In this document: positions 1 to 64,000 of the stretch, one piece after another
Position numbering within the stretch: the first letter of the stretch is position 1
Layout of the letters: each line of letters opens with the position of its first letter
Source of the DNA: Dethiobacter sp.
Lineage (GTDB): Bacteria > Bacillota > Dethiobacteria > DTU022 > UBA8154
Direction: 5' to 3'
Assembly: GCA_003605065.1 (NCBI GenBank)
Contig: QZJM01000063.1
Location: forward strand, 12,485-76,484
Length of the DNA stretch: 64,000 bases
The notes under the pieces: generated by a model
Told to the model about the DNA's origin: nothing
The model's input: only the letters and a program-made list of their open reading frames with translations
Database searches by the model: none
Position numbers and translations under genes: made by a program

Positions 1-143
1 GCAGGGAATATTTACAGGATATGACTACTGTGATATAATTAGATTGAAAAAAAGTGTTGTAATTTTTTTCAAAAATAAAGGAGATGAAGCCTATGAAGAG
101 GATTACACCTTATTGCTAATAAATATTGAAGGGAGGGGAAAAG

Positions 144-1511
144 ATGGCTTTTGATTCTGTAAAAAAAGTAGCGGCTGAATTTGCTCTGGACAGGGCCATA
201 AATTATATTACAAAAGATCCAGAAAAAAATCTGTCTACACTCCTTGATTTTATCGAAAAAGTAGCCATAGCTCCCGACCACAAAGAGGCAGTAAAAAAGT
301 TGAAAGCTCACTTCAAAAATAATCCCCAAATCATGGCGCAGACCCGGCGCATTGCCAGTAACCCCAAAATGTTATACAACCTCTTTAATTCCTGGGTCAT
401 TGACGGGACTTTCCTGGGCAGGCCCAAACGGGAAAAACTCAGCAGGGAACTTGGCATAAATATTCCCGCTTTAATTTTGATAGATCCTACCTCTGCCTGT
501 AATTTGCGCTGCGAAGGCTGCTGGGCAGGGGAGTACAGTAAGACAGATCACCTCGAACCAGAGTTGTTCAGCCGGATTATCTCGGAAGCCAAGGAACTGG
601 GAATTCATTGGATTGTTCTTTCCGGGGGCGAGCCTTTCTGTTATCCTTACCTGCTGGATGTGGTAGCCGATCATCCTGAGTCTGTGTTTATGGTTTACAC
701 CAACGGTACACTAATTAATGAGAAAGTAGCCGATCGCCTGGCCGAACTGGCTAATTTATCCCCTGCTTTCAGCCTGGAAGGCTGGCGCGAGCATACTGAT
801 ACCCGCAGGGGCACAGGCACCTTTGACAAGGTTATAAATGCTATGGACCTTCTGAGGGAAAGAGGGGTTTTCTTCGGTGCTTCCGTAACATCCATGCGCA
901 ATAATATTTACGAACTTTTTAGCACTGAATTTATCGATTTTCTTGTAGAAAAAGGTGTAACCTATATGTGGTCTTTTCACTATATTCCTGTAGGGCGCGA
1001 CCCCAATGTAGAGCTGATGCTTATTCCTGAACAGCGGCTCTGGATGCTGGAAAGAGTCAGGGAACTGAGACGGACAAAACCTGTGTTTATCGCTGATTTC
1101 TGGAATGATGGGGAATATACCGGGGGATGTATTGCCGGCGGCAGGCAGTACTTCCACATTAATGCTGCCGGTGACGTGGAGCCCTGCGCCTTTGTCCATT
1201 TTGCCGTAGATACTATTAAGGATAAAAGCCTGAAAGAAGTCCTGGGGAACCCCCTGTTCAAAGCTTACCAGAGGGAGCACCCCTTTAATAAAAACCACCT
1301 GGCTCCCTGCCCCATCATAGATTCCCCGGGGGCTTTAAGGAAAATGGTCAGGGAATGCGGGGCGCATCCAACCCATAAGGGAGCGGAACAAGTCCTGGGG
1401 GGAGAAGTAGCTGAATACCTGGACGATAATTCGCAGCGCTGGCTGCAGCTGGCCGATGAATTTAAGGCGGGAACCGTAGAACTAGATGAAGAGGTTAGTG
1501 CCGGAAAATAG
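144..1511 (+). CDS. radical SAM domain protein (CxxxCxxC, possible SPASM/twitch C-terminal region)
   Basis: ORF 126..1511. CNLRCEGC motif after a ~110-aa N-terminal extension. RBS GGGAGGGG precedes the ATG at 144. TAG stop. Confidence 0.65.
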   Translation: MAFDSVKKVAAEFALDRAINYITKDPEKNLSTLLDFIEKVAIAPDHKEAVKKLKAHFKNNPQIMAQTRRIASNPKMLYNLFNSWVIDGTFLGRPKREKLSRELGINIPALILIDPTSACNLRCEGCWAGEYSKTDHLEPELFSRIISEAKELGIHWIVLSGGEPFCYPYLLDVVADHPESVFMVYTNGTLINEKVADRLAELANLSPAFSLEGWREHTDTRRGTGTFDKVINAMDLLRERGVFFGASVTSMRNNIYELFSTEFIDFLVEKGVTYMWSFHYIPVGRDPNVELMLIPEQRLWMLERVRELRRTKPVFIADFWNDGEYTGGCIAGGRQYFHINAAGDVEPCAFVHFAVDTIKDKSLKEVLGNPLFKAYQREHPFNKNHLAPCPIIDSPGALRKMVRECGAHPTHKGAEQVLGGEVAEYLDDNSQRWLQLADEFKAGTVELDEEVSAGK

Positions 1512-1592
1512 CAGGTAAAGTAATGATTCCCCGCCGAAGGGATGGCGGCTGCGGGAATTCCACTTTAAACATAATTTCGACATATAGAGAGC

Positions 1593-1636
1593 AACCCTTA
1601 CTTCTTTGCTTTTAGAAGAGGTAAGGGTTTTGTTTT
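1593..1636. terminator. bidirectional rho-independent terminator between convergent genes
   Basis: Inverted repeat ACCCTTACTTCT / AGAAGAGGTAAGGGT followed by TTTTGTTTT. Confidence 0.6.
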
Positions 1637-1689
1637 AAAGATATGATAAAAGTATCCGTTTAAAGCACTGTCTTTCCTTAATTTTTCTC

Positions 1690-2583
1690 TTAAGTGAAGC
1701 TGTCTTCGCTTTTCCCCTTTTTCTTATGAAGTTCAATGAACCTTTGTTTTACCTGTCTGCTTTCTTCTGCTAGCACGACACGGCGGGCGGAAACGTTAAC
1801 CTGCGTAAATTGAAATCCGGTAAGATTTTCCAGCCTTTCTTTAACCTGCTGTTGTATTTCCTGCAGGAGCTGTGGAATATTGAAGCCGTATATTAAAATA
1901 ACATCCAGGTTTATCACCATACCGTTTTTACTGGAGATAACGGCCGTTTTTTTAGCCCGGGCCACCCCTTTGATCTGTTCTGTAACATAAACAGCTATTT
2001 GTTCGATGACATTTTCGGAGAGAAAATAATTTCCCAGGGAGCTGTACAACGGCCGCACTATGGAATGTTCCATGGACCGGTAGGGCGTAGCTTTACTTTT
2101 ACGGAAAAAAGCCTTTAAGGGATCCAGAAAGTAACCGGGGAAATCTTTTTCTATGGCAAATGTGGGTATGGGAATAACATGCCTGTTTTCCTTTTCTCTT
2201 ATTTCCAGCGCCCGCGTAATTTCTTCGGAGGTAGATACGTCTTCGATACGTATTACTTTCTGGGGAGCAGGAATTTCCAGCCTTTTGGTAATATAATTCA
2301 CCATGCGTTCGGAAGTGCCAAGGATGAGAATGCTTTCCGGCTTAATTTCCCTGATTTTCTCCCGGACTTGTTCAGCGTGCTGCGGATCTATAAACACAGC
2401 TCTTTTTGTGGCTGCCATCTTTGTGTTTTCTCTTTTGGCCGAACGGCCGGCCAGTACCTGGCTGCCCCGTATGAGCAGCCCGTCATCGATAATATATTCT
2501 ATTCCTTCCTGGAAAGATACCTGCACACATTGGTGGCTTTTACCTGATCCGCTGATTCCGATTAAGGCATATACCTTCATCAC
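1690..2583 (-). CDS. P-loop NTPase (GISGSGKS) fused to an Asp23/Gls24-like C-terminal domain, function unknown
   Basis: 297-aa ORF. Walker A motif at the N-terminus. The C-terminal half resembles alkaline-shock (Asp23) family proteins. Confidence 0.45.
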   Translation of the reverse strand: MMKVYALIGISGSGKSHQCVQVSFQEGIEYIIDDGLLIRGSQVLAGRSAKRENTKMAATKRAVFIDPQHAEQVREKIREIKPESILILGTSERMVNYITKRLEIPAPQKVIRIEDVSTSEEITRALEIREKENRHVIPIPTFAIEKDFPGYFLDPLKAFFRKSKATPYRSMEHSIVRPLYSSLGNYFLSENVIEQIAVYVTEQIKGVARAKKTAVISSKNGMVINLDVILIYGFNIPQLLQEIQQQVKERLENLTGFQFTQVNVSARRVVLAEESRQVKQRFIELHKKKGKSEDSFT

Positions 2584-2861
2584 TTTCCCTCCCGATTATT
2601 AAAATGAGTATACCATACCTTTCCGGAGAAGTCGATAAGACAAAAAAACTCTTCAGTTAAGCAGGATTTACTGCTTTTCTTTGCGAATGTAATTGTACCT
2701 GGCTTAAGAATTACTGGGCTTTTTGTATTGAAAAAGACAGGTGATATTGATATACTGGATTACGTGGTAGAATACATACAGGCAGAACTTCAGATGCGCC
2801 TGAGGGATAATTCAGGCTACAGGGTAGAGATAAAAGCTCAAGAAAAATAGGAGGTGCTGTT

Positions 2862-4403
2862 ATGGAAGACAAATTAAATTTTTTGCAGCAGAGAAGGAAT
2901 ATTATCCTTCAGGGCGGCGGGACGGAGCGAATTGAAGACCAGCATAAAAAGGGAAAGCAAACGGCCAGGGAGAGACTGGAACAATTTTTGGATCCGGGCA
3001 GCTTTACTGAAGTAGGTACCTTTGTCCAGGGCGGCCTGGAGGATGCCAGTACCATGGATATCCCTCTGCCGGGAGAAGGCGTGGTGACCGGTTATGGGAC
3101 ATTAGATGGGCGCCTGGTATATGTTTTTGCCCAGGATTTTACCGTTTCAGGGGGTTCCCTGGGTGAAATGCATGCCGCTAAAATTTGTCGCGTAATGGAT
3201 TTAGCTGCCCAAAACGGTGCTCCCTTTATCGGCATTAATGACTCCGGAGGGGCCAGAATCCAGGAAGGCGTAATGTCCCTGGACGGTTACGGTAATATCT
3301 TTTTCCGAAACACAGTTAATTCCGGGGTGATCCCCCAGATTTCCGTTATTATGGGCCCCAGCGCCGGGGGGGCCGTTTATTCCCCTGCGCTGACTGATTT
3401 TGTTTTCATGGTGGACAATACCAGCTATATGTTTATAACCGGGCCCCAGGTCATCAAGGCGGTAACCGGTGAAGAGGTTTCCCCCGGTAAGCTCGGTGGT
3501 GCCGCCACCCATAACGAGATAAGCGGGGTGGCTCATTTCCGGGCCAGGGACGAGCAGGAATGTTTTATGCTGCTTAAAAAACTTTTAAGTTACCTGCCTT
3601 CCAACAACTTAAACAATGCTCCTGTTGTTCCAACCGCGGAACCAACCCTGCCGGCGGAGGACCTGGTAAACCTGGTGCCTGCCGACCCCAACAGGGGCTA
3701 TGACGTGGTGGATGTTATCAAAAGGGTTGTTGATGGAAGCGAGTTTTTCCAGGTCCACGAGCATTTTGCCAAAAACGCCGTGGTAGGTTTTGCCAGGATT
3801 GCCGGCCAGTCGGTGGGGATCATCGCCAACCAGCCCAAGTTCCTGGCGGGATGCCTGGATATCAACAGTTCCGATAAGATTTCCCGCTTCGTCAGGTTCT
3901 GCGATTGCTTTAATATTCCCATGGTAACTTTTGTGGATGTTCCGGGTTATCTTCCCGGCGTGCACCAGGAATACGGGGGTATTATCCGCCATGGGGCCAA
4001 AATACTCTATGCTTACTCCGAGGCTACTGTTCCGCAGGTAAGCGTTATTTTACGCAAGGCTTACGGGGGCGCCTATATCGCCATGAACGCCCGCAGCCTG
4101 GGGGCGGACTATGCCTTTGCCTGGCCCACGGCGGAGATAGCCGTGATGGGACCGGAAGGGGCCATCAATATCATTAACCGCAGGGAAATAGAAAAGGCTG
4201 AGAACCCCGAAGGAGAAAGAAAAAACAAGGTAAATGAATACCGGCAAAAATTTGCCAACCCGTATATTGCCGCCGCCCGTGGCTGGATAGATGATGTCAT
4301 CGATCCCGGGGATACCCGCCGCCATCTCATCAGGGCCCTTGATTCGCTTAAAGATAAATTTGAGGACCGGCCCCGTAAAAAACATGGCAATTTCCCGGTT
4401 TAA
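2862..4403 (+). CDS. acyl-CoA carboxylase carboxyltransferase subunit (propionyl-CoA carboxylase beta / methylmalonyl-CoA decarboxylase alpha family)
   Basis: 513 aa, matches the carboxyltransferase family across its length. RBS AGGAGG upstream. Confidence 0.85.
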   Translation: MEDKLNFLQQRRNIILQGGGTERIEDQHKKGKQTARERLEQFLDPGSFTEVGTFVQGGLEDASTMDIPLPGEGVVTGYGTLDGRLVYVFAQDFTVSGGSLGEMHAAKICRVMDLAAQNGAPFIGINDSGGARIQEGVMSLDGYGNIFFRNTVNSGVIPQISVIMGPSAGGAVYSPALTDFVFMVDNTSYMFITGPQVIKAVTGEEVSPGKLGGAATHNEISGVAHFRARDEQECFMLLKKLLSYLPSNNLNNAPVVPTAEPTLPAEDLVNLVPADPNRGYDVVDVIKRVVDGSEFFQVHEHFAKNAVVGFARIAGQSVGIIANQPKFLAGCLDINSSDKISRFVRFCDCFNIPMVTFVDVPGYLPGVHQEYGGIIRHGAKILYAYSEATVPQVSVILRKAYGGAYIAMNARSLGADYAFAWPTAEIAVMGPEGAINIINRREIEKAENPEGERKNKVNEYRQKFANPYIAAARGWIDDVIDPGDTRRHLIRALDSLKDKFEDRPRKKHGNFPV

Positions 4404-4424
4404 ACTACCCTCGCTCCTTTTATA

Positions 4425-4453
4425 TTGACTTTTTAACAACCTGGTGTTAAGAT
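4425..4453 (+). promoter_or_regulatory. sigma-A type promoter (TTGACT-17-TAAGAT with extended TG) for the T-box leader / arg operon
   Basis: TTGACT at 4425..4430, TG at 4445..4446, TAAGAT at 4448..4453. Confidence 0.4.
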
Positions 4454-4474
4454 TTTTAAAAAACAACTGCATAA

Positions 4475-4768
4475 TAGCTGAAGAAGGGGAGAGTAGGGGC
4501 AGGAAAAGCCTAAGTGAGCCGGGGCTAGTGCGAACCCGGTGCCGGAACTGCTCTGAAGCGCACCCCGGAGGCGAAAGCTGAAGCCTGGAGGCAGGACCGT
4601 TTCCTTAACAAGCGGGCTTCCCGGTGTGTAGGCTTTTCCGGGTAAAATCCGTTAACGTTATGCTGCTTAGAGTTCCTGCAGCAGCCTTGAGGAGGGCCCA
4701 AAAGGGCCAATAAAGGTGGTACCGCGAGAATGCCTCTCGTCCTTTTGGAAGAGAGGCTCTCTTTATTT
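4475..4768 (+). promoter_or_regulatory. T-box riboswitch leader with intrinsic terminator, upstream of argC
   Basis: AGAGTA (GA/K-turn motif) at about 4490. Canonical T-box sequence AATAAAGGTGGTACCGCG at 4709..4726. Terminator hairpin GCCTCTC..GAGAGGC (4732..4757) plus TCTCTTTATTT. Confidence 0.7.
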
Positions 4769-4783
4769 AAGGGGGTATTTTTG

Positions 4784-5821
4784 ATGCGCGTGGGGATAAT
4801 CGGTGTTACAGGTTATACGGGAAGCGAGCTTTTAAGACTTGTTTTTGCTCATAAGGGTGTAGAGCTTACCTATGTTACCTCCCATTCCTTTACGGGAAAA
4901 CCCCTGCCCGAAGTGCATCCGCACTACCTGGGCATCCTGGAACCGGTATGCCGCCCTTTTTCTGTAGATGAGGCCGTGGAGAAGGCAGACCTGGTTTTTT
5001 CCGCCCTGCCGCACGGGGAGTCCATGGAAGCGGTCTCTCTGTTACGCGAGGCGGGCTTAAAGGTTATAGATTTAAGTGCCGATTTCCGCCTGGCAGATGC
5101 AAATCTCTACCTGGAGTGGTATAAAAAAGAGCATAGTGCACCCCGGCTTTTGGCGCAGGCCGTATACGGCTTGCCGGAACTTTACAGGGAGCAGATAAAG
5201 AAGGCCTCCCTGGTGGCTAACCCGGGCTGCTACCCCACTTCGGTTATTCTGGCCCTGGCCCCGCTGGCGGCCAGAGGCGTGGTGGACTGGGATACGCTGG
5301 TAGTGGACGCCAAGTCAGGGACTTCCGGGGCCGGGCGGGTGCCTTCACAGGTCCTGCATTTTCCTGAATGTGCGGAAAATTTTCGGGCTTACCGGGTTGC
5401 CCAGCACCAGCATACCCCGGAGATGGAGCAGGAGTTGAGCAAACTGGGGGGCCGGAAGGTGAGTTTTACCTTTGTGCCCCATTTGCTTCCCATGATCAGG
5501 GGTATTCTCAGCACCATTTACACGGGTTTGACAGTCCCCATCACGGAGGAAGAAATCCTGGATATGTACCGGGACTTTTACAGGGAAGAAAAATTTGTCA
5601 GGCTGCTGCCTCCACCTTTATTGGTGGAGACAAGAAACGTTTACGCCAGCAACTATTGTGATCTCTCTATCAGGTGGGACTCCCGCAACAACAGGTTAAT
5701 TATTCTTTCGGCCCTGGATAACCTGGTTAAAGGCGCTGCCGGGCAGGCTGTACAGAATATGAATCTTATGCTGGGCTTCAAGGAGGAAAAGGGACTGGAA
5801 ATGGTTCCCTTAAGGCCCTGA
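4784..5821 (+). CDS. argC: N-acetyl-gamma-glutamyl-phosphate reductase
   Basis: GVTGYTGSELLRL NAD-binding N-terminus. Start ATG at 4784 after RBS AAGGGGGT. The ORF-track start at 4730 would include the T-box terminator. Confidence 0.9.
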   Translation: MRVGIIGVTGYTGSELLRLVFAHKGVELTYVTSHSFTGKPLPEVHPHYLGILEPVCRPFSVDEAVEKADLVFSALPHGESMEAVSLLREAGLKVIDLSADFRLADANLYLEWYKKEHSAPRLLAQAVYGLPELYREQIKKASLVANPGCYPTSVILALAPLAARGVVDWDTLVVDAKSGTSGAGRVPSQVLHFPECAENFRAYRVAQHQHTPEMEQELSKLGGRKVSFTFVPHLLPMIRGILSTIYTGLTVPITEEEILDMYRDFYREEKFVRLLPPPLLVETRNVYASNYCDLSIRWDSRNNRLIILSALDNLVKGAAGQAVQNMNLMLGFKEEKGLEMVPLRP

Positions 5822-5843
5822 AGTTTCCTGGAGGTAGGTAAAA

Positions 5844-7061
5844 ATGAGCGCAAATAACATAAAGATTATTGAAGGAGGCATTACCGCCGTCCCCGGGATT
5901 GAGGCTGCGGGGGTACACTGCGGAATTAAGAAAAACGGAGAGAAAGATCTGGCCCTGATCTACAGCAGGGAACCGGCTGTTGCTGCGGGGGTGTTTACCA
6001 CGAACAAGTTCAAGGCGCCTCCATTACTGGTAACGGAGAAACACATCGGCAACCCTATCCGGGCCATTATTATTAACAGCGGTGTCGCCAATGCCTGTAC
6101 CGGTGACCAGGGCCTCCGGGATGCCCTGAACACGGCGGAATTTGCCGCCGGGAAACTGGGGCTTAAAAAGGAAGATGTTCTGGTGGCTTCAACCGGGGTA
6201 GTTGGTGCTTACCTGCCCATGAAGGAACTCTCCCTCGGTATTGAAGAAGCTGTAGGGAAGCTTTCCCCCGGGGGCGGGAAAGAGGCGGCCCTGGCGATTA
6301 TGACCACTGATACCGTCAGTAAAGAAAGCGCCTGCCGGGTGGAGGTTGAAGGGGACAACATTTCCTTTACTATTGCCGGGATGGCCAAAGGCTCCGGCAT
6401 GATTTGCCCTGACATGGCTACGATGCTTGCTTTTATCGCTACTGATGTAAAAATCAGCAGGGAAACTCTGCAGAAAGCCCTGGTAAAGGCTGTAGCGCAT
6501 TCTTTTAACATGGTAACGGTGGATGGGGATACCTCCACCAACGATATGGTCATCCTTCTTTCCAACGGAGCAGCTGAAGTGGAAGTAACAGAAGATGGTC
6601 CCCTGTGGGAAACTTTTAATAAGGCCTTACTTCACATTTGCCGGGACCTGGCTTACAAAGTCGTGGCTGATGGTGAAGGGGCCACCAAAGTAATTAAACT
6701 TACGGTTAAGGGCGCTCCTGATTACAGAACGGGGCGAAAGCTGGCCCGGGCCATTTTGAACTCCTCCCTGGTAAAAACAGCTTTTTTTGGGGAGGACGCC
6801 AACTGGGGACGTATCATCACGGCCATGGGCTATACAGATGTTGATTTTTATCCGGAACGGGTGGATATTTTCCTCGGCCGGGTGCAGGTAACTGCTTCCG
6901 GTAAAGGACTGCTTTTTGACGAGTACCAGGCCAAAGAGGTTTTAAGGCAGGGTGAGATCCCCGTGGTGGTTAACCTGCATATGGGACCGGAAGAGGTAAC
7001 GGCCTGGGGGTGTGATCTCAGCTACGAGTATATAAAAATAAACAGCGCTTACAGGAGTTGA
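5844..7061 (+). CDS. argJ: bifunctional ornithine acetyltransferase / N-acetylglutamate synthase
   Basis: 405 aa. ATML/TDV self-cleavage region (ATMLAFIATD). Confidence 0.9.
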   Translation: MSANNIKIIEGGITAVPGIEAAGVHCGIKKNGEKDLALIYSREPAVAAGVFTTNKFKAPPLLVTEKHIGNPIRAIIINSGVANACTGDQGLRDALNTAEFAAGKLGLKKEDVLVASTGVVGAYLPMKELSLGIEEAVGKLSPGGGKEAALAIMTTDTVSKESACRVEVEGDNISFTIAGMAKGSGMICPDMATMLAFIATDVKISRETLQKALVKAVAHSFNMVTVDGDTSTNDMVILLSNGAAEVEVTEDGPLWETFNKALLHICRDLAYKVVADGEGATKVIKLTVKGAPDYRTGRKLARAILNSSLVKTAFFGEDANWGRIITAMGYTDVDFYPERVDIFLGRVQVTASGKGLLFDEYQAKEVLRQGEIPVVVNLHMGPEEVTAWGCDLSYEYIKINSAYRS

Positions 7062-7077
7062 AAGGAGGTTGCCGCTT

Positions 7078-7974
7078 ATGGAAAAATCTATGGAGGCGCT
7101 CATTGCCAAGGCCGGGGTTTTAATCGAGGCGCTGCCTTATATCCGCAACTTTACCGGCAAAACTTTTGTGATCAAGTATGGCGGGCAGGCCATGATCAGC
7201 GATGAGCTTAAAAATTCGGTGGCCCAGGATATAGTTTTACTAAAATTTATCGGCATTAATCCTATTGTTGTGCACGGCGGGGGCAAGGAAATAACGGCAC
7301 TCATGGAGAAGACGGGAAAAAAGGCCCGCTTTGTCAGCGGATTGAGGGTCACCGATAAAGAGACCATGGAAGTGGTGGAAATGGTGCTGGTGGGAAAAGT
7401 GAACAAGGAGATCGTCACTCTGCTTAACCGGCACGGGGGTAAAGCGGTCGGGCTGAGCGGCAAGGACAGCAATCTTCTTGTCTGCCGGAAAAGATCTCCG
7501 TTGCAGGTAGTTGTGGAGGGGAAGGAACAATATGTGGACCTGGGCTATGTGGGGGATGTGGTCGTGGTGAGCCCCGAGGTAATACATACTCTCAGCCGGA
7601 ACGGTTATATACCGGTAATATCCTCCATCGGCGTCAGCCCGGAGGGAGAAGGGCTGAATATAAATGCCGATCACGTGGCGGGTGAACTTGCCGCCGCCCT
7701 GGGGGCGGAAAAATTAATTATTCTGACCGATGTGGAAGGCATTTTTGCAGAACCGGGAGATCCAGGCACGCTGATCTCTTCCCTCCAGCGCCAGAAAGTC
7801 CGGGAGATGATTATTTCCGGGGAAATATCTGCCGGGATGATTCCCAAGGTGGAGGCCTGTGTCAGGGCCCTGAACAATAATGTATCCCGAACCCATATTA
7901 TCGATGGCCGTCTTAACCATTCCATGCTCCTGGAGATTTTTACGGACAAAGGCATCGGCACAATGGTGATATAA
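7078..7974 (+). CDS. argB: acetylglutamate kinase
   Basis: Amino-acid kinase family. ATG at 7078 with AGGAGG at 7064..7069. The ORF-track TTG at 7069 lies inside the RBS. Confidence 0.9.
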   Translation: MEKSMEALIAKAGVLIEALPYIRNFTGKTFVIKYGGQAMISDELKNSVAQDIVLLKFIGINPIVVHGGGKEITALMEKTGKKARFVSGLRVTDKETMEVVEMVLVGKVNKEIVTLLNRHGGKAVGLSGKDSNLLVCRKRSPLQVVVEGKEQYVDLGYVGDVVVVSPEVIHTLSRNGYIPVISSIGVSPEGEGLNINADHVAGELAAALGAEKLIILTDVEGIFAEPGDPGTLISSLQRQKVREMIISGEISAGMIPKVEACVRALNNNVSRTHIIDGRLNHSMLLEIFTDKGIGTMVI

Positions 7975-8033
7975 GTAGGAAAATAGCCGGATAGCTTCCG
8001 CTGCTTTAGGCAAGTTTAAAGGGGTGGGGAAAA

Positions 8034-9236
8034 ATGTTAAAGGACGAGGAGAAGCATTTTATAATCAACACCTATAACCGCCAGCCGGACTTCACTCTGC
8101 TTATTACCAGGGGGAAGGGGACGCTGGTCTGGGATGAAAACGGAAAAGCATACCTGGATTTTGTAGGGGGGCTGGCTGTAAATGCTCTCGGCCATGCCTG
8201 CCCTCCGGTCATAAACGCTGCCTGGGAGCAGATGAACAAAGTTATTCATACCTCCAATTTATATTACAGCGAACCCCAGGTTAAGTTGGCCAAATGCCTG
8301 GTAGAAAATTCTGCGGCAGACAGGGTCTTTTTCTGCAACAGCGGGGCCGAGGCCAACGAGGCAGCGATTAAACTGGCCCGCAAGTTCAGCAAACTGCATC
8401 TTGGCGCCGCCAAAATTGAAATTATAACGGCGCTGAATTCTTTTCACGGTCGCACCCTGGCCACCATTACGGCCACGGGGCAGGAGAAATTTCAAAAAGG
8501 TTTTGAACCTCTTGTTCCCGGTTTCCGTTACGCCCGGTTTAACGATCTGGATTCTTTCCAGTCCCAGCTTAATGATTCCACCTGTGCGATCATGGTTGAG
8601 CCCGTGCAGGGGGAAGGGGGAGTCCATGTTGCTGCAGCGGATTTCCTGGTGGGGCTGCGGCGTTTATGTGACGAAAACCGGCTTTTGCTTATTTTTGATG
8701 AGGTGCAGTGCGGTACGGGACGTACCGGTAAGCTCTTTGCTTATGAGCACGATGCCGTTTTGCCGGATATTATTACCCTGGCCAAAGCGCTGGGAGGGGG
8801 CTTCCCCATCGGGGCGATGCTCTGCCGTGAAAAAGTGGCTTCAGGCTTTTCACCCGGTGACCACGCTTCCACTTTTGGGGGCAACCCTGTCGCCTGTGCG
8901 GCAGCTTTCGCTGTAATGCAGGAAATCTTACAGGAGGGTTTTTTGGATGATGTTACTGATAAAGGTATTTATTTTCAGGAGAAGCTACGGCTCCTTAACA
9001 GAAAATTTCCCGGTGTTATCATAGAGATTCGGGGAAAAGGCCTGATGATCGGGGTGGAGCTGAAGGAAAAAGGCCAGGCAGTACAGCGTCTATGCCAGCA
9101 AAAAGGCCTGCTTGTTAACTGCATCGGGGACAGGATTTTGCGTTTTCTTCCCCCCTTGAACGTAAGCCGGGAAGAACTGGATTTGGCCCTGGAAGTGTTA
9201 CAAAATACATTTACGGAGGTGTTTGGCGGTGAATAG
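8034..9236 (+). CDS. argD: acetylornithine aminotransferase (class III PLP aminotransferase)
   Basis: 400 aa. Typical AT-III motifs. Ends with TAG and overlaps the argF start. Confidence 0.9.
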   Translation: MLKDEEKHFIINTYNRQPDFTLLITRGKGTLVWDENGKAYLDFVGGLAVNALGHACPPVINAAWEQMNKVIHTSNLYYSEPQVKLAKCLVENSAADRVFFCNSGAEANEAAIKLARKFSKLHLGAAKIEIITALNSFHGRTLATITATGQEKFQKGFEPLVPGFRYARFNDLDSFQSQLNDSTCAIMVEPVQGEGGVHVAAADFLVGLRRLCDENRLLLIFDEVQCGTGRTGKLFAYEHDAVLPDIITLAKALGGGFPIGAMLCREKVASGFSPGDHASTFGGNPVACAAAFAVMQEILQEGFLDDVTDKGIYFQEKLRLLNRKFPGVIIEIRGKGLMIGVELKEKGQAVQRLCQQKGLLVNCIGDRILRFLPPLNVSREELDLALEVLQNTFTEVFGGE

Positions 9237-10161
9237 TCTGCGCGGCAGGCATTTTTTATCCCTGCAGGATTTTACCCCGACGGAAATCGCGGCTCTGCTG
9301 CATTTTGCCGGGGAACTTAAACAGCGGCAGAAAAAAGGCGAATCCCATCCTCTGCTGGCCGGTAAAACGCTGGGCATGATTTTCCAGAAACCTTCTACCA
9401 GGACCAGAGTGTCTTTTGAAGTGGGTATGTGGCAGTTGGGAGGGTATGCTCTCTTTTTGAGCAGCCAGGAACTGCAGATGGGCAGGGGGGAACCCATCAA
9501 AGACACTGCTGCCGTTCTCTCACGCTATGTAGACGGAATCATGATCCGCACCTTTAACCATAGTGAGGTGGAGGAACTGGCTTTCTATGCCTCTGTTCCC
9601 GTCATAAACGGCCTCACGGACCTGCTGCATCCCTGCCAGGCCCTCGCCGATTTGCTTACTGTGGAAGAAAGGCTGGGGAAGCTGGCGGGACTGAAACTTG
9701 CCTATACCGGCGATGGGAATAACGTGGCACATTCATTGCTGCTGGGTTGTTCCAAAATGGGCATGAACATTGCTGTAGCCGGACCCCGGCCATACTGGCC
9801 CCTCCCGGAAATAACAGCAAAGGCCAGGGAAAATGCCGCAGCAAGCGGGGGCAGCGTGCTCATTACGGAAGACCCCCTGGAAGCCGTGAAAGAGGCCGAT
9901 GTGATTTATACAGATGTGTGGGCCAGCATGGGAAAGGAAGCAGAAAAAATGGAGCGAAAGAAAATTTTTGCTCCCTACCAAGTCAACGATAACCTGGTCA
10001 AAGCGGCCCGGCCCGGGGCACTGGTCATGCACTGCCTGCCCGCTTACAGGGGTGAAGAGATAACTACCGAGGTTCTGGAAGGAGAGCAGTCTGTAGTCCC
10101 GGAGCAGGCCGAAAACCGCCTCCATGCCCAGAAATCCCTGATGGCCCTGCTGATGGGATGA
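9223..10161 (+). CDS. argF: ornithine carbamoyltransferase
   Basis: STRTR carbamoyl-phosphate motif and HCLP motif. The start is TTG 9223 or GTG 9229 after RBS GGAGG. Confidence 0.9.
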   Translation: MAVNSLRGRHFLSLQDFTPTEIAALLHFAGELKQRQKKGESHPLLAGKTLGMIFQKPSTRTRVSFEVGMWQLGGYALFLSSQELQMGRGEPIKDTAAVLSRYVDGIMIRTFNHSEVEELAFYASVPVINGLTDLLHPCQALADLLTVEERLGKLAGLKLAYTGDGNNVAHSLLLGCSKMGMNIAVAGPRPYWPLPEITAKARENAAASGGSVLITEDPLEAVKEADVIYTDVWASMGKEAEKMERKKIFAPYQVNDNLVKAARPGALVMHCLPAYRGEEITTEVLEGEQSVVPEQAENRLHAQKSLMALLMG

Positions 10162-10188
10162 GTAAAAATTAAGGAAAGGGTGACTAAA

Positions 10189-11412
10189 ATGTCCAAGGTG
10201 GTTCTGGCATATTCAGGTGGACTGGATACCTCCATTATCGTAAAATGGCTCAAGGAAGAGTATGGTTATGAAGTGATTGCCTTTGCAGCTGACGTGGGAC
10301 AGGGGCCCGGTGAGCTGGAGGGGCTGGAAGAAAAAGCCCTGGCCACAGGTGCCTCCAAAGTTTATATCCAGGATCTCAGGAAAGAGTTTGTGGAAGAATT
10401 TGCCTTTCCCATGCTTAAATCGGGGGCTTTCTATGAAAAGAAATACCTTCTTGGTACCGCTATTGCCAGGCCCCTTATTGCCCGCGCCATGGTTCAGGTT
10501 GCCCTGGAAGAAGGAGCCGGAGCTGTTGCTCACGGGGCTACAGGAAAAGGCAATGACCAGGTGCGCTTTGAGTTAACCGTAAAAGCCCTTGCCCCGCAGT
10601 TAAAAATTATCGCTCCCTGGAGGAGTTGGAAAATCCGCTCGCGCCGGGATGCCATAGAGTACGCCCGGAAATACAACATCCCCGTCCCTGTTACCGTGGA
10701 AAAACCTTATAGCATGGACCGCAACCTCTGGCATATAAGCTACGAGGGGGGTATTCTGGAAGACCCCGCCCGGGAACCCCTTGAGGATATGTTTTTGTTG
10801 ACCCGTTCGCCCGAGCAGGCACCAGACAAGCCTGCCACAGTGGAAATTTCCTTTGAAAAAGGAATACCCGTAGCTTTAAACGGCACACCCACGGACAGCG
10901 TGACCCTCCTTGAATCTCTCAACCAGATCGCCGGCGAGAATGCCATTGGGAGGGTCGACATAGTGGAAAACCGCCTGGTGGGAATGAAATCCAGGGGCGT
11001 TTATGAAACTCCGGGGGGAACGTTGCTTTACTTTGCCCACAGTGAACTGGAACAGCTGACACTGGACAGGGAGACGATGCGCTACAAAGAAGCGGTGGCC
11101 ATAAAATACGGGGAGATTATTTACTACGGCCTCTGGTATTCCCCCCTGCGCAGGGCGCTCGACGCTTTTATCCAGAGCACCCAGGAAAATGTAACAGGAG
11201 AGATAAAGTTAAAACTGTACCGGGGAAACATAAGCGTCGTAAGCCGGCGTTCACCCTGTTCCCTTTACCATCCCGATCTGGCCACCTTTGAAGAAGATGA
11301 ACTCTACAACCAGGCAGATGCCGGTGGATTTATCAACCTTTTCGGCCTCCCCCTGCAGGTAGAGGGACTGTTGAGGGGAACATGGAAAAATGAGGTGGAA
11401 AGAAAAAAGTGA
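10189..11412 (+). CDS. argG: argininosuccinate synthase
   Basis: [11 protein letters not shown]-loop. ATG at 10189 ([11 protein letters not shown]). Confidence 0.9.
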
Positions 11413-12824
11413 ACGGTAAAGAGAAAAACAATAACCAGGATAAGCCCTGGGGCGGAAGATTCAAAGAAAGCCTGGATAAAAGGGTAGAAGCTTTTACCGC
11501 TTCCCTGCCTTTTGACCGCCGACTGGCAGCGGAGGACATCCTGGGGAGCATGGCCCATGGCCGGATGCTGGTGAAAGCCGGTATTATCGCACCCCCGGAG
11601 GGCGAGATGATTCTTAAAGGGCTGCAGGAAATCCGTGAGGAAATTTCCCGGGGAGAGTTTCCTTATGATATTTCCCTGGAAGATATTCATATGAATATCG
11701 AGAAAAGGCTGATAGATAAAATCGGTCCTGTTGGAGGAAAACTGCACACGGCCCGCAGCCGCAATGACCAGGTGGCTCTGGATATGCACCTCTACGTGAA
11801 AAAAGAGCTCCGGGAGGTGGAAAAACTGATCTCTGCGCTCCAGGAGGTTATCCTGGAGCTGGCGCAGGAGAACCTGGAGGTAATTATTCCCGGTTATACC
11901 CACCTGCAAAGAGCCCAGCCCGTTCTGCTTTCTCACCATCTCATGGCCTATTTCTGGATGCTGCAGAGAGACAGGGAACGTTTTCTTGATGCTCATAAAA
12001 GAGCGGATCTTATGCCCCTGGGAGCCGGCGCTCTCAGCGGAACAAGTTTTCCCATCGACAGGGAAGAGGTAGCCCGTGAGCTTGGTTTCGGTGCCTTGTA
12101 TGAAAACAGCATGGATGCTGTAAGTGACCGTGACTTTGTTCTGGAATTTTTAAGCTGTTCCTGCCTTCTTTTAATGCACCTGAGCCGGTTAAGTGAAGAA
12201 CTGGTATTGTGGTCATCCCAGGAATTTTCCTTCCTGGAACTCGGTGACGCCTTTACGACAGGCAGCAGCATGATGCCCCAGAAAAAAAATCCCGATGTGC
12301 CGGAGCTTGTCCGTGCCAAGACAGGACGTGTTTACGGGAACCTGATGGCACTTTTAACGGTATTCAAGGGGCTTCCCCTGACCTACAACAAAGATATGCA
12401 GGAAGACAAGGAATCCTTATTTGATTCTGTGGATACGGTAAAAGATGTCCTGACTATTTATGGGCAGCTTTTAAAAAGTATCAAGGTGTCCAGGGAAAAG
12501 ATTGCGACGGCTTTGCAGGACGACTTCTCCACGGCTACGGAACTGGCCGATTTTCTGGCTCTCAAAGGGGTGCCCTTTCGGGAAGCCCACCATATTGTAG
12601 GGCGGCTGGTCCGGCACTGTCTCCAGGAAGGGAAGCTGTTAAAAGATTTATCCTCCGGGGAGCTTACAGCCTTTCACGCTCTGCTGGGTTCTGACGACGC
12701 CCTGTCCAGGCTTAGCCCCGGTGAAGCCGTGAAGGCCAAAACATGCCGCGGGGGAACAGCGCCGGAAGCTGTAAGGAAGCAGCTCCAGGCAGCGAGGGAA
12801 GCATTAAATACATCTTTTATATAA
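11409..12824 (+). CDS. argH: argininosuccinate lyase
   Basis: WGGRF N-terminus and fumarate-lyase signature region. 4-nt overlap with argG. Confidence 0.9.
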
Positions 12825-12845
12825 GGATAGCGTTACGAAGCTTTT

Positions 12846-14468
12846 TTAATTACACTTTAAAGAACGCACAGTTTCATGATGGTTATAGCTCGGAAAAAGA
12901 AGGGGAGAAATGCTTTCTGTTTCTAGCCCGTTTTGCTCCAGTTGACGACGAAACTGGCAAACATGCTCAAGGGTAAGCTTTTTCAACTTTATCTCTTTTG
13001 ATTTCTGGGCGGCATGAAACCCTGCACGTCGACCAAAAACAAGAATGTCAAGCAGCGAATTTCCCATAAGCCTGTTACGACCATGAATTCCTCCGGTATT
13101 TTCTCCGGCGGCATAGAGGTTTTCTATACTTGTACGGCTGTACTTGTCAATTAAGAGACCCCCGTTCTGGTAATGAAGGGTCGGGTAAACCAATATAGGC
13201 TCTTTACGAATATTAATACCAAACCTGGCGAACTGTCTTAACATGGCTGGGAGCTGTCTTTCGATGGTCCCCTCACCATGGAGCAGTTCGATCAGCGGTG
13301 AATCAAGCCAGACACCTGTCGTACCGTCAGGAGTGCTTATACCCTTCTTTTTGTAACTGCATTCCTTAATAATAGCAGCAGATTCCACATCACGGATTTC
13401 CAGATGATAAACAAACTGATCGCCATCAATGTTCAGAGGTGTGGCGCCAAGACCGCGTACTTTTTCCGTCACCAGCAAGCCCATGATCTGGGAAGGAAAA
13501 ACAACGCCAGTGGGGTGGTACTGAATGGTATCCATAAAGGCTAACCTGGCTCCCGCACGATAGCCCATGACCAGCCCATCACCAGTGGCACCATAGTGGT
13601 TGGTAGTGGGGAAACCCTGGAAATGAAGCCTCCCGGAGCCACCCGTAGCAAGGATTACCGTTTTGGCCCGTACAATCAGGTATTCCTCTGTCTCCAGGTT
13701 AAAAAGAACAGAACCGGCTGCTTTACCTTCTTCATCCAGCAAAAGTTCTACTGCAGGGCAAAATTCCAGCACGTTAATTCCCCTGTTAAGAGTTTCGTCT
13801 CTCAGGGTACGCATAATCTCTGTACCGGTATAGTCCCGGGCAGAATGCATCCGTTTTCGCGAGGTGCCGCCACCATGGATGGTGAGCATCGTGCCGTCGT
13901 CTGCTTTATCAAGCATGGCACCCAGATCTTCAAGCCATTTAATAATCATGGGAGCATCGTTAACCAGAGTATAAACAAGCTCTGGTATATTGGTAAAATG
14001 CCCTCCGCCCATGACGTCAAGGTAATGTAGGGCAGGGGAATCATTTTCTTTATCAGCTGCCTGGATGCCTCCTTGGGCCATTATAGTATTGGCATCGCCA
14101 AAACGCAGCTTGGTCACAAGCAAAACTTTTGCGCCTTCCTTTTGAGAGGCTAGAGCCGCCGCTGCGCCTGCCCCCCCACCGCCGATAATGAGGACATCCA
14201 TATCATAAGCGATTTTTTCCAGGTCAATTTCAATATGCTCAATCCTGCTGTGTGCTTCCAGAAGTTCAGCCAGCTCACAGGGAACCCTGTCGCCCTTGTT
14301 CCCCCCCGCCTTTAGCGTCTGGAAGCCATTTTCAAGATAATCGGGATGAAATTTTTTAACTACTTCCCTGCACTCATGGGGAGCCATGCGTGGAAAATCC
14401 TGGTACAGGCGCCTGGGGCGTGTTTTTTCAACTTTTTTGACGAGCTCTTTTAAATACGATATATACAT
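12846..14468 (-). CDS. FAD-binding flavoprotein of the succinate dehydrogenase / fumarate reductase flavoprotein family (soluble type, N-terminal ~80-aa extension)
   Basis: IIGGGGAGAAAA dinucleotide-binding motif. 540 aa. Cotranscribed downstream of the iron-sulfur subunit. Confidence 0.7.
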   Translation of the reverse strand: MYISYLKELVKKVEKTRPRRLYQDFPRMAPHECREVVKKFHPDYLENGFQTLKAGGNKGDRVPCELAELLEAHSRIEHIEIDLEKIAYDMDVLIIGGGGAGAAAALASQKEGAKVLLVTKLRFGDANTIMAQGGIQAADKENDSPALHYLDVMGGGHFTNIPELVYTLVNDAPMIIKWLEDLGAMLDKADDGTMLTIHGGGTSRKRMHSARDYTGTEIMRTLRDETLNRGINVLEFCPAVELLLDEEGKAAGSVLFNLETEEYLIVRAKTVILATGGSGRLHFQGFPTTNHYGATGDGLVMGYRAGARLAFMDTIQYHPTGVVFPSQIMGLLVTEKVRGLGATPLNIDGDQFVYHLEIRDVESAAIIKECSYKKKGISTPDGTTGVWLDSPLIELLHGEGTIERQLPAMLRQFARFGINIRKEPILVYPTLHYQNGGLLIDKYSRTSIENLYAAGENTGGIHGRNRLMGNSLLDILVFGRRAGFHAAQKSKEIKLKKLTLEHVCQFRRQLEQNGLETESISPLLFPSYNHHETVRSLKCN

Positions 14469-14530
14469 AAATTCACCTGCTTTCCAAAAGCCAGGTTCCT
14501 CCTTTTGTTAAGAATAAATTCCTTCCGGCG

Positions 14531-15211
14531 CTATTCTTCTATATCACGGCTATTATAAATAATCCTTAGTTCATCAGAACTTAACTTCATTAATTGCCGC
14601 AATTCCGCCTCATACTTTCCCTCTTTTATCTCCATAACCCTTCGCTTAAGGTGTGAAGCCTGGGGCAAAAGGTGCTTGCTATAAAGGCGGCGGGCTAAAA
14701 TAGTAACGTGATACTGCACAATATGTACCGGGCACCGGGAGGCACAGAGGCCACACATGATGCAGTCAAAAGATTCTGTAGCACACTGTGCAATTTCTCC
14801 CCTCTGGGCATGGGCGATGTAGTGCATGACATTTATGTTCTGCGGGCATACCTTTGTGCAGGAGCCGCACCCTATGCAGCGGTAAATTTCCGGGTAGTAA
14901 AGGGCAATTGAAGAGGCAGTGGGGGTTAAGGTGTTAATGTCATAGGTGCCTTTTAAGGGGGGGGAATATGGAATCTGTGCCAGGAACATGTTAGCCTCAA
15001 CTTTGGTCTGGCAGGCAAGACCAACTTTCAGCTCATAGTTACCGGCGGTGCGGTAAACAATAGCACAAGCACCACAGAATCCTGCCCGGCACCCGCAACC
15101 ACGCTTTAATTGGAATCCGGCATATTCCATGGCATTCATTACTGTTAATGATGCGGGCACTTTATACTTTTTACCCATAATATATATATCAACCAACGGC
15201 ACCTTAGTCAT
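14531..15211 (-). CDS. iron-sulfur subunit (2Fe-2S plus two 4Fe-4S) of an SdhB/FrdB-like oxidoreductase
   Basis: CGCRAGFCGACA, CIGCGSCTKVCP and CIMCGLCASRCP cysteine clusters. Confidence 0.7.
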   Translation of the reverse strand: MTKVPLVDIYIMGKKYKVPASLTVMNAMEYAGFQLKRGCGCRAGFCGACAIVYRTAGNYELKVGLACQTKVEANMFLAQIPYSPPLKGTYDINTLTPTASSIALYYPEIYRCIGCGSCTKVCPQNINVMHYIAHAQRGEIAQCATESFDCIMCGLCASRCPVHIVQYHVTILARRLYSKHLLPQASHLKRRVMEIKEGKYEAELRQLMKLSSDELRIIYNSRDIEE

Positions 15212-15351
15212 TTCTCAACTCCAACATATTTTTAAAGTTGTGTTTAAATATTCTTGAATCATTTTCATTAATGAATCCTGCCAGGGTGTTCTATATTTCT
15301 GGTATTTGGGATTCACAACTGATACAAGACTCAAGCCTCATTAAATATTTA

Positions 15352-15367
15352 TGCAATATTTGTACCA
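15352..15367 (-). promoter_or_regulatory. candidate sigma-54 promoter (TGGTAC-N5-TTGCA on minus strand) for the FeS/flavoprotein operon
   Basis: The plus strand reads TGCAATATTTGTACCA. GG/GC spacing is canonical, with one mismatch in the -24 hexamer. It lies 140 nt upstream of the start at 15211. Confidence 0.35.
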
Positions 15368-15618
15368 TTTGTAATTGAGGCCTTACTGAAAAATTGTTTA
15401 AAAAAACAAAAAACAGTCTTATTAAAAAAATACAATGACATAAAATCTATTTACTTTTAGCAGTTTAGGGGGTTGTATTATCCATTTCTTTTAGATAGAC
15501 TAGAAAGGGTTTTATATAAATTCTTTGTGGCAATTACTTCCAATTTTAAACATAAATTATGACAATACTTTTGGAGTAGATTTAGGAGGTGAAACCTGGT
15601 TCTCCAACCGGGCGTTAA

Positions 15619-16464
15619 ATGTTTAAAAAGGTATTGCTGGCCATGGACTCCTCTTCTGCGGCGCAGGAATTGTTCAACTGCATACCTGACCTCAGGCTGA
15701 TGGGAATGGCAGAACTGGTCATTGTTCATGCCATTAGCGTAGAGCAGCTGCAGGGCAGAAGGCTGGATGCGTACCGGGATGCTTTTACCAGGAGGATGGA
15801 GGATAAGATAAAAGCTTTAGAGCAAATAGGAATTGCTGTAAAACTCTTATTACCATTTGGCAACCCCGCAGAAGAGATCGCCCTGACGGCGGAAGAAGAA
15901 GATGTAGATCTTATTTTTATCGGTTCCATCGGTGAAAATATTATTCGGGAGTTTCTGCTGGGAAGCACCGTAACCGAAGTAATACGCCGTTCCAGCAGGC
16001 CGATTTTAATTGAAAAGTATATTACCCTGGGAGAAAGAACACGTCTTATTCCTATCTTCCTGCAGAAATGGTCCACCGTACTGCTTCCCACTGATTTTTC
16101 CAGAGAAGCAGAAAGCGTCTATAGCAAGTTTTCGGCGGTTGCTGATAAAATTCACCGCATTATTTTTTTGCACGTTATCGATAAAGCGCAGGGGGGAAAG
16201 GAACTGTCCAGGCAAGAGGAAAAAGCCTTACATGGTCTGCAGGATTGGCAGGAGAAATTTCGCCGGAATGGAGGCAATGTAGATATAAAAGTATCGGCGG
16301 GTATTCCTTCGCAGCGAATAAACGAAATTGCTGAAACCGAAGGTGTTACCCTCATTGCTATGCCCACCAGGGGAGTGGGACTGGTGAAACTTTTTATGGG
16401 AAGAACGGCTGATGCTGTGGTGAGACGTTCCAGTGCACCTGTTTTACTTTTCAAGATCGACTAA
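15619..16464 (+). CDS. universal stress protein, tandem UspA domains
   Basis: Two UspA-like halves (LVIVHAIS.. and IIFLHVID..), 281 aa. Confidence 0.75.
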   Translation: MFKKVLLAMDSSSAAQELFNCIPDLRLMGMAELVIVHAISVEQLQGRRLDAYRDAFTRRMEDKIKALEQIGIAVKLLLPFGNPAEEIALTAEEEDVDLIFIGSIGENIIREFLLGSTVTEVIRRSSRPILIEKYITLGERTRLIPIFLQKWSTVLLPTDFSREAESVYSKFSAVADKIHRIIFLHVIDKAQGGKELSRQEEKALHGLQDWQEKFRRNGGNVDIKVSAGIPSQRINEIAETEGVTLIAMPTRGVGLVKLFMGRTADAVVRRSSAPVLLFKID

Positions 16465-16510
16465 AAAATAAAGTACAGCCCAGCGTTTATAAAACAGTAT
16501 ATCAAAAATT

Positions 16511-16538
16511 AAAAAGGCCCAGGAAAACGGGCTTTTTT
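16511..16538. terminator. bidirectional intrinsic terminator
   Basis: GGCCC-AGGAAAAC-GGGC followed by TTTTTT, between convergent genes. Confidence 0.6.
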
Positions 16539-16540
16539 AA

Positions 16541-18481
16541 TTATTCTTTTTCTAATCCTGCTTCACTTAGTTTGCGCCATAATGTTGTTCGCCCGATACC
16601 AAGCTTTTCTGCTAATTTGGTTTTATTTCCTTTTAAACGAAAATACTCTTCTCTAATTAATTGATTCTCAATTTGTTCCATAATTCTTTTTAAATCTCCG
16701 TTTGGCTCAACTTTTAAATAATTATTTTCATTTGTTACTACAGATTCACTGGCAAAATCCAGCAGGATTTTTTTAATGTAACGACCTACGGCTTTAGGGG
16801 TGGAATCCGGTTCTACCAATACCATAAGACGTTTTATAAGGCTTTCCAGTTCCCTTACGTTACCGGGCCAATCATAAGCAGTTAATAACTCATTATATTC
16901 CGTTAGAGACTTTTTCAGCAGGGAAAAAAGATTCTCATCTGTTATTTCTGTCAACAGGTTAAAAGCAAGAGGCAGTATATCTTCTTTCCTCTGGCGTAAA
17001 GGCGGGATAGATAATTTCAGGATATTAAGGCGGTAGTATAGATCACGGCGGAATGTACCCTGCTCTACAGCTTTTAATAAATTGCGGTTAGTAGCAGAAA
17101 TTACCCGAACGTCTATCGGTATTAACCTGTTATCACCTATGCGCATGATTTCTTTTTGCTGTAACACCCTGAGCAGCTTGGACTGAACTTCCGGGGAGAT
17201 CTCACCGATCTCATCCAGAAAAATGGTGCCGCGGTGAGCTAATTCAAACAACCCCTTTTTGCCTCCCTTTTTGGCTCCGGTAAATGCTCCTTCGGCATAA
17301 CCAAATAATTCGCTTTCCAGGAGCGTGGAAGGCAGTGCGGCACAATTTACAGCGACAAAAGGTTGGGATGCCCGAATACTGGCATTATGAATGCTTTGGG
17401 CAAAAAGCTCCTTTCCGGTACCTGTTTCACCGGTAATTAGAACAGTTTCATCAGTATAAGCATATTTTTTGGCCTGGTGCACCGTATCAATGATTTCTTT
17501 GCTTTTGCCTATAATATCCTTAAATTGATAACTGGCCTGAAGTTTACTTTCATGATTGGCCCGGCGAATTTTCTCTTCCATATATTGGATGCGGTTTACT
17601 TCGTGAAAAGCAAAAATAGAGCCTACTATTTGCCCATGATCATAGATAGGAATCTTATTTACGATCAGTTGTTTTTTTCTAAAATTGCATATTTTATCTG
17701 TTTCAATCTCGTTTTGATTAACTACAAAGGGTTGAGGTCTGTCCGTTGTGATTACTTCATGAATAGGCCTGCCGATAGCTGTTGCTGCTTTAAGTTCTAA
17801 AATATTTTCGGCTACGGGGTTAAATACAGTAATGATATTATGGGCATCGACGGCAATAATTCCCTCGAAAGAGTAATCAACAATGGCCTTTAACTTGAAA
17901 GCTTCACGCCGTTCCTTCCGTCTTGCCCAGGCTACCTCTTTAGCGTGGGAATAAGCTCTCATGATGGCATCTTTGCTGATAGAAACGGGGATGCAGGGGC
18001 ATCCCTGGGAGCGGGCCAGTTGGGCAATAACACCCCCGCTGACGATTGCTTTTATATTTCGCTTTTTAACTTCTTTAAGTTTGGTCAGGCCGTCATGTTC
18101 GTTAAAATAAATAAATTGCTCCAGTTTAACATTTATTACTTCTTTTATTTCATGGAAACGCGGGTTGGGATTATGAAATTCAAACAAAGCCAAAGGTTCA
18201 CCAAATAATCTTTTGGCCTTATGCAGGGCGAATACAGTTTCAAAAATGCCTACGGGGATAGCGATTAGGGGAATATCAAATTTTTTTCGCAGGTGCCGGG
18301 TATTACCTTCAGTTGTTATGATTACTTCTACACCCTGCTCCTCAGCCCTGGCTACTGCCGGTTCAGCATTCTCGATAGCTCCTTCTTCCAGTAAAACCTT
18401 TTCAGGAAGATCGGGCAGCACCTCTTGAATAAGCTGGGTAAGTTCGGAGTATGGTGAAAGAAAGCAAACTTCATAATTCAT
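16541..18481 (-). CDS. sigma-54-dependent transcriptional activator (PrpR-type N-terminal domain, PAS, AAA+ sigma-54 activation domain, Fis HTH)
   Basis: GETGTGKE Walker A, GAFTGA loop (GYAEGAFTGA), ESELFGY motif, and a C-terminal HTH (TKLAEKLGIGRTTLWRK). Confidence 0.85.
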   Translation of the reverse strand: MNYEVCFLSPYSELTQLIQEVLPDLPEKVLLEEGAIENAEPAVARAEEQGVEVIITTEGNTRHLRKKFDIPLIAIPVGIFETVFALHKAKRLFGEPLALFEFHNPNPRFHEIKEVINVKLEQFIYFNEHDGLTKLKEVKKRNIKAIVSGGVIAQLARSQGCPCIPVSISKDAIMRAYSHAKEVAWARRKERREAFKLKAIVDYSFEGIIAVDAHNIITVFNPVAENILELKAATAIGRPIHEVITTDRPQPFVVNQNEIETDKICNFRKKQLIVNKIPIYDHGQIVGSIFAFHEVNRIQYMEEKIRRANHESKLQASYQFKDIIGKSKEIIDTVHQAKKYAYTDETVLITGETGTGKELFAQSIHNASIRASQPFVAVNCAALPSTLLESELFGYAEGAFTGAKKGGKKGLFELAHRGTIFLDEIGEISPEVQSKLLRVLQQKEIMRIGDNRLIPIDVRVISATNRNLLKAVEQGTFRRDLYYRLNILKLSIPPLRQRKEDILPLAFNLLTEITDENLFSLLKKSLTEYNELLTAYDWPGNVRELESLIKRLMVLVEPDSTPKAVGRYIKKILLDFASESVVTNENNYLKVEPNGDLKRIMEQIENQLIREEYFRLKGNKTKLAEKLGIGRTTLWRKLSEAGLEKE

Positions 18482-18752
18482 CCTTAATCCCCACTTTCTT
18501 TAGTTATAATTATAATAAACTATTTAGCAAATTCAATCAATGGTATTTTGTTTACTTTTTGAAACAAATTTATACTGTAAAAAGCAAAATACTTTTAAAT
18601 CTAATACAAAGGAAAAAAGAAAACGTTCCATTGATGAAATTCTATGTTTCGCCAAAGAAACATAGAAGTATTTTTTTGGGAAAAATTTTTAGGAAAGCCT
18701 TAAAGAAAGTTTAAAAAAGCATTAAAATAGTTATTTTTTTTAGATATTTTTT

Positions 18753-18768
18753 TGGCACATCTTTTGCA
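18753..18768 (+). promoter_or_regulatory. sigma-54 (-24/-12) promoter TGGCAC-N5-TTGCA
   Basis: TGGCACATCTTTTGCA exactly matches the consensus. It sits 165 nt upstream of the UbiD-family gene and is divergent from the sigma-54 activator gene. Confidence 0.75.
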
Positions 18769-18932
18769 TGTTATAATTATAAATTTCAATATTAAATATT
18801 TATTCAATAAATTTTTTAAGTTTAACTTTAAGAGGAGTGATATCCATAAAAAATTTAACCAGTTTTTACTAAATAGTTAGTTTTATTAAAATTAAGCGGC
18901 TCAAAGAAATTTTTTACAGGAGGTTTTAGTTC

Positions 18933-20474
18933 ATGACGAAAGATATAACAAGTTTAAGAACAACAATTGATTTTCTCAAGGAAGAAGAAGGTGAGTTACT
19001 GGTAACCGATGTAGAGATTAATCCAGAACTGGAGATGGCTGCAATTCAGAAAGCCCTGGATAACGGTCCTGCTCTTTTGTTTGAAAACGTTAAGGGCTAT
19101 CCCGGAAAAAGGTTATTTACCAATCTTATGGCCTCGGAAAAACGTATTGCCAAAATCTTCGATGTAGATGAGCCCAAGAATTTTAAACACAAGATCAGAA
19201 ATGCCCTGCACAACCCTATCCCCCCCAGGTTAGTGGAAAAGGCCCCCTGCCAGGAAGTAGTTATTACCAAGGATATTGATGTCTGGCCTGTTGTTCCCAT
19301 GATCTCTCATACCCCCCAGGATCCGGGGCGTACCTTGGGAGGCGGCAATACTCTTATCTGTGGCAAATATTTCTTTGGGGGGCGTCATATCAGCTACAAC
19401 CGCATGAGCTTCGTATGTGGCGGGCCGGATTATTCCAGCTTCCAGATAGCCCCGGGTTCACATACGGATATGGCCGTATCGCAGTTTTATAAAAAAGAAC
19501 ATGTTCCCATGACCATTAACATGGGAGTGCCCCCGGCCTGTACGATCATGGCCGGCGCCGGTTTCAACTATGTAATTCTTAATCCCGGTTGTGACGAAAT
19601 TGCCATTGCCGGGGGAATACAGGGCTCACCGGTCGATCTTGTGAAGGCTAAAACAGTTGATGCCTATTCCATCGCTAATGCCGAAATCGTCCTTGAAGGC
19701 TACGTGGATACAACGCAGAAAGTATGGGAACACCCCGAAGCCGAGAAAGAGAATAAACAGGGCGTTTATCCCTTCCATCCCGAGTGGTCCGGCTACATGG
19801 GCCGCGCTTACCGTACCTACAAATTCCAGGTGACAGCCATTACCCACCGTAAGGAGAACCCCATCTACTATCCGCTGATTGTCCATAGCTACGATGACCA
19901 TCATATTGACTGTAAAGTACGGGAGGCCTCCTTCCTGGAACTGGGAGAAAGAATTTCCCCAGGCTTTGTAAAAGACGTGTATGCTCCGCTGGGCATGACT
20001 GACTGGGGCGGTGCTATCTTCCAGGTTCGCAAGACTAAGAAACGGGATGAGGGCTTCCAGAAAAACCTGCTGTCTGCTGCTCTTTCTGTTTCTCAGGGCA
20101 TGCGTCTGGCCATAGCCGTGGATGAAGATGTAAATATTTACTGTGCCGAAGATGTGCTCTGGGCTCTTACTACAAGAGTCGATGCCGACAAAGATATCCT
20201 GATAGTCAATCCCGGCGGTATGGGTCAAACCTTCCAGCCTGCCGAGCGCAGTGCTGCTGCTCCCGGTGCCCAGTGGGTGCGTTCGGAATCCAAGTATGCC
20301 GGAGGTATTGGCTTGGATGCCACGGTACCATTTGAGTTTCAATGGGCTTATGAACGTGCCAGTTACCCGGTTGAACTGGTAGATCTCAAAAAATGGTTCA
20401 GCGAGAACCAAATCGACAAAGCTAAAAGCTCCATGTGTGAATATGCCCGCTGGCTTGCTGAGGTGGGAATCTAA
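18933..20474 (+). CDS. UbiD-family (prFMN-dependent) decarboxylase
   Basis: 513 aa with UbiD-family architecture over its full length. First gene after the sigma-54 promoter. Confidence 0.85.
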   Translation: MTKDITSLRTTIDFLKEEEGELLVTDVEINPELEMAAIQKALDNGPALLFENVKGYPGKRLFTNLMASEKRIAKIFDVDEPKNFKHKIRNALHNPIPPRLVEKAPCQEVVITKDIDVWPVVPMISHTPQDPGRTLGGGNTLICGKYFFGGRHISYNRMSFVCGGPDYSSFQIAPGSHTDMAVSQFYKKEHVPMTINMGVPPACTIMAGAGFNYVILNPGCDEIAIAGGIQGSPVDLVKAKTVDAYSIANAEIVLEGYVDTTQKVWEHPEAEKENKQGVYPFHPEWSGYMGRAYRTYKFQVTAITHRKENPIYYPLIVHSYDDHHIDCKVREASFLELGERISPGFVKDVYAPLGMTDWGGAIFQVRKTKKRDEGFQKNLLSAALSVSQGMRLAIAVDEDVNIYCAEDVLWALTTRVDADKDILIVNPGGMGQTFQPAERSAAAPGAQWVRSESKYAGGIGLDATVPFEFQWAYERASYPVELVDLKKWFSENQIDKAKSSMCEYARWLAEVGI

Positions 20475-20555
20475 CAACACAAAAGAAAGAGATGAGAGGG
20501 GTGTGCCCCTCCATCTCTCTCTTGCCTTCAAACAATATGGAAAGAGGGCTGCACT

Positions 20556-21818
20556 ATGAGTACGAATATAGAAGAAAAAGGATTGTTAACCTCCTTTCGT
20601 GTGCTTGATTTGTCAAATGAACGGGGATTTTTATGCGGGAAAATACTGGGTGATTTGGGAGCGGATGTCATCAAAATTGAAAAGCCCGGCGGTGATCCTG
20701 CCCGTAATATAGGTCCTTTTTTTGAAGATAAGCCTGATCCCGAGAAAAGCCTGTACTGGTTCGCTTATAACAATAATAAGCGTGGTATTACCCTCAACCT
20801 GGAAACTGAAAGCGGCAGGGATATCTTTTGCCGCCTGGTAAAAACTGCTGATTTTCTCATAGAATCTTTTAGCCCGGGTTACATGGAAAGCCTGGGGCTG
20901 GGCTATGAACGAATAAGCCGGGTTAATCCCCAACTGGTAATGACCTCCATTACACCTTTTGGGCAAACAGGGCCTTACAGCCAGTACAAAGCTTCCGACC
21001 TGGAAATTATGGCTATGAGCGGTTTGATGTCATTATTGGGTTATCCGGACAGGCCGCCTGTACGTGTAACTGTACCCCAGTCCTACATGTGGACCGGAAT
21101 GCAGGCCGCATCCGGCACTTTGCTGGCCCATTATTACCGCGGCCGGACCGGCAAAGGCCAGCATGTGGATGTTTCAGCCCAGGCCAGTATACTCTGCGCC
21201 CTGGCCCATGCTCCTACTTTTTGGGATGTAAACGAGGTGCTTACGGTTCGGGAGGGCCCCATAATGAGCGGGCGCAGCGTTAAAGGTGCCAAGATGCGCT
21301 GTATCTTTCCCTGTAAGGACGGCTTTATTAACTTTATTGTTTATGGCGGCCCGGCAGGGATTACTACTAACAAGGCCCTTACCGAATGGATGGATTCGGA
21401 AGGAATGGCTACGGAATATCTCAAGAATAAAGATTGGGACAGTTTTGATATCGCTACGGTGACGCAGGAAGAAATTGACCAGATCGAAGGGCCCACTGCT
21501 GAATTTTTGAAGACCAAGACCAAGAAGGAGTTTTTTGAAGAGGCCATCAAGAGGCGTATGTTAGGTTATCCTGTTACTACTGCCGAGGAGATTTTAGCAG
21601 ATCCCCAGTTGTATGCCCGTGATTACTGGCAAAAGGTAGCACATCCGGAGCTGGATCAGGAAATCACTTACCCGGGCGGTTTTGGTAAATTTTCTCTTTC
21701 TCCCTGCCGTATTTGGCGCAGGGCGCCCCTTATCGGCGAACATAACGAGGAGATTTACGGAGAATTAGGTTTAAATGGTAATGACCTGCTTATGCTAAAG
21801 CAGGCCGGTATAATTTGA
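20556..21818 (+). CDS. family III CoA-transferase (CaiB/BaiF family) subunit
   Basis: 420 aa. N-terminal VLDLS..GPF..L..LGADVIKIE motif typical of family III. Confidence 0.85.
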   Translation: MSTNIEEKGLLTSFRVLDLSNERGFLCGKILGDLGADVIKIEKPGGDPARNIGPFFEDKPDPEKSLYWFAYNNNKRGITLNLETESGRDIFCRLVKTADFLIESFSPGYMESLGLGYERISRVNPQLVMTSITPFGQTGPYSQYKASDLEIMAMSGLMSLLGYPDRPPVRVTVPQSYMWTGMQAASGTLLAHYYRGRTGKGQHVDVSAQASILCALAHAPTFWDVNEVLTVREGPIMSGRSVKGAKMRCIFPCKDGFINFIVYGGPAGITTNKALTEWMDSEGMATEYLKNKDWDSFDIATVTQEEIDQIEGPTAEFLKTKTKKEFFEEAIKRRMLGYPVTTAEEILADPQLYARDYWQKVAHPELDQEITYPGGFGKFSLSPCRIWRRAPLIGEHNEEIYGELGLNGNDLLMLKQAGII

Positions 21819-21856
21819 TCAGTTGTTAAGAAACAGGCCCCTAGGAGGTAAAAGAG

Positions 21857-23074
21857 ATGAACAAACGGGTATTTGAGGAGATAAAAGTAGCAGAATTTGG
21901 AGGTTTTGCCGCTGGCCCGGGTGTGGGGAAAATGATGGCGGACTTTGGGGCGGAGGTAGTTCGCGTAGAATCGTTTGCACGCCCTGACGGCTTCAGATCC
22001 CATTATCCGCCTTATACGGATAACGAGCCCGGCTTAAACCGTTCCGGTTGTTTTGCCATTCATAACAATAATAAATATGATATAACTTTGAACTTAAAAA
22101 CGGAGGGCGCATTAGAGGCTGCCAAAAAGGTTATCGCCTGGGCTGACGTTGTTATAGAGAACTTTACGCCAGGGACCATGAGCAGGCTGGGTTTGGGATA
22201 TGAAACCCTGTCTAAAGATAAACCTGATTTAATTATGCTCGGCTCATGCAACCAGGGTCAGACCGGGCCCCATGCCGAACACCCGGGTTTCGGCTCACAT
22301 TTGACTTCATTAAGCGGTTTTACCCACCTGACCGGTTACCCCGATGCCCCGCCGGTAATTCTTTATGGCCCTTATATCGATTATATCGGGGTTGGCTATG
22401 GCATGATTGCCATAGCAGCGGCCCTGGATTACCGCCGGCGCACAGGTAAAGGACAATACATTGACCTTGCCCAGTACGAGGGGGGACTGCAATTCGTCGC
22501 CCCGGTTTTACTGGATTATCTTATTAATGGCAGGATTACTTCCCGCATGGGAAATCGCAATCCTTATGCTGCTCCCCACGGGGCGTACCCCTGCCTGGGC
22601 GAAGACCGCTGGTGTGTCATCAGTGTTTTTAGCGACGAGGAGTGGCAGCAGTTGATAAAGACTATGGGTTATCCTCATTGGGCCAAAGAGTCCAGGTTTG
22701 CCACCTTACTGGGGCGTAAAGAAAACGAAGATGAATTAGACAGCCTTATAGGACAGTGGACATCTGGCTTTACTGCGGAGCAGCTCATGGAAAGGTTACA
22801 GGCGGTAGGTGTACGTGCTGCCGTAGTTAATAACATGAAAGATATTTATACTGATCCCCAGTTGAAACATCGTCATATCTGGCGGGAATTGGAACATGTG
22901 GAGATGGGCCGCTTTAACTACCAGGCGCCTGCCTTCAACCTTTCGGAAACGCCGGCCGAAATTGACCGCCCCAGTCCCTGTATAGGTGAACATAACCATT
23001 TCTTTTTTACCCGTATATTGGGGTACTCAGAGGAAGAATATAAGACCATGCTGGAGCAAAAGGTCATTGCCTAA
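21857..23074 (+). CDS. family III CoA-transferase (CaiB/BaiF family) subunit, paralog
   Basis: 405 aa. Second adjacent family III member, suggesting a heteromeric SptAB/BbsEF-type transferase. Confidence 0.85.
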   Translation: MNKRVFEEIKVAEFGGFAAGPGVGKMMADFGAEVVRVESFARPDGFRSHYPPYTDNEPGLNRSGCFAIHNNNKYDITLNLKTEGALEAAKKVIAWADVVIENFTPGTMSRLGLGYETLSKDKPDLIMLGSCNQGQTGPHAEHPGFGSHLTSLSGFTHLTGYPDAPPVILYGPYIDYIGVGYGMIAIAAALDYRRRTGKGQYIDLAQYEGGLQFVAPVLLDYLINGRITSRMGNRNPYAAPHGAYPCLGEDRWCVISVFSDEEWQQLIKTMGYPHWAKESRFATLLGRKENEDELDSLIGQWTSGFTAEQLMERLQAVGVRAAVVNNMKDIYTDPQLKHRHIWRELEHVEMGRFNYQAPAFNLSETPAEIDRPSPCIGEHNHFFFTRILGYSEEEYKTMLEQKVIA

Positions 23075-23106
23075 AGCACAAGTGTAGTACCTGAGGAGGA
23101 AATGAT

Positions 23107-24243
23107 ATGAAGTTATTTGAGTACATGGGTAAGGAAATATTTTCCCGCTACGGTATCCCTGTCCCCAGGGGGAAAGTTGTATCTGATTCCCGGGATGCTG
23201 TAGAAACAGCATCTGAGCTGGGCCAGGTGGTTTTGAAATCACAGGTGCTAAGCGGTAAAAGAGGAAAAGCGGGAGGCATAAAATTTCCGGCGACTTCTGA
23301 AGAAGTTATCACTTTTTCCAGTCAGCTACTCGGGTCCGACCTGCGGGGAGTAAAGGTAGAAAAATTGCTGGTAGAAGAAAAGCTGAATATCCAGCAGGAA
23401 ATCTACCTGGCCTTAACTGTGGACGGTTCACTGCGGGTTCCTGTGATATTGGCATCGTCCCAGGGGGGAATGGATATCGAGGAAGTGCCGGAGGAAAAAA
23501 TTATTAAGCAGCCGGTGAGCTTGAAAACAGGTGTCATGCCCTATATGGGGCGGGAGCTTGCGCGCCGGCTGGGATTTCAAGGTAAAGCCCTTTCACAGTT
23601 TGCTGAAATTGTAGTAAAGCTTTATCGTGTTTTTACGGAAATAGATGCCGAACTCGTAGAGATCAACCCGCTGTTTCTTTGTGACAAAGGTTTTGTCGCC
23701 GGTGATGCCAAGATAACCCTGGATGATGAAGCAGCTTTTCGCCGGCAGGAATTCCCGCGGGTAAAAGAAGGCAGCCCCCTGGAAGAGCGGGCTAAAAGTA
23801 TCGGGCTTTCCTATGTAGAACTCGATGGTGATATCGCTGTTATGGCTAACGGTGCCGGCATTACCATGGCTACACTGGATATGATCCAATATTTTGGCGG
23901 CCAGCCTGCAAATTTCCTTGACGCCGGGGGCGGTGCCAATGTGGAACAGACCTCCAAAGCCCTGGAGATACTCCTGGCCACCAACCCTAAAGTTGTTTTT
24001 ATTAATATTTTTGGCGGTATTACCCGTTGCGATGATGTGGCCAATGCTTTTGTCCAGGTAAAGAATATGCAGGAGATTACTGTTCCGGTAGTCATCCGTA
24101 TGAGCGGCACCAATGAGCAGCAGGGTCTGAAGATACTGGAAGAGAATGGTATTGGGGCCTGCCGCGATATGCAGGAAGCAGCAAAAAAAGCTGTGGAACT
24201 GGTTAAAGGAGGAGACTGTGATGGCTATCTATGTTGCTCATAA
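23107..24243 (+). CDS. succinyl-CoA synthetase beta-like subunit (ADP-forming acyl-CoA ligase, ATP-grasp)
   Basis: MKLFEYMGKEIF..GIPVPRG N-terminus typical of SucC. Confidence 0.8.
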   Translation: MKLFEYMGKEIFSRYGIPVPRGKVVSDSRDAVETASELGQVVLKSQVLSGKRGKAGGIKFPATSEEVITFSSQLLGSDLRGVKVEKLLVEEKLNIQQEIYLALTVDGSLRVPVILASSQGGMDIEEVPEEKIIKQPVSLKTGVMPYMGRELARRLGFQGKALSQFAEIVVKLYRVFTEIDAELVEINPLFLCDKGFVAGDAKITLDDEAAFRRQEFPRVKEGSPLEERAKSIGLSYVELDGDIAVMANGAGITMATLDMIQYFGGQPANFLDAGGGANVEQTSKALEILLATNPKVVFINIFGGITRCDDVANAFVQVKNMQEITVPVVIRMSGTNEQQGLKILEENGIGACRDMQEAAKKAVELVKGGDCDGYLCCS

Positions 24244-25090
24244 TGCGCAGGTAGTGGTGCAGGGAATTACCGGGAACCAGGGAAATTTTCATACACGCCA
24301 GATGCTGGCCTTTGGCACTCAAATTGTGGCCGGGGTTTCTCCGGGAAAAGGCGGTCAGCTGGTTGAAGGGATCCCTGTTTACGATACCGTAGCCGCAGCT
24401 TATGAAAAACACCAAATTGATGCCACAGCCATATATATTCCTGCTCCTTTTGCCCTGGATGCGGTCATGGAAGCGGTGGACGCCGGAGTAAAGGTTGTGG
24501 GCTGTATTACGGAACATATTCCCCTGCATGATGAGATGAAACTGGTGGATTATGCCCGTCAGAAAGGATCGGTCGTAGTAGGGCCAAATACCTTTGGCAT
24601 AGTTACTTCCCGCGGCTGTAAGATTGGTGTCGCCCCCAGCCATGTATTCAGGGATGGCCCCGTGGGCGTAATTTCCCGAAGCGGTACCCTTACCTATGAA
24701 ATTGTCGGCAATATGCTGGCACATGGCATCGGGACCAGTACAGTGGTAGGGCTGGGGGGTGACAGGGTTACAGGGCTTAATTTTGTGGAGGTGTTAAAGG
24801 AATTTTTCCTCGATGATGAAACTAAAGCTATCGTTATGATCGGTGAGATCGGTGGTACGGCGGAAGAGGAAGCGGCAGAATTTATCAAGGCCAACCCTGT
24901 AAAACCTGTCATCTCTTACCTGGCCGGTAAAAGTGCCCCACCCGGTAAGCGTATGGGGCATGCCGGAGCGATCATTGAAAGGGGTAAAGGCACCTTTGAA
25001 AACAAGGTAAACGCTTTAAAGGCAGCAAATGTGCAGGTGGCCGTACTCCCTTTTGAAGTCCTGGATTTAGTAAAAAAGGTGTTAAAATAG
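24221..25090 (+). CDS. succinyl-CoA synthetase alpha-like subunit (CoA-binding)
   Basis: VVQGITGNQG CoA-binding motif and phosphohistidine region (GHAGAII). Overlaps the beta gene end. Confidence 0.8.
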   Translation: MAIYVAHNAQVVVQGITGNQGNFHTRQMLAFGTQIVAGVSPGKGGQLVEGIPVYDTVAAAYEKHQIDATAIYIPAPFALDAVMEAVDAGVKVVGCITEHIPLHDEMKLVDYARQKGSVVVGPNTFGIVTSRGCKIGVAPSHVFRDGPVGVISRSGTLTYEIVGNMLAHGIGTSTVVGLGGDRVTGLNFVEVLKEFFLDDETKAIVMIGEIGGTAEEEAAEFIKANPVKPVISYLAGKSAPPGKRMGHAGAIIERGKGTFENKVNALKAANVQVAVLPFEVLDLVKKVLK

Positions 25091-25752
25091 ACAACCCTGG
25101 TAAGATTTTCCCCCGCGGATTTCGATTTCTTTAAGGTTTTTAATATAAAACATATTGCCATTAGTCAGGACATTTCGACTTCGGTTGTGACACGCACATT
25201 ATAGCTGCTGCAAAGTGCCGGAATAATCGAATATCATTCCTTGGGTCCCAAAGGCAGCATTATCAGGATTACTAATTCATATCTCCTTAACAACCTGGGC
25301 ACCTTTGCTCAGCAAGTATCTACAACACCCCATAAATGAAGAAAGAGTATAAACGTGTAATCATGCATAAAGGAGGCAATTACAATTTCCTTAAAAAATT
25401 TATATTATTGACCTGTTCAAGGGGGTGCATGGATTGACAGAAGATTTACACAAGGTTAATAGAGGAGGGATTAGATGACAGAGTAGCTTGGGAGCGTAAT
25501 TATATAAGCTGAGGCTTTATGTTAGGGAACTTATATAGTTATTAAATTTAATTATAAACATGATGTTCTAGTTAAAGCTTGTAGGCAGAGTAGTACTAAA
25601 GCGAGATTTATATCAATGCCAGAGTTGTGGCCCTCGGAGGAGAAGATTGTTAAATGGCTGGTGAACCTAACACAGGTGTAATGTATTACATGGGCCGGAA
25701 GATGGTTACGTCAGAGGGTTGTAAAACAATAAGATAGGGGGTTGAATAAGGT

Positions 25753-26817
25753 ATGTTGAAATTAGGTAAATTAGCTATTATTGGAGTAACTCTAAGTATT
25801 CTACTTCTAATGGTTACCTCCTGTGGAGGTAACATCACCCAAAATGAACCAGGGTCTAGCGGGCAGGCGGGAAGTATTGATGTGTCTCAAGGTAGCGGAG
25901 AAAAAAGCGGCCCGTGGGAGGTTACTATTCTGGGCGGTTCAGTAGGCGGTGTGTGGGCGGCTATCACCGAAGGGGTGGCTGAGAGCGTGCGGCGTACTGC
26001 ACCGCCCGGTTCCAATATTACGGCTGAACCTGGTAAGGATGGCCCCAACAGTATAATGGTGGCTAAGAAAGAGGCCGAGTTAGCTATTTCTTATTCGCCT
26101 ACAGCATACACAGCATTAAAAGGAATTGATCCCTATCAGGAGGCTTACCCCGGCATTCGGGCGGTGGCCGTTCTAAATCCTAATTCTACGTTTCATTTTT
26201 TGGTTTTAAAGAATACAGGGCTGACTTCTATTGAAGACCTCAAGGCTAAAAAGTATCCACTACGTATTTCGGTTAATAAACAAGGCTCCACTATGGAACT
26301 GGTTTCCAAGGCTGTGCTCAAGGCTTACGGGATAAGTTACCAAGATATTGAAAGTTGGGGCGGCAAGGTCTATTTTCTATCCACTAAGGAGACCATGGAA
26401 GCCATTGATAACGGGCAGGTTCAGGCTCACTCTATTACTGGAGAACACCCAGTTTCACACTTTGTAGAAGCGGCGATGAGGCGAGAATTTGCTCTTTTGC
26501 CAATTAGTTCGGAAGCAATAAATAAGGTCAATCAAGAACTGGGGACCCGTGCGGGGATTATCCCGGGTGGCACCTATTCTTTTGCCCCCGAAGACGTCCC
26601 TACTTGTGCCGCATCCCTGTTACTGGTTACCGGAGCCGAACAGCCAGAAGATTTTATTTATAACATAACCAAGGCCCTGAACGATAACCTGGATTACCTG
26701 CGTACAGTTCATGCTATCTTGAAGGATATAAATCCAAAAACCATGGCAGATACCTCGCCTATTCCACTGCATCCCGGGGCGGAAAAGTACTACAAAGAAA
26801 TTGGAGCCCTGAAATAA
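25753..26817 (+). CDS. TAXI-family TRAP transporter solute-binding lipoprotein
   Basis: Lipoprotein signal ..LLLMVTSC. TAXI-family fold. Adjacent to the fused TRAP permease. Confidence 0.75.
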   Translation: MLKLGKLAIIGVTLSILLLMVTSCGGNITQNEPGSSGQAGSIDVSQGSGEKSGPWEVTILGGSVGGVWAAITEGVAESVRRTAPPGSNITAEPGKDGPNSIMVAKKEAELAISYSPTAYTALKGIDPYQEAYPGIRAVAVLNPNSTFHFLVLKNTGLTSIEDLKAKKYPLRISVNKQGSTMELVSKAVLKAYGISYQDIESWGGKVYFLSTKETMEAIDNGQVQAHSITGEHPVSHFVEAAMRREFALLPISSEAINKVNQELGTRAGIIPGGTYSFAPEDVPTCAASLLLVTGAEQPEDFIYNITKALNDNLDYLRTVHAILKDINPKTMADTSPIPLHPGAEKYYKEIGALK

Positions 26818-26841
26818 CTATTTGTTAAGAAGGTTCGAAAC

Positions 26842-26882
26842 GGGTACCTGCTTTTGGTCTTATATGACAAGAGCAGGTACCC
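26842..26882 (+). other. perfect 11-bp stem-loop (GGGTACCTGCT / AGCAGGTACCC) in the SBP-permease spacer
   Basis: Direct reading of the sequence. No T-run follows, so it is not a classic terminator. Confidence 0.5.
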
Positions 26883-27183
26883 TTGGGGGTGATAATACAT
26901 ACAGGAATGCTTCGCTTGTGAACGTTCAATTCACAGCAAAGTTTATAAAGGACTTGCATCTGAATCTTCTCTTTAAATCTCCTAAAAATTCGAAAAATAT
27001 TCTGGGAACGATCTACCCAAAAACAGCAGTTATTAACCATAATATGTTATTTTTAACGTCAGCGAAATTTAGGTTGCATTTTCAAAGAAAATTGCTTAAA
27101 AATGGAAAATTTGCTAGTCGTTATTTTTAACCTTAAAAATAATTGTTACAGCGCAAATGGCTTTGTAACAAAGGAGGAGCAAC

Positions 27184-29112
27184 ATGTCTAAATTTTTTCA
27201 GGGTGGGGAACGGCGTAAGTTAACGGGGTGGTGGAAGACCTTAGTTACCTTAATCGGAGTTGCCCTGACCTTCTATGGAATTTGGACAGCTCTATTTGTA
27301 AAGCTGGATCCCTGGCTCCACCGTAGTGTTTTTTTAACCTTCATTCTGATTTTAACTTTCATAGTTTATAGTCCTAGTAAGAGTTCCCAGGAAAAAATGG
27401 GCCCGTCATATGTAGATATATTTTTAGCTGTATTGGGTACGGCAGCCGGTGTTTATTTTGTCTTAAACGCTGAGCGGTTTATTACCCGCTGGCCCCAAGT
27501 GGATCCTTTGAGTTTTATGGACGTGTTTTTCGGGTTGGTCGTATTTTTGATGGTTCTCGAGATTACCCGGCGGACAGTAGGTTTTCCGCTCTTAGTAATC
27601 GTATTGATTTTCCTGGTTTATAGTTTTCTCGGCAAGTACCTTCCTGCCGGGTTTTCCCACCGGGGCATGACCATAGTGCGCTTTGTTGACCAGATGATTT
27701 ATACTCTTGATGGGGTTTTCGGTACGCCAATCGGGGTTACTGCCACCATGGTTTATATGTTCGTTCTTTTTGGCGCTATACTAGATAAATCCGGAGGGTC
27801 CGACTTTTTCTTCAAAATGGCCACGGCCCTGGCTGGACGTTCAGTTGGGGGACCGGCTAAGGTTGCCGTAATCTCCAGTGGGTTGTACGGCAGTATCTCT
27901 GGGAGCCCCACTGCCAATGTGGTAACCACCGGGGCCTTTACCATTCCCTTGATGAAAAGGATCGGTTATTCCCCGGTCTTTGCCGGAGCTGTTGAGGCGG
28001 CAGCCTCTACCGGTGGGGGTATTTTGCCACCGGTTATGGGTTCAGCTGCCTTTCTAATGGTTGAGTTTACTGGCATCTCTTATTTGTCCATCATTATTGC
28101 CGCTGCCATTCCCGGTATTTTATATTACATAGGCATACTTTTACAGGTTCATTTCCGGGCCCTCTCTAAGGATATGCGGCCAATGGAAAGGGAGGATATT
28201 GAATCGCCGGTTACGGTACTAAAAAAGAACTGGTACTTTCTCTTGCCATTTATATTATTGGTCTGGCTGCTGGTTGAGGGTTACACGCCCACCTTTGCTG
28301 GAGCAATTGTTAGTTTCGTCACCATTGCTGTCAGCTGGCTGCGCAAGGAAACCAGGATGGGGCTAGACAAGATTATTGAATCCTTTGAAGAGGCGGCCTT
28401 GAGTATAATTGTTGTGGCCAGCGCTTGTGCAGCTGCTGGGCTGGTTATTGGCGGGATCATGTTTACAGGTCTAGGAAACAAAGCCACCAGCTTGATCTTC
28501 CGTGCAGCCGGAGGGTTTAAGCTAGTGGTTATGTTATTTACAGCAATTGTTTGTATACTACTAGGCATGGGAATGCCTGTGCCTTCGGCGTACGTTTTAA
28601 CCGCTGCGATGGCCGGGCCGGTGTTACTGCAGGTGGGCTTACCCTTATTGCAATCACACTTGTTTATTGTTTATTATGCAACATTGTCGGCAATTACACC
28701 TCCGGTTGCCGTAGCTGCCTTCGCTGCATCAGGTCTGGCTAAGGCAAACCCCAACCAAATCGGTTTTCAGGCCATGCGCCTGGCTTTTGTGGGCTTCTTA
28801 ATACCATTTTTTTTCTCTTTTCAGCCAGCTTTGCTATTGGTAGGGAATGTTGGCGAGATTATATTAGCGTCTCTAACGGCTATTGTGGGCGTTATTGCCC
28901 TCGCTGTAGCCATGGAGGGTTGGTTCCGGAAAGGCATATCAGGATGGGGGCGGCTGATCTTGCTGTTTGCGGGTCTCATCCTTATTTACCCCGGTGTGTT
29001 GACTGATTTGATAGGTTTAGTTTTGGTGGTTCTGGTTTTGGGACCCCAGGTGTTGAGTCGGGGGATCCAGAGACCGGTGGTAGCTAGAAGCAATAAAAAT
29101 GGTTCTGTATAA
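27184..29112 (+). CDS. TRAP transporter fused permease (TAXI-associated DctQ/DctM fusion)
   Basis: 642-aa polytopic membrane protein of the fused 4TM/12TM TRAP permease type. Confidence 0.8.
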   Translation: MSKFFQGGERRKLTGWWKTLVTLIGVALTFYGIWTALFVKLDPWLHRSVFLTFILILTFIVYSPSKSSQEKMGPSYVDIFLAVLGTAAGVYFVLNAERFITRWPQVDPLSFMDVFFGLVVFLMVLEITRRTVGFPLLVIVLIFLVYSFLGKYLPAGFSHRGMTIVRFVDQMIYTLDGVFGTPIGVTATMVYMFVLFGAILDKSGGSDFFFKMATALAGRSVGGPAKVAVISSGLYGSISGSPTANVVTTGAFTIPLMKRIGYSPVFAGAVEAAASTGGGILPPVMGSAAFLMVEFTGISYLSIIIAAAIPGILYYIGILLQVHFRALSKDMRPMEREDIESPVTVLKKNWYFLLPFILLVWLLVEGYTPTFAGAIVSFVTIAVSWLRKETRMGLDKIIESFEEAALSIIVVASACAAAGLVIGGIMFTGLGNKATSLIFRAAGGFKLVVMLFTAIVCILLGMGMPVPSAYVLTAAMAGPVLLQVGLPLLQSHLFIVYYATLSAITPPVAVAAFAASGLAKANPNQIGFQAMRLAFVGFLIPFFFSFQPALLLVGNVGEIILASLTAIVGVIALAVAMEGWFRKGISGWGRLILLFAGLILIYPGVLTDLIGLVLVVLVLGPQVLSRGIQRPVVARSNKNGSV

Positions 29113-29372
29113 TATCGCTGTTTTATGAACAGGAAGATTGCCCTATTGACAGAAAAAGAAACAAGATAGATCCTTATACTGCTGACCGCGGCACCAGCAG
29201 GGGATAAGGTGTTCAGAACCGTAATCTTTATGGGTTTCAAATGGGAGATTGTAATGGACATCTATGTGAATGAAAATTCTCAGGTACTATTTATGCTTGA
29301 AGGCATAATAAAACTTAAGAAAATTTCGAGAAGAGGAAAATTTTATTCCAGTGGCGGGGAAAAACAATTTAG

Positions 29373-29504
29373 ATGATTTTCAAACGTGGTTTTGGTCAAA
29401 CCATTGGATTCGGGGAGTATCCGGCCCTAATAGCTATTGATATAATGAAAGCGTTTACTGATGAATCTTATCCCCTTGGTACATGCATGGATGTGGAAAT
29501 ATAA
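29373..29504 (+). pseudogene. 5' fragment of an isochorismatase-family hydrolase gene (43 codons)
   Basis: ALIAIDIMKAFTDE resembles the isochorismatase N-terminal motif. The ORF is truncated by a stop. Confidence 0.25.
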
Positions 29505-29680
29505 CAGGTTTGTCGTTTGCTAAAAACAGCAAGAGAAGTATCCATACCTATTTTTTATCCGATCGTTCAATATGATAAACGAGATTATTTGTGCGCAGTC
29601 ACTGAACATGATGAAATTTCCTTTACTGGTATTAACTGTGATAGAATACTGGCAAATACCAGGAAGGGAAATGAAAATCG

Positions 29681-30524
29681 ATGCTTACCGAAAAGAGCCT
29701 TTCCCTGGAAGAAGCTCTGGATTTAACCTTAAAGTGCGCTGAGCAGTCCGGTTACGGGGAGGTGACCAGGAAAGGTTTCCGAGGCAATTTATTTACTTTT
29801 ATGAAGTGGTGCTCAGCACAGAACGTTAGCTGCGTAGGCGATATTAACACAGCGCTTCTAAAGCCATATTTTCTGTATCTGAAAGAAAAGCAGCTATCCG
29901 GCTATACCGTGAAAAGCAGGTGTAATAGCCTGCGCTACCTGTTTGGCTGCCTGGAAGAAAAGGGCATTATTCCCGACAACCCCATGAACTATCTCAAGAT
30001 ATGTCCCCGTCTTGGAGAAAAAGCCTGGGACGTACTTACCCTGGAAGATATGGGCCTCCTTTTGAAGGGAGTAGAAAAGCGCTACCAGGATGCTTCAACG
30101 GAATACAAGCGCTCTACTCTCCGGGACAAGCTCATGTTAGAGATGCTTTTGGCTACAGGTATGCGTTCCTGCGAGATTGCCGCGCTGAAAGTCAAAGATG
30201 TGGACCTGGAAAAAGGTACCGTCCGTATCTAGGGCAAGGGCAGCAACTGGTACATCAAGAGAAACCGCTGTACGCACAATCATTCAAAAAATTGCCCGCT
30301 CTGCCGGTTTGGAAAGAAAGGTTACTCCCCTACTGCGCCACAGCTTCTGCTCCTTTTTGATCAACCGGGGAGCCGATGCTTTCAGCGTCCAGCGGCTCAT
30401 GGGGCACTGGCAGGTCCAGACGACGCTGCGTTTCTACCTGCACCTGACCCCCGAGGAAGTGAAAAAAGACTGGCAAAAGTACAGCCCCTTAGCCGACGGG
30501 AAGATGCCTGCTGTGCTGGTTTAA
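29681..30524 (+). pseudogene. tyrosine recombinase/integrase (XerC/D-like) pseudogene with an in-frame TAG and a frameshift
   Basis: The N-terminal SAM-like domain plus ..VDLEKGTVRI runs in frame 1 until TAG at 30230..30232. The catalytic C-terminus (LLRHSF.., GHWQVQTTLRFYLH with Tyr) runs in frame +2, 30198..30524. Confidence 0.7.
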
Positions 30525-31150
30525 TCGGCAGCGGATGGCAGGCCGGGGCTCAGCTTCTGGCTCTCCTGGCGGTACGGCCTGTTAAAGAAATTAAGGTTTA
30601 CAGCCTGCGAAAAGAAAAACGTGAAGCGTTTGTAGAGGAAATGTGCCTTAAAACAGGGGCTAATATCCGATCTGTAGAAAGCCCCGAGGAATGTGTCCGG
30701 GAAGTAGACATTATTTTAGCTGCCACCTCGTCTCTTGTCCCTGTAATACGCCCGGAATGGTTGTCAGAGGGTGTACATATAAGCTGCATTAAAGCACAGG
30801 AAGTGGATGAAGCAGTTTTAAATACCTGCCAACGAATTGTCGTTCATACCAGGGTCCAACAAAAACAGATAGATAATATTCTTCCGGGCACAAAGTATAT
30901 TCCACAGGAACATGAACAAGGATGGTGGAATAAAGAGAGCCTGTGGGAAAGCCTTCCGGAGCTCTCTGATCTGATTGCCGGGCGTATTGCCGGACGGAAA
31001 AATGAGAAAGAGATTACCTGTTTTGTCAATAATGTCGGGGCAGGCCTGCAATTTGCTGCCCTGGGTGCCTTAATATTGAAAAAAGCCGGGACCCTTGGCT
31101 TGGGCAGGGAACTCCCCGGCGAATGGTTCTCCGAAGATGTACATCCTTAA
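30525..31150 (+). pseudogene. 3' fragment of an ornithine cyclodeaminase / mu-crystallin family gene (N-terminal part missing)
   Basis: Rossmann motif LIGSGWQAGAQL and OCD-like C-terminus. It starts exactly where the integrase C-terminal frame ends, and no upstream N-terminal part exists. Confidence 0.55.
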
Positions 31151-31245
31151 ATCTCCGGGCTATATTGATGAGTCTTAAGGACGATACTAACTGGAATTGT
31201 CATGGCAACCGTAATATCCTATTTCACCTGGGCTTAAATTAGCCG

Positions 31246-31742
31246 GTGCTCACTGCTATTTTTGGTGAAGGTTATTTTGCAGGGATAGAGGAGGTGTTTT
31301 CAAAAATATCAGGATTAGCCATAAATTCAACTCTGGTAATTCTTATTATCACATTTCTTTACAACTTATTTCTTCACATGCTGCTTACGCTTTTTCCTCT
31401 CTATATTGCATATCTGGGGCTAAGCCCCGCATTTCTGGGCTTTATTGTCTCACTTTCTGCTGTTATCCAGGTATTTTTTCGCTTGCCTGCCGGAATGGCT
31501 GTGGACAGGTGGGGGGAAAAGGCAGTACTTTTATTCAGTATTGTTTGTATGATCCTTTCAGCTGCTTATTGGTTTTTCGCGAGCCTTATATTGGCCTCCT
31601 TCGGAATCTTATGTCAGCAAAGGTTTTGGGTTTACCCTGGAACGCAGGTTGGGTTTTTTTAATCTGGCAGTAGGTACCGGTCTTATCCTGGGGCCGTTGC
31701 TGGCCGGCTTCTTACTTGGCCGCTTCTATTTGTGTCTTGTTT
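31246..31742 (+). pseudogene. MFS transporter gene fragment (frameshifted and truncated)
   Basis: MFS motif GMAVDRWGEK. Reading continues in another frame after a stop at 31662, and the total length is far short of 12 TM. Confidence 0.45.
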
Positions 31743-31802
31743 AACACCTGTTTTGTTTAAGACCAGCATAAAAGAAAAAATGGTTAAAAAGTAGATTTTG
31801 AA

Positions 31803-32507
31803 TTACAGGCAGTTATTACGATAGTTTCTTTTTACTTTCCGGACGAAGTAATTCCAAAAGTTTTTAATGTTTTGGGGATGATAAATCTGTTCTTTTTTAC
31901 GATAAACCTCTATTTCGGAAGTCCAGTGATACGCACCCAATAGCTCAGTATAAAACTGCATTTTAGCGGCCTTTTCCAGAAGAACTGCATAAATGGCGGC
32001 CTCTTCTACAGATTCACCCACTACTACTACCCCGTGATTGCGCATCAGCATGGCTTTTTGCCTACCCAGCTTTTCAGCGATTGCTTTTCCCTGCTCTGGT
32101 TTGACAATTAACTCCGTAGTTTCGGTAAAGACAGGCAGGTTTGTGAAAAGCACCCCTTCGTGGCTGACCGGACGCAATTTCCGGTCTGAAGCTGCTAAAG
32201 CTGTGCTGAAGGGCGGATGTGTGTGAATGACACAATTTATTTCAGGTCGAACCCTGCAAATTTCGGTATGAATGGGGTATTCGGAGTGGAGCCCCCTATG
32301 TCCTGCAATTTTTTTCCCATCAAGATTAATCATAATTATATCCCTGGCGGTTACTTCATCCAGGCCGATACCTTTTGGTTTCATATAAAGATATTCAGAG
32401 CCTTGCTCTCTGGCGGTCACATGTCCCAGAGTTATATCCCCGTGGCCCTCCAGGGAAAGGATGTTACAGGCCAGGGCTACTTTTCGGGCAAGCTGATAAT
32501 TTAACAT
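31803..32507 (-). CDS. class II aldolase/adducin-family protein (fuculose-phosphate aldolase / ribulose-5-P epimerase-like)
   Basis: 234 aa with HTH/H..H metal-binding region (IHTHPPFSTA). Confidence 0.7.
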   Translation of the reverse strand: MLNYQLARKVALACNILSLEGHGDITLGHVTAREQGSEYLYMKPKGIGLDEVTARDIIMINLDGKKIAGHRGLHSEYPIHTEICRVRPEINCVIHTHPPFSTALAASDRKLRPVSHEGVLFTNLPVFTETTELIVKPEQGKAIAEKLGRQKAMLMRNHGVVVVGESVEEAAIYAVLLEKAAKMQFYTELLGAYHWTSEIEVYRKKEQIYHPQNIKNFWNYFVRKVKRNYRNNCL

Positions 32508-32811
32508 AGCAAAACTTCTTTCTATATTTATTTTAAAACCAATTTTAGAATTGATAGGAAACTTCCCAAAATAAATGCTTGGCGCTGTAATTTATTTTAC
32601 CACGTAAGTGCTACTATTTTAAGAGTAAAATAACGGATTTTTTGAGTGAAATACAATTTAATATTGAACCCAAAAAGGTAGAAAAACCTTCTAAAGTAGC
32701 ACAACAATAAGTGGCTTATAACTTTTACTGTTCAAATATTAGCAGTAAGGCAATAATTTCGAAATATAGAACTTTCACAAGTAAAATTCCTTTATTCTCC
32801 TCTAAATACCT

Positions 32812-32839
32812 TTCAATATCTCCTAATTTCTGGTATAAT
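32812..32839 (+). promoter_or_regulatory. candidate sigma-A promoter TTCAAT-16-TGgTATAAT (extended -10)
   Basis: TTCAAT at 32812..32817 and TATAAT at 32834..32839 with upstream TG. Confidence 0.35.
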
Positions 32840-33088
32840 TAACTTATGGTACATATTATCATTTATGCCAGAAAGGAGGTTCGCCTTAGATGTTTAAGAA
32901 AAAATCTACCCATAAGCAGATGAATATTATGGATCCTTAACTCAGCTTTCCAAAGTATATCAAAGAGCAAAAAGGGGCACTCAGTATCAGGAAGCTTCCC
33001 ATGTTCAGCGAGCATGGCGCTACCGGCGTGAAGTGGGTTTGATCTGAAAAGTTGAGACAGAGAAAATATCCAGCCAAATTGGGGGTTT

Positions 33089-34087
33089 ATGAAAATGAGT
33101 AGAGTTTCAATTACACTTGCTTGTGAGGCTTACGACCGTGTTCGTGGATTGATAGATGGCACTGTAGATGTTGAAGGGGTTGATTTGAACTTTATCCCCT
33201 TGGGAGTTGAAGAAATTTTTTGGCGGCAGATAAAACACCATGAATTCGATGCTTCGGAGTGTTCCTTGTCTTCCTATACCATGTTGCGTTCAAAAGGTGA
33301 TGAAACATTCATTGCCATTCCGGTATTCACATCCAGAGCTTTTCGCCATGCCAGTATTTTTATTAATATCAGAAAAGGCATATCAACTCCCGGGGATTTG
33401 AAAGGGAAAGTGGTAGGAGTTCCCGAATATCAAATGACTGCAGCGGTTTGGGAACGGGGAATACTGGCTGATGAATACGGTGTAAACCCGCATGAGATAT
33501 CCTGGCGTTCAGGTGGGGAGGAAAATCCGGGAAGGGAAGAAAAGGTCAAACTCGATCTGCCCTCAAATGTGCACTACGAGCCTATCCCTGCTGATAAAAC
33601 TTTGTCTCAAATGCTGGACAATGGTGAAATTGACGCACTCTTTACTGCACGTGCTCCATCATGTTATTCAAAAAACTCTCCCAATGTAGCCAGGTTATTT
33701 GAGAATTATCGTGAAGTTGAGGAAGAGTATTATAAAAAAACCGGTATCTTTCCCATCATGCATGTAATTGTAATAAAAAGGGAGATATATAAACATAACC
33801 CGTGGATAGCAATGAGCCTGTACAAAGCTTTTTCTGAAGCAAAAAAAATAGCGCTTAAGAGTTACTCCAAGACAGAGGCCTTGGGAATAACTCTCCCATG
33901 GGTCATACATGAAGTGGACGAGACAAGGAAGGTTATGGGAGACGACTGGTGGTCCTATGGAATTGCCAAAAACCATAAAACACTGGAGACGTTTCTGTGT
34001 TACCACTATGAACAGGGGCTTTCGGCTGAAAAAATGACTGTTAAAGATTTATTTGCTGTAGAAACATTCGATGAATTTAAGATCTGA
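33089..34087 (+). CDS. NMT1/THI5-like (SsuA-fold) domain protein; the family includes 4,5-dihydroxyphthalate decarboxylase-like enzymes
   Basis: 332 aa with no signal peptide. The family assignment comes from overall sequence character and is uncertain. Confidence 0.45.
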   Translation: MKMSRVSITLACEAYDRVRGLIDGTVDVEGVDLNFIPLGVEEIFWRQIKHHEFDASECSLSSYTMLRSKGDETFIAIPVFTSRAFRHASIFINIRKGISTPGDLKGKVVGVPEYQMTAAVWERGILADEYGVNPHEISWRSGGEENPGREEKVKLDLPSNVHYEPIPADKTLSQMLDNGEIDALFTARAPSCYSKNSPNVARLFENYREVEEEYYKKTGIFPIMHVIVIKREIYKHNPWIAMSLYKAFSEAKKIALKSYSKTEALGITLPWVIHEVDETRKVMGDDWWSYGIAKNHKTLETFLCYHYEQGLSAEKMTVKDLFAVETFDEFKI

Positions 34088-34295
34088 TCTAAAAGTTACC
34101 GATTTTTGAACCTACTTCTTTACTTTTTTAAAGGTCAGATTAGGCCTATTTTATTTGACGCAATTCCTGTTAATTTAATCTAGTTGCCATTTTTCTTGTT
34201 AAAAGGTTATAATCAAATAGGTTTTAGAAATTTTAGAGTACAGCTTCCAAATTAAAAGTGGGAAATTTTTTTGTTTAGCTTATTTAGGAGGTTTT

Positions 34296-34529
34296 TTGTT
34301 GAATCGAATCGAAATCAGGGACGAAAGCTGTAAGGGCTGTCAATATTGCGTCATTTTTTGCCCCAGGGAGCTGGTCCAGATTGATAAGGGCAGGATAAAT
34401 GCCCTGGGCTATAACCCGGCAAGGTTTGTCGACAACCCTGACAGGCCCTGCCGGGGATGCGCTCTTTGTGCCGAGATATGCCCCGATGCACTGATCGAAG
34501 TTTACCGGAAAGAAAAAGGGAGAAGTTGA
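34296..34529 (+). CDS. 4Fe-4S ferredoxin-type delta subunit of 2-oxoacid:ferredoxin oxidoreductase
   Basis: Two CxxCxxCxxxCP motifs in 77 aa. Immediately precedes the alpha subunit. Confidence 0.7.
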   Translation: MLNRIEIRDESCKGCQYCVIFCPRELVQIDKGRINALGYNPARFVDNPDRPCRGCALCAEICPDALIEVYRKEKGRS

Positions 34530-34536
34530 AAAGAAT

Positions 34537-35622
34537 ATGTCCGAACGCAAAATACTCAGGGGATGTGTTGCTCTCGCCGAAGGAGCCATAGCTGCCGGGT
34601 GCCGCTTTTATTTCGGTTACCCCATCACTCCCCAGAATGATATTCCTGAATATCTTTCAGCCAGGCTTCCCCAGGTCGAAGGGGTCTTTATCCAGGCAGA
34701 AAGCGAGATAGCTTCCATTAATATGCTGTTGGGGGCAGCAGCCGCAGGAGCCAGGGCCATGACTTCTTCTTCGGGCCCGGGAATTTCTCTCATGCAGGAA
34801 GGTCTTTCCTATATGGCCGGATCAGAGCTGCCCGGGCTGGTAGTAAACATAACCAGGATTGGCCCCGGGCTGGGTGGGATTGCCGCCTCCCAGGGTGATT
34901 ACCGGCAGGCTACCAGGGGCGGCGGTCATGGTGACTATCATTTAATTGTCCTTGCTCCCAACTCGGTGCAGGAAATGTACGATTTGACCATAAAAGCATT
35001 TTACCTGGCTGACAAGTACCGCAACCCGGCCATGATCCTCTCAGATGCCATCCTGGGGCAGATGAAAGAACCTCTTTCCCTGGACCCACCCCCTCTTGTT
35101 CTCCCGGAAAAGCCGTGGGCCCTTACTGGGGCCAGGGGGAGAAAAGCGCAGCTAATCAAGTCACTGTACCTGGCAGATGGAGAAATGGAGCAACACAACT
35201 GGCATTTGCACGAAAAATACCGGCGCCTGGAAAGGGAAGAGGTGCTGGTGGAAACGGACCTGGAGGAGAAGATGGAGGTCTTGCTGGTGGCTTTCGGCTC
35301 CTGTTCCCGGATGGTTCATTCCGCAGTGGAGCTGGCCCGTTCCCGGGGGATCAGGGTGGGATTTCTCCGCCCTGTTACCGTTTACCCCTTTCCTCGCCAG
35401 GCACTCAGAGAGGTTTCCAGGGAAGTGGGAAAAGTGCTGGTCGTGGAGATGAATACCGGCCAGATGTGGGACGATGTGCGTTTGTCCCTGTACCCGGGAT
35501 GCCGGGCCGGGCTTTTGGCCCGCCCCGGTGGAGGCATACCTGCTCCCGGGCAAATACTGGCAGAAATTGAGAACTTAGTAAAGGCAGGGGATGGCATTGA
35601 CGAAAGTGTTTACCAGGCCTGA
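34537..35622 (+). CDS. 2-oxoacid:ferredoxin oxidoreductase alpha subunit
   Basis: 361 aa of the KorA/VorA/PorA type. Confidence 0.85.
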   Translation: MSERKILRGCVALAEGAIAAGCRFYFGYPITPQNDIPEYLSARLPQVEGVFIQAESEIASINMLLGAAAAGARAMTSSSGPGISLMQEGLSYMAGSELPGLVVNITRIGPGLGGIAASQGDYRQATRGGGHGDYHLIVLAPNSVQEMYDLTIKAFYLADKYRNPAMILSDAILGQMKEPLSLDPPPLVLPEKPWALTGARGRKAQLIKSLYLADGEMEQHNWHLHEKYRRLEREEVLVETDLEEKMEVLLVAFGSCSRMVHSAVELARSRGIRVGFLRPVTVYPFPRQALREVSREVGKVLVVEMNTGQMWDDVRLSLYPGCRAGLLARPGGGIPAPGQILAEIENLVKAGDGIDESVYQA

Positions 35623-36340
35623 TTCTTTGCGGGATCTGGATTTTCATTTCTGTCCCGGCTGCCATCATGGTACTGCCCATCGTTTGATTTGTGAAGCCAT
35701 CGATTACCATGGAATTAAGAAGAAGACCATCGGGATACCGGGGGTAGGGTGTGGTGTTTTTCTGTACAACTACTTTGATCTGGATGTGTGCGAGGCGCCT
35801 CACGGCAGGGCGCCTGCCGTAGCCACGGGGTTTAAAAGGGTTCTTCCGCAAAATATTATCTTTACTTACCAGGGAGATGGGGACCTGGGCTCCATCGGCA
35901 TGTCGGAAATAATCCACACGGCCAACAGGGGTGAAAACATCACCGTTTTTTTTATTAACAACAGCGTTTACGGTATGACCGGAGGGCAGATGGCACCAAC
36001 CACGCTGCCGGGCCAGAAAACAACTACAACTCCCTATGGCAGGGATTTTCGCACAGAAGGTTATCCTATCCGCATGACGGAAATGCTCGCCCCCCTGGAA
36101 GGAGTGGCTTTTGCCGCCAGGGTTTCTCTCCATACACCCTCCCAGGTCAAAAAAGCAAGGAAAGCGGTCTTGAGGGCTTTGGATATACAGTTAAAAAATG
36201 GGGGCTTTTCTTTCGTGGAATTCCTTTGTGCATGCCCGACCAACTGGGGGCTTTCTCCCCGGCAGTGCATCGAAAAGATCGATAAGGAGATGCTTCAAGC
36301 CTTTCCTTTGGGTACCTATAAAGACAGGCAGGGTTCCTGA
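35591..36340 (+). CDS. 2-oxoacid:ferredoxin oxidoreductase beta subunit (TPP-binding)
   Basis: FCPGCHHG motif. Overlaps the alpha gene end by 32 nt. Confidence 0.85.
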   Translation: MALTKVFTRPDSLRDLDFHFCPGCHHGTAHRLICEAIDYHGIKKKTIGIPGVGCGVFLYNYFDLDVCEAPHGRAPAVATGFKRVLPQNIIFTYQGDGDLGSIGMSEIIHTANRGENITVFFINNSVYGMTGGQMAPTTLPGQKTTTTPYGRDFRTEGYPIRMTEMLAPLEGVAFAARVSLHTPSQVKKARKAVLRALDIQLKNGGFSFVEFLCACPTNWGLSPRQCIEKIDKEMLQAFPLGTYKDRQGS

Positions 36341-36363
36341 TCCTTAGGTAAAGAGGTGGAAAA

Positions 36364-36927
36364 GTGTATTATGATGTCATTTTCTCAGGGTTCGGCGGCC
36401 AGGGTGTTTTGCTTATAGGCGATATTCTGGCCCAGGCGGCAATGCTGGAGAACAGGCATGTAACCTGGATGCCATCGTACGGGGTGGAGATACGGGGCGG
36501 TGCAGCGAGCTGTACGGTGGTTATTTCCTCGCAAAAAATCGGCTCTCCGATTACGGAGGAGCCCTGCGGGTTACTGGCCATGAGCAAGCCCGCTCTCTTA
36601 AAATTTCAGCATAAAGTTAAAAAGGGGGGGCTTCTGGTTGTTAACACCTCTTTTGTGGAACCGGAAATGATAACCAGGGAAGATGTGATAAAGATCTGCC
36701 TCCCCGCCAGCGAAATCTCCTACCGGGAAACAGGAGATTATAAAATGGCCAATGCTGTTCTCCTCGGCGCTTTTGTATCTTTGAGCCGTGTCGTAACGCT
36801 GCAGGGGATGGAAGAAGCCTTGGGTGTTTTTTTTAAAGAAGAAAAGCAAAAGCTCTTGCCGTTAATGATCAAGGCCCTGCAATACGGTAGTGAGTTTGTA
36901 TGTGCCGGGATGAACGGGGACGGTTAA
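36364..36927 (+). CDS. 2-oxoacid:ferredoxin oxidoreductase gamma subunit
   Basis: GFGGQGV motif, 187 aa. Confidence 0.8.
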   Translation: MYYDVIFSGFGGQGVLLIGDILAQAAMLENRHVTWMPSYGVEIRGGAASCTVVISSQKIGSPITEEPCGLLAMSKPALLKFQHKVKKGGLLVVNTSFVEPEMITREDVIKICLPASEISYRETGDYKMANAVLLGAFVSLSRVVTLQGMEEALGVFFKEEKQKLLPLMIKALQYGSEFVCAGMNGDG

Positions 36928-37064
36928 GGGCGTATTTCAATGCGCTCCACTTTATCTTTCACTGGCAAGCCTGGGGCCTGGGGCCCTCTTAATTGACAAA
37001 AAGAAGAGATTGTTGTAACTTTAAAGATGGACTTATTACTTTTTAGGGAGGGAAAGGAGAAAAA

Positions 37065-37232
37065 ATGGAAGAGGTTAAAAAAAAGTTGCTGGAAACAGCA
37101 GCAAAAGGTAAGATGCCCTGCGTTATGGCCTTTAAGATTGCCAGGGAATGCAATTGTTCTGTTGCCGAGGTGGGAGAGCTCTGTAATGAGTTAAAAATCA
37201 AGATAGTAAGCTGCCAGCTTGGTTGTTTCTAG
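37065..37232 (+). CDS. small Cys-rich hypothetical protein (55 aa), not in the ORF track
   Basis: ATG preceded by GGAAAGGAG RBS. Five Cys (C..CNC..C..C). Located directly upstream of moeA. Confidence 0.3.
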   Translation: MEEVKKKLLETAAKGKMPCVMAFKIARECNCSVAEVGELCNELKIKIVSCQLGCF

Positions 37233-37260
37233 TGTTAAAGGGGATTAGATTATATCTTAA

Positions 37261-38517
37261 GTGGAGTCGATTGATTTGCTTACAGTTCTAACTGTTAAAG
37301 AGGCCCAGCAGCGCATCCTTAGTTCCTTAAACGGCAAACGGACAGATATGGAAATCGTTCCTGCCATGAATCTGCTGGGGCGTGTTGCCGTTGAGGAAAT
37401 TGTGGCAACGGAAATGGTTCCGTCTTTTGCCCGGTCTACCATGGACGGTTTTGCTGTCCGCAGTACCGATACCTTTGGGGCATCGGAAAGTATTCCTGCT
37501 CTGCTCACATTAAAAGGCAATATCCTCATGGGGAAAGAGCCCCCGGGAAACCTGGAGCCCGGTGAAGCAATGGCTATCCCTACGGGAGGCATGCTCCCCC
37601 CGGGCAGCGATAGCGTTGTAATGGTAGAATACAGCGAAGTACTGGGAAACCAGGTGGCTGTCTATCGTCCTGCTGCCCCCCTGGAAAACATTATCCGTAT
37701 TGGAGATGATTTTCAACAAGGGGATACTGTGATACCTGCGGGTCATGTCATACGTTCACAGGATATCGGAATTTTATCAGCCCTGGGCCATCTGCAATTA
37801 AAAGTGTATGCCAGACCCAGGGTGAGTATTTTTTCCACCGGGGATGAAATTATTTCTCCGGCGGAACAACCGAAACCCGGCCAGATCAGGGATATCAACG
37901 GCTTTGCCCTTTCGGCCCAGGTGCTGGAAGGCGGGGGAGATCCGCAGTACCGGGGAATTATCGCCGATGAAAAGGAAGAACTGAGAAGCGGCCTGCTTGC
38001 TTCTTTTGATGATGCCGATATTATCATTATCTCCGGGGGGAGCTCCGTAGGGACCAGGGATGTTGCTGTAAAGGTAATTGATGAGCTTCCCGGAGGCGGG
38101 GTGCTTTTTCACGGGGTTTCCATGAGGCCGGGGAAACCCGTTATTTACGGGATTAGCGGGGGTAAACCAATTTTTGGTCTTTCGGGGAATCCTGTTTCTG
38201 CCATGTTCAGCTTTATTTTATTTGTCAGGCCTGTCTTGCGCCTGATACAGGGTCTGCCTGCCTTTCCGGCTTTTGTTCCTTACGTGGAGGCCTGTTTGGA
38301 AACTAACTTATCTTCTCCCGGAGGCAGGGAAGATTATGTAAGGGTAATGCTTTCCGGGGAAGAATCCTCTGGAAAAGAAATACTGCTCCGGGCCAGGCCT
38401 GTCTTCGGTGGGCCGGGCCTGCTGAGTACCATGGTCAAAGGAGACGGTTACTTTGTTATCCCCCGTGATCAGGAAGGCATCCCGGAAGGAAGTAAGGTTA
38501 AAGTATTTCTTTTTTGA
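37261..38517 (+). CDS. moeA: molybdopterin molybdenumtransferase
   Basis: 418 aa. MoeA N-terminal domain, MoCF-binding domain (GGSSVG) and C-terminal domain. Confidence 0.85.
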   Translation: MESIDLLTVLTVKEAQQRILSSLNGKRTDMEIVPAMNLLGRVAVEEIVATEMVPSFARSTMDGFAVRSTDTFGASESIPALLTLKGNILMGKEPPGNLEPGEAMAIPTGGMLPPGSDSVVMVEYSEVLGNQVAVYRPAAPLENIIRIGDDFQQGDTVIPAGHVIRSQDIGILSALGHLQLKVYARPRVSIFSTGDEIISPAEQPKPGQIRDINGFALSAQVLEGGGDPQYRGIIADEKEELRSGLLASFDDADIIIISGGSSVGTRDVAVKVIDELPGGGVLFHGVSMRPGKPVIYGISGGKPIFGLSGNPVSAMFSFILFVRPVLRLIQGLPAFPAFVPYVEACLETNLSSPGGREDYVRVMLSGEESSGKEILLRARPVFGGPGLLSTMVKGDGYFVIPRDQEGIPEGSKVKVFLF

Positions 38518-38561
38518 TTTAGATAAGGGCTCCAGGTTTATGTGATACAGGAGGTACGCTT

Positions 38562-40487
38562 GTGGAAAGAAAAATTTACCTAAGTAATATTTCGCTGTCC
38601 AAAGCCCGGGAAATTTTTTGGGAAGCAGCCCTGAAAAGAGAGCTGGGAACGGAAGAGATTATAACTACTGAAGCTGCGGGGAGGGTAACTGCCGAGCCTG
38701 TTTTTGCCCGCCTCTCATCACCCCATTATCACGCTGCGGCTATGGATGGTGTTGCTGTTAAAGCCGCTGATACTTTTGGCGCGGCTGCCACCTCTCCCCG
38801 GAGACTTTGCCTGGAAAAGGATGCTTTTTACGTGGACACCGGGGGGCTGCTGCCGCACGGCTGCGATGCCGTGATTATGATTGAAGATGTCTTTTTCCCG
38901 GATAAAGAGAATAGCCGTGCCATAGAAATAAGAGAGCCGGCTACTCCCTGGCAGCATGTCCGTTCTATCGGGGAAGATATTGTAGCCACGGAAATGATCC
39001 TGCCCTCCTTTCATCACATCAGATCTTTTGATATTGGAGCTTTGTTAAACGGCGGGGTATTTACGCTTAAAGTTTTTAAAAAACCGCTGGTTGCTTTAAT
39101 ACCGACAGGTTCAGAGCTGATAGATCCTGTACGTTTACCCGAACCGGGAAAAATTTTGGAATCCAATTCATATACATTTTCCGCTGCCGTTCGGAACTGG
39201 GGCGCTGAAGCCGTCAGGTTTCCCATCGTTAAAGACGATCTGCAGGAGCTGGAGGCAGCCCTTTCCAAGGCTGCAGGAGAAAGCGATTTGCTGTTAATAA
39301 GCGCCGGCTCTTCCGCGGGCCGCAAGGATTATACTTTCAATATACTGAACAAACTGGGCGAGGTGCTTGTCCACGGGGTAGCCATGAGACCTGGAAAACC
39401 GGTTATCCTGGCCATGATTGGTTCAACTCCGGTAGTAGGCCTTCCCGGTTATCCCGTTGCTGCCTATATGGCGCTGGAGCTTTTTGTGATGCCCCTGTTG
39501 TATTACTGGCAGAAGCAAAATCCGCCTCAACGTCAACTTCTGGAGGCGTACAGCTCCCGGCGTGTCCTTTCTTCTTTAAAAGAAGAGGAGTTTTTACGCT
39601 TAAAAGTGGGAAAAGTAAATGATCATTTTGTAGCTACCCCTCTGCCCCGGGGCTCGGGCGTGAGTATGTCCCTGGTGCGGGCCGACGGGGTAACTTCAAT
39701 TCCCCAGGATAAAGAAGGTATCGAGACCGGGGAAGCTGTTTCCGTAGAGCTGTGGCGCTCTGCCGCGGAAATCGAAAACACCATTGTTTGCCTGGGAAGC
39801 CACGACTTGAGCCTGGATATCCTGAATGATCACCTGCAAAAGCAGGGTCTTGGATATACCCTTTCTTCTGCACACGTAGGCAGTATGGGGGGTATAATGG
39901 CCCTAAAACGGGGAGAGACTCACCTGGCCGGCCTGCATTTGCTTGACCCGGACAGCGGACTTTATAATATACCATATGTACAGCGTTATTTGCCCGAAAC
40001 GGAAATCGTTCTGGTCCACCTGGCCAAAAGAGAACTGGGCCTTATGGTAGCATCTGGCAACCCCCTTAAAATTGCCGGTTTAGAAGATCTGGGCAGGAGC
40101 GATGTTGTCTTTGTCAACCGGCAAAAAGGTGCCGGGACACGTATATTTCTTGATTTCATGCTCAGGAAAAAGGGGATTGACCCCGTGAGTATCAGCGGCT
40201 ATGAACGGGAAGAATACAATCACCTTTCTGTTGCTGCCGCTGTAGCCGCAGGCGGAGCTCACGCGGGCCTGGGAATTCGGGCTGCTGCAGGAGCCCTTGG
40301 CGTGGATTTCATTCCGCTGGCTCAAGAGTCCTATGATCTGGCCATTCCTTTGTTTTTCTATAATTCCGCCAAATGCCGGGCTCTTTTGGAGGTGATCAGT
40401 TCTCCTGCTTTCCGGGAAGCAGTGGAGAAAATGGGAGGCTATGATTTACAGCAGAGTGGGGAGGTTGCCTGGCGCTCCAAGCAGTAG
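38562..40487 (+). CDS. moeA: MoeA paralog fused to a C-terminal periplasmic-binding-protein-like (molybdate/tungstate-binding type) domain
   Basis: 641 aa. The first ~400 aa are MoeA-like. The C-terminal ~230 aa are PBP-like (GSHDLSLDIL..). Confidence 0.75.
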   Translation: MERKIYLSNISLSKAREIFWEAALKRELGTEEIITTEAAGRVTAEPVFARLSSPHYHAAAMDGVAVKAADTFGAAATSPRRLCLEKDAFYVDTGGLLPHGCDAVIMIEDVFFPDKENSRAIEIREPATPWQHVRSIGEDIVATEMILPSFHHIRSFDIGALLNGGVFTLKVFKKPLVALIPTGSELIDPVRLPEPGKILESNSYTFSAAVRNWGAEAVRFPIVKDDLQELEAALSKAAGESDLLLISAGSSAGRKDYTFNILNKLGEVLVHGVAMRPGKPVILAMIGSTPVVGLPGYPVAAYMALELFVMPLLYYWQKQNPPQRQLLEAYSSRRVLSSLKEEEFLRLKVGKVNDHFVATPLPRGSGVSMSLVRADGVTSIPQDKEGIETGEAVSVELWRSAAEIENTIVCLGSHDLSLDILNDHLQKQGLGYTLSSAHVGSMGGIMALKRGETHLAGLHLLDPDSGLYNIPYVQRYLPETEIVLVHLAKRELGLMVASGNPLKIAGLEDLGRSDVVFVNRQKGAGTRIFLDFMLRKKGIDPVSISGYEREEYNHLSVAAAVAAGGAHAGLGIRAAAGALGVDFIPLAQESYDLAIPLFFYNSAKCRALLEVISSPAFREAVEKMGGYDLQQSGEVAWRSKQ

Positions 40488-40639
40488 TTTATAGTGCAAC
40501 CGGGATGATGGCGGAAAAAATTTACCTGAATATACAAACCGCCATGATCCAGCTGGTCACAACAGCGGATGAAAATGCAAGTAACAAGTAGTAAGATTTA
40601 GCCTTCTCTATTCCCGACCTCCAAATGGGGGGCAGCGCT

Positions 40640-40800
40640 GCAGGTAGAGTAAATTGTTTAAGTGGCTAAAAGCTCCTGGTGAAGCGAAGGCTGAAGGCGG
40701 ACCGGATGGCATGGATGCCAGCCGCCGAAAGGCGACTATGGATGGGAGTTCTGGAGGGGAGACCAGCCGGAGGCCTGAGATGAACCATGGAGCTTTCCAC
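40640..40800 (+). promoter_or_regulatory. candidate Moco (molybdenum cofactor) riboswitch in the GC-rich leader of mog/moaB
   Basis: Structured GC-rich leader (GCCGCCGAAAGGCGAC.., GGAGGGGAG near the 3' end) upstream of a Moco gene, the genomic context in which Moco RNA motifs occur. I cannot align it to the consensus here. Confidence 0.3.
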
Positions 40801-40876
40801 GAAAACACCTGAACGATACCTGTACGCTGACACACATTTTTATAATAGAGATTTTGACAAAAAGAGGTGGATACTT

Positions 40877-41410
40877 ATGGAAGAAATTCAGCAAAGCGTT
40901 CGTAAAATACAGGCGGCCATTCTAACTGCCAGTGACCGTAGTGCCCGGGGTGAAAGGGAAGATCTCAGCGGAAAAGTGATCGAAGAGATAGCCTGGTCAA
41001 ATGGTTGGGAAATTGTATGTTATGGTGTTGTTCCCGATGATAAAGAAACTATTAAGGTGGAACTGATAAGGCTGGCGGATAATGTAAAGGCTGATCTTGT
41101 CCTTACCACAGGTGGGACGGGGCTGGCTCCCAGGGATTTTACTCCTGAAGCTACACTGGAAATCATAGAAAAAGAAGTTCCCGGGATAGCTGAAACAATG
41201 AGAATGGAGAGCCTTAAAAAAACCCCTCATGCCATGCTCTCCCGTGCCGTCTGCGGAGTGCGCGGAAAAACTCTGATCGTAAACCTGCCGGGAAGCCCCC
41301 GGGCAGTAAGGGAATGCCTGGAGGTTATCCTGCCGGTTATCCCCCATGCTCTTCAGTTAATGCAGGGAGAGGTATCTGACTGCGGAACAACACTCCGCAT
41401 AAATAAATAA
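40877..41410 (+). CDS. mog: molybdenum cofactor biosynthesis protein MogA/MoaB family
   Basis: LTTGGTGLAPRD motif. Start at MEEIQQ (40877) rather than the ORF-track start at 40787. Confidence 0.8.
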   Translation: MEEIQQSVRKIQAAILTASDRSARGEREDLSGKVIEEIAWSNGWEIVCYGVVPDDKETIKVELIRLADNVKADLVLTTGGTGLAPRDFTPEATLEIIEKEVPGIAETMRMESLKKTPHAMLSRAVCGVRGKTLIVNLPGSPRAVRECLEVILPVIPHALQLMQGEVSDCGTTLRINK

Positions 41411-41505
41411 GTTAAACCAGCAGGAAAGTATGGTAAAAATGAGGAATAAATATTAAGCTTGAGAATTTCCGAACTTGTTATTTTTAGAGAAAGAGGGTTA
41501 GGTTT

Positions 41506-42036
41506 TTGGAAAAGCGGAAAGGTCTTGTTCTTGTTTATACCGGAAACGGGAAGGGAAAGACAACGGCGGCACTGGGCCTGGCCCTGAGGGCTATGGGGCA
41601 TGGCTGTCGCGTGTTTATGGTCCAGTTCAAAAAGGGAAATCCCGGTTACGGGGAAATCCAGGCCATTTATAAGTACCTGCCGGACTTCAAAGTTGTACAG
41701 TCAGGAAAAAATAAAATGTCTCCCGACGGGGTTCTTGCTGATGATGAGAACGGTGTTGTTTTAGATGGATTTAACCAGGGGAAAGAGGCGCTATGCAGCG
41801 GGGAATATGATCTGGTAATCTTTGACGAGATAAATGTGGTCATGGATCACGGGCAGCTTGCCGTTCAGGAAGTGACTGAGATGCTTTCCAGGCGCCCTGA
41901 ACACGTTGATGTTGTTTTAACCGGGCGTAATGCCCCTGAAGAAATAATTAATCTTGCCGATCTCGTCAGCGAGGTGAAAGAGATTAAACATCATTTCAAG
42001 GCGGGTGTTAAGGCCAGGGCGGGTGTGGAGTTTTGA
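41506..42036 (+). CDS. cobO: cob(I)yrinic acid a,c-diamide adenosyltransferase (CobA/CobO/BtuR family)
   Basis: YTGNGKGKTTAALG P-loop typical of the family. 176 aa. Confidence 0.85.
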   Translation: MEKRKGLVLVYTGNGKGKTTAALGLALRAMGHGCRVFMVQFKKGNPGYGEIQAIYKYLPDFKVVQSGKNKMSPDGVLADDENGVVLDGFNQGKEALCSGEYDLVIFDEINVVMDHGQLAVQEVTEMLSRRPEHVDVVLTGRNAPEEIINLADLVSEVKEIKHHFKAGVKARAGVEF

Positions 42037-42053
42037 CCAGAGAACATTCTCAA

Positions 42054-42872
42054 ATGAAAAAAAGAAAAATATCGTCTTCCTCCACGAAAAAATCCGACAA
42101 GAGCATACTCGGTAACAGGATAAGATCTTTCCGCGTTGAACGGGGGCTTACCCTGAATCAGCTTGCCGGTATGGCCGGGCTTTCGGCATCGTATTTAAGC
42201 ACGATTGAACGGGGCCTCAAAAAACCGTCAATTCCTGTGCTGAAACAGATTAGCGAGGCGCTCAATGTTTCTCCTTCTTTGCTTATTAGAACAGAGGAGG
42301 AAGCTTTTACGGGAAGTAAAATGCGTTTTCTTCGCGAGGGTAGAGGACTATCTGTAGAGGAACTTGCTGAAATCAGTGACATTCCGGCCCCAATGATTTC
42401 CAAATTTGAATCCGGTGAGGCTCAACCCGACTACGAACAACTGGAGCGCCTCGCTGAGGCTTTGAATTTAACGGCAACATGTTTTGTAGAAAAAAGCTAC
42501 TATAAGACGAGTATTGGTGACCGCCTGAAACAGCTCAGGGAAGCCCAGGGAATGACGCTTTCATTTCTGGCTGAAAAAGCTGGTGTTTCTCCTGGCCTGA
42601 TCAGCCAGATCGAAGGCGGTTATACCATCCCTTCCCTGGATACTCTGGAACGGATCTCTGTAGTACTGGGAACTTCACTTAATTATTTCTTACTTGAACA
42701 CGAGGAGGTAGAGAATCTTCTGACTTCCCTTGGGCCTGATTTACTCGAACTCCTCAGTGATCACAATGTCCAGGCTGTGCTGCGCTCCATTCGTGATTTT
42801 AATTCCGCAGAACTTCGTTATGTTCTTAATTATTTGCAATTTTTTAAAAGAAACCGCAAAATACTTTCTTAA
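42054..42872 (+). CDS. XRE-family transcriptional regulator with three tandem HTH_XRE domains
   Basis: Three repeats of the ~60-aa cro/C1-type HTH (IRSFRVERGLTLNQLA.., MRFLREGRGLSVEELA.., LKQLREAQGMTLSFLA..). Confidence 0.75.
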   Translation: MKKRKISSSSTKKSDKSILGNRIRSFRVERGLTLNQLAGMAGLSASYLSTIERGLKKPSIPVLKQISEALNVSPSLLIRTEEEAFTGSKMRFLREGRGLSVEELAEISDIPAPMISKFESGEAQPDYEQLERLAEALNLTATCFVEKSYYKTSIGDRLKQLREAQGMTLSFLAEKAGVSPGLISQIEGGYTIPSLDTLERISVVLGTSLNYFLLEHEEVENLLTSLGPDLLELLSDHNVQAVLRSIRDFNSAELRYVLNYLQFFKRNRKILS

Positions 42873-42986
42873 GAGAAGTGAGCCTCTGAAAAGAAAATTT
42901 GCCCTGGTAAGAAGCAACCAAAAAGGTTAAAGCAAAGAAATCTTTTGTCGTATTTAATAAAAGAAAAATTCTTATAAAATTCATAC

Positions 42987-43015
42987 TTGACAAAATAAGA
43001 AGATTTTGCTATTAT
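42987..43015 (+). promoter_or_regulatory. consensus sigma-A promoter TTGACA-17-TATTAT
   Basis: TTGACA at 42987..42992, 17-nt spacer, TATTAT at 43010..43015. About 260 nt of AT-rich leader lie before the corrinoid protein gene. Confidence 0.5.
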
Positions 43016-43277
43016 GCTTATGTAACCCTGCCAATAAAAAAATTAATACAATTAAATTCCACTCTTTAATCCTGCGGAATTTTTTATTATGCCCCTTATT
43101 TAGTAGCAGTAAAAATAAATTTTTTTAATAAATAATTTAGTAAAAGACAAATTACATTATTTTAATTTTAATATTGTTTTAAGTTTTAGATTTAAATGAT
43201 AATTTAAAAAAGGTAAAAAAGTTAAAGGTTAAAAACTAGAGGTTTCGGGCAAGTAATAAATAAGGGAGGCAAAAAAA

Positions 43278-43958
43278 ATGTCTGAAGAAAAACAAAAAGA
43301 ACTATTTGAGAGGTTAAAGCAAGGGGTTATCAATTATGATGAGGAAGAAGTAGCCAGCGCAGCCAAAACGGTCTTAGAAGAAGGGATTGATGCTGTAAAG
43401 GCGGTCTTTGAAGGCCTGGTGCCGGGTATGGAGCATGTTGGAGAACTGTATGAACAGCAGGAATATTTTGTTCCTGAACTTTTAATGTGTGCCGATGCCA
43501 TGTATGCCGGTCTCGATATCTTAAGGCCCCATATGTCCAAAAAAGACCTTGGCATTACAGGAGTTGTTGTCATGGGTGTTGTCCAGGGGGATGTTCACGA
43601 TATCGGCAAAAATATCGTCAGGATGATGTTCGATGTAGCCGGTTTTGAAGTACATGACTTGGGACGCGATGTTCCCCTGGAGGTTTTCGTGGAAGAGCAG
43701 CTTCGTACCGATGCCGATCTGGTTTGTTTGTCAGCGATGATGACCACCACCATGGTAGGGATGAAAGATATTATTGCCCAGATTAAAGCCAAAAACCCTA
43801 ACGCCAGGATTATGATTGGCGGCGCTCCTGTAACAGAAGAAATCGCCGAGAAGTTTGGAGCTGATGGTTATGCTGAAGATGCCAGTAATGCTTTGAAAGA
43901 CGCTATTAAAATGTTGAGCACGCTTAAAAAAATTCAGGAAGAAGCAGAAACAGCTTAA
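43278..43958 (+). CDS. cobalamin-binding corrinoid protein (methyltransferase cognate corrinoid protein)
   Basis: DxHxxG motif (GDVHDIGKN) plus a B12-binding Rossmann domain. 226 aa. Confidence 0.9.
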   Translation: MSEEKQKELFERLKQGVINYDEEEVASAAKTVLEEGIDAVKAVFEGLVPGMEHVGELYEQQEYFVPELLMCADAMYAGLDILRPHMSKKDLGITGVVVMGVVQGDVHDIGKNIVRMMFDVAGFEVHDLGRDVPLEVFVEEQLRTDADLVCLSAMMTTTMVGMKDIIAQIKAKNPNARIMIGGAPVTEEIAEKFGADGYAEDASNALKDAIKMLSTLKKIQEEAETA

Positions 43959-43989
43959 AGCAGAAATTGTTTTTTAAGGAGGAAACACG

Positions 43990-45933
43990 ATGGGGCACAC
44001 CGTTATTTTTCAGCCTTCCGGCAGGCGTGGCATTGTTGAAGCCGGAAAGAATCTTCTCGAGGCGGCACGCGAGCTGGGGGTGGATATTGAATCTCCCTGT
44101 GGGGGGTCTAAAGTCTGCGGTAAGTGTAAAGTAAAAATCGAGGAAGGGTTTTTTGAGAAATTTGGTATCGAATCCAGAATGAGCAGTCTTTCGCCCACGA
44201 TGGAAGAGGAGAAAGACGAACTGGAGAAGCAGGAATTGGAGAACAACTACCGGTTAGCATGTTGTGCCGAAGTCCAGGGAAATATCCTGGTTTTTGTCCC
44301 TGAAGAGTCCCGGGGTGCGCAGCAGGTGATCCTGGAAACCGGAAGAGAGAGGGAGATCTCTGTAGATCCTGCTGTCCGAAACTTTTATATTGAAATGGTC
44401 CCTGCAACTCTTCATGATCAGACCGACGATTTTGTTCGTATCAAGAATGCCCTGGAGGAAAAGTATGGACTTAAAGACATCGAATATATTGACTATCCTG
44501 TGGTTGTAAATCTTCCCGAGACTATTCGTTCTGCTAACTGGAAGGTGACGGTCAGCATCTGGAAAGGATGTGAAATAATCAAGGTTTCCTCCGGGCTGGT
44601 GGAAAACCCCTGGGGAATTGCCATTGATGTGGGCAGTACCACAGTGGCGGCTTACCTCTGTAATCTAAGGACTGGTGAATCTCCCGTGAAAAAATCCATG
44701 ATGAATCCCCAGATTACCTATGGGGAAGATGTCCTTTCCCGTATAACCTATACGATGATGAATGAAGACGGGCTGGAGAAAATGAGCAGGGCGATTATTG
44801 GAGGTATTAATTCTCTTGTAAAGGGGATTACAGAGGAGGCAGGTTTAACCCCGGAAGACATAATTGATATGGTTCTTGTGGGCAATACGGCTATGCATCA
44901 TCTTCTCCTGGCTATTGATCCCAAATATGTCGGTCGTGCTCCTTTTGCACCGGCGCTAAAATGCGGTATTGATTTCAAGGCGCGCGATCTCGGCATAAAC
45001 ATTAATAAAAATTCGTATGTGCACTGGCTGCCCATTGAAGCAGGTTTTGTCGGTGCGGACAACGTTTCGGTGCTCATTGCCGAGGAACCATATAATCAGG
45101 ACAAGATGATGCTGGTTATAGATATCGGTACCAATGGAGAAATTGTTTTCGGCAACAGGGAAAAGCTTTTTTCAACATCCTGTGCAACAGGCCCTGCCCT
45201 GGAAGGAGCACAGATTGCCTTTGGTATGCGTGCCGCTCCTGGGGCTATTGAATGGGTAAAGATTGATCCGGAAACGAAAGAGCCACAATTTAAAGTTATC
45301 GGTCAAAATGACTGGTATAAAGAAGGTGACGAACCCCTGGCTAAGGGGATTTGTGGCTCCGGTATCATTGACGTTATTGCGGAAATGTTTAAGGCCGGGG
45401 TTATTGAAAAATCGGGCCGTATTAACCAAAAAATCGACAGCCCCAGAATTCGTAAAAAGGCCGACGGTAAAATGGAGTATGTGCTCTGTTATGCCCATCA
45501 AACTTCCATAGGAAAGGATATTACTGTTACACAGGGAGACGTCCGTGCTGTGCAGCTGGCCAAAGCAGCTCTCTATTGTGGTGCTGAGTATCTCATTGAA
45601 AAGCGCGGCATGGAAAAACCGGATCAAATTGTGCTTGCAGGTGCTTTTGGCAGCTATATTAATAAGGAAAGCGCCATGGTTATGGGCATGATTCCTGACT
45701 GTGATCTGGACAATGTCCAGGCGGTGGGGAATGCCGCCGGTGACGGAGCCAAGCTGGCTCTCTTGAGCATGCAAAAACGCCGGGAAGCTGAGACAGTAGC
45801 CAGGTTTGTGGAGTTTATTGAAACAGCTACAGAACCAGATTTCCAGCCCCGGTTTGCGGAAGCTATGGCTTTTCCCCACAGAAGCCACCTATTTCCCAGC
45901 ATCCAGCATATTCTTGATAAAATTCCCAAGTAA
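43990..45933 (+). CDS. corrinoid activation/regeneration protein (RACo/RACE-like: N-terminal 2Fe-2S ferredoxin plus ASKHA ATPase domain)
   Basis: CGG..CGKC plant-type 2Fe-2S motif at the N-terminus. 647 aa. Confidence 0.8.
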   Translation: MGHTVIFQPSGRRGIVEAGKNLLEAARELGVDIESPCGGSKVCGKCKVKIEEGFFEKFGIESRMSSLSPTMEEEKDELEKQELENNYRLACCAEVQGNILVFVPEESRGAQQVILETGREREISVDPAVRNFYIEMVPATLHDQTDDFVRIKNALEEKYGLKDIEYIDYPVVVNLPETIRSANWKVTVSIWKGCEIIKVSSGLVENPWGIAIDVGSTTVAAYLCNLRTGESPVKKSMMNPQITYGEDVLSRITYTMMNEDGLEKMSRAIIGGINSLVKGITEEAGLTPEDIIDMVLVGNTAMHHLLLAIDPKYVGRAPFAPALKCGIDFKARDLGININKNSYVHWLPIEAGFVGADNVSVLIAEEPYNQDKMMLVIDIGTNGEIVFGNREKLFSTSCATGPALEGAQIAFGMRAAPGAIEWVKIDPETKEPQFKVIGQNDWYKEGDEPLAKGICGSGIIDVIAEMFKAGVIEKSGRINQKIDSPRIRKKADGKMEYVLCYAHQTSIGKDITVTQGDVRAVQLAKAALYCGAEYLIEKRGMEKPDQIVLAGAFGSYINKESAMVMGMIPDCDLDNVQAVGNAAGDGAKLALLSMQKRREAETVARFVEFIETATEPDFQPRFAEAMAFPHRSHLFPSIQHILDKIPK

Positions 45934-45983
45934 TTGGATTTTTAGATTTCGGATTAAAAAGAAAACAAAGGTGGGTACGTAAG

Positions 45984-46928
45984 ATGTTTACCATAACAAA
46001 AGAACAAAAGGTTTGCCAGATTGGCCCTTGGACGATTGGCGGGCAGCCGGGCGATAATCCTCCGCTGTTGATTGCCTCCATGTTTCATAAAGGCGATCGC
46101 ATCCTGGAAAAGCGGAAGGAAGGAAAATTCGATCGCGTAAAGGCGGCTGACTACATCAAACGGCAGGAGGAGCTTTCTGAACAGACAGGGATCCCTGCTC
46201 TTACTGCCATGGTGGCCAATTCTGCCGATGAGATGAAGCGCTATATAGATTTTTACACCGGGTTGAGCAGTAAGCCCTTTGCCGTTGACATGTGGATGCA
46301 GGACCCTCGTGTTGAAGCTGTAAAATACGTCGCGGAGCTCGGCTTAACTGACCGGCTCCTTTATAACAGCATTACTCCCTGGGATAAGGATATTCCCGGA
46401 CAGGTGGCCATGCTTAAAGAGCTGGGTGTCAAGCATGTTGTTGTCCAGGTCTATGATGATAATGATCCTACTCCACAGGGAAGGGTTTCCAGTTTTCGCA
46501 GGATGATGGATATGATCGGTGAGGATAATTTTGAAACGATCCTGGTGGATACCTCCGTGATGAACCTGCCTGCTACTTCCTTTTCGTCTGTGGCAAACAG
46601 GTTAATTAAGGAAGAATTCGGGGTTCCGGTAGGCCTGGCTTCATCAAACGGCACTTTTATGTGGAAGGCGGCCCGCGAAATGTGGGGAGACGAAGGCTTT
46701 TCCTCCATGAACGTGGCGGGGCAGGCAGTGGCGACTATGTTCTGGTGTGATGCCATCTTTTACGGGCCGCAGGTTATAGCACCGCGTGTTTTCCCCGCGG
46801 TGGTAAGTGCAGCGTTAATGCTGGCCACATTTGTTTACCAGGAAACAAACAGTTTGCCATCCAATCCCAATCACCCCCTGTATAAATTTTTCGGAGACTT
46901 TGTGGAAAAGTTGAAGGCCGGTAAATAA
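45984..46928 (+). CDS. MtrH-family methyltransferase (methylcobamide:tetrahydrofolate/pterin methyltransferase, MT II type)
   Basis: 314 aa. Overall resemblance to tetrahydromethanopterin S-methyltransferase subunit H homologs used as MT II in bacterial O-demethylases. Confidence 0.7.
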   Translation: MFTITKEQKVCQIGPWTIGGQPGDNPPLLIASMFHKGDRILEKRKEGKFDRVKAADYIKRQEELSEQTGIPALTAMVANSADEMKRYIDFYTGLSSKPFAVDMWMQDPRVEAVKYVAELGLTDRLLYNSITPWDKDIPGQVAMLKELGVKHVVVQVYDDNDPTPQGRVSSFRRMMDMIGEDNFETILVDTSVMNLPATSFSSVANRLIKEEFGVPVGLASSNGTFMWKAAREMWGDEGFSSMNVAGQAVATMFWCDAIFYGPQVIAPRVFPAVVSAALMLATFVYQETNSLPSNPNHPLYKFFGDFVEKLKAGK

Positions 46929-47063
46929 AAAAAGGAAAGGTAAAAAATCAGTGGCTAAATTTGACAGACAACGGGTTCAGGAATTAACTAATGTATCTGG
47001 TTCCTAAAAGAATAGCAACGTAAATAGTGATAAATTAAAAAAATCAATAGGGTGGTGCGATAA

Positions 47064-48134
47064 ATGACTTTAACATCAAAAGAACGGGTATTAAACCAGC
47101 TACAGGGCAAGGAGATAGACCGGGTGCCCTGCTACAGCGGGATGGGCAATGTTACAGTAACGGGGTTGAAACAACTGGGCTACAGGTTCCCCCATGTGCA
47201 CAGCGACGCCGAAAAAATGGCCAAACTGGCGGCTACTTCATACAAGCTGTTTGGCTATGAGTGCGCTGTGGTTCCCTTTGATTTCTGCCTGGAGGCAGAA
47301 GCGCTGGGTTGTGTGATAAATCCTTACGAGGATGTAGAGCACCTTCTTTACCCTACCATCAAGGAGAAAGCTATACACAGCGAGGCGGAGATGGCCACTT
47401 TTCCCGTCCCGGAAGACTTAGAAAATGTTGGCCGGGTTCCTGTAGTAGTCGAGGCCATCCGGCGTTTGAAAGAGGATATCGGAGATAAAGTAGCTGTGGG
47501 CACATATTTCACTGCCCCCTTTACTTTGGCTGGTCAAATTTTTGATCTGGACCAGCTCTTTAAGCTATCCTTCAAAAAACAGGATCTTGTTGGCCAAATG
47601 CTCGACAGGCTCGCCGATGTCCTTATCGAACTGGGTAAAATTTATCGTGATGCCGGGGCCGATTATATTAACGTGCGTGAAATGGGGGCAACGACGGATA
47701 TCTTAAGTCCCCGCAGCTTTAAATCCTTGATTTTGCCTCCTCTCCAGAAAATTCATGCCGCGTTAAGTGCTTTAGGAATTCCCAATATCCTGCACATTTG
47801 TGGAGCGACTAATGCTATTGTTCCACTTATGATTGAAGCTGGTGCTGATGCTATTACCGTTGAGGTTAAAAACAATATGCTGAAAACAAGGGAAGATATT
47901 GGTTTTGAACCACTTGTTTTCGGCAATCTTGATGCTTATAAATTATTTGTCCATGACAGCGTGGAGGATGTGGAAAAAGCTGTTATAACTGCTCTGGAGC
48001 AGAGTGTCGACGCTATATGGCCCGGCTGCGATATCTGGCCTGAGGCCAAGCCGGAGAACTTTAAAGCTATGGTCGAGGCTACGGAAAAATATGGCGCGGA
48101 AAAATGGGTGCGCAAACAAAAGTCCGCATCGTAA
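47064..48134 (+). CDS. uroporphyrinogen decarboxylase (URO-D) family methyltransferase (MtaA/MtbA/OdmB-like MT I)
   Basis: 356 aa. URO-D fold signatures (ERVLNQLQGKEIDRVP..). Confidence 0.8.
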   Translation: MTLTSKERVLNQLQGKEIDRVPCYSGMGNVTVTGLKQLGYRFPHVHSDAEKMAKLAATSYKLFGYECAVVPFDFCLEAEALGCVINPYEDVEHLLYPTIKEKAIHSEAEMATFPVPEDLENVGRVPVVVEAIRRLKEDIGDKVAVGTYFTAPFTLAGQIFDLDQLFKLSFKKQDLVGQMLDRLADVLIELGKIYRDAGADYINVREMGATTDILSPRSFKSLILPPLQKIHAALSALGIPNILHICGATNAIVPLMIEAGADAITVEVKNNMLKTREDIGFEPLVFGNLDAYKLFVHDSVEDVEKAVITALEQSVDAIWPGCDIWPEAKPENFKAMVEATEKYGAEKWVRKQKSAS

Positions 48135-48163
48135 TGTCATAAATTATGGAGGAGGTAAATAAA

Positions 48164-49192
48164 ATGTCGGCAATGACTGCAAGGGAACGTTTTTTAAACA
48201 AGCTGGCAGGAAAGGAAACTGATCGTGTTCCTGTTTTTTGTGCTGATCAAACGGGAACTTATGAACAGATGGATAACTTACGGTCTTTTTGGCCGGAAGC
48301 CCATCAGAAGGCCAAAGAAATGGCCGGGCTGGCCCTGGGCGCCTTTACTGTTGCGGGCTTTGATGCTGTAAGAGTTCCGTTCTGCCAGACAATTGAGGCC
48401 GAGGCACTGGGAGCGGGCATAAAATATGCAGGAAAAGAGGGGATCCCCAGTGTTAACGTCCACCCCTACAAGCTGGGTGAGCCTGTCGGACCTCTTCCGG
48501 AGAATTTTTTAGAACGGGGCAGAATACCGGAATTAATTGAGGCGGTAAGGATCTTGAAACGTGAAGTGGGGGATCAGGCTGTTATTATTGGCGGCATCAT
48601 TGGGCCTTTCAGTATTGCCGCCAGCCTGATTGGTATTACCGATATTTTGAAGGCAGCTTTTAAGACCCCGGAAAAGGTTAAACCTTATCTGGACCTTGCC
48701 GGGGAAGCGGGAACAACTTTAGGAAAAGCCTTAATCGAAGCCGGAGCGGATTTGATCTGTGTTGAGGATATGATGGCCTCTATGGATATGATTAGCCCCA
48801 AAATTTACAGGGAACTGGTGGCTCCCTGGGAAACAAGGCAAAATGCCGCTTTATCCGTGCCCGTTATTCTTCACATTTGTGGAAAGACCGATATAATTAT
48901 TGACGATATGGCCAATACAGGAGCCAGTATACTCAGTGTCGAACCAAAAGTTGATGCACCTGCTGCTAAGGAAAAATTAAAAAAATACGACCGCTTTATT
49001 CCTCTAATCGGTGGTGTGGATGCCGTAACAACACTCTTTTCCGGCAGCGAGGAAGAAGTTGTACAGGAGACGATTAAAGCTATCAATCAGGGTTACGACA
49101 TGATTGCACCCGGTTGTTCCATCGCTCCTGGCTCCCCTGTCGTTAATTTACGGGCGATGATCAAAGGCGCTACCCTGGCAAAGGAACAGTAA
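48164..49192 (+). CDS. URO-D family methyltransferase, paralog
   Basis: ATG at 48164 after GGAGGAGG. ARERFLNKLAGKETDRVPVF parallels the upstream paralog. Confidence 0.8.
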   Translation: MSAMTARERFLNKLAGKETDRVPVFCADQTGTYEQMDNLRSFWPEAHQKAKEMAGLALGAFTVAGFDAVRVPFCQTIEAEALGAGIKYAGKEGIPSVNVHPYKLGEPVGPLPENFLERGRIPELIEAVRILKREVGDQAVIIGGIIGPFSIAASLIGITDILKAAFKTPEKVKPYLDLAGEAGTTLGKALIEAGADLICVEDMMASMDMISPKIYRELVAPWETRQNAALSVPVILHICGKTDIIIDDMANTGASILSVEPKVDAPAAKEKLKKYDRFIPLIGGVDAVTTLFSGSEEEVVQETIKAINQGYDMIAPGCSIAPGSPVVNLRAMIKGATLAKEQ

Positions 49193-49271
49193 AATAGGCC
49201 CGGTGTTAAAATAAATATCCGCAGTCTTTTCAGCGAAAAACATCACCTTTTTATTTAGTATAATTTCTGGC

Positions 49272-50009
49272 ATGGGAAAGAGCTGTGGAGAACGGGTGAT
49301 ATTTGTGAGAGTTAAAATTCCGTATCCATTTTTGGACTTTGAAAATTTGGATTTACAGATTAAAAAAATGGGTGCTGATCTGGTGGGATTTGGTGATGTG
49401 AGTTCCGGCCTTGCTCCTGAATTTTCTCATATTCCCAAAGCCATTGCCCTTGGCATTAAGTATCCGGTATTTGAGGTAGATATTAATAAACCAAATTGTT
49501 TTTTGGAACGGTGCTTTTCCATCGATAAGCGTTTGCAGGAGATTCAGAAAAAAGTTGCGGCAATTTTAAGAAATAACGGCTGGCGGGCGTTGCTAATCCC
49601 CCCGGACTCTCACCGGGAAATCTCCAGTTTTATTGCCAGGTTGTACCATTTATTTCCTCACAAAACAGCAGCTACTTGCTCCGGGCTTGGCTGGATCGGC
49701 AAAAACGGGCTGTTGATCAGTCAGGAATTCGGGCCGCGTTTGAGCTGGGCTACAGTTTTAACGGATGCACCCCTTTTGCTAACCCCTTATCCTATTACTA
49801 TCAGCCACTGCGGTAATTGCCGCTATTGTGTGGACGCCTGCCCGGCTGGAGCCATTCGTAACGTTCTCTGGGAGCGGAAGAACAGTTATGAACCTTTAAT
49901 TGATGTACAGCGCTGCTTTGCCCAGTTGCAAAAAAACCAGGAACTCTACGGGCATTTTTCCTGTGGGGTTTGCGTACTGGTTTGCCCGCAGGGTATATCA
50001 CAAAAGTAA
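49272..50009 (+). CDS. QueG-like (epoxyqueuosine reductase-like) 4Fe-4S protein
   Basis: GLGWIGKNGLLIS..FGPRLSWA and two Cys clusters (CGNCRYCVDACP; CGVCVLVCP) resemble the QueG C-terminal region. The ORF is shorter than canonical QueG. Confidence 0.55.
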   Translation: MGKSCGERVIFVRVKIPYPFLDFENLDLQIKKMGADLVGFGDVSSGLAPEFSHIPKAIALGIKYPVFEVDINKPNCFLERCFSIDKRLQEIQKKVAAILRNNGWRALLIPPDSHREISSFIARLYHLFPHKTAATCSGLGWIGKNGLLISQEFGPRLSWATVLTDAPLLLTPYPITISHCGNCRYCVDACPAGAIRNVLWERKNSYEPLIDVQRCFAQLQKNQELYGHFSCGVCVLVCPQGISQK

Positions 50010-50061
50010 GGCTTACTATCAAAAACAATCTGCTTTTTTTAACATTTAAAAATGTTTAGTC

Positions 50062-50090
50062 TTGACAAAATTAACTTTACTTTATATAAT
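50062..50090 (+). promoter_or_regulatory. consensus sigma-A promoter TTGACA-17-TATAAT upstream of the cobalamin riboswitch
   Basis: TTGACA at 50062..50067, 17-nt spacer, TATAAT at 50085..50090. Confidence 0.55.
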
Positions 50091-50179
50091 TAAAGACAAC
50101 ATAAACTTTACTGTTACTAAATATTTTAACACTTAGAGTTGTTAATAAATATGTTAAATATACTTGGTAATGATTCGGG

Positions 50180-50336
50180 TGCTTCTCTTTCACCTGGAGA
50201 AGATAATAGGGAACCAGGTGTAATTCCTGGGCGGTCGCGCCACTGTGAAGGGAGAGCTTATTTCAGAAAGGTCACTGGATAAAATCCGGGAAGGCAGAAA
50301 TAAGCTATGACCCCAAAGTCAGGAAACCTGCCCGTT
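50180..50336 (+). promoter_or_regulatory. cobalamin (B12) riboswitch
   Basis: AATAGGGAACCAGGTGTAATTCCTGG, B12 box GCCACTG (50239..50245), CCGGGAAGGCAG, and AGTCAGGAAACCTGCC all match conserved blocks of the cobalamin riboswitch. Confidence 0.85.
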
Positions 50337-50423
50337 TCATAGTACATAAAAAAACCTTCTTCGCGTTAAGGGAGGGGTAATTAACATATTAAAACTCGCG
50401 CGGATAAGGTGGTATTATTTAAA

Positions 50424-50561
50424 ATGGAGAATATGGTTAATAAAAAGACCAATTCTACTGCTATTGTTAACAATCTTTTGGGCAAAGAATGGTCTTTTGT
50501 TGTTCATAAGACCGGTGCAACACAATATTTTCTCATTACGCAGTTAATGCCTGTTTATTAA
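50424..50561 (+). CDS. small hypothetical ORF (45 aa) between the riboswitch and pylSn
   Basis: ATG after TAAGGTGGT. It is followed by an imperfect 10-bp hairpin plus T-run (50562..50600). Its coding status is uncertain. Confidence 0.2.
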   Translation: MENMVNKKTNSTAIVNNLLGKEWSFVVHKTGATQYFLITQLMPVY

Positions 50562-50667
50562 AGCGGCTATATCCTAATAGGAGTTATATGGCCGCTCTAA
50601 TTTTTGAACAGATCAAAAGCGATTTTCAGGTGTAGACAGTAAATAGCTTGCCGGGGGTTAAAATAGT

Positions 50668-51006
50668 ATGCCTCTTAAAAATGTTATAGAAGCCAAAAAG
50701 CAGAAAGGGGAAAAAATTGATAATAAAGTAAGATATATCCAGAAACATAAACCCATATTTTCAGTGCTTGAAAAAATTAAGCTTTGGCCTTCAAGTTCAG
50801 GTATCTTACATGGTATTAAACATTTAACCAGGGATGGCAATTATATAGTAATTGAAACACATTGTCATGAGCAGATAAAGGTAAGGATATCAAAAAACAG
50901 CCGAGCTGCAAGGTGGCTGAGGAACAAGTGGGCTGAAAGGGTATGTACTGTTTGTCGTATTCCGTCCTGGAAAGTTAATAAGTATCTAAATACATCGTTT
51001 AAATAA
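50668..51006 (+). CDS. pylSn: pyrrolysyl-tRNA synthetase N-terminal tRNA-binding domain protein
   Basis: 112 aa. Matches the bacterial PylSn free-standing domain. Directly precedes pylSc. Confidence 0.85.
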   Translation: MPLKNVIEAKKQKGEKIDNKVRYIQKHKPIFSVLEKIKLWPSSSGILHGIKHLTRDGNYIVIETHCHEQIKVRISKNSRAARWLRNKWAERVCTVCRIPSWKVNKYLNTSFK

Positions 51007-51018
51007 GTGGAGGCATTA

Positions 51019-51834
51019 ATGAAGTTTACTCATGTGCAAATACAACGTCTTATTGAACTTGGTTTAAATACCGGCCTTGAGTATGAATTTGCCAATAGTA
51101 TTGAAAGGGAAGCAAATTTTAAGCAACTGGAAAAAGAACTAGTCAAACAAAACAAAGCTGCATTAAAAAGATTGCATGAAGAGAAACGTCCTTTGCTTAA
51201 AACTGTAGAACAAAAACTTATTGGTGTTTTAACTGAAAATGGATTTATTGAAGTAATCACACCTATTTTAATGTCCAGGGGCTTGCTGGAAAAGATGGGA
51301 TTAACTCCTGAATTATTTCGACAGGTGTTTTGGGTTGATGAGGGGAAAAAAAGGTGCTTGCGCCCAATGCTGGCTCCTCATTTATACTACTTGTTAAGAA
51401 AAATGAAAAAAATATGGCCTGCTCCCCTGAAAATATTTGAAGTTGGACCGTGTTTTCGCAAGGAGTCAAAGGGAGGGTACCATATGGAAGAATTTACCAT
51501 GTTGAATCTGGTGTGCTTTAGCTGTACTGAACCCCTTGCTGAGTTGCTGGATCTGGCTGATAAACTGCTTGACCCTTTTAATATACCATTTAACATTACT
51601 GATGAGTATAGTGAAGTTTACGGCCGGACGATTGATATAGTAGTAAATGATGTAGAAATTGCTTCTGCCGCGGTTGGCCCGCATGAGCTTGACAAAAACT
51701 GGGATATTACCGGCAGCTGGTATGGAATCGGTTTGGGATTGGAACGTTTGGCTATGGTTCTCCAGGGGTATCAAAATATAAGGCGCGTGAGCAGGAGTTT
51801 AAGTTACCAAGATGGGGCCCGCCTTAATATTTAG
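51019..51834 (+). CDS. pylSc: pyrrolysyl-tRNA synthetase catalytic domain (class II aaRS core)
   Basis: Class II motifs (FRKESKG..; GIGLGLERL). ATG at 51019 after GTGGAGG. Stop is TAG. Confidence 0.9.
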   Translation: MKFTHVQIQRLIELGLNTGLEYEFANSIEREANFKQLEKELVKQNKAALKRLHEEKRPLLKTVEQKLIGVLTENGFIEVITPILMSRGLLEKMGLTPELFRQVFWVDEGKKRCLRPMLAPHLYYLLRKMKKIWPAPLKIFEVGPCFRKESKGGYHMEEFTMLNLVCFSCTEPLAELLDLADKLLDPFNIPFNITDEYSEVYGRTIDIVVNDVEIASAAVGPHELDKNWDITGSWYGIGLGLERLAMVLQGYQNIRRVSRSLSYQDGARLNI

Positions 51835-51867
51835 AGTTGCACTTAAAACGGGGGTATATTTTTAAAA

Positions 51868-52980
51868 ATGCCGGACGAAAAATTTCCTGTTGAGAATTTC
51901 ACAAGAAAGGCTTTAATGAAGCAGCCGTTAACTGCCTCGGAAATTGCGGCCCTGGTTTACCTGCGTGATGAAGGGCAAATTGCCAGGCTTAAAAAGGGTG
52001 CCTGCCAGATCAGAACACAATTTTTTGGCAATCATGTTTTCCTTTACGGGTTTGTTTATTTTAGCACATATTGTCGAAACCTTTGCTCATTTTGTAATTA
52101 TGCGGCGAAGAATAAGATGAACAGGTATCGCAAATCAGTTCAGGAGATACTGGCAGTATGCAGAAGCCTGCAGTTCTCAGGAGTTCATCTTATTGATCTG
52201 ACCATGGGAGAGGACCCTCATTATTTAACACATGAAGGTGATGCTCTCCTGGAACTGGTTAAATTTGTTCGCTCCCAGGTAGATTTGCCGCTAATGTTGT
52301 CACCGGGAGTTATCGGAGAACATTTGCTTGAAAGCCTGGCTGAACTTGGAGTGGCCTGGTATGCCTGTTATCAGGAAACCTATAATCCTAATTTATTTCA
52401 ACAGCTAAGGGTGGGGCAAAGTTTTACCAGGCGTTTGGGGGCGAAACAGAAAGCCAGAGAAGCTAACCTGCTGGTAGAGGATGGGATGCTGTTGCATCTC
52501 GGAGAGAGTGAACAGGATATTATTTCTTCCATTCTCGCTATGCAAAGACTCGGAGTTCACCAGGCCAGGGTTATGGCTTATGTTCCTCCGGAACCTAACG
52601 GTCTACCTAAAAGGCGCTCTCACAACCTGGAAGAAGAAACGGTTATCGCCATTTTGCGCCATGTTTTTCCGGACAGATTGATTCCCGCGTCACTGGATAT
52701 AGAAGGTTTAAAAGGTCTCTCTTCCCGCTTGAAGGCCGGAGCCAATGTCGTTTCTTCCATTATTCCCCCCATGACCGGGCTAAGGGGAGTATCTCAAACT
52801 ACCCTTGATATTGATGAGGGGAGAAGGACTGTGGAAAACGTCAAAGAGGTGTTGAAATCGCTGAATTTGGAAGTTGCACCTTTAAGTATGTATTTTGCCC
52901 TGGTGCAGCGTTTTAGAGAGGAACAAAGAATGGGAACTATGGGGAATATAGGGGAAGAAAGGGTAGGCTTGCTTCTATGA
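51868..52980 (+). CDS. pylB: methylornithine synthase (radical SAM lysine mutase)
   Basis: FSTYCRNLCSFCNY radical-SAM cluster motif. Close overall match to archaeal PylB. Confidence 0.9.
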   Translation: MPDEKFPVENFTRKALMKQPLTASEIAALVYLRDEGQIARLKKGACQIRTQFFGNHVFLYGFVYFSTYCRNLCSFCNYAAKNKMNRYRKSVQEILAVCRSLQFSGVHLIDLTMGEDPHYLTHEGDALLELVKFVRSQVDLPLMLSPGVIGEHLLESLAELGVAWYACYQETYNPNLFQQLRVGQSFTRRLGAKQKAREANLLVEDGMLLHLGESEQDIISSILAMQRLGVHQARVMAYVPPEPNGLPKRRSHNLEEETVIAILRHVFPDRLIPASLDIEGLKGLSSRLKAGANVVSSIIPPMTGLRGVSQTTLDIDEGRRTVENVKEVLKSLNLEVAPLSMYFALVQRFREEQRMGTMGNIGEERVGLLL

Positions 52981-53861
52981 CAAGGTTAAAGCAGGAAAAT
53001 TTACTCTCTCTCGATCTTAGGAAATATGATTGTGAACTGGAGGAAAAAGCCGGGAAGACTTTGGCTCAGCTTGTTCAGGAAGGGGCGGGCTTAACTCAAC
53101 CCCTGGAAATGTTTACAAAGGAAAAAGCAGCAGTTATACCGATTACTGCAGGCCTGGGAATAATTACAGGTTTTACTGCGGCAGTGGAATCAATACTTAA
53201 GCATGTGGGTCTTAATGTTAAACTGACGGAAAACACAGATATGGCAGGAATAAGTGAAGCTCTGGACTGGGGTGCAAATCTTCTCTTTTGTGCTGATGAC
53301 AACATCTTTTTCGTGCTGGATATGCTTAGTGGTAGCTATGTTGATAATGCCCTGGCTACAGCGGATATGTTTATGTTTGCGATCAACAAGCTGGCTGATG
53401 GTCTCCAGGGGAAGAGCACTTTGATTGTAGGCCTGGGTAAAGTTGGTAATGCCTGCTTGCTATCTGCTTTGCAGAAAGGTGCAAAAGTGTACGTTTATGA
53501 TAAATTGCCGGAGCATTGTGTAACCGCTGCCCGTAAGTATCCAGGTGTATCCCCGGTAAAGGAATCATTAATGAATGCCTGCCGGAAAGCGCAGGTAATT
53601 ATTGATGCTTCCCCGGAAGGAAGTTTTATCAGGGATGAGTGGTTGTCAGATGATGTGGTAATCGGGGCACCCGGTGTGCCGCTCGGTTTGGAGGAAAAAG
53701 CATATAAACGGCTGTTTAAAAGAGTTATTCATGATTGTCTTCCCCTGGGGGTTGCCGGTATGGTTGCCAAAGTTTTCTCCCAGCGGAAAGGACTTAACAA
53801 GTCTGTAAGAAAGAAGGTGGGATATGAGCAAGTGGTAACAGCACTCGGCAGGCTTGACTAA
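52977..53861 (+). CDS. pylD: pyrrolysine synthase (NAD-dependent dehydrogenase)
   Basis: LIVGLGKVGNACLLSALQKGAKVYVYD Rossmann motif paralleling the archaeal PylD region. 4-nt overlap with pylB. Confidence 0.85.
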   Translation: MTRLKQENLLSLDLRKYDCELEEKAGKTLAQLVQEGAGLTQPLEMFTKEKAAVIPITAGLGIITGFTAAVESILKHVGLNVKLTENTDMAGISEALDWGANLLFCADDNIFFVLDMLSGSYVDNALATADMFMFAINKLADGLQGKSTLIVGLGKVGNACLLSALQKGAKVYVYDKLPEHCVTAARKYPGVSPVKESLMNACRKAQVIIDASPEGSFIRDEWLSDDVVIGAPGVPLGLEEKAYKRLFKRVIHDCLPLGVAGMVAKVFSQRKGLNKSVRKKVGYEQVVTALGRLD

Positions 53862-53963
53862 AGGTGGATAAAGTGTGGAATCTCTTACAAGAGCGTGGGG
53901 GATTCAGGCATCGGGAAAGATGGTCAAGTATATTAAAACCGCTTAACAAAGGAGTGAGCAAAA

Positions 53964-55133
53964 ATGAGTAAACGGCATCTTCTGTTTCTGGTCTCCGGAG
54001 TTGTTGCCTTGCTGGTTTTAAGCACTACCGCTTTCGCCCAGGAAGTTACCCCTCTTGCTGAACAGCTTTTCCGCTATCACCGCGGGCAGGACATCTTTTT
54101 TATGTTCATGCTGGTGGCATTTCTGATGTTGTTCATCAAACGCTATGAGTGGGGCGTTTGTTTGATGACAATGCTGATCATATCGGTTGCCTTTCCTTTC
54201 TATTTTGCAGTGCAGACAATTTATTTTGGCAATGCCTGGAATATGGATCTGATTATCCTGGGAGTAGTCTGTGCCATTACCCTGGTAATCTCTGCAGGTA
54301 TGTTTCTCGGCCAGGTTAAAACATGGCAGTATATAATTATTGGATTATTATTTGTTATCGCTTATTCCATTAATGAATGGTTTCTTTTTACCTACCTGGA
54401 AGGAGTTGCTGATATGGGCGGCAGCCTTCTGGTCCATGCTTTTGCAGCCTACTTTGGCTACGGGATGATCTTGTCGTTACGGCATAAAAAGATCATGGAT
54501 GCTCCCATGAAAGTAACGGTCCACAGCGTTTCTTTTGTCTGGCTGGCATCCATGTTGCTATGGATGCTCTGGCCATCATTTACAACTGCGCTGCTTGCAC
54601 CGGACCAGGTAATCGGCGGTATGCTTGCCACTTACATGGCCTTAATGGCTTCCACTGTGATAACTTACCTGGTGCTTCTGGCAATCCATAAAAAAATCGA
54701 TCCTTTAGTTTATACCTATGCCATCCTGGCTGGTGGGGTAGCTATTGGCTCTACGGTTGATCTTGTCGGGCCGTGGGCTGCTTTTGCTATAGGACTGCTG
54801 GCCGGCATTGTTTCCTCCCTGTGCTTTGTTTACCTGCATCCTACCCTTGAAAAAGTACTGGGTGTTCGTGATGTAATGGGTGTACACAACCTGCATGGTG
54901 TTCCAGGAATTCTTGGTGCTCTTTTTGCTATTCCTTTTGCCGGAGCCATACAGGTTACAGCTGCAGTAGGGACATTTGTAATAGCAATAGTTACCGGACT
55001 GGTTGCCGGGTTGATTATGAGAGCTTTCGGAAGAAACGAGGAATACATCCTAGACGATGCTGAAAGCTTCTCCATGGAAGACGCCAGGGGCACTGAAAGC
55101 GTTTCCATAGGAGAATCAGGTATTTCTGTATAA
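53964..55133 (+). CDS. Amt/MEP/Rh-family ammonium (methylammonium) transporter with N-terminal signal peptide
   Basis: Signal peptide ..TTAFAQEV. 11 predicted TM segments. Amt signature region VDLVGPW..GVHNLHGVPGILGALF. Confidence 0.8.
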   Translation: MSKRHLLFLVSGVVALLVLSTTAFAQEVTPLAEQLFRYHRGQDIFFMFMLVAFLMLFIKRYEWGVCLMTMLIISVAFPFYFAVQTIYFGNAWNMDLIILGVVCAITLVISAGMFLGQVKTWQYIIIGLLFVIAYSINEWFLFTYLEGVADMGGSLLVHAFAAYFGYGMILSLRHKKIMDAPMKVTVHSVSFVWLASMLLWMLWPSFTTALLAPDQVIGGMLATYMALMASTVITYLVLLAIHKKIDPLVYTYAILAGGVAIGSTVDLVGPWAAFAIGLLAGIVSSLCFVYLHPTLEKVLGVRDVMGVHNLHGVPGILGALFAIPFAGAIQVTAAVGTFVIAIVTGLVAGLIMRAFGRNEEYILDDAESFSMEDARGTESVSIGESGISV

Positions 55134-55208
55134 TTAAACCCTGTTTTAAATTGGCTGCTCTCATAGAGCGCATACAGCGGGTTTTTTGCTAAAAACCCCG
55201 TAATTCAT

Positions 55209-55280
55209 GGAGGGTTGATCGGCAGGATCACGTAGACTCTAAATCTGCGCAGCCGGGTTTGACTCCCGGACTCTCCTCCA
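55209..55280 (+). tRNA. pylT: tRNA-Pyl (anticodon CUA), encodes CCA
   Basis: GGAGGGT..ACTCTCC 7-bp acceptor stem. 6-bp anticodon stem CGTAGA/TCTGCG with loop CTCTAAA. A single nucleotide separates the acceptor and D stems. Short variable loop. T-arm CCGGG-TTTGACT-CCCGG. These are all hallmark pylT features. Confidence 0.85.
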
Positions 55281-55368
55281 GTTACCCAACAGATTTAGTA
55301 TCCTTGCAAGGAGGTGAATCTTTTGACCGGCATTTAAAAGTTCAATCTTCCGGGAAGGAGGTGATTCT

Positions 55369-56014
55369 GATGAGTAAAGAAATTCTGGCCAAATTACAAC
55401 GTGCTGTCGAAGAACAGGATGTGGAAGCCGCTGAGGCTGCGGCCCGTGAAGCAGTTGCCGCAGGGATCGATCCCTTTGTGGCTATCAACGAGGGCCTATC
55501 TCCCGCTATGCAGACCATTAGTGATCTGTTTGATGACGGAGAACTGTATGTGCCCCAGATTTTGTTTGCGGCAGAGGCTTTTATGAATGCCATGGCTATC
55601 CTGACAGAAAAGCTTTCGGCAGAAGAAGTAAGCAAAACTAAGCGCGGCAAAGTTATCGTGCATACAGTCCAGGGAGATATCCATGACATCGGAAAAAATA
55701 TTGTCGGCACAATGTTAACAGCCAACGGCTTTGAAGTAATTGACCTGGGCCGCGATGTTCCGATTGATGTGGTTGTGGAGAAAGCAAAAGAGCTCGGAGT
55801 AGACATGGTTACCGGTTCGGCGCTTATGACCACCACTATGCCATCCCAAAGGGATATTGTTAAGGCACTCGACGAAGAAGGTATCAGGGGAAAAGTCAAA
55901 TGCATGTTTGGTGGTGCCCCGGTTACTAAGGAGTGGGTCGACCAAATCGGTGCCGATGGTTATGCAAGTAACGCCTCTGAAGCGGTAATTGTAGCGAAGG
56001 AACTTATGGGTTAA
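55369..56014 (+). CDS. mtmC: monomethylamine corrinoid protein
   Basis: GDIHDIGKNIV DxHxxG motif. Strong similarity to archaeal MtmC across the full length. RBS GGAAGGAGG. The ORF-track start at 55259 overlaps pylT and is rejected. Confidence 0.9.
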
Positions 56015-56042
56015 AAAAATCTTTAAGAAAGGAGTGAGAAGA

Positions 56043-57422
56043 ATGTCTAATGTTCCCAAGGTTGGGGTATTTGAAGCCTATGCCAGGGCAACTACAGGAC
56101 CACGCGTCCCTGAAAAAGACTGGGACTACAAAATCATTCCCCAGGCCGCCAGCCGCCTGAAGGAAAAATACGGCATCAAAATGGATAAAAGGAAGATGAT
56201 TCCCACAGATGAAAATCTAATAAACAATCTCTTCAGGGCAGGCATGGAAATGCTGGTGGAATGTGGAGTTTACTGTATGGATACTGGGCGGGTTATCAAG
56301 TACACCGAAGAAGAAGTCTGGACGGCCGTTAAAAATGCCCCCAGGTGTTTAACGCTCGGTGAAGGCCGTGATTCAAGAGAACTCAAAGGGCGCAGGTATG
56401 ACGACAGCAGGCCGCCTATCATCCAGGGGGGACCTACCGGAGCACCGGTAGCAGAGCAGGACTTTGTAGCCATGCACGAAGCCTATGCCCGTGAGCCGAT
56501 CGTCGATACCATTGTTGACGGTGTTATGCAGACGATCAATGGCTACGATCCGAGGCCTAACACCCCCTTCGAAATTGCGGCGGTCAAGAACGAAGCGATG
56601 ATGATTAGACTGGCACAGGTCCGTGCCGGTCGCCCGGGGATGGGATTGTAGGGCAACGAAACTTCACTCAGTGCCGCAGGGGTTATCGCTGCTGATTTTC
56701 CCGGCGGCATGAGGGCATCAGATAGCCATGAAGTTTCCCAGCTGAACGAGCTGAAGATAGATGTAGGTGCACTATCTTTTGTTGCTCACTATGTTTTGGC
56801 TGGAGATATCATCATGTGTGAACAGATGCCCATCTTGGGAGGCTATGCAGGTGGTCTGGAGGAAACGACCATTGTTGACGTTGCCACCACGCTGAATGCC
56901 TTCCTAATGACACAGGCGCACTGGCATCTTGATGGCCCGATCCATGTGCGGTGGGGGATTACCACGGCCAGAGAAGTGCTGGCGGTAGCCGGCCACTGTG
57001 CACGGGCAATCGAGGAAAATACACATTTACTTCTTGGTAACCAGTATTATACATTGGCCGGTCCCTGCACGGTAATGTGCCTGTTGGAAACGGCAGCCCA
57101 GTCTATCACCGATACAGCCAGCGGCCGGGAACTTGTTTCCGGGGTAGCCTCGGCCAAAGGAGTGGCCACAAACTATACTACTGCCATGGAAGCCCGCTTC
57201 ATGGGTGAAGTGGCCCATGCTGTAGCCGGGATGGATTTAGAAAAGGTTAACGGGATTCTTGATGAGCTGGTAGGTATGTACGAGACCCAGTACAAGACAG
57301 CTCCCAAAGGAAAAACTTTCAATGAGTGCTATGATCTTGTCAGGTTGACTCCTTCTGACGAGTACATGCAGGTTTATAAAGAGGCGTGGGGGATTTTAAA
57401 TAAACTCGGCCTCAAGTACTAA
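56043..57422 (+). CDS. mtmB: monomethylamine methyltransferase with in-frame UAG (56649..56651, codon 203) decoded as pyrrolysine
   Basis: Two same-frame ORFs (56034..56651 and 56709..57422) are separated only by TAG. Flanking sequence ..GMGL-UAG-GNETSLSAAG.. and ..DSHEVSQLNELKID.. matches archaeal MtmB around its Pyl codon. pylT and pylSBCD are in the same locus. Confidence 0.9.
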
Positions 57423-57523
57423 GGGCCAGGGGTAAGATGCAGCAGCCTGTACCCCGGTCCGCTTTCTTGGGCCGGGGTACAGGGTATTTTGTTTACGTAA
57501 TTAAAAAAAAGAGGAGAAGAACT

Positions 57524-58087
57524 TTGTTTAATTACTGGCGAAATAAAAAAAAGAAAAGGCTTTTGCTCTCTCTTTTGGAGAAAAAGGCCGCAGAGGCAAA
57601 TCTTGCTGTTATAGTTGTCAGCCCCAAAGAAATTACCGTTCACGAAGGTGTCAGGCTTAAGTGCCTGGTTCCCCAGTGTGAATACTACGGTGTTTGCCGG
57701 CTTTGCCCTCCCAATCTTCCCCCTGTTTCAGAAATACGGGCTGCTTTGTCTTATTTCCAGCAGGCATACCTGGTTGTTCTGAGATATCCTCCGGTTGCCA
57801 GGGAGGAGGTGTGGAAGCCAGAAAAAATCCTGCTGGATACTGTAAACGAACTGGAAAAAGTGGCCTGGTCGAAAGGTTTTTACCGCGCTGCCGGGCTGGT
57901 TGTGGGAGGATGCAAGCTGTGTGAACGCTGCGCGCCTCTGCATGAGCCGTGCCGGCATCCTTACCGGGCCAGGCCCAGTCCTGCAGGTCTGGGCATTGAT
58001 ATTACTATGCTGGCAAAAAGGAAGGGAATACCGCTAAGCTGGCCTCCCGGCGATGAGCTAATTTTTTTGGGTCTGCTCCTGGTATAA
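57524..58087 (+). CDS. DUF2284-family putative metal-binding protein
   Basis: Cys-rich with CPP motif (CRLCPPN), ~187 aa from TTG at 57524 after GAGGAG. Confidence 0.55.
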   Translation: MFNYWRNKKKKRLLLSLLEKKAAEANLAVIVVSPKEITVHEGVRLKCLVPQCEYYGVCRLCPPNLPPVSEIRAALSYFQQAYLVVLRYPPVAREEVWKPEKILLDTVNELEKVAWSKGFYRAAGLVVGGCKLCERCAPLHEPCRHPYRARPSPAGLGIDITMLAKRKGIPLSWPPGDELIFLGLLLV

Positions 58088-58183
58088 AACATTTGGGAAC
58101 AGGGATGGAAAACATTCATTCTACTACGTAACAAGCATACATTATCTATTGATGCGACTGATAGGGTCGTGTGGTTAGTGTAA

Positions 58184-58720
58184 ATACAGGAATTAAACGT
58201 TCCCCGTTATGGAAAAGTTGTGGCTGGTAGCAAATTCACTGTTGTTGCCGCACAAAATCCTTATGACGATGTTGGCACAGTACGCATTAGCCGTGCTTTT
58301 ATGGATCGAATTTGTCGCATTACTTTAGATTATCAAACCGAGGCCGAAGAAATAGAAATTGTTAAAAATAGAACCGGTTTATCTGATGATAATTTGGTCT
58401 TGTGGGCTGTAAAGCTAACGCGGCAGTCACGAAGTCACGATGATATTAAAATGGGAGCTTCAGTGCGTGCTGCCATTGACATAGTTGCCTTGAGCGAAAG
58501 TATGAAAAAAAGAGGGGCTTTCACCAGGGATAATGTTAAAGAAGCTGTTTTTATGGCTCTAAGCAGTAAAATATGGCTGACTGAAATGACCCCCAAAACC
58601 CCGGAACATGTGATACGTGAAATTATCAATGTTGTTGAACAAACAGAGGGGATTAGTTATTTTCCTGCTGCAGGACAAGAAGAACAAAAACCGCAGAAAA
58701 AAAAAGCGATGAACAATTAA
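58184..58720 (+). pseudogene. MoxR-like AAA+ ATPase fragment (C-terminal two thirds only, Walker A region missing)
   Basis: VVAAQNP..AFMDRI sensor/arginine-finger region of MoxR. The open frame begins at a stop at 58181 with no N-terminal ATPase half. Confidence 0.55.
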
Positions 58721-58737
58721 AACAGACGGGAAAAAAC

Positions 58738-58959
58738 TTGCCGCTAATCAGGCTAGATCAAGATCATGCAAGTGATCTTTCTTTGCCCTATCGTCTGGCG
58801 ATGTACTACAGTAATAATCCGGAAGAACTAGAGAATTTTTTTGAACAGGATGAGGCCATTACTATTTTCGGCACTTTTTTTGATATGCTTAAGTCGGAGG
58901 CAAAAAAGATAGCTAAGGGTATACATATTTATCTTTTATCTGCTGTATCAAATTTTTAA
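58738..58959 (+). CDS. small hypothetical ORF (73 aa)
   Basis: ORF only, with no recognisable motifs. Confidence 0.2.
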   Translation: MPLIRLDQDHASDLSLPYRLAMYYSNNPEELENFFEQDEAITIFGTFFDMLKSEAKKIAKGIHIYLLSAVSNF

Positions 58960-58976
58960 TGAGAGGATGTACTTAA

Positions 58977-60173
58977 TTGAACGTGGGTGTTCTGGGAGGT
59001 GGATTACAGGGTCTGGAGGCGGCTTATCTTCTTAAAAAAGCCGGTCACAGGGTTTTGATGCTTGAAAAGAGGCCACATGCTCCTGCTCTGGGGTTGGCTG
59101 ACGAAAAGTTTTGTTTTAACCTTACAGCTACCTGTCAACAGGAACTGCTAGATTTTTTAAAGAAAGTTGATGTAATTATTCCCGCTACGGAAAATAAAAC
59201 CACCCTTGTGGTTATGAATGAGGCGGCGAAAAGATATGCCAAAGTTTTCTGCTTTGATTCCCAGGCATATGAGCTAAGCAGCAGTAAAAGCCTGTCCAAT
59301 AAGCTTTTTTCTCAGCTGGCACTGCCCAGGCCTATTCCCTGGCCGGATTCCTCTTTCCCCTTAATAGTAAAACCGTCTGAGGAAAGCGGAAGCCGCGGTG
59401 TAAAAATTGTTTTTAACCAAAATGAACTGGATAAGGTCCTAACCGAAGAAAAACTGTATAAAGGCGGTTTTATCATTGAGGAATTTCTGGAAGGTCCTTC
59501 ATATTCCATAGAGGTGGTTACAATAAACGGTGAAGGTTTCGCTTTTGAAACAACTTTGCTTGGTTTTGACGAGCTTTTTGACTGTAACAGGGTTATTGCC
59601 CCCAACGGGTTAGATGAAAAGAGTAATAAAGAAATGCAGGAAATGGCACTGCGTATCGCGCAGTCCTTAAAGCTTACAGGTATCATGGATCTGGAAACTA
59701 TTTTACATGAAGGAAAGTTTAAAGTGCTGGAAATTGATGCCCGTTTGCCGAGTCAAACACCTACTGTTGTCTACAAGGCAACAGGCCTGAATCTGGTTTC
59801 TTATTTATTGTCGTCATTTCTTCACAAAGATTTACCGGGGGTAGAAGCAGGTGCAAAAAGAGCTGTAATTTATGAACATCTTTATTTTTGTGACGGCATG
59901 GTCTTTTTCCCCGGAGAACATATCATCACCTCCTGTAAAGAAAATCTTTTTTATATGGAGGATTTTTTTGGTGCAGACGAAGCCATTACGAACTGTGTGG
60001 AAAAAAAGGAGCAAAAATCCTGGGTTGCTACTGTTATCATAACGGGCCACAACCTGGAACAGGCCCGTACCAAAAGAGAATATATGCTGAAAAGGATTTT
60101 AGAAAAATACCGGGCTGAATTATTTCCTTCTAAAAATATCGAGAAAACTGCAGTAAAGGGAAGAAAAAGTTAG
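58977..60173 (+). CDS. pylC: pyrrolysine biosynthesis ATP-grasp ligase (3-methylornithine--L-lysine ligase)
   Basis: ATP-grasp. ..LEIDARLPSQTPTVVYKATGLNLV.. closely parallels archaeal PylC. TAG stop. Confidence 0.9.
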   Translation: MNVGVLGGGLQGLEAAYLLKKAGHRVLMLEKRPHAPALGLADEKFCFNLTATCQQELLDFLKKVDVIIPATENKTTLVVMNEAAKRYAKVFCFDSQAYELSSSKSLSNKLFSQLALPRPIPWPDSSFPLIVKPSEESGSRGVKIVFNQNELDKVLTEEKLYKGGFIIEEFLEGPSYSIEVVTINGEGFAFETTLLGFDELFDCNRVIAPNGLDEKSNKEMQEMALRIAQSLKLTGIMDLETILHEGKFKVLEIDARLPSQTPTVVYKATGLNLVSYLLSSFLHKDLPGVEAGAKRAVIYEHLYFCDGMVFFPGEHIITSCKENLFYMEDFFGADEAITNCVEKKEQKSWVATVIITGHNLEQARTKREYMLKRILEKYRAELFPSKNIEKTAVKGRKS

Positions 60174-60185
60174 GGAGGCTTGGAG

Positions 60186-61823
60186 ATGAACAAAATTGGT
60201 ATTGCCCTGGATTTGGGGACCAGCGGTTTTCGAGGACAGGCCATCGACTTGTCTGCGAATGCGGTTTTAAAAACAGTAATAACTGCCCGTCATCCCCTGC
60301 CTGGCGCAAACGTGATGGATCATCTCAACTTTGCCATTATGGCTGGGCCGGATGTAGCTCACCAGATCATCATGGCTACAATAAACCAGATTATAGATCT
60401 GCTAAATATGCCCGGTTTCGCCATTGAGTGTTTTGCCGTTTGCGGCAACCCGATTCAACTTTCCCTCTTTGAAAATATTGAAATCAGGGATTTGGCCTAT
60501 GCGGGTGAAAATTACCGCCGCCAGCTGGGGATTGTCTCTCCTGATCGCAGCAGCAAGGAATACCCGGCTGAGCGGTTTCCACTGTTAAACTTACCGGGGA
60601 ATTGCCTGGTTTTTATTCCCCCTGCTGTAAAACATGAAATAGGGGCAGATGCTCTGGCCATGTTGATTCTTTCCGGAATTCTGGATAAGGAAGAAATTTG
60701 CCTGGCTACCGATTACGGGACAAATGCTGAAATGGCTCTGAAAGTGGGAGATAAAATCATTACCGGTTCTGCCGCTGCCGGCCCTGCTCTGGAAGGACAG
60801 CATGTTGAGAACGGGATGCTGGCTGCACCTGGGGCCATTTCTGACCTCCGACCGGAAAACGGCGGCTACCGTTGTCTTGTTCTCAATACTGAGATGCAGC
60901 CTGAGGACGGAGATTTACTTACTCTTGACAATGGAACTGTACTTCAAAAGGGCCGGTTAGAGGCCAAAGGAATAACCGGAACGGGTGTAATAGCAACAGT
61001 TTCACAGGGTATGGACAGCGGCCTGGTAAGCCTTCCCAATATTAAAACTGCTAGCGGCTCACTGCATCTTTCCAACGGGATTCGTTTTAGTAAGAAGGAC
61101 TTAATCGAAGCCGGGAAGGCTATCGGCGCAATCCGGGCCGGTTACCTCACACTGGCCGCTGAGGCAGGAGTCTCTGTAGAAGATATCCGTGTTGCTTTTA
61201 TGGCCGGTGCATCGGGAACTTATGTGGATGCACGTAAAGCGATGAACATCGGCATGGTTCCTCCTAAGGTAAAGGAAATATATCAGGTTGGTAATACTTC
61301 CTTGTTGTTGGCAAGAGAAATTGTGCAGGATCCCCGGAGATTAAAAACTCTTGATGAAATTGCCCGACAGTTACGGGCAAGACATTGTATGTTTGGTCTT
61401 TCCAAGGTTTTTGAAAAGGCTTATTTGCTGGAGCTTTCATACTGGACGGAAGGCCTCCCATGGGAACTTTATAAAAAATACGCCAGAATGTACCAGCTTC
61501 CGGAGTTGCCGCAGCTTCACACCGATGTAAATGTTACTAAAAAGGTCACCCGTGATATAAGGGATATTGGGAAAGATGGCTTGATCACCATAGAGAGAGT
61601 CGGTGAAGAAAGACACTGGTTTGTACCCGGGTGTGTCAACTGTGGCCAGTGTGTAGAAGAATGCCCTGAAAATGCTATAAAGCTCGATGATACTCTGGGC
61701 GTTGTGATGCGCATGGACTGCTGCAGTGGAACTGCCTGCCAGCGCTGTGAGCATATTTGTCCGGAAAAAGTTTTTCGTCTTTCAGAATTTTGGATGAACT
61801 CTTTAAAAATTAGCTGTGATTAG
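60186..61823 (+). CDS. ramA: RamA-like corrinoid reductive activase (ASKHA ATPase plus C-terminal 2x[4Fe-4S] ferredoxin domain)
   Basis: ATG at 60186 after GGGAGG. C-terminal CVNCGQCVEECP and C..C..CQRCEHICP clusters. Confidence 0.8.
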   Translation: MNKIGIALDLGTSGFRGQAIDLSANAVLKTVITARHPLPGANVMDHLNFAIMAGPDVAHQIIMATINQIIDLLNMPGFAIECFAVCGNPIQLSLFENIEIRDLAYAGENYRRQLGIVSPDRSSKEYPAERFPLLNLPGNCLVFIPPAVKHEIGADALAMLILSGILDKEEICLATDYGTNAEMALKVGDKIITGSAAAGPALEGQHVENGMLAAPGAISDLRPENGGYRCLVLNTEMQPEDGDLLTLDNGTVLQKGRLEAKGITGTGVIATVSQGMDSGLVSLPNIKTASGSLHLSNGIRFSKKDLIEAGKAIGAIRAGYLTLAAEAGVSVEDIRVAFMAGASGTYVDARKAMNIGMVPPKVKEIYQVGNTSLLLAREIVQDPRRLKTLDEIARQLRARHCMFGLSKVFEKAYLLELSYWTEGLPWELYKKYARMYQLPELPQLHTDVNVTKKVTRDIRDIGKDGLITIERVGEERHWFVPGCVNCGQCVEECPENAIKLDDTLGVVMRMDCCSGTACQRCEHICPEKVFRLSEFWMNSLKISCD

Positions 61824-62053
61824 TTCAGGTTAATACTTGTCTCCGAGGTATTTTTCTGGTAAGATATAACAGGAAGAATAAAGCCTGTTTAGCTGATTAT
61901 TATAACAGTTACTTTAATTAAAAAAGTTTAAAAGTGTATTTTCCCGGAGATATAAAAAACGAAACTGGAGAATATACTTTTTCTATCTATAAAACATATA
62001 TTTTTTGTCATAAGATGTTGAAAAATTCTTAATATAGCAAGAGGTGGCTTCTC

Positions 62054-64000
62054 TTGACGGAAACGCTCTCTTTGGAAAAACGTACCGAGAGAATAGGGGC
62101 TTCATGGCAGAGATTTATTGTAAAAGGCAAAATTGAATCTTATGTCGTCAGTGAAATTATTGCCAATTCCTGGCAACGAAGCCTGGAAGCCGGTGTTAAC
62201 CCCTTTGTTAATCTGCAGACCTTTTTTACCGTTAAAAATATTATAGATTATAAGTATCTTGTGAAGGTAAGCCGTCCTTTTCTGGATAATCTTTATGCTT
62301 TTGTAAAAGGCTCTGACTTTTTGGTTCTTTTAACTGATGCAGATGGAACGATTATTAAAGTTCTTGGAGATCCGGTAATAGTACAGAAGTTAAAAAATAT
62401 TCCTTTTCGGGAAGGAGTTAACTGGGGTGAAGGCTGTCTGGGAACAAACTGTATTGCCCTTGCTGTAAAGGAAAAGATCCCTGTGCATGTTTTTGCTGCA
62501 GAACACTTTATTCAGCAGCTTCACTCCCTGGTAGGTTCAGCGGCGCCTTTTTTCTGCCAGAATGGAAATCTTCTTGGCGTTATTGCCATGTTCGGGTTAT
62601 TCAAGGATTTTCATCCTCATACCCTGGGAATGGTTGTCGCCTCTGTGAAGGCTATAGAAAACCAGATTTTATATATGGAAGCAAACCGTTCCCTGAAAAG
62701 ATCTTACAGGGAAGTCACTACGATTATGGAGGAGATAACTGCCGGATTGATTTCAGCTGATCACCAGGGCAGGGTAAGCATGTTGAATACAGCTGCCTGT
62801 AAAATGCTGGGCATTAATTATCAGGCAGGGGTTTCCCAGCATCTTGGTCAACTATTTGGGAAAGACTGCCCCTTTCTTCAGGCCATGGAAGAGGATCTAG
62901 AATATTCTGATCGGGATATAACATTGTCCTGTAACGGCATAACCAATCGTTTCTACTGCAGCCTTCGCATTATAAGAGATGAAAACAATAAGAAACTAGG
63001 TATGGTAATTACCCTCCGTGAACACAAAGCTATCCGCCGCCTTGTAAACAGGGCATTTGGCGCTCAGGCCACTTTTACCTTTTCTGATATCTATGGAGAG
63101 CACTTGTTAATTAAAAAGGCCATTAATGCGGCACAGCGTGCTGCCCATTCTAATAATACCATTTTAATTGTGGGCGAAAGTGGTACCGGCAAAGAAATGT
63201 TTGCCCAGGCCATACATAATGAAAGCGAGCGCTGCAGGGGTCCTTTTGTGGCTATCAACTGTGCCGGAATTCCCAGGGAACTGGTGGAAAGCGAACTTTT
63301 CGGTTACGAAGCGGGGGCTTTTACAGGTGCCAGGCGGGAAGGCCGTCCTGGAAAATTTGAACTGGCACAGGGCGGAACTCTCTTTCTGGATGAAATAGGA
63401 GATATGCCCCTGGAGATGCAAGCAAAGTTATTAAGGGTACTTCAGGATAAATTTATTACACGCCTGGGAGGAGATTCCCCTATCCTGGCAGATGTACGTG
63501 TAATCGTGGCTACCAACCGCAATATTTTTGCCCTGGTGGAGGAAGGAACTTTCCGCCCCGATCTCTTTTATCGCATTAATGTCATTACACTGCAATTGCC
63601 AAGTTTACGCACCCGTGAGACAGACATACTCCTGCTGGCTAATTTATTCCTTGAAAAAGCCATTTTTAAAATGGGACTCCCTTCCCCGCCAAGGCTTTCG
63701 GGGAGATTGGAAGAGAGACTTTTACGCTATTCCTGGCCGGGGAATGTCAGAGAACTGCAGAATGTAATAGAGCAAATGGTTTTTAACGCCAACGGTTCTC
63801 TCAAACTGGATGAAGAACACCTGCCCGAAAAAATGATGAAAACTGCTACAACACAATCAGGTTCCGAAGATATGGCCCTGGAAGCCCAGGAATTAAAACA
63901 TATTCTTTTGGCTCTGGAAATGTGCCAGGGCAATATTGCCCATAGTGCGCGGCTGCTAGGCATTGGCCGCAACACTTTATATCGCAAAATTAACAAGTAC
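62054..64000 (+). CDS. sigma-54-dependent transcriptional activator (AcoR-like: N-terminal GAF/PAS sensory region, AAA+ sigma-54 domain, Fis HTH), 3' end beyond window
   Basis: TTG start after AAGAGGTGG. GESGTGKE Walker A, GAFTGA loop (GYEAGAFTGA), ESELFGY and HTH (ARLLGIGRNTLYRKINKY). Absent from the ORF track because the frame runs off the window edge. Confidence 0.8.
   Translation, partial: MTETLSLEKRTERIGASWQRFIVKGKIESYVVSEIIANSWQRSLEAGVNPFVNLQTFFTVKNIIDYKYLVKVSRPFLDNLYAFVKGSDFLVLLTDADGTIIKVLGDPVIVQKLKNIPFREGVNWGEGCLGTNCIALAVKEKIPVHVFAAEHFIQQLHSLVGSAAPFFCQNGNLLGVIAMFGLFKDFHPHTLGMVVASVKAIENQILYMEANRSLKRSYREVTTIMEEITAGLISADHQGRVSMLNTAACKMLGINYQAGVSQHLGQLFGKDCPFLQAMEEDLEYSDRDITLSCNGITNRFYCSLRIIRDENNKKLGMVITLREHKAIRRLVNRAFGAQATFTFSDIYGEHLLIKKAINAAQRAAHSNNTILIVGESGTGKEMFAQAIHNESERCRGPFVAINCAGIPRELVESELFGYEAGAFTGARREGRPGKFELAQGGTLFLDEIGDMPLEMQAKLLRVLQDKFITRLGGDSPILADVRVIVATNRNIFALVEEGTFRPDLFYRINVITLQLPSLRTRETDILLLANLFLEKAIFKMGLPSPPRLSGRLEERLLRYSWPGNVRELQNVIEQMVFNANGSLKLDEEHLPEKMMKTATTQSGSEDMALEAQELKHILLALEMCQGNIAHSARLLGIGRNTLYRKINKY

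Follow-up and report, generated by a model that had tools for sequence, protein, structure and literature searches.

A probably inherited pyrrolysine-decoding and monomethylamine island with a downstream pylC gene in a Dethiobacter-related lineage of Bacillota

The window analyzed here, 64,000 nt from the metagenome-assembled genome (MAG) of a Dethiobacter sp., contains a group of pyl and methylamine genes; all features described below lie on the plus strand. The Pyl proteins were identified with NCBIfam equivalog models, whose curated cut-offs were exceeded in all five cases. The pyrrolysyl-tRNA synthetase (PylRS) is split: pylSn, encoding the tRNA-binding small subunit (50668..51006, TAA stop; TIGR03912, 107.7 bits, cut-off 51), is followed after 12 nt by pylSc, encoding the catalytic subunit (51019..51834, TAG stop; TIGR02367, 278 bits, cut-off 178), and both models confirm the separate genes and the order Sn-Sc reported in the initial annotation. 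The most likely start of pylSc is ATG 51019, which has an upstream GGAGG Shine-Dalgarno sequence, rather than GTG 51007. With 204 sequences, the split form is the most numerous class of PylRS (PMC11363022). The adjacency of Sn and Sc had been regarded as a departure from the bacterial norm, but pylSnScBCD is a second recognised bacterial layout (PMC3941956).

The genes for PylB, a radical-SAM methylornithine synthase (51868..52980; TIGR03910, 404.5 bits, cut-off 348), and PylD (52977..53861; TIGR03911, 202 bits, cut-off 150) overlap by 4 nt (ATGA). The pylC gene, encoding an ATP-grasp methylornithine-lysine ligase (58977..60173, TTG start, TAG stop; TIGR03909, 384 bits, cut-off 248, full length), is not located between them and begins 5.1 kb past the pylD stop, so that pylBCD is not contiguous; all three biosynthesis proteins are present, with near-full coverage of their models. 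As had been annotated, the interval of about 5 kb is occupied by amt, pylT, mtmC, mtmB, a DUF2284 gene and an AAA+ fragment; all gene identities and their order were borne out, with coordinates exact or a few codons off. Immediately downstream, separated from pylC by a single UAG and in the same frame, is a gene for a RamA/RACo-type corrinoid reductive activase (60180..61823; Pfam RACo_C_ter, 209.5 bits, with Raco_middle and Fer4), which has an ASKHA domain and a C-terminal 2x[4Fe-4S] region.

The first gene of the interval (53964..55133; Pfam Ammonium_transp, 123.8 bits) encodes a divergent Amt-family protein with a signal peptide, which scores under the TIGR00836 cut-off and is, judging from its family, probably a methylammonium/ammonium channel; among pyl loci such a gene was found in this clade only. 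Next comes pylT (55209..55280, ARAGORN), a tRNA-Pyl with anticodon CUA, folding into a compact cloverleaf (5-nt D-loop, 6-bp anticodon stem, short variable region) and 93.6% identical to pylT of locus L004. It indeed stands apart from pylS, as noted initially, but this is not unusual, since pylT is away from pylS in many loci. An mtmC-type methylamine corrinoid protein (55370..56014, start codon ATG 55370; TIGR02370, 252.9 bits; B12-binding domains by Pfam) precedes the monomethylamine methyltransferase gene mtmB (56043..57422). The latter has one in-frame TAG (56649-56651), and its read-through product scores 735.7 bits against Pfam MtmB, covering 2-450 of the 450 model positions; a PYLIS_1 element starts at this UAG (56649..56748; Rfam RF01982, 91 bits). 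An intrinsic terminator 3' of mtmB (57446..57483; 16-bp stem with 11 G-C pairs, U-rich tail) has a homologue in L003.

The remainder of the interval is formed by a gene for a Cys-rich metal-binding DUF2284 protein of 187 aa (57524..58087; Pfam PF10050, 122.7 bits; 62% identical to the orthologue in L083), most likely starting at TTG 57524, as the 5' part of the longer ORF overlaps the terminator, and by pseudogene remnants of an AAA+ (MoxR-like)/VWA gene (58190..58914). TBLASTN with the 614-aa L083 protein placed the remnants in two frames, 58190-58669 and 58771-58914, which match residues 150-309 (68% identity) and 340-387 (77%), respectively. No intact P-loop ATPase core was found in this fragment: Walker A and B are lost, the missing Walker A being GPPGTSKS at residues 58-65 of the L083 protein, and so is the VWA domain.

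Upstream of pylSn we found a sigma-70-type promoter-like site (50062..50090, TTGACA-17-TATAAT, 12/12 match), both hexamers of which are identical in L003, and a predicted cobalamin riboswitch aptamer (50160..50349; RF00174, 122.7 bits vs a gathering score of 31.5; full model coverage, 1-189), located 5' of a co-directional gene and kept in L003 (104.8 bits). It is followed by a leader ORF of 45 aa (50424..50561); preceded by a conserved AAGGTGG, this ORF is called as a gene in L001 and L002 and represented at the same place in L003 by an 84-aa counterpart. Between the leader ORF and pylSn lies a terminator- or attenuator-like hairpin with a U-tract (50562..50605; -26.1 kcal/mol, z = -4.3, with 0/200 shuffles as stable), whose equivalent in L003 shows a compensatory C-G to U-A change. 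The combination of riboswitch, leader ORF and terminator before pylSn is the only instance among 83 loci. The sequence upstream of pylC gave no recognisable promoter.

Gene order was compared across related loci. The window order recurs in the independent assemblies L001 (99.6% nucleotide identity) and L002 (100%); L003, from a second species (87% PylD identity), shares the full order and is collinear except for two indels; and the distant relative L083 (53% PylD identity) shares the full layout as Sn-Sc-B-D-T-Amt-mtbC-mtbB-mtmC-mtmB-DUF2284-AAA/VWA-pylC. In L004 (51% PylD identity) the order B-D-T-Amt-corrinoid protein is seen, and the contig ends ahead of any pylC position. The 4-nt overlap of pylB and pylD is kept in L003, L004 and L083. 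In 71 scorable loci, the gene just before pylD was pylC (51 loci), pylSc (nine), another gene or none (seven), or pylB (four); the arrangement with pylB directly before pylD and pylC kilobases downstream is thus rare, and all four cases belong to this clade, with L004 to be added to them. The initial annotation was therefore right that the order is unusual in its pylB-pylD adjacency, but the order is shared by related genomes, and the usual order had been mis-stated, since pylSn normally directly follows pylD (pylTScBCDSn; PMC3941956). Interruptions of the pyl cluster are already known (PMC3941956). As far as these sequences go, the pylC-downstream layout is lineage-typical across a small clade and not a fresh rearrangement, although L003 (labelled Desulfovibrio sp.), L004 and L083 come from hosts of uncertain taxonomy, so that "lineage-typical" could partly mean horizontal spread of the island.

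Neighbor-joining trees (100 bootstraps) were built on TBLASTN segments, and their deeper nodes are weak (46-86%). The clade was monophyletic with 100% bootstrap for each of PylSc, PylB, PylC, PylD and PylSn. PylC grouped first with L083 (100), next with Natroniella L013 (86) and after that with the archaeal L010 and L046 (85); PylSc mirrored this grouping (81), PylD joined L010 next (71), and the PylB tree gave no resolved sister group. Since the tree partners of PylC, the Natroniella/Hydrothermarchaeum group, match those of PylSc and PylD, pylC appears to be the original gene. Both the adjacency of Sn and Sc and the 81-86% bootstrap values for PylSc and PylC indicate affinity to the Acetohalobium-type pylSnScBCD.

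Taken as a whole, the locus is likely to be an inherited, functionally complete island that equips a Dethiobacter-related lineage of Bacillota to decode Pyl and use monomethylamine, a reading that rests on sequence comparison. By phylogeny, its pyl genes would derive from an Acetohalobium/Natroniella-type cassette (pylT-pylSn-pylSc-pylB-pylC-pylD) that was remodelled in the ancestor of the window organism, L003, L004 and L083: pylB and pylD may have been fused by the 4-nt overlap, pylC left at the 3' end, and pylD followed by pylT, the Amt-type channel, mtbCB, mtmCB, DUF2284 and the AAA+/VWA gene. Later shrinkage in the window genome would have removed the dimethylamine module (mtbC-mtbB) and reduced the AAA+/VWA gene to its two-frame remnant; mtbB, of which L083 has an intact copy and L003 a 93-aa C-terminal fragment, is absent from the window.

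The downstream pylC could also have arisen without any translocation if a T-Sn-Sc-B-C-D cassette was duplicated in tandem and the copies then underwent reciprocal loss, copy 1 losing pylC, copy 2 keeping only pylT and pylC, and methylamine genes filling the gap. One scheme would then account for the downstream pylC as well as for pylD standing next to pylT in L004 and L083, and T-Sn-Sc-B-C-D is the order of the sister group; we nevertheless consider it rather unlikely, because TBLASTN detected no duplicate remnants of pylSn, pylSc, pylB or pylD between pylT and pylC or past pylC in any clade member. This alternative bears on the route of origin, not on present function.

Replacement of a lost native pylC by a foreign copy with a separate history, gained beside ramA, would agree with the position of pylC past a strong terminator in its own block with ramA, and with its nucleotide identity to L003 of 91% vs 82-83% for the other pyl genes. 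It is very improbable, however, given that the tree partners of PylC, L083 (100%) and Natroniella and Hydrothermarchaeum/Hadarchaeota (85-86%), are the same as those of PylSc and PylD.

The initial annotation had interpreted the MoxR fragment and spacer (58088-58976) as the scar of a rearrangement that brought the methylamine genes into the pyl operon; on this view, a canonical pylBCD would have been split recently, in this genome. It is true that pylC is set apart from pylB-pylD, that 58190-58914 is a truncated, frameshifted AAA+ gene, and that the neighborhood was reshuffled more than once: the order of pylT and amt in the window differs from that in L004 and L083, and a 245-aa Fe-S gene is upstream in the window and downstream of pylC in L083. 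But L003 and L083 share the displaced pylC with the B-D overlap, and L004 has the B-D junction; these relatives stand at 51-87% PylD identity, which implies an old event; protein identities of 53-66% speak against L083 and L003 being recent horizontal copies of the window island. Moreover, the L083 homolog is intact in the same position between DUF2284 and pylC (614 aa, AAA_5 and VWA by Pfam), whereas in L003 the whole corresponding 1.36-kb segment is deleted, leaving the first 8 codons of DUF2284, and pylC is displaced all the same. A recent rearrangement is thus scarcely credible, and from these alignments the window MoxR-like copy is a decayed pseudogene remnant rather than a scar of pylC displacement. 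That the order is an assembly or binning artefact on a chimeric contig, a concern with any MAG source, is practically excluded, since three assemblies of the organism made independently, and two or three further lineages sampled elsewhere, show the identical order.

For the inherited island, gene order would have no effect on Pyl chemistry: PylB would supply 3-methylornithine, PylC would join it to lysine, PylD would oxidise and cyclise the product to pyrrolysine, and PylSn/PylSc would charge tRNA-Pyl, the mtmB UAG then being read, by prediction, as Pyl. Going by their families, the Amt channel probably brings in methylammonium and RamA probably re-reduces the corrinoid. The predicted transcription unit would comprise the consensus promoter, the cobalamin riboswitch, the leader ORF/terminator and pylSnScBD-amt-pylT-mtmCB, ending at 57446-57483; expression of DUF2284, the pseudogene, pylC and ramA past this terminator would require read-through or an unrecognised promoter. 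TAG ends 9 of the 46 long ORFs in the window, which implies that the cell must regulate Pyl decoding and does not accommodate it via codon avoidance. We tentatively suggest, as a speculative reading, that expansion of the genetic code is gated here by the cofactor of the client enzyme. The riboswitch would control translation of the leader ORF, and because the leader stop codon abuts the conserved terminator hairpin, this translation would set read-through into pylSn-pylSc-pylB-pylD-amt-pylT-mtmC-mtmB, while pylC and ramA behind the second terminator would be a separate control point; since only one UAG separates pylC from ramA in the frame they share, its decoding as Pyl might further give a PylC-RamA fusion. 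If so, PylRS, tRNA-Pyl, two Pyl-biosynthesis enzymes and a corrinoid-dependent methyltransferase would all respond to corrinoid availability.

Among known systems, the closest is the Acetohalobium/Natroniella cassette with its archaeal relatives (Ca. Hydrothermarchaeum profundi, Hadarchaeota): the nearest neighbors of PylSc, PylC and PylD in the trees are Natroniella L013 and the archaeal L010 and L046, and the Acetohalobium-Hydrothermarchaeum link has been published (PMC9630628). The Acetohalobium arabaticum/Natroniella cassette (pylT-pylSn-pylSc-pylB-pylC-pylD) resembles the window in having pylSn just upstream of pylSc and methylamine methyltransferase genes adjacent; it differs in that the window has pylC outside pylB/pylD, pylT after pylD and not before pylSn, Amt and mtm genes inside the cassette, and a cobalamin riboswitch before it. 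The Desulfitobacterium/Desulfosporosinus/Sporomusa cassette (pylT-pylSc-pylB-pylC-pylD-pylSn) shares the split PylS, the same five protein genes plus pylT, and the use of Pyl in methylamine methyltransferases, but its pylSn follows pylD and its pylBCD is contiguous, whereas in the window pylSn precedes pylSc. Dispersed pyl genes in Methanomassiliicoccales provide a precedent for non-contiguous Pyl biosynthesis genes (PMC3941956): pylB of Ca. Methanomethylophilus alvus is about 0.7 Mb from pylTSCD, and M. luminyensis has an extra isolated pylC and pylT (PMC3941956); these organisms differ in being archaeal and without pylSn, and in the gene displaced and the far larger distance. The Syntrophomonadaceae/Syntrophaceticus/Thermacetogeniaceae layout (pylB-pylC-pylSn-pylSc-pylD-pylT), found in L005, L006, L009, L011, L012, L014 and L064, has pylD displaced instead of pylC and no methylamine genes inside the cassette; like the window, it has a broken pylBCD, adjacent Sn and Sc, and pylT after pylD, and outside the clade, loci of this layout are the top pairwise matches for PylD and PylSc.

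The pyl locus is a co-directional block on the + strand (window 50.0-61.8 kb). Its 5' end holds a sigma-70 promoter-like site with a 12/12 consensus match (50062-50090), a cobalamin riboswitch (50160-50349, 122.7 bits), a leader ORF of 45 aa (50424-50561) and, directly 3' of the latter, a strong hairpin with a U-tract (50562-50605). These are followed by pylSn (50668-51006), pylSc (51019-51834), pylB (51868-52980), pylD (52977-53861), an Amt-family channel gene (53964-55133), pylT encoding tRNA-Pyl with the anticodon CUA (55209-55280), mtmC (55370-56014) and mtmB (56043-57422), which contains a single in-frame TAG (56649-56651) with a PYLIS_1 match; then come an intrinsic terminator with a 16-bp stem (57446-57483), a DUF2284 gene (57524-58087), two AAA+ gene remnants (58190-58914), pylC (58977-60173) and the gene of a RamA/RACo-type corrinoid activase (60180-61823). 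All five Pyl proteins score above the curated NCBIfam equivalog cut-offs with nearly full model coverage, which confirms the split PylS and the displaced pylC reported in the initial annotation; its gene calls were accurate, with minor start-codon corrections for pylSc, mtmC and DUF2284. The gene order is identical in two independent assemblies of the same organism, L001 (a Logan run, 99.6% nucleotide identity) and L002 (a JGI metagenome, 100%), which excludes a chimeric contig. The spacer that separates the end of amt from pylT contains an 8-bp near-perfect palindromic hairpin, GGGTTTTT-TGCT-AAAAACCC (window ~55179-55198), roughly 10 nt 5' of the tRNA gene; it may act as a signal for processing or termination.

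The frequency of this layout was assessed by a scan with a six-sequence PylD alignment of one genome per GTDB species, which yielded 80 loci, 71 of them with enough sequence upstream of pylD to be scored; the window proteins were placed on the loci by TBLASTN and pylT was located by ARAGORN. The gene immediately 5' of pylD is pylC in 51 of the 71 loci, pylSc in nine, another gene or none detected in seven, and pylB in only four, each of which belongs to the clade of the window; the pylB-pylD junction is also present on the short contig L004. The nine loci with pylSc before pylD mostly have the order B-C-Sn-Sc-D-T (Syntrophomonadaceae, Syntrophaceticus, Thermacetogeniaceae). Hence the B-D junction is rare, but a broken pylBCD as such is not, being seen in about 28% of the scorable loci. 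Other parts of the cluster vary as well: a corrinoid-protein gene lies between pylSc and pylB in at least 12 loci; among the loci mapped, pylT follows pylD about as frequently as it precedes pylSc; and pylSn is adjacent to pylSc in Natroniella (L013), in the archaeal loci L010 and L046, and in the Syntrophomonadaceae type. In Ca. M. alvus, pylB is located ~0.7 Mb away from pylTSCD (PMC3941956), and split PylS forms the most numerous PylRS class (204 sequences; PMC11363022). The survey and these two studies show that the usual order with a distant pylSn, against which the window had been compared initially, was the wrong baseline.

The closest relative with the same layout, L003, belongs to a different species (PylD 87% identical) and is collinear with window 48737-59630 except for two indels. 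A metagenome scan with the Amt alignment produced a single locus, L083, whose pyl proteins are 53-66% identical to their window counterparts. Its 5' part comprises URO-D, pylSn, pylSc, pylB, pylD, pylT and amt; its middle part mtbC, an intact mtbB (with TAG and a PYLIS_2 match), mtmC, mtmB and DUF2284; and its 3' part a 614-aa AAA_5+VWA protein, pylC, DUF6951 and a 245-aa Fe-S protein. L004 (PylD 51%, pylT 93.6% and Amt 74% identical to the window) has the order pylB-pylD-pylT-amt-corrinoid protein before the 4.1-kb contig ends. The 4-nt overlap of pylB and pylD (ATGA/GTGA) is kept in all four lineages, that is, in the window, L003, L004 and L083. Related genomes thus carry the same order (L003 and L083 throughout, L004 in part), the very finding that the initial annotation had named as refuting its view of the order as unusual; the arrangement is lineage-typical. 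Two further features of these relatives were observed. The 245-aa 4Fe-4S gene, which in the window (49272-50009) and in L003 precedes the riboswitch and pylSn, is found 3' of pylC, after the DUF6951 gene, in L083 (14612-15355); this change of position is a second rearrangement in the pyl neighbourhood. The nucleotide identity between the window and L003 across 48737-59630 is uneven (96% at the 3' end of URO-D, 82-83% from pylSn to mtmB, 91% in pylC), a pattern that may point to inter-lineage recombination or to constraints that differ along the locus.

The MoxR-like region 5' of pylC (58088-58976) had been considered a scar of the rearrangement that inserted the methylamine module. Its two ORFs, in two different frames, correspond to parts of the 614-aa protein of L083, a MoxR-like AAA_5 domain fused to VWA, whose intact gene (L083 10767-12611) also lies between DUF2284 and pylC: the 166-aa ORF matches residues 150-309 (68% identity) and the 73-aa ORF residues 340-387 (77% identity), while nothing remains of the N-terminal 149 residues, which hold Walker A and B, or of the C-terminal VWA domain. 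AAA+/VWA pairs are typically chaperones for the insertion of metal centres or cofactors. L003 lacks the entire segment matching window 57547-58902; only eight codons from the start of DUF2284 and the conserved pylC leader are left on either side, so that L003 is a deletion derivative. The partial matches to an intact gene in L083, together with the deletion in L003, identify the region as a pseudogene, a decaying resident gene and not the footprint of the separation of pylC. Thus, of the initial interpretation, the rarity of the layout stands, whereas a recent rearrangement with a scar does not: the layout is rare yet inherited, one permutation of a known cassette whose gene order varies. The dimethylamine module mtbC-mtbB forms a stepwise decay series from L083 to L003 to the window: both genes are intact in L083; in L003 (6609-7658), between pylT and mtmC, an mtbC-like corrinoid gene runs into a 93-aa C-terminal MtbB fragment that has kept its PYLIS_2 match; and neither gene is present in the window. 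The locus shows stepwise decay, with mtbCB lost and the AAA/VWA gene turned into a pseudogene.

To place pylC relative to the other pyl genes, neighbor-joining trees were built from TBLASTN segments (Kimura distances, 100 bootstraps). PylSn, PylSc, PylB, PylC and PylD each recover the clade as monophyletic with 100% support. PylC joins L083 (100), next Natroniella (86), and next Hydrothermarchaeum plus Hadarchaeota (85); PylSc has the same partners (81), the next partner of PylD is the archaeal L010 (71), and the deep nodes of the PylB tree are not resolved. The agreement of the PylC partners with those of PylSc and PylD shows that pylC and the other pyl genes have a common history. The positions of pylC and pylT could be explained by translocation of the two genes, or else by a tandem duplication followed by reciprocal loss, both of which are possible; the grouping of PylC, PylSc and PylD argues against xenologous replacement of pylC. 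By phylogeny, the cassette belongs to the Acetohalobium-type group, which has been linked to archaeal sequences (Guo et al., PMC9630628).

The locus encodes complete sets for the synthesis, charging and decoding of Pyl and one UAG-containing client gene, mtmB, with its corrinoid partner and a reductive activase. The region 5' of it (41506-49192) contains genes for a corrinoid adenosyltransferase, a triple-HTH regulator, a second corrinoid protein, a full RACo, an MtrH-type methyltransferase and two URO-D-type methyltransferases; the window thus holds a larger methylotrophy island. The signals would divide the locus into two transcription blocks at the terminator 57446-57483. Judging from their families, RamA would re-reduce Co(II)-MtmC, and the Amt-type channel would bring in methylammonium or send out ammonium. 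This divergent channel has a signal peptide, scores under the TIGR00836 cut-off and contains, by eye, a sequence matching the twin-histidine region of EcAmtB. Its gene is embedded in a pyl/methylamine locus only in the window's clade, with further copies in L003 (5248-6417), L004 (1676-2884) and L083 (4527-5711), and it is a candidate methylammonium channel.

TAG is the stop codon of nine of the 46 long ORFs in the window, including pylSc, pylC and ramA, so the organism does not avoid amber stops. Pyl decoding must therefore be under tight control, presumably through regulated Pyl expression of the kind reported for Acetohalobium arabaticum (discussion of PMC3941956). Although pylSn, pylSc and pylB share one reading frame, UAG fusions among them were rejected: pylSn of the window stops with TAA; in L003 and L083 it ends with TAG, but out of the pylSc frame or with another stop soon after; and the TAG of pylSc is followed by TAA three codons on. 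The only open in-frame junction among those examined is pylC-TAG-ramA (window 60171-60190, TAG GGA GGC TTG GAG ATG ...), where amber read-through as Pyl would give a PylC-RamA fusion; a junction of this kind would be expected by chance with a probability of about 7%. The L003 and L002 sequences stop within pylC, and in L083 a different gene comes after it.

The set of promoter, riboswitch, leader ORF and terminator 5' of pylSn is also present in L003, with identical promoter hexamers, an aptamer of 104.8 bits, a conserved AAGGTGG and a compensatory C-G to U-A change in the terminator hairpin. Rfam searches found no cobalamin riboswitch in L083 (4.5 kb 5' of amt, as far as the contig end) or in 13 other pyl loci (a second tally gives 15 loci scanned), and B12-box patterns had no match in the other 80 pyl loci. 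In the window two structures compete, an anti-SD:SD helix of -18.7 kcal/mol and a local P13-like hairpin of -7.6 kcal/mol; the riboswitch region of L003 folds no better than shuffled sequence. Through this arrangement, the Pyl machinery may be expressed according to how much corrinoid is available. A T-box leader is also found in the window (4472-4747). Immediately 3' of ramA, an ORF running past the window end (~62030-64000, + strand) resembles, by eye, a sigma-54-dependent activator, with a sensor region, a GESGTGKE Walker A, a GAFTGA-like motif and a C-terminal Fis-type HTH. Because of this gene, sigma-54 sites (TGGCA-N6-TTGCW) were searched for; there are 11 matches, as many as expected by chance, and no intergenic region of the pyl/mtm locus contains one. 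Tandem repeats and composition at 61.8-64 kb showed nothing notable.

In summary, the gene order is one further permutation of an already variable bacterial pyl cluster, the route of Pyl synthesis is unchanged, and the value of the order is mainly comparative. Regulation is the more testable lead. No paper linking cobalamin riboswitches with pyrrolysine was found in the literature searched, and a riboswitch with a leader and terminator 5' of pylSn would be a previously undescribed means of controlling Pyl decoding. The clade is small, bacterial and deep-branching, with a Pyl cassette related to those of the Acetohalobium/Hydrothermarchaeum group, for which transfer between domains has been implicated. 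Its members have mtmB, and L083 in addition an intact mtbB, two genes that are uncommon in bacteria.

Follow-up and report, generated by a model that had tools for sequence, protein, structure and literature searches.

An Rh50-type channel encoded among pyrrolysine and monomethylamine methyltransferase genes is a candidate methylamine importer

Results

An Rh50-type channel of the ammonium transporter superfamily is encoded within the pyrrolysine (Pyl) and monomethylamine (MMA) genes of a Dethiobacter sp. genome, and because its clade is almost always found beside methylamine-degrading genes, the channel probably carries methylamine in; perhaps it also lets ammonia out. What prokaryotic Rh proteins do in the cell is debated, with recent reviews still describing both substrate and mechanism as disputed, and a clade that travels with methylamine catabolism in two domains, and with two unrelated pathways, offers a concrete and testable role for them.

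The gene and its neighbourhood

The window, as we call the whole 64-kb stretch of DNA that was analysed, contains the gene under study as a real ATG-initiated ORF of 389 aa (53964..55133, +) with AGGAG 9 nt 5' of its ATG and a product identical to a database protein from a Dethiobacter sp. MAG. Annotation of the surrounding pyl and mtm genes confirmed the location between pylD and pylT/mtmCB that had been read from the sequence, in the order pylSn-pylSc-pylB-pylD-Rh-tRNA(Pyl)-mtmC-mtmB. A complete Pyl-dependent monomethylamine set is present (mtmB with an in-frame UAG, mtmC, ramA and pylTSBCD), and no gene of the 41.5-62 kb methylotrophy island other than Rh encodes a membrane protein. The features are listed here with the evidence for each:

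43278..50009, + strand: upstream methyl-transfer genes (Pfam annotations)
50062..50090, + strand: sigma-70 consensus promoter-like site TTGACA-17-TATAAT (12/12 positions; consensus scan only)
50160..50349, + strand: cobalamin riboswitch aptamer upstream of pylSn (Rfam RF00174, 122.7 bits against a gathering score of 31.5, full length)
50668..51006, + strand: pylSn (TIGR03912, 107.7 bits)
51007..51834, + strand: pylSc (TIGR02367, 278 bits)
51868..52980, + strand: pylB (TIGR03910, 404.5 bits)
52977..53861, + strand: pylD (TIGR03911, 202 bits; PF21455)
53964..55133, + strand: Rh50-type channel, Rh50_prok_meth member (PF00909, NeRh50 match, AF2 and Foldseek, NJ clade)
53964..54038, + strand: predicted Sec signal peptide, residues 1-25, cleavage after AFA (sequence features)
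55209..55280, + strand: tRNA-Pyl, anticodon CUA (ARAGORN)
55370..56014, + strand: mtmC, methylamine corrinoid protein (TIGR02370, 252.9 bits; both B12-binding domains)
56043..57422, + strand: mtmB, monomethylamine methyltransferase (PF05369, 735.7 bits across the stop codon)
56649-56651, + strand: in-frame UAG (Pyl) in mtmB (PYLIS_1 at 56649-56748, 91 bits)
57446..57483, + strand: terminator-like 16-bp GC-rich hairpin with T-rich tail, 24 nt past the mtmB stop (consensus scan)
58977..60173, + strand: pylC (TIGR03909, 384 bits)
60180..61823, + strand: ramA, reductive activase of the methylamine corrinoid protein (TIGR04270, 753 bits)

By Pfam, the genes at 43278..50009 encode a corrinoid protein, a RACo-type activase, an MtrH-like methyl-THF methyltransferase and a ferredoxin, with two URO-D/MT2-type methyltransferases among them. 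The cobalamin riboswitch is kept in an 87%-identical relative. A consensus scan called no terminator between the Rh gene and pylT/mtmCB, and the intergenic sequence folds no better than its shuffles (z -1.2); on these grounds Rh and pylT/mtmCB are treated as one unit. We infer that the Rh gene, the pyl genes from pylSn to pylT and mtmC/mtmB form a single transcription unit, the predicted bounds of which, the promoter-like site and the hairpin, come from consensus scans only.

The protein is of the Rh50 type

The sequence-only reading had called the product an Amt/MEP protein. Its superfamily stands, with a match to PF00909 (Ammonium_transp) at 123.8 bits (E 1e-35, residues 45-326, cut-off 23.2 bits), but we rejected the Amt/Mep type, because the TIGR00836 amt model scored 77.6 bits, below its cut-off of 343.3 bits, and the closest protein by both sequence and fold is an Rh50. 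Nitrosomonas europaea Rh50 (NeRh50) was the best PDB sequence match (E 3e-56); the others included RhCG (7e-41) and RhAG (6e-38), compared to 2e-11 for the best Amt. Foldseek ranked in agreement with sequence, placing Rh proteins closer than Amt, and matched the AF2 model exclusively to the Amt/Mep/Rh superfamily (TM 0.85/0.91 and rmsd 1.5 Å against 3b9w). That model (pLDDT 90.3) shows a helix at residues 2-19 followed by 11 TM helices and is of a monomer, although the protein would be expected from its family to form a trimer. The N-terminus, MSKRHLLFLVSGVVALLVLSTTAFA before the predicted cleavage point and QEV after it, has the n, h and c regions and A-x-A motif of a Sec signal peptide (K3 and R4, hydrophobic residues 6-19, A-F-A at -3..-1), in keeping with the leader first proposed for this gene; residues 1-25 are the predicted peptide.

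The protein belongs to a clade that spans two domains

Neighbour-joining placed the protein within the Rh50_prok_meth clade in 99 of 100 bootstraps, distinct from nitrogen-regulated amtB as the sequence-only reading had envisaged, and with published members (Acetohalobium arabaticum, Citricoccus, Methanosalsum and Methanomassiliicoccus) among its clade-mates. Scores drop sharply, from 331 to 233 bits, between the clade and other Rh50. The clade was named by Matassi 2017 (BMC Evol Biol 17:2; PMC5209957) from 8 sequences in 6 species, and the window gene adds one more member to an already described group.

Members range across Bacillota, Dehalococcoidales, Actinomycetota, Gammaproteobacteria, Methanosarcinales and Methanomassiliicoccales. 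Those linked to mtm genes and those linked to the N-methylglutamate (NMG) pathway are mixed in the tree: Methanosalsum clusters with the gammaproteobacterial NMG members (100% bootstrap), nested in Methanosarcinales at 92%, and a further group (98%) unites Firmicute mtm members, actinobacterial NMG members and Halanaerobiales. This interleaving indicates that the Rh gene tracks methylamine use rather than one pathway or lineage, and we propose that the members of Rh50_prok_meth, a small clade spread by horizontal transfer, serve methylamine catabolism specifically.

Methylamine genes adjoin the Rh gene across the clade

We then surveyed the neighbourhood of 80 genome loci, of which 46 were informative, with 3 kb or more of flanking sequence on each side. 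Methylamine genes lie beside Rh in 44 of these 46, compared to 0 of 4 Rh50 loci outside the clade. The 46 divide into 31 with mtmB within 3.5 kb, 12 with the Rh gene inside an aerobic N-methylglutamate cluster (gmaS-Rh-mgsABC), one with it 3' of mtbBC, and two with none of these. Over all 80 loci, mtmB lies within 3.5 kb in 46 and gmaS within 0.6 kb in 17, and the Rh gene alone encodes a recurrent membrane protein within 10 kb on either side. The Actinomycetota and Gammaproteobacteria members lie within N-methylglutamate clusters, and in Citricoccus the stop codon of gmaS, which encodes the enzyme that captures methylamine, overlaps the Rh start. In Natroniella the Rh gene is 3' of mtbB-mtbC, and in A. 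arabaticum the mtmB expected beside it is reduced to a 27-aa relic. The literature searched yielded no mention of a link between Rh50 and the NMG cluster.

Two expectations raised from the window alone are corrected by these loci and by earlier work. The gene had been taken for an analogous bacterial solution unlike that of archaea, yet orthologues lie directly 3' of mtmC-mtmB in Methanomassiliicoccales, Methanolobus and Methanosarcina MAGs; in Methanolobus WCC5 the order is mtmC-mtmB-Rh-mtbA, with an APC permease at the end of the neighbouring mtbC-mtbB. The idea is also less new than was implied, as Borrel 2014 (PMC4153887) and Matassi 2017 (PMC5209957) had reported the Rh50-methyltransferase linkage in methanogens, interpreting it as export of ammonia or gas.

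The absence of an adjacent glnK, anticipated in the sequence-only reading, was borne out: no glnK/glnB homologue was found in the window at E<=10 (best match 0.92) or, at E<=0.01, in the 1.27 Mb of sequence flanking 88 related loci. Nor did an E. coli AmtB probe find canonical amtB in the window or any locus. The E. coli GlnB and AmtB probe sequences were validated against PDB.

Pore residues are conserved

AmtB residues D160, H168, W212, F215 and H318 correspond to D150, H158, W203, F206 and H311 of the Rh protein, and all five are invariant in 81 of 81 clade members. The inner gate Phe is kept (F206), and the outer gate position (AmtB F107) is V102, with I in 35 members of the clade, F in 30 and V in 16. 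The Amt-type periplasmic S1 site is absent, W148 falling in a gap and S219 being replaced by L210.

An alignment of the clade revealed no clear clade-wide widening of the pore that would fit a methyl group. Two candidate proofs of substrate were rejected: loss of the outer gate Phe of the V102 type, because it is limited to mtm-linked members (0 of 17 NMG-linked members), and an F-to-V change at the AmtB I28 position, because an A-to-I change at the I110 position compensates for it. The clade has about 15 fixed residues at which other Rh50 differ, including V51 (F in other Rh50), I105 (A), A161 (G), W193 (M), Y252 (N) and M305 (C). These clade-specific residues amount to a natural experiment on ammonium versus methylammonium selectivity in the family.

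Discussion

Import of methylamine

Import of methylamine is the better-supported role for the channel, though only moderately likely. Homology to NeRh50, a carrier of methylammonium (PMC10433425), agrees with it. Methylamine has a pKa of about 10.6 and is hence a cation at neutral pH, which therefore needs a carrier. Borrel 2014 (PMC4153887) lists DMA and TMA transporters for Methanomassiliicoccales and none for MMA. The positional equivalence of the Rh gene in Methanolobus WCC5 and mtmP in M. mazei also suggests import.

From the gene order, the Rh channel would be co-produced with the pyrrolysine machinery and MtmC/MtmB from one predicted unit, running from a single promoter through the cobalamin riboswitch to the hairpin past mtmB. 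It would conduct monomethylamine/methylammonium across the membrane to MtmB, which would methylate the MtmC corrinoid; RamA would keep the corrinoid in its reduced state, and the MT2/MtrH-type enzymes encoded upstream would hand the methyl group on. With the twin-His, Asp and inner Phe intact, translocation should follow the family mechanism, in which the cation would be recruited and deprotonated and the neutral amine would pass; a proton path may or may not run in parallel. The product NH3 may exit through the same pore.

Other roles for the channel

A different assignment of direction is unlikely in our view and yet survives best among the alternatives: that the channel mainly releases NH3/NH4+ freed by MtmB or the N-methylglutamate pathway and so guards against ammonium build-up, with methylamine entering by diffusion or another carrier. 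In each of the two linked pathways one NH3 is released for every methylamine consumed, so the linkage suits import and export equally well. We dropped linkage to the MMA step rather than to DMA/TMA as an argument for import, because the MMA step is also the sole NH3-releasing step of TMA/DMA/MMA breakdown and the linkage can be read for release. At high external pH, moreover, a good share of methylamine carries no charge and could cross the membrane unaided, and alkaliphiles are frequent among the hosts (Dethiobacter, Natroniella, Methanosalsum, Methylonatrum and Nesterenkonia natronophila). Most ammonia-producing microbes, however, lose NH3 by diffusion without a dedicated channel, the Natroniella gene follows mtbB-mtbC, a step without NH3 release, and the Rh gene occupies the place of the import permeases mtmP and mtbP. 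Nor would an outlet seem of much use where cells run the NMG pathway to acquire nitrogen. Although release is the published reading for Methanomassiliicoccales (Borrel 2014, PMC4153887) and for Rh50_prok_meth (Matassi 2017, PMC5209957), and animal Rh proteins excrete ammonia (PMC10433425), the inside-negative potential would oppose NH4+ exit if the channel is electrogenic like NeRh50 (PMC10433425).

That the gene encodes an ordinary ammonium uptake channel for nitrogen assimilation, in the island by chance, we consider very improbable. Ammonium uptake is the default function of the family, and the Rh50 of Ca. Methanomassiliicoccus intestinalis is the sole family member there (PMC5209957), but chance placement fits poorly with methylamine neighbours at 44/46 informative clade loci versus 0/4 for other Rh50, and glnK is not nearby in the window or the 88 loci. 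The predicted control is a cobalamin riboswitch common to pyl/mtm rather than a nitrogen signal, and a methylamine-degrading cell makes its own ammonia. Least credible of all is a sensor (like Mep2 or Ks-Amt5) or CO2/CH4 gas channel that is not mainly a nitrogen transporter: sensor members are known in the family (6eu6) and gas-channel ideas have been raised for Rh proteins (PMC10433425) and for this clade (PMC5209957), but the 389-aa protein has no fused or adjacent signalling domain, its model showing just an 11-TM core and a short tail, and it keeps an intact twin-His pore. Passage of CO2 through Rh50 is deemed improbable (PMC10433425), and a CO2 channel would have no common logic, because acetogen-type hosts consume CO2 and aerobes produce it.

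Implications of methylamine import

If methylamine import is the role of the channel, a likely MMA entry route can be named for Pyl-using bacteria, gut Methanomassiliicoccales and NMG-pathway actinobacteria, for all of which the literature covered names no MMA permease. Human-gut Methanomassiliicoccales are of interest for removing trimethylamine. Rather tentatively, we suggest that the clade may be the first of the Amt/Mep/Rh proteins with an organic amine as its physiological substrate, moved horizontally as an uptake module common to two unrelated pathways, Pyl/corrinoid MtmBC of methanogens and anaerobic bacteria and, among aerobes, the N-methylglutamate pathway of Actinomycetota and Gammaproteobacteria, and that it may be the missing MMA permease of gut Methanomassiliicoccales. 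We found no paper proposing methylamine import by Rh50 in a search that lay mostly outside subscription journals.

Comparison with known systems

The MtmP permease of Methanosarcina resembles the Rh protein in its position at the mtmC-mtmB end and in the proposed supply of substrate to MtmB, but belongs to an unrelated family, being an amino acid/polyamine secondary carrier as opposed to a channel-like protein. MtmP was reportedly assigned to the APC type by Burke et al. 1998, and the MtbP-like gene of Methanolobus is an AA_permease_2. The order in M. mazei is mtbA-mtmC-mtmB-mtmP (PMC7465815), and mtmP is used only by the Methanosarcina mazei/barkeri type. In marine Rhodobacteraceae, TMA/DMA/MMA (N-methylglutamate) clusters repeatedly carry 'amt' with gmaS/mgs/mgd (PMC7574528); these genes, annotated simply as amt, may be of the Amt or the Rh type and resemble the window gene in their co-location.

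AmtB-GlnK shares with the window protein its superfamily, signal peptide and twin-His, Asp and inner Phe pore residues, and differs in sequence and fold (17-19% identity, TM-score of about 0.70) and in that the window protein has neither glnK nor the S1 site. Rh50_prok_meth as described by Matassi 2017 has the same methylamine methyltransferase neighbourhood as the window gene, and the function guessed there was export of NH3 or gas as opposed to the methylamine import proposed here.

NeRh50 (PDB 3B9W/3BHS/3B9Y) resembles the window protein in its fold, 11 TM helices, N-terminal leader, twin-His, conserved Asp and inner gate Phe, and in having no Amt-type S1 site. The two are only 34% identical and lie on separate tree branches, the outer gate Phe of NeRh50 is V102 in the window protein, and NeRh50-like genes do not adjoin methylamine genes. 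NeRh50 itself transports 14C-methylammonium, and its activity in proteoliposomes is electrogenic (review PMC10433425).

An Rh50-type gene within the pyl-mtm island

The window carries an ORF at 53964-55133 on the plus strand that encodes 389 aa from an ATG preceded by AGGAG 9 nt 5' of it, and that lies between pylD and the tRNA-Pyl and mtm genes, as the sequence-only reading had placed it. Its product is identical to P0001, a protein recorded for a MAG of Dethiobacter sp. Genes 5' of the pyl-Rh-mtm set encode a corrinoid protein, a RACo-type activase, an MtrH-like methyltransferase, a ferredoxin and two URO-D/MT2-type methyltransferases, and the Rh ORF specifies the sole membrane protein of the whole 41.5-62 kb island.

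Features of the pyl-Rh-mtm region (window coordinates)
50062-50090, perfect sigma-70 consensus (pattern match)
50160-50349, full-length cobalamin riboswitch (122.7 bits), after the sigma-70 site and upstream of pylSn
50668-51006, plus strand, pylSn
51007-51834, plus strand, pylSc
51868-52980, plus strand, pylB
52977-53861, plus strand, pylD
53964-55133, plus strand, Rh ORF
55209-55280, plus strand, tRNA-Pyl (CUA), pylT
55370-56014, plus strand, mtmC
56043-57422, plus strand, mtmB; TAG in frame at 56649, then a PYLIS_1 element
57446-57483, 16-bp GC-rich hairpin with T-rich tail, after mtmB (pattern match)
57437-58087 as listed, plus strand, DUF2284 gene, between mtmB and pylC
58977-60173, plus strand, pylC
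60180-61823, plus strand, ramA

We found no convincing terminator between pylD, Rh and pylT, which, together with the hairpin after mtmB, predicts a unit comprising promoter, riboswitch, pylSn-Sc-B-D, Rh, pylT and mtmC-mtmB. The riboswitch is conserved at 1363-1559 in L007, an 87%-identical relative, and its presence in the predicted unit suggests, by pattern matching only, that corrinoid supply and not nitrogen status controls expression. A B12 switch heading both a B12-dependent pathway and pyrrolysine-synthesis genes is unusual; a small ORF (50424-50561) lies near it. The pyl cluster is also atypically split, with pylC set about 5 kb apart from pylB and pylD by an interval holding Rh, pylT and the mtm genes. 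The listed DUF2284 ORF starts inside or before the strong post-mtmB hairpin, and gene calls on sister contigs begin later (187 and 206 aa versus 216); the true start is probably 3' of the hairpin. A DUF2284 gene follows mtmB in the Peptococcaceae locus L010 too, and in the window two ORFs without Pfam match (166 and 73 aa, 58220-58959) separate it from pylC.

The product had been described as an Amt/MEP protein, which holds at the superfamily level and fails at the subfamily level. It matches Pfam Ammonium_transp with 123.8 bits, and when mapped onto E. coli AmtB, a reference whose sequence agrees with PDB 9cs5 essentially residue for residue, the pore residues D160, H168, W212, F215 and H318 correspond to D150, H158, W203, F206 and H311, which are invariant in 81/81 clade members. 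By score, best matches and fold, in contrast, the protein is of Rh50 type. It reaches only 77.6 bits against a cut-off of 343.3 for the NCBIfam Amt model, and its best sequence matches among solved structures are all Rh-type (Nitrosomonas europaea NeRh50, E 3e-56; human RhCG, 7e-41; human RhAG, 6e-38), the top Amt-type match having E 2e-11. A confident AlphaFold model (56 homologues; pLDDT 90.3, pTM 0.89), with an N-terminal helix at 2-19 and then 11 TM helices, aligns with NeRh50 3B9W at a TM-score of 0.85/0.91 and rmsd of 1.5 Å, whereas AmtB-type structures give TM scores of about 0.70 at 17-19% identity. As in Rh proteins, the AmtB S1 site is absent (W148 falls in a gap and S219 becomes L210), and the outer gate Phe F107 is replaced by V102. 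No residue change clearly enlarging the pore was found clade-wide. Because the family pore chemistry is intact, a working channel is expected. By inspection of the sequence, the N-terminus resembles a Sec signal peptide, MSKRHLLFLVSGVVALLVLSTTAFA with predicted cleavage before QEV, in agreement with the earlier claim.

The clade and its gene neighbourhoods

A search covering 1.84 billion cluster representatives returned only two high-scoring full-length 50%-identity clusters (407 and 331 bits), the next-best falling to 233 bits and 41% identity. A neighbour-joining tree that combined 81 clade sequences with NeRh50 and 20 other Rh50 set the clade apart from NeRh50 and all other sampled Rh50 in 99/100 bootstraps, so that the gene does belong to a distinct clade within this Rh50 sample. 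Since its members include Acetohalobium arabaticum, Citricoccus, Methanosalsum and Methanomassiliicoccus, this is the Rh50_prok_meth clade of Matassi 2017 (PMC5209957), who described its methyltransferase neighbourhood and speculated on NH3, CO2 or CH4 release; the window gene thus joins an already described clade with a known link to methylotrophy. Nested within the clade, close to archaeal members, are also two divergent and unplaced cluster representatives, P0122 and P0123, with 39% and 34% identity to the window protein. The N-terminus of P0123 (locus L092) is of low complexity and looks eukaryotic, as would fit the Trichomonas vaginalis paralogues that Matassi 2017 grouped among methanogens.

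A scan of one genome per species gave 80 loci, whose neighbourhoods were then probed with the window's own proteins and N-methylglutamate (NMG) pathway proteins from a Pseudonocardia locus; the informative subset comprised the 46 whose flanks reach 3 kb or more on each side.

Neighbours of the Rh gene (all loci; informative loci)
mtmB within 3.5 kb: 46/80; 31/46
gmaS within 0.6 kb: 17/80; 12/46
Corrinoid protein only: 6/80, five on truncated contigs; 1/46, Natroniella, mtbB(Pyl)-mtbC-Rh
No such neighbour: 11/80, nine truncated; 2/46, a Methanimicrococcus and a Desulfatibia MAG

Linkage to mtm genes occurs in Peptococcaceae, Syntrophomonadaceae, other Bacillota and Dehalococcoidales, and among archaea in Methanolobus, Methanosarcina MAGs, other Methanosarcinales and dozens of Methanomassiliicoccales and Methanomethylophilaceae. 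Among the gmaS-linked members, the Actinomycetota, including Pseudonocardia, Citricoccus, Micrococcus, Nesterenkonia, Yaniella and Enteractinococcus, have the order gmaS-Rh-mgsABC with mgdABCD close by, and the order is mgsABC-gmaS-Rh in two gammaproteobacterial genomes, that of Methylonatrum kenyense and an Ectothiorhodospiraceae MAG. Methylamine-type neighbours were absent from 4/4 Rh50 control loci outside the clade; all four would fall by chance among the six neighbour-less loci with a probability of about 6e-5 (hypergeometric count). No membrane protein other than the Rh product recurs within ±10 kb across the 80 loci. In the tree, gammaproteobacterial NMG members join Methanosalsum (100% bootstrap) within Methanosarcinales (92%), and a further group unites mtm members from Firmicutes with actinobacterial NMG members and Halanaerobiales (98%); mtm and NMG contexts therefore interleave, and the gene switched pathways at least twice. 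These data indicate that the Rh gene tracks methylamine use. An 'amt' gene recurs in Rhodobacteraceae methylamine clusters (Zecher et al. 2020, PMC7574528), and we found no published mention of the clade's place in actinobacterial NMG clusters, within incomplete literature coverage. The NMG extension and the breadth of linkage strengthen a methylamine-specific role.

Several loci have features of their own. In A. arabaticum (L001, CP002105, 9918-10001), a 27-codon ORF, MTDADYHLDGPIHIRWDITTAINRRSD, lies immediately 5' of Rh, overlaps its start and matches an internal part of MtmB (window counterpart HLDGPIHVRWGITTA); it has the appearance of a remnant from a lost neighbouring mtmB or of an mtmB-derived leader peptide. 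Two Dehalococcoidales MAGs carry complete Rh-mtmC-mtmB with pyl genes (pylB, pylSn, pylSc, pylC and pylD in L043; pylB, pylSn and pylSc detected in L031). In L010, the dimethylamine genes mtbC-mtbB with PYLIS_2 (11259-13367) lie between Rh and mtmCB and mttB with PYLIS_3 further on, placing Rh at the head of a joint mono-, di- and trimethylamine (MMA/DMA/TMA) methyltransferase region. A PYLIS_2 match is also present in L009, at 3911-4010, 5' of mtmC-mtmB-Rh. L007, a MAG labelled Desulfovibrio sp. (DeMMO6_36), shares the window gene order with proteins 78-98% identical and retains a short mtbB remnant (PYLIS_2 match 7350-7449, too little room for a full gene); either the taxon given is probably an error or the contig was mis-binned. 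Rh-mtmC-mtmB-pyl clusters also occur in human-gut bins of Bacteroides ovatus, Eggerthellaceae, Bifidobacteriaceae, Lachnospiraceae, Acutalibacteraceae, Faecalibacterium, Dialister hominis and Prevotella hominis (L049, L050, L051, L058, L061, L063, L085, L086). Their Rh genes branch among Methanomassiliicoccales/Methanomethylophilaceae loci, and the eight are probably mis-binned archaeal contigs.

Import versus export

The sequence-only reading had proposed methylammonium import; its observation is confirmed and its interpretation partly supported. We somewhat favour a candidate role in methylamine import, with NH3 perhaps exiting through the same pore, because the Rh gene sits where mtmP and mtbP sit, a position equivalent to that of known import permeases, and because the clusters hold no other candidate carrier. 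Import is further favoured by Citricoccus, where the Rh start overlaps the gmaS stop, GmaS being the enzyme that captures methylamine, and by Natroniella. Methylamine is >99.9% cationic at neutral pH, and cationic methylammonium would be drawn inward if the carrier is electrogenic, which again favours import. NeRh50 transports methylammonium and is electrogenic in proteoliposomes, with Rh50 substrate and mechanism still debated (2023 review, PMC10433425).

A pure ammonia outlet is a less probable alternative. Each pathway liberates NH3 one-for-one with methylamine, and of the MMA, DMA and TMA steps only that of MMA yields NH3, so linkage alone fits an inlet or an outlet. Many clade hosts are alkaliphiles, into which free methylamine could diffuse; this, and a pore not clearly enlarged across the clade, argue against a firm decision between the two. 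Against an outlet, Natroniella Rh adjoins mtbBC, whose reaction liberates no NH3. Borrel et al. 2014 (PMC4153887) noted ammonium transporters adjoining monomethylamine genes in Methanomassiliicoccales and suggested ammonium export; they gave putative DMA and TMA transporters and none for MMA.

Ordinary nitrogen-assimilatory uptake is improbable. With E. coli GlnB as a validated probe, the window gave no glnK/P-II at E ≤ 10 (best match E 0.92), and neither a GlnB match at E ≤ 0.01 (1.27 Mb) nor an Amt-type gene was found in the DNA searched around 88 related loci, in line with the expected absence of an adjacent glnK. That the protein is a sensor or gas channel is more improbable still. We found no published proposal of methylamine import by this clade, within incomplete literature coverage.

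Comparison with archaeal methylamine operons

MtmP is said, after Burke et al. 1998, to be of APC nature. It ends the mtbA-mtmC-mtmB-mtmP order of the Methanosarcina mazei/barkeri type (PMC7465815), and the claim that archaeal operons carry unrelated permeases is correct for this type only; in Methanolobus, Methanosarcina MAGs and Methanomassiliicoccales an Rh orthologue directly follows mtmC-mtmB. In Methanolobus sp. WCC5, mtmC-mtmB ends in Rh and the adjoining mtbC-mtbB ends in an APC permease. The window gene is thus not an analogous bacterial solution, since its orthologues occupy the same post-mtmB place in archaea; it is a horizontally mobile module common to bacteria and archaea.

Follow-up and report, generated by a model that had tools for sequence, protein, structure and literature searches.

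If a suppressor tRNA gene lies directly in front of a gene that needs it, is the placement a regulatory design or an accident of genome history? This question is raised by the 64,000-nt stretch of Dethiobacter sp. DNA that we analyzed, which we call the window. A preliminary description of its sequence had placed a gene for tRNA-Pyl (pylT) immediately 5' of mtmC and had read this as co-location of the suppressor tRNA with its client, which would favor co-transcription. The best overall explanation of our results, with a probability of about 0.8, is that this is a functional amber-suppressor tRNA-Pyl gene of the U73 class, that it sits at the junction of the pyl and methyltransferase genes, and that it came to adjoin mtmC through the loss of mtbCB.

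A tRNA-Pyl gene within a complete pyl cluster

ARAGORN makes a single tRNA call in the 64-kb window: tRNA-Pyl with anticodon CTA at 55209..55280 (+), which are the same coordinates as in the preliminary description. Read from the sequence, the cloverleaf is GGAGGGU / U / GAUC-GGCAG-GAUC / A / CGUAGA-CUCUAAA-UCUGCG / CAG / CCGGG-UUUGACU-CCCGG / ACUCUCC / U / CCA. The acceptor stem has 7 bp, and a single nucleotide (U8) links it to the D stem. The D arm has a 4-bp stem and a 5-nt loop (GGCAG). The anticodon stem has 6 bp (CGUAGA/UCUGCG), and its 7-nt loop, CUCUAAA, contains C31 U32 A33. The variable loop has 3 nt (CAG). Hence all four peculiarities of PylT that had been reported for this sequence (the 6-bp anticodon stem, the one-nucleotide linker, the tiny D loop, and the 3-nt variable loop) are there. 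Also, the T loop, UUUGACU, begins with UUU instead of UUC and has U at the canonical C56 position, so T-psi-C is absent.

Alignment to known pylT sequences had been proposed as a check on the gene. We found 37 distinct 72-nt homologues in other genomes, and these align without gaps and in the same register throughout. With the cloverleaf imposed on this alignment, 99.9% of the cells are paired, two-sided changes are seen at 13 of the 22 pairs, and each helix has compensatory changes on at least two pairs. In the anticodon stem, all 6 pairs vary among the homologues, and 5 of the 6 show two-sided changes. No shuffled control (0/500) matched these pairing and covariation values, and structures shifted by 1–3 columns were just 30–61% paired. 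None of the homologues in the alignment has the canonical UUC at the first three positions of the T loop. A covariance model trained on the aligned sequences, the window's own included, has one match in the window, at 94.8 bits. RNAfold by itself recovers the D, anticodon, and T arms but shifts the acceptor helix towards the CCA; the comparison of homologues settles this slip, so the acceptor register is fixed.

The tRNA gene is also conserved amid diverged surroundings. It is identical (72/72) in a related lineage, L003, whereas the spacer between amt (the transporter gene upstream) and pylT is 62% identical, the third codon positions of amt are 61.5% identical, and the neighboring coding sequences are 82–86% identical. 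This implies strong purifying selection on pylT. All 22 base pairs are intact.

Could the cloverleaf have arisen by chance, or be a false positive of ARAGORN? The curated models of Rfam make no tRNA call, either at the gathering threshold across the window or in a permissive scan of 55100–55400, and the only Rfam match at pylT is to tRNA-Sec, at a sub-threshold 20.9 bits. This miss reflects a weakness of the library for the atypical tRNA-Pyl; it is expected, and it is no argument against the gene. Given the covariation among the 37 homologues, the score with the family model, and the conserved placement within the pyl clusters of dozens of genomes, we consider a chance origin to be practically impossible, and the covariation together with the perfect conservation in L003 refutes it. 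We conclude that 55209–55280 is a genuine pylT gene. Because the curated Rfam models miss tRNA-Pyl, a standard pipeline could overlook it.

The genes around pylT are listed below. The map is based on family searches.

43278, +: corrinoid protein
43990, +: RACo/RamA-like activase
45984, +: MtrH-like protein
47064 and 48146, +: two URO-D (MtbA-like) methyltransferases
49272, +: Fer4 protein
50668..51006, +: pylSn, the tRNA-binding small subunit of PylRS (TIGR03912, 107.7 bits; cut-off 51)
51019..51834, +: pylSc, the catalytic subunit of PylRS (TIGR02367, 278 bits; cut-off 178)
51868..52980, +: pylB, methylornithine synthase (TIGR03910, 404.5 bits; cut-off 348)
52977..53861, +: pylD (TIGR03911, 202 bits; cut-off 150; also Pfam PylD_N)
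53964..55133, +: amt, an Amt-family transporter gene (PF00909, 123.8 bits; below the NCBIfam amt cut-off)
55209..55280, +: pylT, tRNA-Pyl with anticodon CUA, U73 discriminator, and encoded CCA
55370..56014, +: corrinoid protein gene, mtmC by context (TIGR02370, 252.9 bits; cut-off 215; also Pfam B12-binding and B12-binding_2)
56043..57422, +: mtmB, full length (PF05369, 733 bits)
57446..57493, +: hairpin with a U-rich tail, like an intrinsic terminator, just after mtmB (16 bp, 11 of them G-C; dG -34 kcal/mol, z -5.4)
57524, +: DUF2284
58220 and 58738, +: two short open reading frames
58977..60173, +: pylC, displaced downstream of the methyltransferase block, with stop codon TAG (TIGR03909, 384 bits; cut-off 248)
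60180, +: second RACo-like gene

The order is pylSn-Sc-B-D-amt-pylT-mtmC-mtmB(TAG)-...-pylC, all on the + strand. PylSn, PylSc, PylB, PylD, and PylC are all full length and all score above the NCBIfam equivalog cut-offs, within 50668–60173. The Pyl-decoding system is complete, and its client, mtmB, begins 0.8 kb downstream of pylT. It had been suggested that pylT is located beside its client instead of pylS. This does not describe the locus: pylSn (50668–51006) and pylSc (51019–51834) precede pylT on the same strand, with pylB, pylD, and amt in between. The genes for the synthetase and for PylB and PylD are 1.3–4.5 kb upstream of pylT (3.4–4.5 kb for pylSn and pylSc), and pylC is 3.7 kb downstream. 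The substrate of the transporter is probably (methyl)ammonium. The PylSc protein is 100% identical to P0001, a protein from a Dethiobacter sp. metagenome-assembled genome that carries the name Pyl-tRNA ligase large subunit, and the locus is also present in GCA_020059905.1. We considered GTG 51007 as the start of pylSc, and an exact look-up of that version returned nothing; the public gene begins at ATG 51019.

The gene that follows pylT encodes a corrinoid protein, and it precedes mtmB. Its true start is ATG 55370, which is preceded by GGAAGGAGGTGA and matches the gene that is called in public records. The spacer between pylT and mtmC therefore spans 89 nt (55281–55369), not 88. The preliminary description also stated that the list of open reading frames extends mtmC across the tRNA. 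The mechanical open reading frame (55259..56014, with a TTG start) does enter the tRNA gene, but it covers only the last 22 nt. The mtmB gene contains a single in-frame TAG, at 56649–56651 (codon 203), which aligns with the pyrrolysine at residue 202 of MtmB1 from M. barkeri (1TV2 and 1L2Q, E about 1e-172). Rfam's PYLIS_1 matches 56649–56748 with 91 bits. In public records, mtmB was split at its TAG by gene callers. So the annotation of this locus has three pitfalls: Rfam's thresholds miss the tRNA, a mechanical open reading frame runs into its 3' end, and mtmB is broken at its TAG. Flagging pylT repairs the complete Pyl system of this subsurface Dethiobacter-like genome.

The stop codons of the window show no avoidance of TAG, which ends 8 of the 51 long open reading frames, including pylSc (which has a TAA three codons further on) and pylC. 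The TAG of pylC is in frame with the RACo-like gene that follows; we regard this as a coincidence, since pylC of the related lineage L004 stops at TAA. We also rejected the 489-codon read-through frame at 29681–31150 as a Pyl protein: it consists of a truncated tyrosine recombinase, out-of-context sequence, and an ornithine-cyclodeaminase-like fragment.

The acceptor end of pylT reads ...ACUCUCC-U-CCA, so the discriminator is U73 and not G73. G73 is said to be an identity element of the tRNA-Pyl of D. hafniense, from work by Herring et al. in 2007. The U73 discriminator puts this pylT in the variant class that has been described as pylTU; the gene still belongs to the family. Among the 59 surveyed pylT loci that end in CCA, 21 have U73 and 38 have G73, in a sample that is biased towards relatives of the window's PylSc and in which three loci are the window and copies from the same species. 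U73 is nearly always accompanied by A3:U70 and by clusters in which pylSn directly precedes pylSc. The class was called unusual in 2022, when three bacterial species were listed, without biochemical data (PMC9630628, J Biol Chem); it appears to be more common than that paper reported. Several columns of PylSc track the discriminator, including two in the motif-2 loop, at residues 151 (K versus Q) and 157 (S versus N) of the window's protein. We did not accept these residues as determinants of discriminator choice, as the present data do not separate this from shared ancestry. The locus is a well-supported example of a little-studied U73 tRNA-Pyl together with its cognate split PylRS, and such pairs might be orthogonal, which makes the class of practical interest for expanding the genetic code.

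Loss of mtbCB and the contact between pylT and mtmC

To see how pylT is placed in close relatives, we enlarged the set of clusters from the window's PylSc clade with metagenomic and assembly contigs, which gave ten lineages with pylT, including the window. In all ten, pylT lies after pylD or pylD-amt and before methyltransferase genes. What comes immediately after pylT varies, and in the nine lineages other than the window it is mtbC, a remnant of mtbB, or amt. Intact mtbC-mtbB follows in L006/L083, L089/L090, and L091 (Dimeth_Pyl, 734 bits; PYLIS_2, 98–101 bits); in L006, for instance, mtbB scores 734 bits with Pfam's Dimeth_Pyl and 97.9 bits with PYLIS_2. In L003, mtbC is fused to residues 319–353 of mtbB, and a C-terminal fragment of mtbB comes next. 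L005/L085, L086, and L087/L088 retain only a 3' remnant of mtbB, L084 has amt after pylT, and the window has mtmC. These loci look like stages in the loss of mtbCB around a fixed pylT.

The spacer in the window contains the trace of such a loss:

55308..55337, +: stub of mtbC, with the ribosome-binding site AAGGAGGTGA followed by TTG ACC GGC ATT TAA (4 codons)

Its homologue in L003 is the ribosome-binding site and start of the corrinoid gene that comes first after pylT. The 89-nt spacer begins like the leader between pylT and mtbC of L003, including AAGGAGGTGA and TTG ACC GG, which is all that the window retains. Homology to the mtmC leader of L003 picks up again at about 55339. From this alignment, we read the contact between pylT and mtmC as a scar, left when a deletion of ~2 kb took out mtbCB. 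An ancestral string of pylT-mtbC-mtbB-mtmC-mtmB lost these two genes, and only the 4-codon stub persists. The idea that adjacency to mtmC is a conserved design is not borne out by the nine related lineages, and comparison with them indicates that the immediate contact is an accident of this lineage.

If the cluster has lost genes, might pylT itself be an unused relic in a decaying cluster? Besides the stub at 55308–55337 in a locus without mtbCB, two other observations point that way. Two apparently truncated genes, orf166 and orf73, occupy the place of genes that encode a 312-amino-acid AAA protein and a 237-amino-acid VWA protein in the relatives, and there is an integrase pseudogene at 29681. 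A relic would not be expected to match L003 perfectly in spite of ~38% divergence at neighboring silent sites, or to have 22/22 base pairs intact. Also, the five pyl protein genes are full length with scores above the equivalog cut-offs, and mtmB, likewise full length, carries only one TAG, which is at the catalytic position. We therefore consider it very improbable that pylT is a relic, and we return to the reading of a functional gene.

Transcription of pylT and the cobalamin riboswitch leader

Even if the contact with mtmC is recent, pylT could still share a transcript with its client. Between 55134 and 57445, we found nothing on the + strand that resembles a promoter or a terminator, and the same holds for the spacer between pylT and mtmC. 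In five loci from three related lineages (L006, L083, L089, L090, and L091), the stop codon of amt is 8 nt before pylT and the start codon of mtbC is 34–44 nt after the CCA. In L086, pylD ends 20 nt ahead of pylT. These gaps are too short for a promoter, so in those relatives pylT must be on one transcript with the methyltransferase genes, which most simply would also include the upstream genes. With no intervening signals in the window, and with promoter-excluding gaps in the relatives, it is reasonable to infer that pylT is co-transcribed with its client here too. On this sequence evidence, we think it fairly likely that pylT is excised from a polycistronic precursor that runs into mtmC-mtmB.

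Such a transcript would continue through mtmC-mtmB to the hairpin at 57446–57493, the best candidate for its end, and it may begin at the consensus promoter at 50062 and cross the cobalamin riboswitch leader that is described below. RNase P and 3' trimming would release pylT. Bacterial RNase P prefers U at position -1, and the base at this position of pylT is U. The tRNA would thereby be supplied in step with the mRNA that requires it, and the long transcript would be cut in two. Judging from what is known of the family, the split synthetase (PylSn and PylSc) would charge pylT with pyrrolysine, assuming that it charges a U73 tRNA, and the pyrrolysine would come from PylB, PylC, and PylD of the same cluster. 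The charged tRNA would then decode the UAG at codon 203 of mtmB. Since pylC lies beyond the strong terminator-like hairpin at 57446–57493, it must be expressed in some other way. In the thrU-tyrU-glyT-thrT-tufB operon of E. coli, tRNA genes are co-transcribed with an mRNA. By analogy only, the proposed excision of pylT from a transcript with coding sequences of the same system would resemble that operon.

Alternatively, pylT could be a monocistronic unit with a non-consensus promoter of its own in the 75-nt spacer behind amt, with mtmCB expressed by read-through or from another promoter, and with no regulatory meaning in the adjacency. This spacer is AT-rich and contains a modest hairpin (GGGUUUUU/AAAAACCC) that overlaps a U-run. 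The predicted hairpin could act as a weak terminator for the upstream transcript, which would leave room for such a promoter. Furthermore, pylT heads the cluster in many bacteria (the Thermincola type) and so must have its own promoter there. Finally, two motifs recur before pylT genes of the U73 type, in differing contexts: (A/T)CAT immediately before the tRNA and, 6–12 nt upstream, a TTAAT-like motif. On the other hand, the promoter scan of the + strand gave no sigma-70-like match around pylT or in the spacer before mtmC. The gaps of 8 nt and 34–44 nt in five related loci mean that the downstream genes, at least, must share the transcript of pylT in those genomes. And the TTAAT-like motif is too near the mature 5' end to be a standard -10 element with a leader. 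We examined these motifs as a promoter and obtained no convincing -10/-35 pair. Overall, a promoter of its own for pylT seems possible but unlikely, and we prefer the polycistronic precursor.

If the transcript does extend upstream of pylSn, it would include a leader with these features:

50062..50090, +: match to a sigma-70-type promoter, TTGACA-17-TATAAT (12/12 matches)
50160..50349, +: full-length cobalamin riboswitch aptamer (RF00174, 122.7 bits; gathering threshold 31.5; E 2.6e-30)
50562..50606, +: hairpin with a U-rich tail, ~60 nt before pylSn (dG -24.3 kcal/mol, z -5.4)

The promoter match is the only strong candidate on the + strand upstream of the pyl genes. The aptamer lies between it and pylSn, 319 nt ahead of pylSn. 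Three related lineages (L003, L004, and L086) also have an aptamer before pylSn, and in L003 a 12/12 promoter match precedes the riboswitch by 60 nt. In L004 and L086, the last URO-D gene is followed directly by the aptamer and then by pylSn; the aptamer has no promoter of its own there and can act only on the downstream genes. The window (at ~210 nt), L003, and L004 all have a hairpin with a U-run shortly before pylSn and ~200–330 nt past the aptamer. The hairpin at 50562..50606 is a candidate for the conditional terminator of the riboswitch leader, as judged by its predicted fold. We looked for a ligand-dependent alternative pairing of the hairpin with the aptamer and derived no clear one. 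A small open reading frame in the leader (50409–50561) was rejected as a gene, as it is conserved only within the same species.

These features raise the possibility that cobalamin gates the reading of UAG as pyrrolysine: the promoter at 50062–50090, then the riboswitch and conditional terminator, and then pylSn-Sc-B-D, the methylammonium transporter gene, pylT, and mtmCB, all on one transcript. We offer this as speculation, and we doubt that the whole scheme is correct. If it is, then the synthetase, part of the Pyl pathway, the suppressor tRNA, and the B12-dependent client would appear together only under the right corrinoid status; the excision of a mid-operon tRNA would split the message; and a riboswitch would control an expansion of the genetic code. 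Because TAG still serves as a stop codon, control over the timing of suppressor synthesis would be useful, and the riboswitch link, if it holds, would show how a bacterium that uses TAG stops limits the duration of UAG read-through. Control over this timing has been reported for Acetohalobium arabaticum (PMC11467909). Among the papers that we searched, none names both the cobalamin riboswitch and pyrrolysine.

One observation bears against a full-length transcript: the hairpin and U-run at 50562–50606 lie between the strong promoter and pylSn.

Placement of pylT in this and other pyl clusters

To compare the layout of pyl clusters more broadly, we searched with a profile of PylSc, kept one genome per species, identified pylT with ARAGORN, and identified neighboring genes with tblastn. 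Across the resulting 82 loci, the placement of pylT varies widely among bacteria. The orders include pylT-Sn-Sc-B-C-D (the Thermincola type), which is often right after mtmCB, as well as pylT-Sc-B-C-D-Sn, Sc-corrinoid-B-C-D-pylT-Sn, B-C-Sn-Sc-D-pylT, and Sc-D-pylT-B-C-Sn. The order Sn-Sc-B-D...pylT...methyltransferases...C was found only in the clade of the window's PylSc (57–100% identity). It is known that methylamine genes may be interspersed with pyl genes (PMC2933860). In the papers that we consulted, we found no description of the order Sn-Sc-B-D-amt-T-mtmCB-...-C or of the cobalamin riboswitch ahead of it.

The tRNAs of the Thermincola-type and Desulfitobacterium-type clusters share the compact cloverleaf of the window's pylT, with the CUA anticodon, the 6-bp anticodon stem, the 3-nt variable loop, the 1-nt linker, and the 5-nt D loop. 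The window's pylT is identical at 66/72 positions to that of a Thermincola ferriacetica metagenome-assembled genome and at 63/72 positions to that of Paradesulfitobacterium ferrireducens. These clusters also split the synthetase into PylSn and PylSc, as in the window. In contrast, both types (pylT-Sn-Sc-B-C-D and pylT-Sc-B-C-D-Sn, respectively) put pylT first and keep pylBCD contiguous, whereas in the window pylT is in the middle of the cluster, after pylD-amt, and pylC is 3.7 kb downstream with the methyltransferase genes between. Also, the Desulfitobacterium-type tRNAs have G73 and G3:C70, while the window's pylT has U73 and A3:U70. The U at the discriminator is what it has in common with the pylTU of PMC9630628; that paper lists three bacterial species only, while 21 of the 59 loci in our relative-biased survey have U73.

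In Methanosarcina, pylTSBCD adjoins the mtmCB1 operon, so, as in the window, a full set of pyl genes is beside the genes for the monomethylamine methyltransferase (PMC2933860, PMC11467909). In both, pylT has the same orientation as the protein-coding genes, and the UAG of MtmB is at position 202 or its equivalent. However, the mtm operon of Methanosarcina is outside the pyl operon and is described as being transcribed separately (PMC2933860). Methanosarcina also has a single-gene pylS, and its pylT heads the pyl genes, not the methyltransferase genes as in the window. Among bacteria, similar interspersion is seen in Acetohalobium arabaticum, with a methyltransferase homologue inside the pyl cluster, and in Desulfotomaculum acetoxidans, with a RamA homologue between pylT and pylS (PMC2933860, PMC3941956).

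Genes downstream of pylT

The tRNA-Pyl gene pylT of the window (55209-55280, + strand) lies just upstream of mtmC-mtmB. When we compared the pyl loci of other genomes (designated by L numbers) with the window, we found graded stages in the loss of another pair of corrinoid protein and methyltransferase genes, mtbC-mtbB, directly 3' of pylT (window, L003, L005, L006, L086, and L087):

L006 14160-16218: intact mtbC-mtbB, directly after pylT
L003 6609-7744: mtbC fused to mtbB residues 319-353 through an internal deletion
L005 3911-4195: 3' remnant only; L086 and L087 likewise
Window 55308-55337: 4-codon stub, all that is left

L087 also has a second, intact copy of mtbCB farther downstream.

Using a covariance model built from our alignment of pylT homologues, we recovered pylT in three loci where ARAGORN had none:

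L041 13158-13222 (a Dehalococcoidales MAG)
L051 10702-10773
L052 14684-14755

The match in L041 has a corrinoid-protein gene shortly downstream. Judging from this gene order, L041 is an independent instance of pylT lying 5' of a corrinoid gene.

The discriminator base and PylSc

In the window, the discriminator of pylT (55277) is U73, together with A3:U70. U73 is present in 21 of the 59 surveyed loci, which are pylT genes ending in CCA, include the window and same-species copies (three), and are biased towards relatives of the window's PylSc. In every surveyed locus with U73 (21/21), pylSn is directly 5' of pylSc (window 51019-51834). Four residues of PylSc (E78, G94, K151, and S157) follow the U73 versus G73 discriminator, and two of these, K151 and S157, are in the motif-2 loop. 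This correlation could be due to co-evolution or to shared ancestry alone.

TAG codons and other sites

TAG is the stop codon of 8 of the 51 long ORFs in the window. These include pylSc, which has a backup TAA 3 codons downstream. The gene pylC also ends in TAG, two codons from and in frame with the next gene, which is RACo-like (60171-60186), so read-through would yield a PylC-RACo fusion. Because pylC of L004 has a TAA stop, this arrangement is probably a coincidence.

Another TAG terminates a truncated tyrosine-recombinase ORF (29681-31150) just 5' of its GKG motif; beyond it, the frame contains meaningless sequence and then an ornithine-cyclodeaminase-like fragment. Both pieces are pseudogenes, and this may be an old mobile-element boundary. 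Separately, a T-box leader (4472-4747; 100.7 bits) lies 5' of the ORF at 4730-5821, which is consistent with a Firmicutes-type host.

Leader and gene neighborhood

Within 50062-50668 of the window, pylSn is preceded, in order, by:

50062-50090: consensus promoter (12/12 match)
50160-50349: cobalamin riboswitch
50562-50606: hairpin and U-run

The riboswitch is also followed by pylSn in L003, L004, and L086. Its aptamer is mid-operon in two of these loci (L004 and L086), where a URO-D methyltransferase gene lies directly 5' of it. The window and L003 have a 17-nt motif, ACTTTACTGTTACTAAA, in common, 3' of the -10 element and 5' of the aptamer. We did not find a link between cobalamin riboswitches and pyrrolysine in the literature that we searched.

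Two short ORFs, orf166 (weakly similar to AAA-lid/GvpN) and orf73 (together 58220-58959), look like truncated remnants. At the equivalent position in the related loci L089/L090, after DUF2284, are genes for a MoxR-like AAA ATPase (312 aa) and a VWA protein (237 aa).

The remaining part of a corrinoid methyl-transfer module (41506-42872 and 43278-49192) lies 5' of the pyl genes. It encodes a corrinoid adenosyltransferase, a second corrinoid protein, RACo, an MtrH-like protein, two URO-D methyltransferases, and a protein with three HTH_3 domains, which is a candidate regulator. The same block is found 5' of pylSn in L006, L086, L087/L088, L089, and L091.

Follow-up and report, generated by a model that had tools for sequence, protein, structure and literature searches.

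Pyrrolysine (Pyl) was discovered in the monomethylamine methyltransferase MtmB1 of Methanosarcina barkeri (PDB 1NTH, 1L2Q, 1TV2-4), in which Glu205, Glu229 and Glu259 are presumably the acidic residues around the pyrrolysine ring. Pyl202 of this enzyme is located on a beta-strand in the centre of a single TIM barrel (PMC9842639). Pyl-containing MtmB has been known in bacteria for over a decade; the protein and the order of the pyl genes were described for Acetohalobium arabaticum and Desulfotomaculum acetoxidans, and interrupted pyl clusters are also known (PMC3941956). A further bacterial example is 'Ca. Formimonas warabiya' DCMF (PMC6778437), and a genome scan added Sporomusa, Desulfosporosinus, Thermincola and Acetobacterium as holders of the Pyl enzyme. 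Homologues of MtmB that lack pyrrolysine occur as well, for example in Bilophila wadsworthia (PMC3941956) and in Methanococcoides methylutens, where the protein was linked to tetramethylammonium or choline (PMC13044021).

Here, a stretch of 64,000 nucleotides (the window) was analysed, which contains an mtmB gene with an in-frame TAG and a complete set of pyl genes (Table 1). The window derives from a metagenome-assembled genome of Dethiobacter sp. Its closest relatives in a genome scan are metagenome-assembled genomes; to judge from their isolate names (DeMMO, CROMO), these may have been sampled at subsurface or serpentinite sites.

Table 1. Features of the mtmB-pyl locus and its surroundings, with window coordinates, strand and supporting evidence.
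Feature	Position	Strand	Evidence and remarks
MtrH-family methyltransferase gene	45984-46928	+	Pfam; NCBIfam NF002142 362 bits
MtaA/CmuA-family (URO-D fold) methyltransferase genes, two	47064-48134, 48146-49192	+	Pfam; TIGR01463 241 and 281 bits
Sigma-70 consensus promoter, upstream of pylSn	50062-50090	+	12/12 matches
Cobalamin riboswitch aptamer, upstream of pylSn	50160-50349	+	RF00174 122.7 bits
pylSn, small subunit of pyrrolysyl-tRNA synthetase	50668-51006	+	TIGR03912 107.7 bits (cutoff 51); TAA stop
pylSc, catalytic subunit of pyrrolysyl-tRNA synthetase	51019-51834	+	TIGR02367 278 bits (cutoff 178); TAG stop
pylB, methylornithine synthase (radical SAM)	51868-52980	+	TIGR03910 404.5 bits (cutoff 348); identical to RJX24213.1, PylB [Dethiobacter sp.]
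pylD, 3-methylornithyl-N6-L-lysine dehydrogenase	52977-53861	+	TIGR03911 202 bits (cutoff 150); PF21455
Amt-family membrane protein, divergent	53964-55133	+	PF00909 123.8 bits; TIGR00836 only 77 bits (cutoff 343)
pylT, tRNA-Pyl, CUA anticodon	55209-55280	+	ARAGORN
mtmC, cognate corrinoid protein	55370-56014	+	TIGR02370 252 bits (cutoff 215); B12-binding and B12-binding_2 domains
mtmB, monomethylamine:corrinoid methyltransferase	56043-57422	+	459 codons including one in-frame TAG; PF05369, PDB 1L2Q/1NTH
Predicted pyrrolysine codon, in-frame TAG	56649-56651	+	codon 203; aligned with Pyl202 of M. barkeri MtmB1
Rfam PYLIS_1 (RF01982) match, hairpin from 6 nt past the UAG	56649-56748	+	91 bits vs gathering score 70
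Strong intrinsic-terminator-like hairpin just past the mtmB stop	57446-57483	+	16-bp stem, 11 GC pairs, then T-rich tail
pylC, 3-methylornithine--L-lysine ligase	58977-60173	+	TIGR03909 384 bits (cutoff 248); identical to RJX24219.1; TAG stop
ramA, reductive activase for methylamine corrinoid protein	60180-61823	+	TIGR04270 753 bits (cutoff 500); TAG stop

The sequence places the limits of mtmB at the ATG at 56043-56045, with a GGAG 8 nt before it, and at the TAA at 57420-57422. Translation between these limits meets the TAG as the sole internal stop, at codon 203 ((56649-56043)/3 = 202), and reveals neither a frameshift nor any other lesion. The mechanically called open reading frames, 56034-56651 and 56709-57422, are in frame with each other (56709-56043 = 666); the 57 nt that separate the TAG from the ATG at 56709 are open and code for conserved MtmB residues (GNETSLSAAGVIAADFPGG). 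Read through the TAG, the protein runs ...PGMGL-O-GNETSLSAAGVIAADFPGGMR around residue 203. The first-pass annotation, which had joined the two frames across a TAG at codon 203, was thus correct to the base.

Like M. barkeri MtmB1, the product covers the full Pfam family (PF05369; 733 bits, E 1.3e-220), residues 8-457 aligning with profile positions 2-450 of 450. In a HMMER alignment, M. barkeri MtmB1 (PDB 1L2Q/1NTH) was matched with E 3.7e-172; the two proteins are 57.5% identical, with one 1-residue gap. The UAG stands at the homologous codon (202 vs 203) and in the same motif context, codon 203 lying opposite residue 202 (X/K) of 1L2Q/1TV2 within GRPGMG-x-O-G-x-ETSLSA, and Glu205, Glu229 and Glu259 of the archaeal enzyme are kept as E206, E230 and E260. 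Translating through the TAG and aligning, the check that had been proposed together with a claimed likeness of the flanks to the archaeal Pyl region, therefore puts the TAG at the conserved Pyl position with the downstream part in frame. As the NCBIfam search of the window returned no family for MtmB, the naming of the gene rests on Pfam and PDB.

The codon is also conserved among relatives. In 79 bacterial loci with mtmB at 63-89% identity, from Bacillota, Actinomycetota, Desulfobacterota and other phyla, all 81 intact copies carry TAG at the homologous position; the enzyme of 'Ca. Formimonas warabiya' (L024) is 74% identical to that of the window. Among the best full-length database hits, a Q at the Pyl site of one entry (P0001) represents a TAG translated under an alternative code, and a C in another (P0002) is encoded by a genuine TGT codon. 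Non-Pyl homologues (for example those of B. wadsworthia and M. methylutens, and P0004-P0007, P0012, P0014 and P0038) share the PF05369 fold and a similar length at 33-50% identity; they differ at the Pyl position, which is deleted or taken by a sense codon (K, M, others), in lacking the GMG-x-O-G-x-ETS motif, and in the substrates reported or expected. Because TAG and motif are both present, the window gene groups with the Pyl enzymes.

The machinery for pyrrolysine is encoded around mtmB in the order pylSn-pylSc-pylB-pylD-amt-pylT-mtmC-mtmB-DUF2284-(gene remnants)-pylC-ramA, and PylSn, PylSc, PylB, PylD and PylC are all intact and each above the NCBIfam equivalog cutoff. The tRNA gene pylT, 90 nt upstream of mtmC, folds into an atypical cloverleaf, whose D loop has 5 nt and whose anticodon stem has 6 bp. 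Its sequence is identical to that of the closest relative of the window (L001), and a comparison of 16 homologues showed compensatory changes in this stem; ARAGORN found pylT in 37 of 60 loci scanned. An earlier expectation of pylT, pylSn/Sc and pylBCD in the same locus held for the presence of every gene, while a contiguous pylBCD was not found: pylD directly follows pylB, and pylC stands apart. With the bacterial Pyl-MtmB loci the window shares the same TAG, an mtmC immediately upstream, pylT and pyl genes within a few kb (in most of the 79 loci the pyl genes lie no more than about 10 kb from mtmB), the split synthetase, RACo/RamA-type activases and URO-D-type methyltransferases nearby. The gene order differs. 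Most bacterial relatives have mtmC-mtmB-pylT-...-pylSc-pylB-pylC-pylD-pylSn, whereas in the window and in L001-L003, its three closest relatives, the order is pylSn-pylSc-pylB-pylD-(amt)-pylT-mtmC-mtmB and pylC has been shifted downstream. The M. barkeri system is matched in the adjacent MtmC-type corrinoid protein, in RamA and pylTSBCD within the locus and in the PYLIS_1 match from the UAG. It differs in that the host of the window is a bacterium, in which the methyl group presumably ends on tetrahydrofolate and not on coenzyme M, in the division of the synthetase into PylSn and PylSc, and in that TAG is no rare stop codon in the window.

The partners expected for methyl transfer are present too. 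MtmC, encoded 28 nt upstream of mtmB, has the cobalt-ligand motif DxHxxG as GDIHDIGK, and RamA combines a RACo ASKHA domain (RACo_C_ter) with a C-terminal Fer4 domain at residues 485-530. The divergent Amt-family protein, presumably a (methyl)ammonium transporter, has its gene also in the pyl/mtm loci L001, L002, L003 and L079. The MtrH-family gene and the two MtaA/CmuA-family genes (45984-49192) are candidates for downstream methyl transfer. The locus has undergone rearrangement, as decayed gene remnants lie between mtmB and pylC (58220-58959): a MoxR-like AAA gene cut down to 166 aa and its VWA partner, of which 73 aa are left.

Other possible read-through events in the window were considered and rejected. 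The genes pylSn and pylSc share a frame with one stop between them, but this stop is TAA and not TAG. A PylC-RamA fusion, with ramA in frame after the TAG of pylC, was judged incidental: pylC ends in TGA 28 times, TAA 11 times and TAG 4 times among relatives, and in TAA in the close relative L002, so the TAG is not conserved. A six-frame scan of the window for open stretches joined by TAG gave one candidate besides mtmB, at 29675-31150, which Pfam resolved into a deleted, frameshifted integrase chance-fused to a truncated ornithine-cyclodeaminase fragment. Rfam matches to PYLIS_2 or PYLIS_3 (mtbB, mttB) were absent from the window.

We consider it very probable from the sequence that mtmB is intact and functional and that its UAG-203 is read as pyrrolysine by the Pyl-tRNA(CUA) and not as a stop. 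The full-length domain, the position of the TAG on Pyl202, its conservation in every intact copy and the complete machinery with MtmC and RamA all bear out the first-pass reading as recoding, not a pseudogene or two genes. Decay in the surroundings (the MoxR-like AAA and VWA remnants and an internally deleted integrase at 29681-30524) would suit a different history, in which mtmB was inactivated by a nonsense mutation and is a relic in a decaying methylotrophy island. Yet the only lesion would then have fallen precisely on the Pyl codon, in a protein otherwise free of frameshifts and stops and still 57.5% identical to the archaeal enzyme, and all Pyl genes would have stayed intact and above their cutoffs; a pseudogene is very improbable, and the presence of the same TAG in 81/81 copies, down to 63% identity, strongly disfavours it. 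That the 202-aa and 237-aa reading frames are separate genes and a split MtmB is put together from their two products is scarcely credible, even though the public JGI gene call has two MtmB-domain reading frames and an ATG exists at 56709. The open 57 nt before this ATG encode residues that the crystallised enzyme shares, Glu206 (= Glu205) among them, no purine run resembling a ribosome binding site (GGAGG/AGGAG) is visible ahead of it, and Pyl202 belongs to a beta-strand of one TIM barrel (PMC9842639). C-terminal fragments in databases, moreover, begin at varying positions past the TAG, which indicates an artefact of gene calling.

The UAG might also be read as a canonical amino acid, by near-cognate suppression or by reassignment of TAG throughout the genome (code 15). 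One gene caller did translate the TAG of a homologue as Q (P0001), and because homologues carry other residues at the site (Cys, from TGT, in one of 68% identity; K or M in more distant ones), the fold tolerates them. However, TAG ends 8 of the 48 genes in the window (17%), including pylSc, pylC, ramA and the housekeeping gene argD, and is therefore not reassigned across the genome; a dedicated tRNA(CUA) adjoins mtmB together with the genes for its synthetase and for Pyl biosynthesis, and other substrates were reported for MtmB homologues without Pyl (PMC13044021). We therefore give insertion of a canonical residue only a very slight chance. The same count of stops bears on decoding as pyrrolysine: since TAG is not avoided, UAG must serve for both read-through and termination, and decoding is unlikely to be strictly confined to particular sites.

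The gene content and the homology to the Methanosarcina system, which has been characterised, point to the following enzyme pathway; in it, Pyl insertion, the specificity for the substrate, the acceptor of the methyl group and the role of the transporter are predictions. Pyrrolysine would be made from two lysines by PylB, PylC and PylD, and tRNA-Pyl would be charged by PylSn together with PylSc, the charged tRNA presumably competing with release factor at the UAG. In the predicted 459-residue TIM-barrel MtmB, the Pyl imine would bind and activate monomethylamine, so that the Co(I) of MtmC is methylated, and RamA would re-reduce inactive Co(II). The methyl group may then be passed on by the MtaA/CmuA-type and/or MtrH-type methyltransferases, probably to tetrahydrofolate. 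The Amt-family protein of the cluster may import methylammonium.

The recoding of UGA as selenocysteine (with SECIS and SelB) is similar in that an internal stop of a redox or methyl-transfer enzyme gene specifies a non-canonical amino acid and standard gene callers split the gene. Selenocysteine is inserted only with the help of its own elongation factor and of an mRNA element. For Pyl, in contrast, no obligatory element is known (PMC12626013), and the hairpin after the UAG in the window is without covariation support. The PYLIS_1 match itself is complete, with model positions 1-100 of 100 covered and all 15 consensus pairs standard, and the hairpin has a minimum free energy of -44.7 kcal/mol (z -4.1 vs dinucleotide shuffles, -2.06 vs synonymous resampling). 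Across 66 homologues, the RNAalifold consensus of the post-UAG region reached only -1.06 kcal/mol. When the Rfam structure was placed on the bacterial homologues, 72.8% of cells were paired but 47 of 500 shuffles scored at least as high for covariation, and no PYLIS covariation beyond controls was seen in these homologues. Synonymous-codon resampling in the bacterial homologues gave a mean Z of -0.22 for the post-UAG window, the same as for the rest of the gene. One pair covaries (columns 37-72; CG 17, GC 15) and stands alone. RNAalifold, pair counts on two structures and synonymous resampling hence gave no support, beyond coding constraint, for selection on the structure. The hairpin may aid Pyl decoding but is probably not required for it; a TAG kept in 81 bacterial copies with no covariation support for PYLIS agrees with the view that Pyl needs no obligatory mRNA signal.

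The only item of the locus that is not routine is the cobalamin riboswitch, which immediately precedes the pyl operon. Besides the aptamer, the element includes a helix sequestering the ribosome binding site, a short open reading frame and a terminator-like hairpin. Promoter and riboswitch are both conserved in L001, and among the loci scanned only these two have a cobalamin riboswitch ahead of pylSn; it was absent from the sixteen other pyl loci scanned, and its exact core had no match in a metagenome scan. The open reading frame, of 45 aa, belongs to no Pfam family and is weakly similar to one of 84 aa at the same place in L001. The riboswitch may control the pyl genes. That the pyl cassette of this Dethiobacter-like lineage is gated by corrinoid, with UAG meaning Pyl only under a particular B12 status, is a tentative idea that we consider rather unlikely. 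A search of the literature for papers naming a cobalamin riboswitch together with pyrrolysine found none.

In the public JGI record for this DNA, mtmB is listed as two reading frames of 202 and 237 aa, and many MtmB homologues in databases begin just past the TAG. The warning that any standard pipeline would mis-call the gene applies to this record but is too strong as a general statement, as some callers read through the TAG (P0001, for example). Correction of Pyl genes by manual or NCBI re-annotation is established practice (PMC6778437). The mtmB of the window is an ordinary example of a real and well-known recoding, whose site Rfam PYLIS_1 already recognises. It adds one more lineage, with an unusual pyl gene order, to the bacteria reading UAG as pyrrolysine and leaves the knowledge of the mechanism unchanged; with the two-fragment listing, the capacity of a Dethiobacter-type bacterium for monomethylamine methylotrophy would be overlooked. 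If the riboswitch truly controls the pyl operon, it would add a new regulatory input to natural genetic-code expansion, and corrinoid gating, if true, would tie the meaning of a codon to the cofactor needed by the partner protein of the Pyl enzyme.

A GGAG motif lies 8 nt upstream of the mtmB start codon (sequence 55900-57600), and the translated gene comprises 459 sense positions, with the TAG at codon 203 as the sole internal stop. The first-pass annotation had described two same-frame ORFs parted by this TAG; sequence, translation and ORF list confirm this as written, with ORFs 56034..56651 and 56709..57422 in one common frame and the intervening 57 nt open. When codon 203 is translated as X, the full product covers the whole Pfam MtmB profile (PF05369; 733 bits, E 1.3e-220) and matches MtmB1, the crystallised Methanosarcina barkeri enzyme (PDB 1L2Q/1NTH/1TV2), over residues 9-458 (E about 4e-172), with 57.5% identity and one 1-residue gap. 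Consistent with the proposed match of the TAG-flanking sequence to the Pyl region of archaeal MtmB, codon 203 aligns with MtmB1 residue 202 (X in the 1L2Q deposit, K in 1TV2), which is pyrrolysine (PMC9842639). In the alignment the motif GRPGMG-x-O-G-x-ETSLSA around the Pyl site is common to both proteins, and Glu205, Glu229 and Glu259 of MtmB1 are kept. NCBIfam release 20 returned zero families for the same read-through protein that Pfam scored so highly; apparently, NCBI's HMMs do not include an MtmB model able to score it.

The same DNA is found on the JGI contig Ga0394679_024326 (exact PylB match), where mtmB is divided between a 202-aa and a 237-aa ORF, each with an MtmB domain, and most close protein-database matches are C-terminal fragments of roughly 254 aa beginning 3' of the TAG. 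Fragmented gene pairs of this kind needed manual repair in published genome work (PMC6778437). The expectation that any standard pipeline would mis-call mtmB thus holds for common callers, which split the gene, but not for all pipelines, as the database protein P0001 is a full-length match with the TAG translated as Q.

A homologue scan with one genome per GTDB species yielded 79 loci, with homologues 63-89% identical, spanning Bacillota, Actinomycetota, Desulfobacterota, Thermodesulfovibrionales and others. When query residue 203 was mapped onto the homologue DNA, all 81 intact copies had TAG; only a broken copy with a frameshifted alignment (locus L022) did not. Such conservation would not arise for an inactivating nonsense mutation. 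With the TAG at the conserved Pyl position and no other lesion in the gene, it is very improbable that mtmB is a pseudogene, and the earlier reading as genetic-code recoding is upheld. Two separate genes in place of one are less credible still, given the open and conserved linker between the ORFs and the single TIM barrel.

That the TAG is read through as a canonical residue, or that TAG is reassigned genome-wide, is about as improbable as a pseudogene. The Pyl position can change, as one homologue has a real Cys codon. Encoded at L081 554-1951 (Logan SRR15661548) and followed by corrinoid-protein and URO-D genes, this MtmB shares 68% identity with the window protein and is otherwise of the Pyl type, but it has a genuine TGT at this position, so that Cys naturally replaces Pyl. 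Against canonical read-through or reassignment stand the dedicated Pyl machinery and the TAG-terminated genes of the window. The stops of 48 window genes are 29 TAA, 11 TGA and 8 TAG (17%), the last including those of argD, pylSc, pylC and ramA; hence, TAG is not shunned as a stop and has an ambiguous meaning without being reassigned, a situation also described for archaea that encode Pyl (PMC12626013). Beyond the pylC TAG, ramA follows in frame and the next stop comes 549 codons later, and read-through would give a PylC-RamA fusion; since this TAG is not conserved among relatives, the fusion is probably incidental. For recoding of mtmB, competition between Pyl-tRNA and release factor at the UAG would be the most likely mechanism.

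In the full-length MtmB homologues P0004, P0005, P0007, P0012 and P0014 (45-50% identity), the Pyl position is occupied by Lys or Met, or is deleted. They are MtmB-like proteins of the non-Pyl kind and resemble those for which a link to the use of quaternary amines was recently reported (PMC13044021).

Rfam PYLIS_1 matches 56649-56748 with 91 bits (gathering score 70) and all consensus pairs standard, and this stretch folds with -44.7 kcal/mol (z -4.1). As the PYLIS_1 model was built on mtmB coding sequence, three extra tests were performed on bacterial homologues. With RNAalifold, the energy of the consensus fold was near zero (66 homologues), covariation in the Rfam structure was not beyond shuffles, and synonymous-codon resampling gave a mean Z of -0.22 in the post-UAG window, the same as in the rest of the gene. 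The hairpin 3' of the UAG is present, while selection on it is unproven.

The pyl genes named in the first-pass annotation were all placed in the same locus, pylT by ARAGORN and the other five by NCBIfam equivalog models (Table). The tRNA-Pyl folds as a cloverleaf whose D loop has 5 nt and whose anticodon stem has 6 bp; pylT is identical to that of the closest relative, and compensatory changes are seen in its anticodon stem when 16 homologues are compared. Upstream of the pyl genes are two MtaA/CmuA-family genes, an MtrH-family methyltransferase gene, a second corrinoid protein, a RACo/AcsV-type activase and CobA. The Amt-family gene is also present in L001-L003, the three closest bacterial loci, and in L079, all of them pyl/mtm loci; its product is a candidate methylammonium transporter with a putative role in uptake.

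Features of the pyl/mtm locus (window positions)
Feature	Position	Strand	Remarks
Sigma-70 promoter	50062-50090		12/12 consensus matches; upstream of pylSn
Cobalamin riboswitch aptamer RF00174	50160-50349		122.7 bits; directly upstream of pylSn
pylSn	50668-51006		NCBIfam equivalog above cutoff
pylSc	to 51834		NCBIfam equivalog above cutoff; TAG stop 51832-51834
pylB	51868-52980		NCBIfam equivalog above cutoff; protein identical to RJX24213.1
pylD	52977-53861		NCBIfam equivalog above cutoff
Divergent Amt-family membrane protein	53964-55133		between pylD and pylT; 124 bits Pfam, far below NCBIfam ammonium-transporter cutoff
pylT, tRNA-Pyl(CUA)	55209-55280		ARAGORN; only tRNA found in window
mtmC	55370-56014		28 nt upstream of mtmB; model name 'methyltransferase cognate corrinoid protein'; GDIHDIGK cobalt-ligand motif
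mtmB	56043-57422	+	ATG 56043; TAG 56649-56651 (codon 203); TAA 57420-57422
pylC	58977-60173		NCBIfam equivalog above cutoff; protein identical to RJX24219.1; TAG stop 60171-60173
ramA (RamA, reductive activase)	60180-61823		753 bits vs cutoff 500; TAG stop 61821-61823

The genes are ordered pylSn-pylSc-pylB-pylD-amt-pylT-mtmC-mtmB-DUF2284-(remnants)-pylC-ramA, with pylSn directly before pylSc in the same frame and a TAA between them. The 'pylBCD' noted previously is therefore present but not as a contiguous run, pylC being detached downstream. In most relatives the order is mtmC-mtmB-pylT-(activase, URO-D)-pylSc-pylB-pylC-pylD-pylSn, and only L001-L003 share that of the window; surveys record pylTScBCDSn as well as pylSnScBCD and report that the clusters may be interrupted (PMC3941956). 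At 58220-58959 a MoxR-like AAA ATPase survives as its C-terminal part of 166 aa (upstream stop TAA) and its VWA partner as a fragment of 73 aa. L002 carries the two genes at full length (319 and 237 aa); the stretch between mtmB/DUF2284 and pylC has thus undergone a deletion.

Between pylT and mtmC, Rfam PYLIS_2 (mtbB, dimethylamine methyltransferase) matches L001 7350-7449, L002 8949-9048 and L003 3911-4010, and L002 additionally has a PYLIS_3 (mttB) match; the Rfam scan of the window matched neither model. Pyl-dependent dimethylamine and trimethylamine genes seem to have been lost from the window locus or never to have been there. A separate scar region (29681-31662) holds truncated ornithine cyclodeaminase and MFS fragments and a tyrosine-recombinase pseudogene, whose N-terminal part stops at TAG and whose C-terminal part is in another frame, with about 50 profile positions missing.

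On the 3' side of the riboswitch aptamer, an ACCUU...AAGGU helix is able to sequester the RBS of a short ORF of 45 aa, which gave zero Pfam families; L001 has an 84-aa ORF at the same place, with weak similarity only. A terminator-like hairpin follows at about 50562-50606, about 60 nt upstream of pylSn. Promoter, aptamer and hairpin are all kept in L001 (element at 1363-1559), and a scan of 16 further pyl loci showed none with the riboswitch. Through the riboswitch, corrinoid status may govern the Pyl cassette, a predicted control for which no paper pairing 'cobalamin riboswitch' and 'pyrrolysine' was found. Elsewhere in the window, a T-box leader (4472-4747; 100.7 bits, gathering score 93) immediately precedes the argCJBDFGH cluster for arginine biosynthesis (4730-12824), and over the last 2 kb or so (61900-64000) neither strand has an ORF above 89 aa and Rfam gave no match at gathering thresholds.

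The NCBI proteins to which PylB and PylC are identical (RJX24213.1 and RJX24219.1) belong to a Dethiobacter sp. MAG (Bacillota, Dethiobacteria). The literature search found no paper linking Dethiobacter with pyrrolysine use. Pyl-containing MtmB is already established in bacteria (PMC3941956, PMC6778437), and the mtmB described here is one more bacterial Pyl-MtmB, with an unusual pyl gene order.
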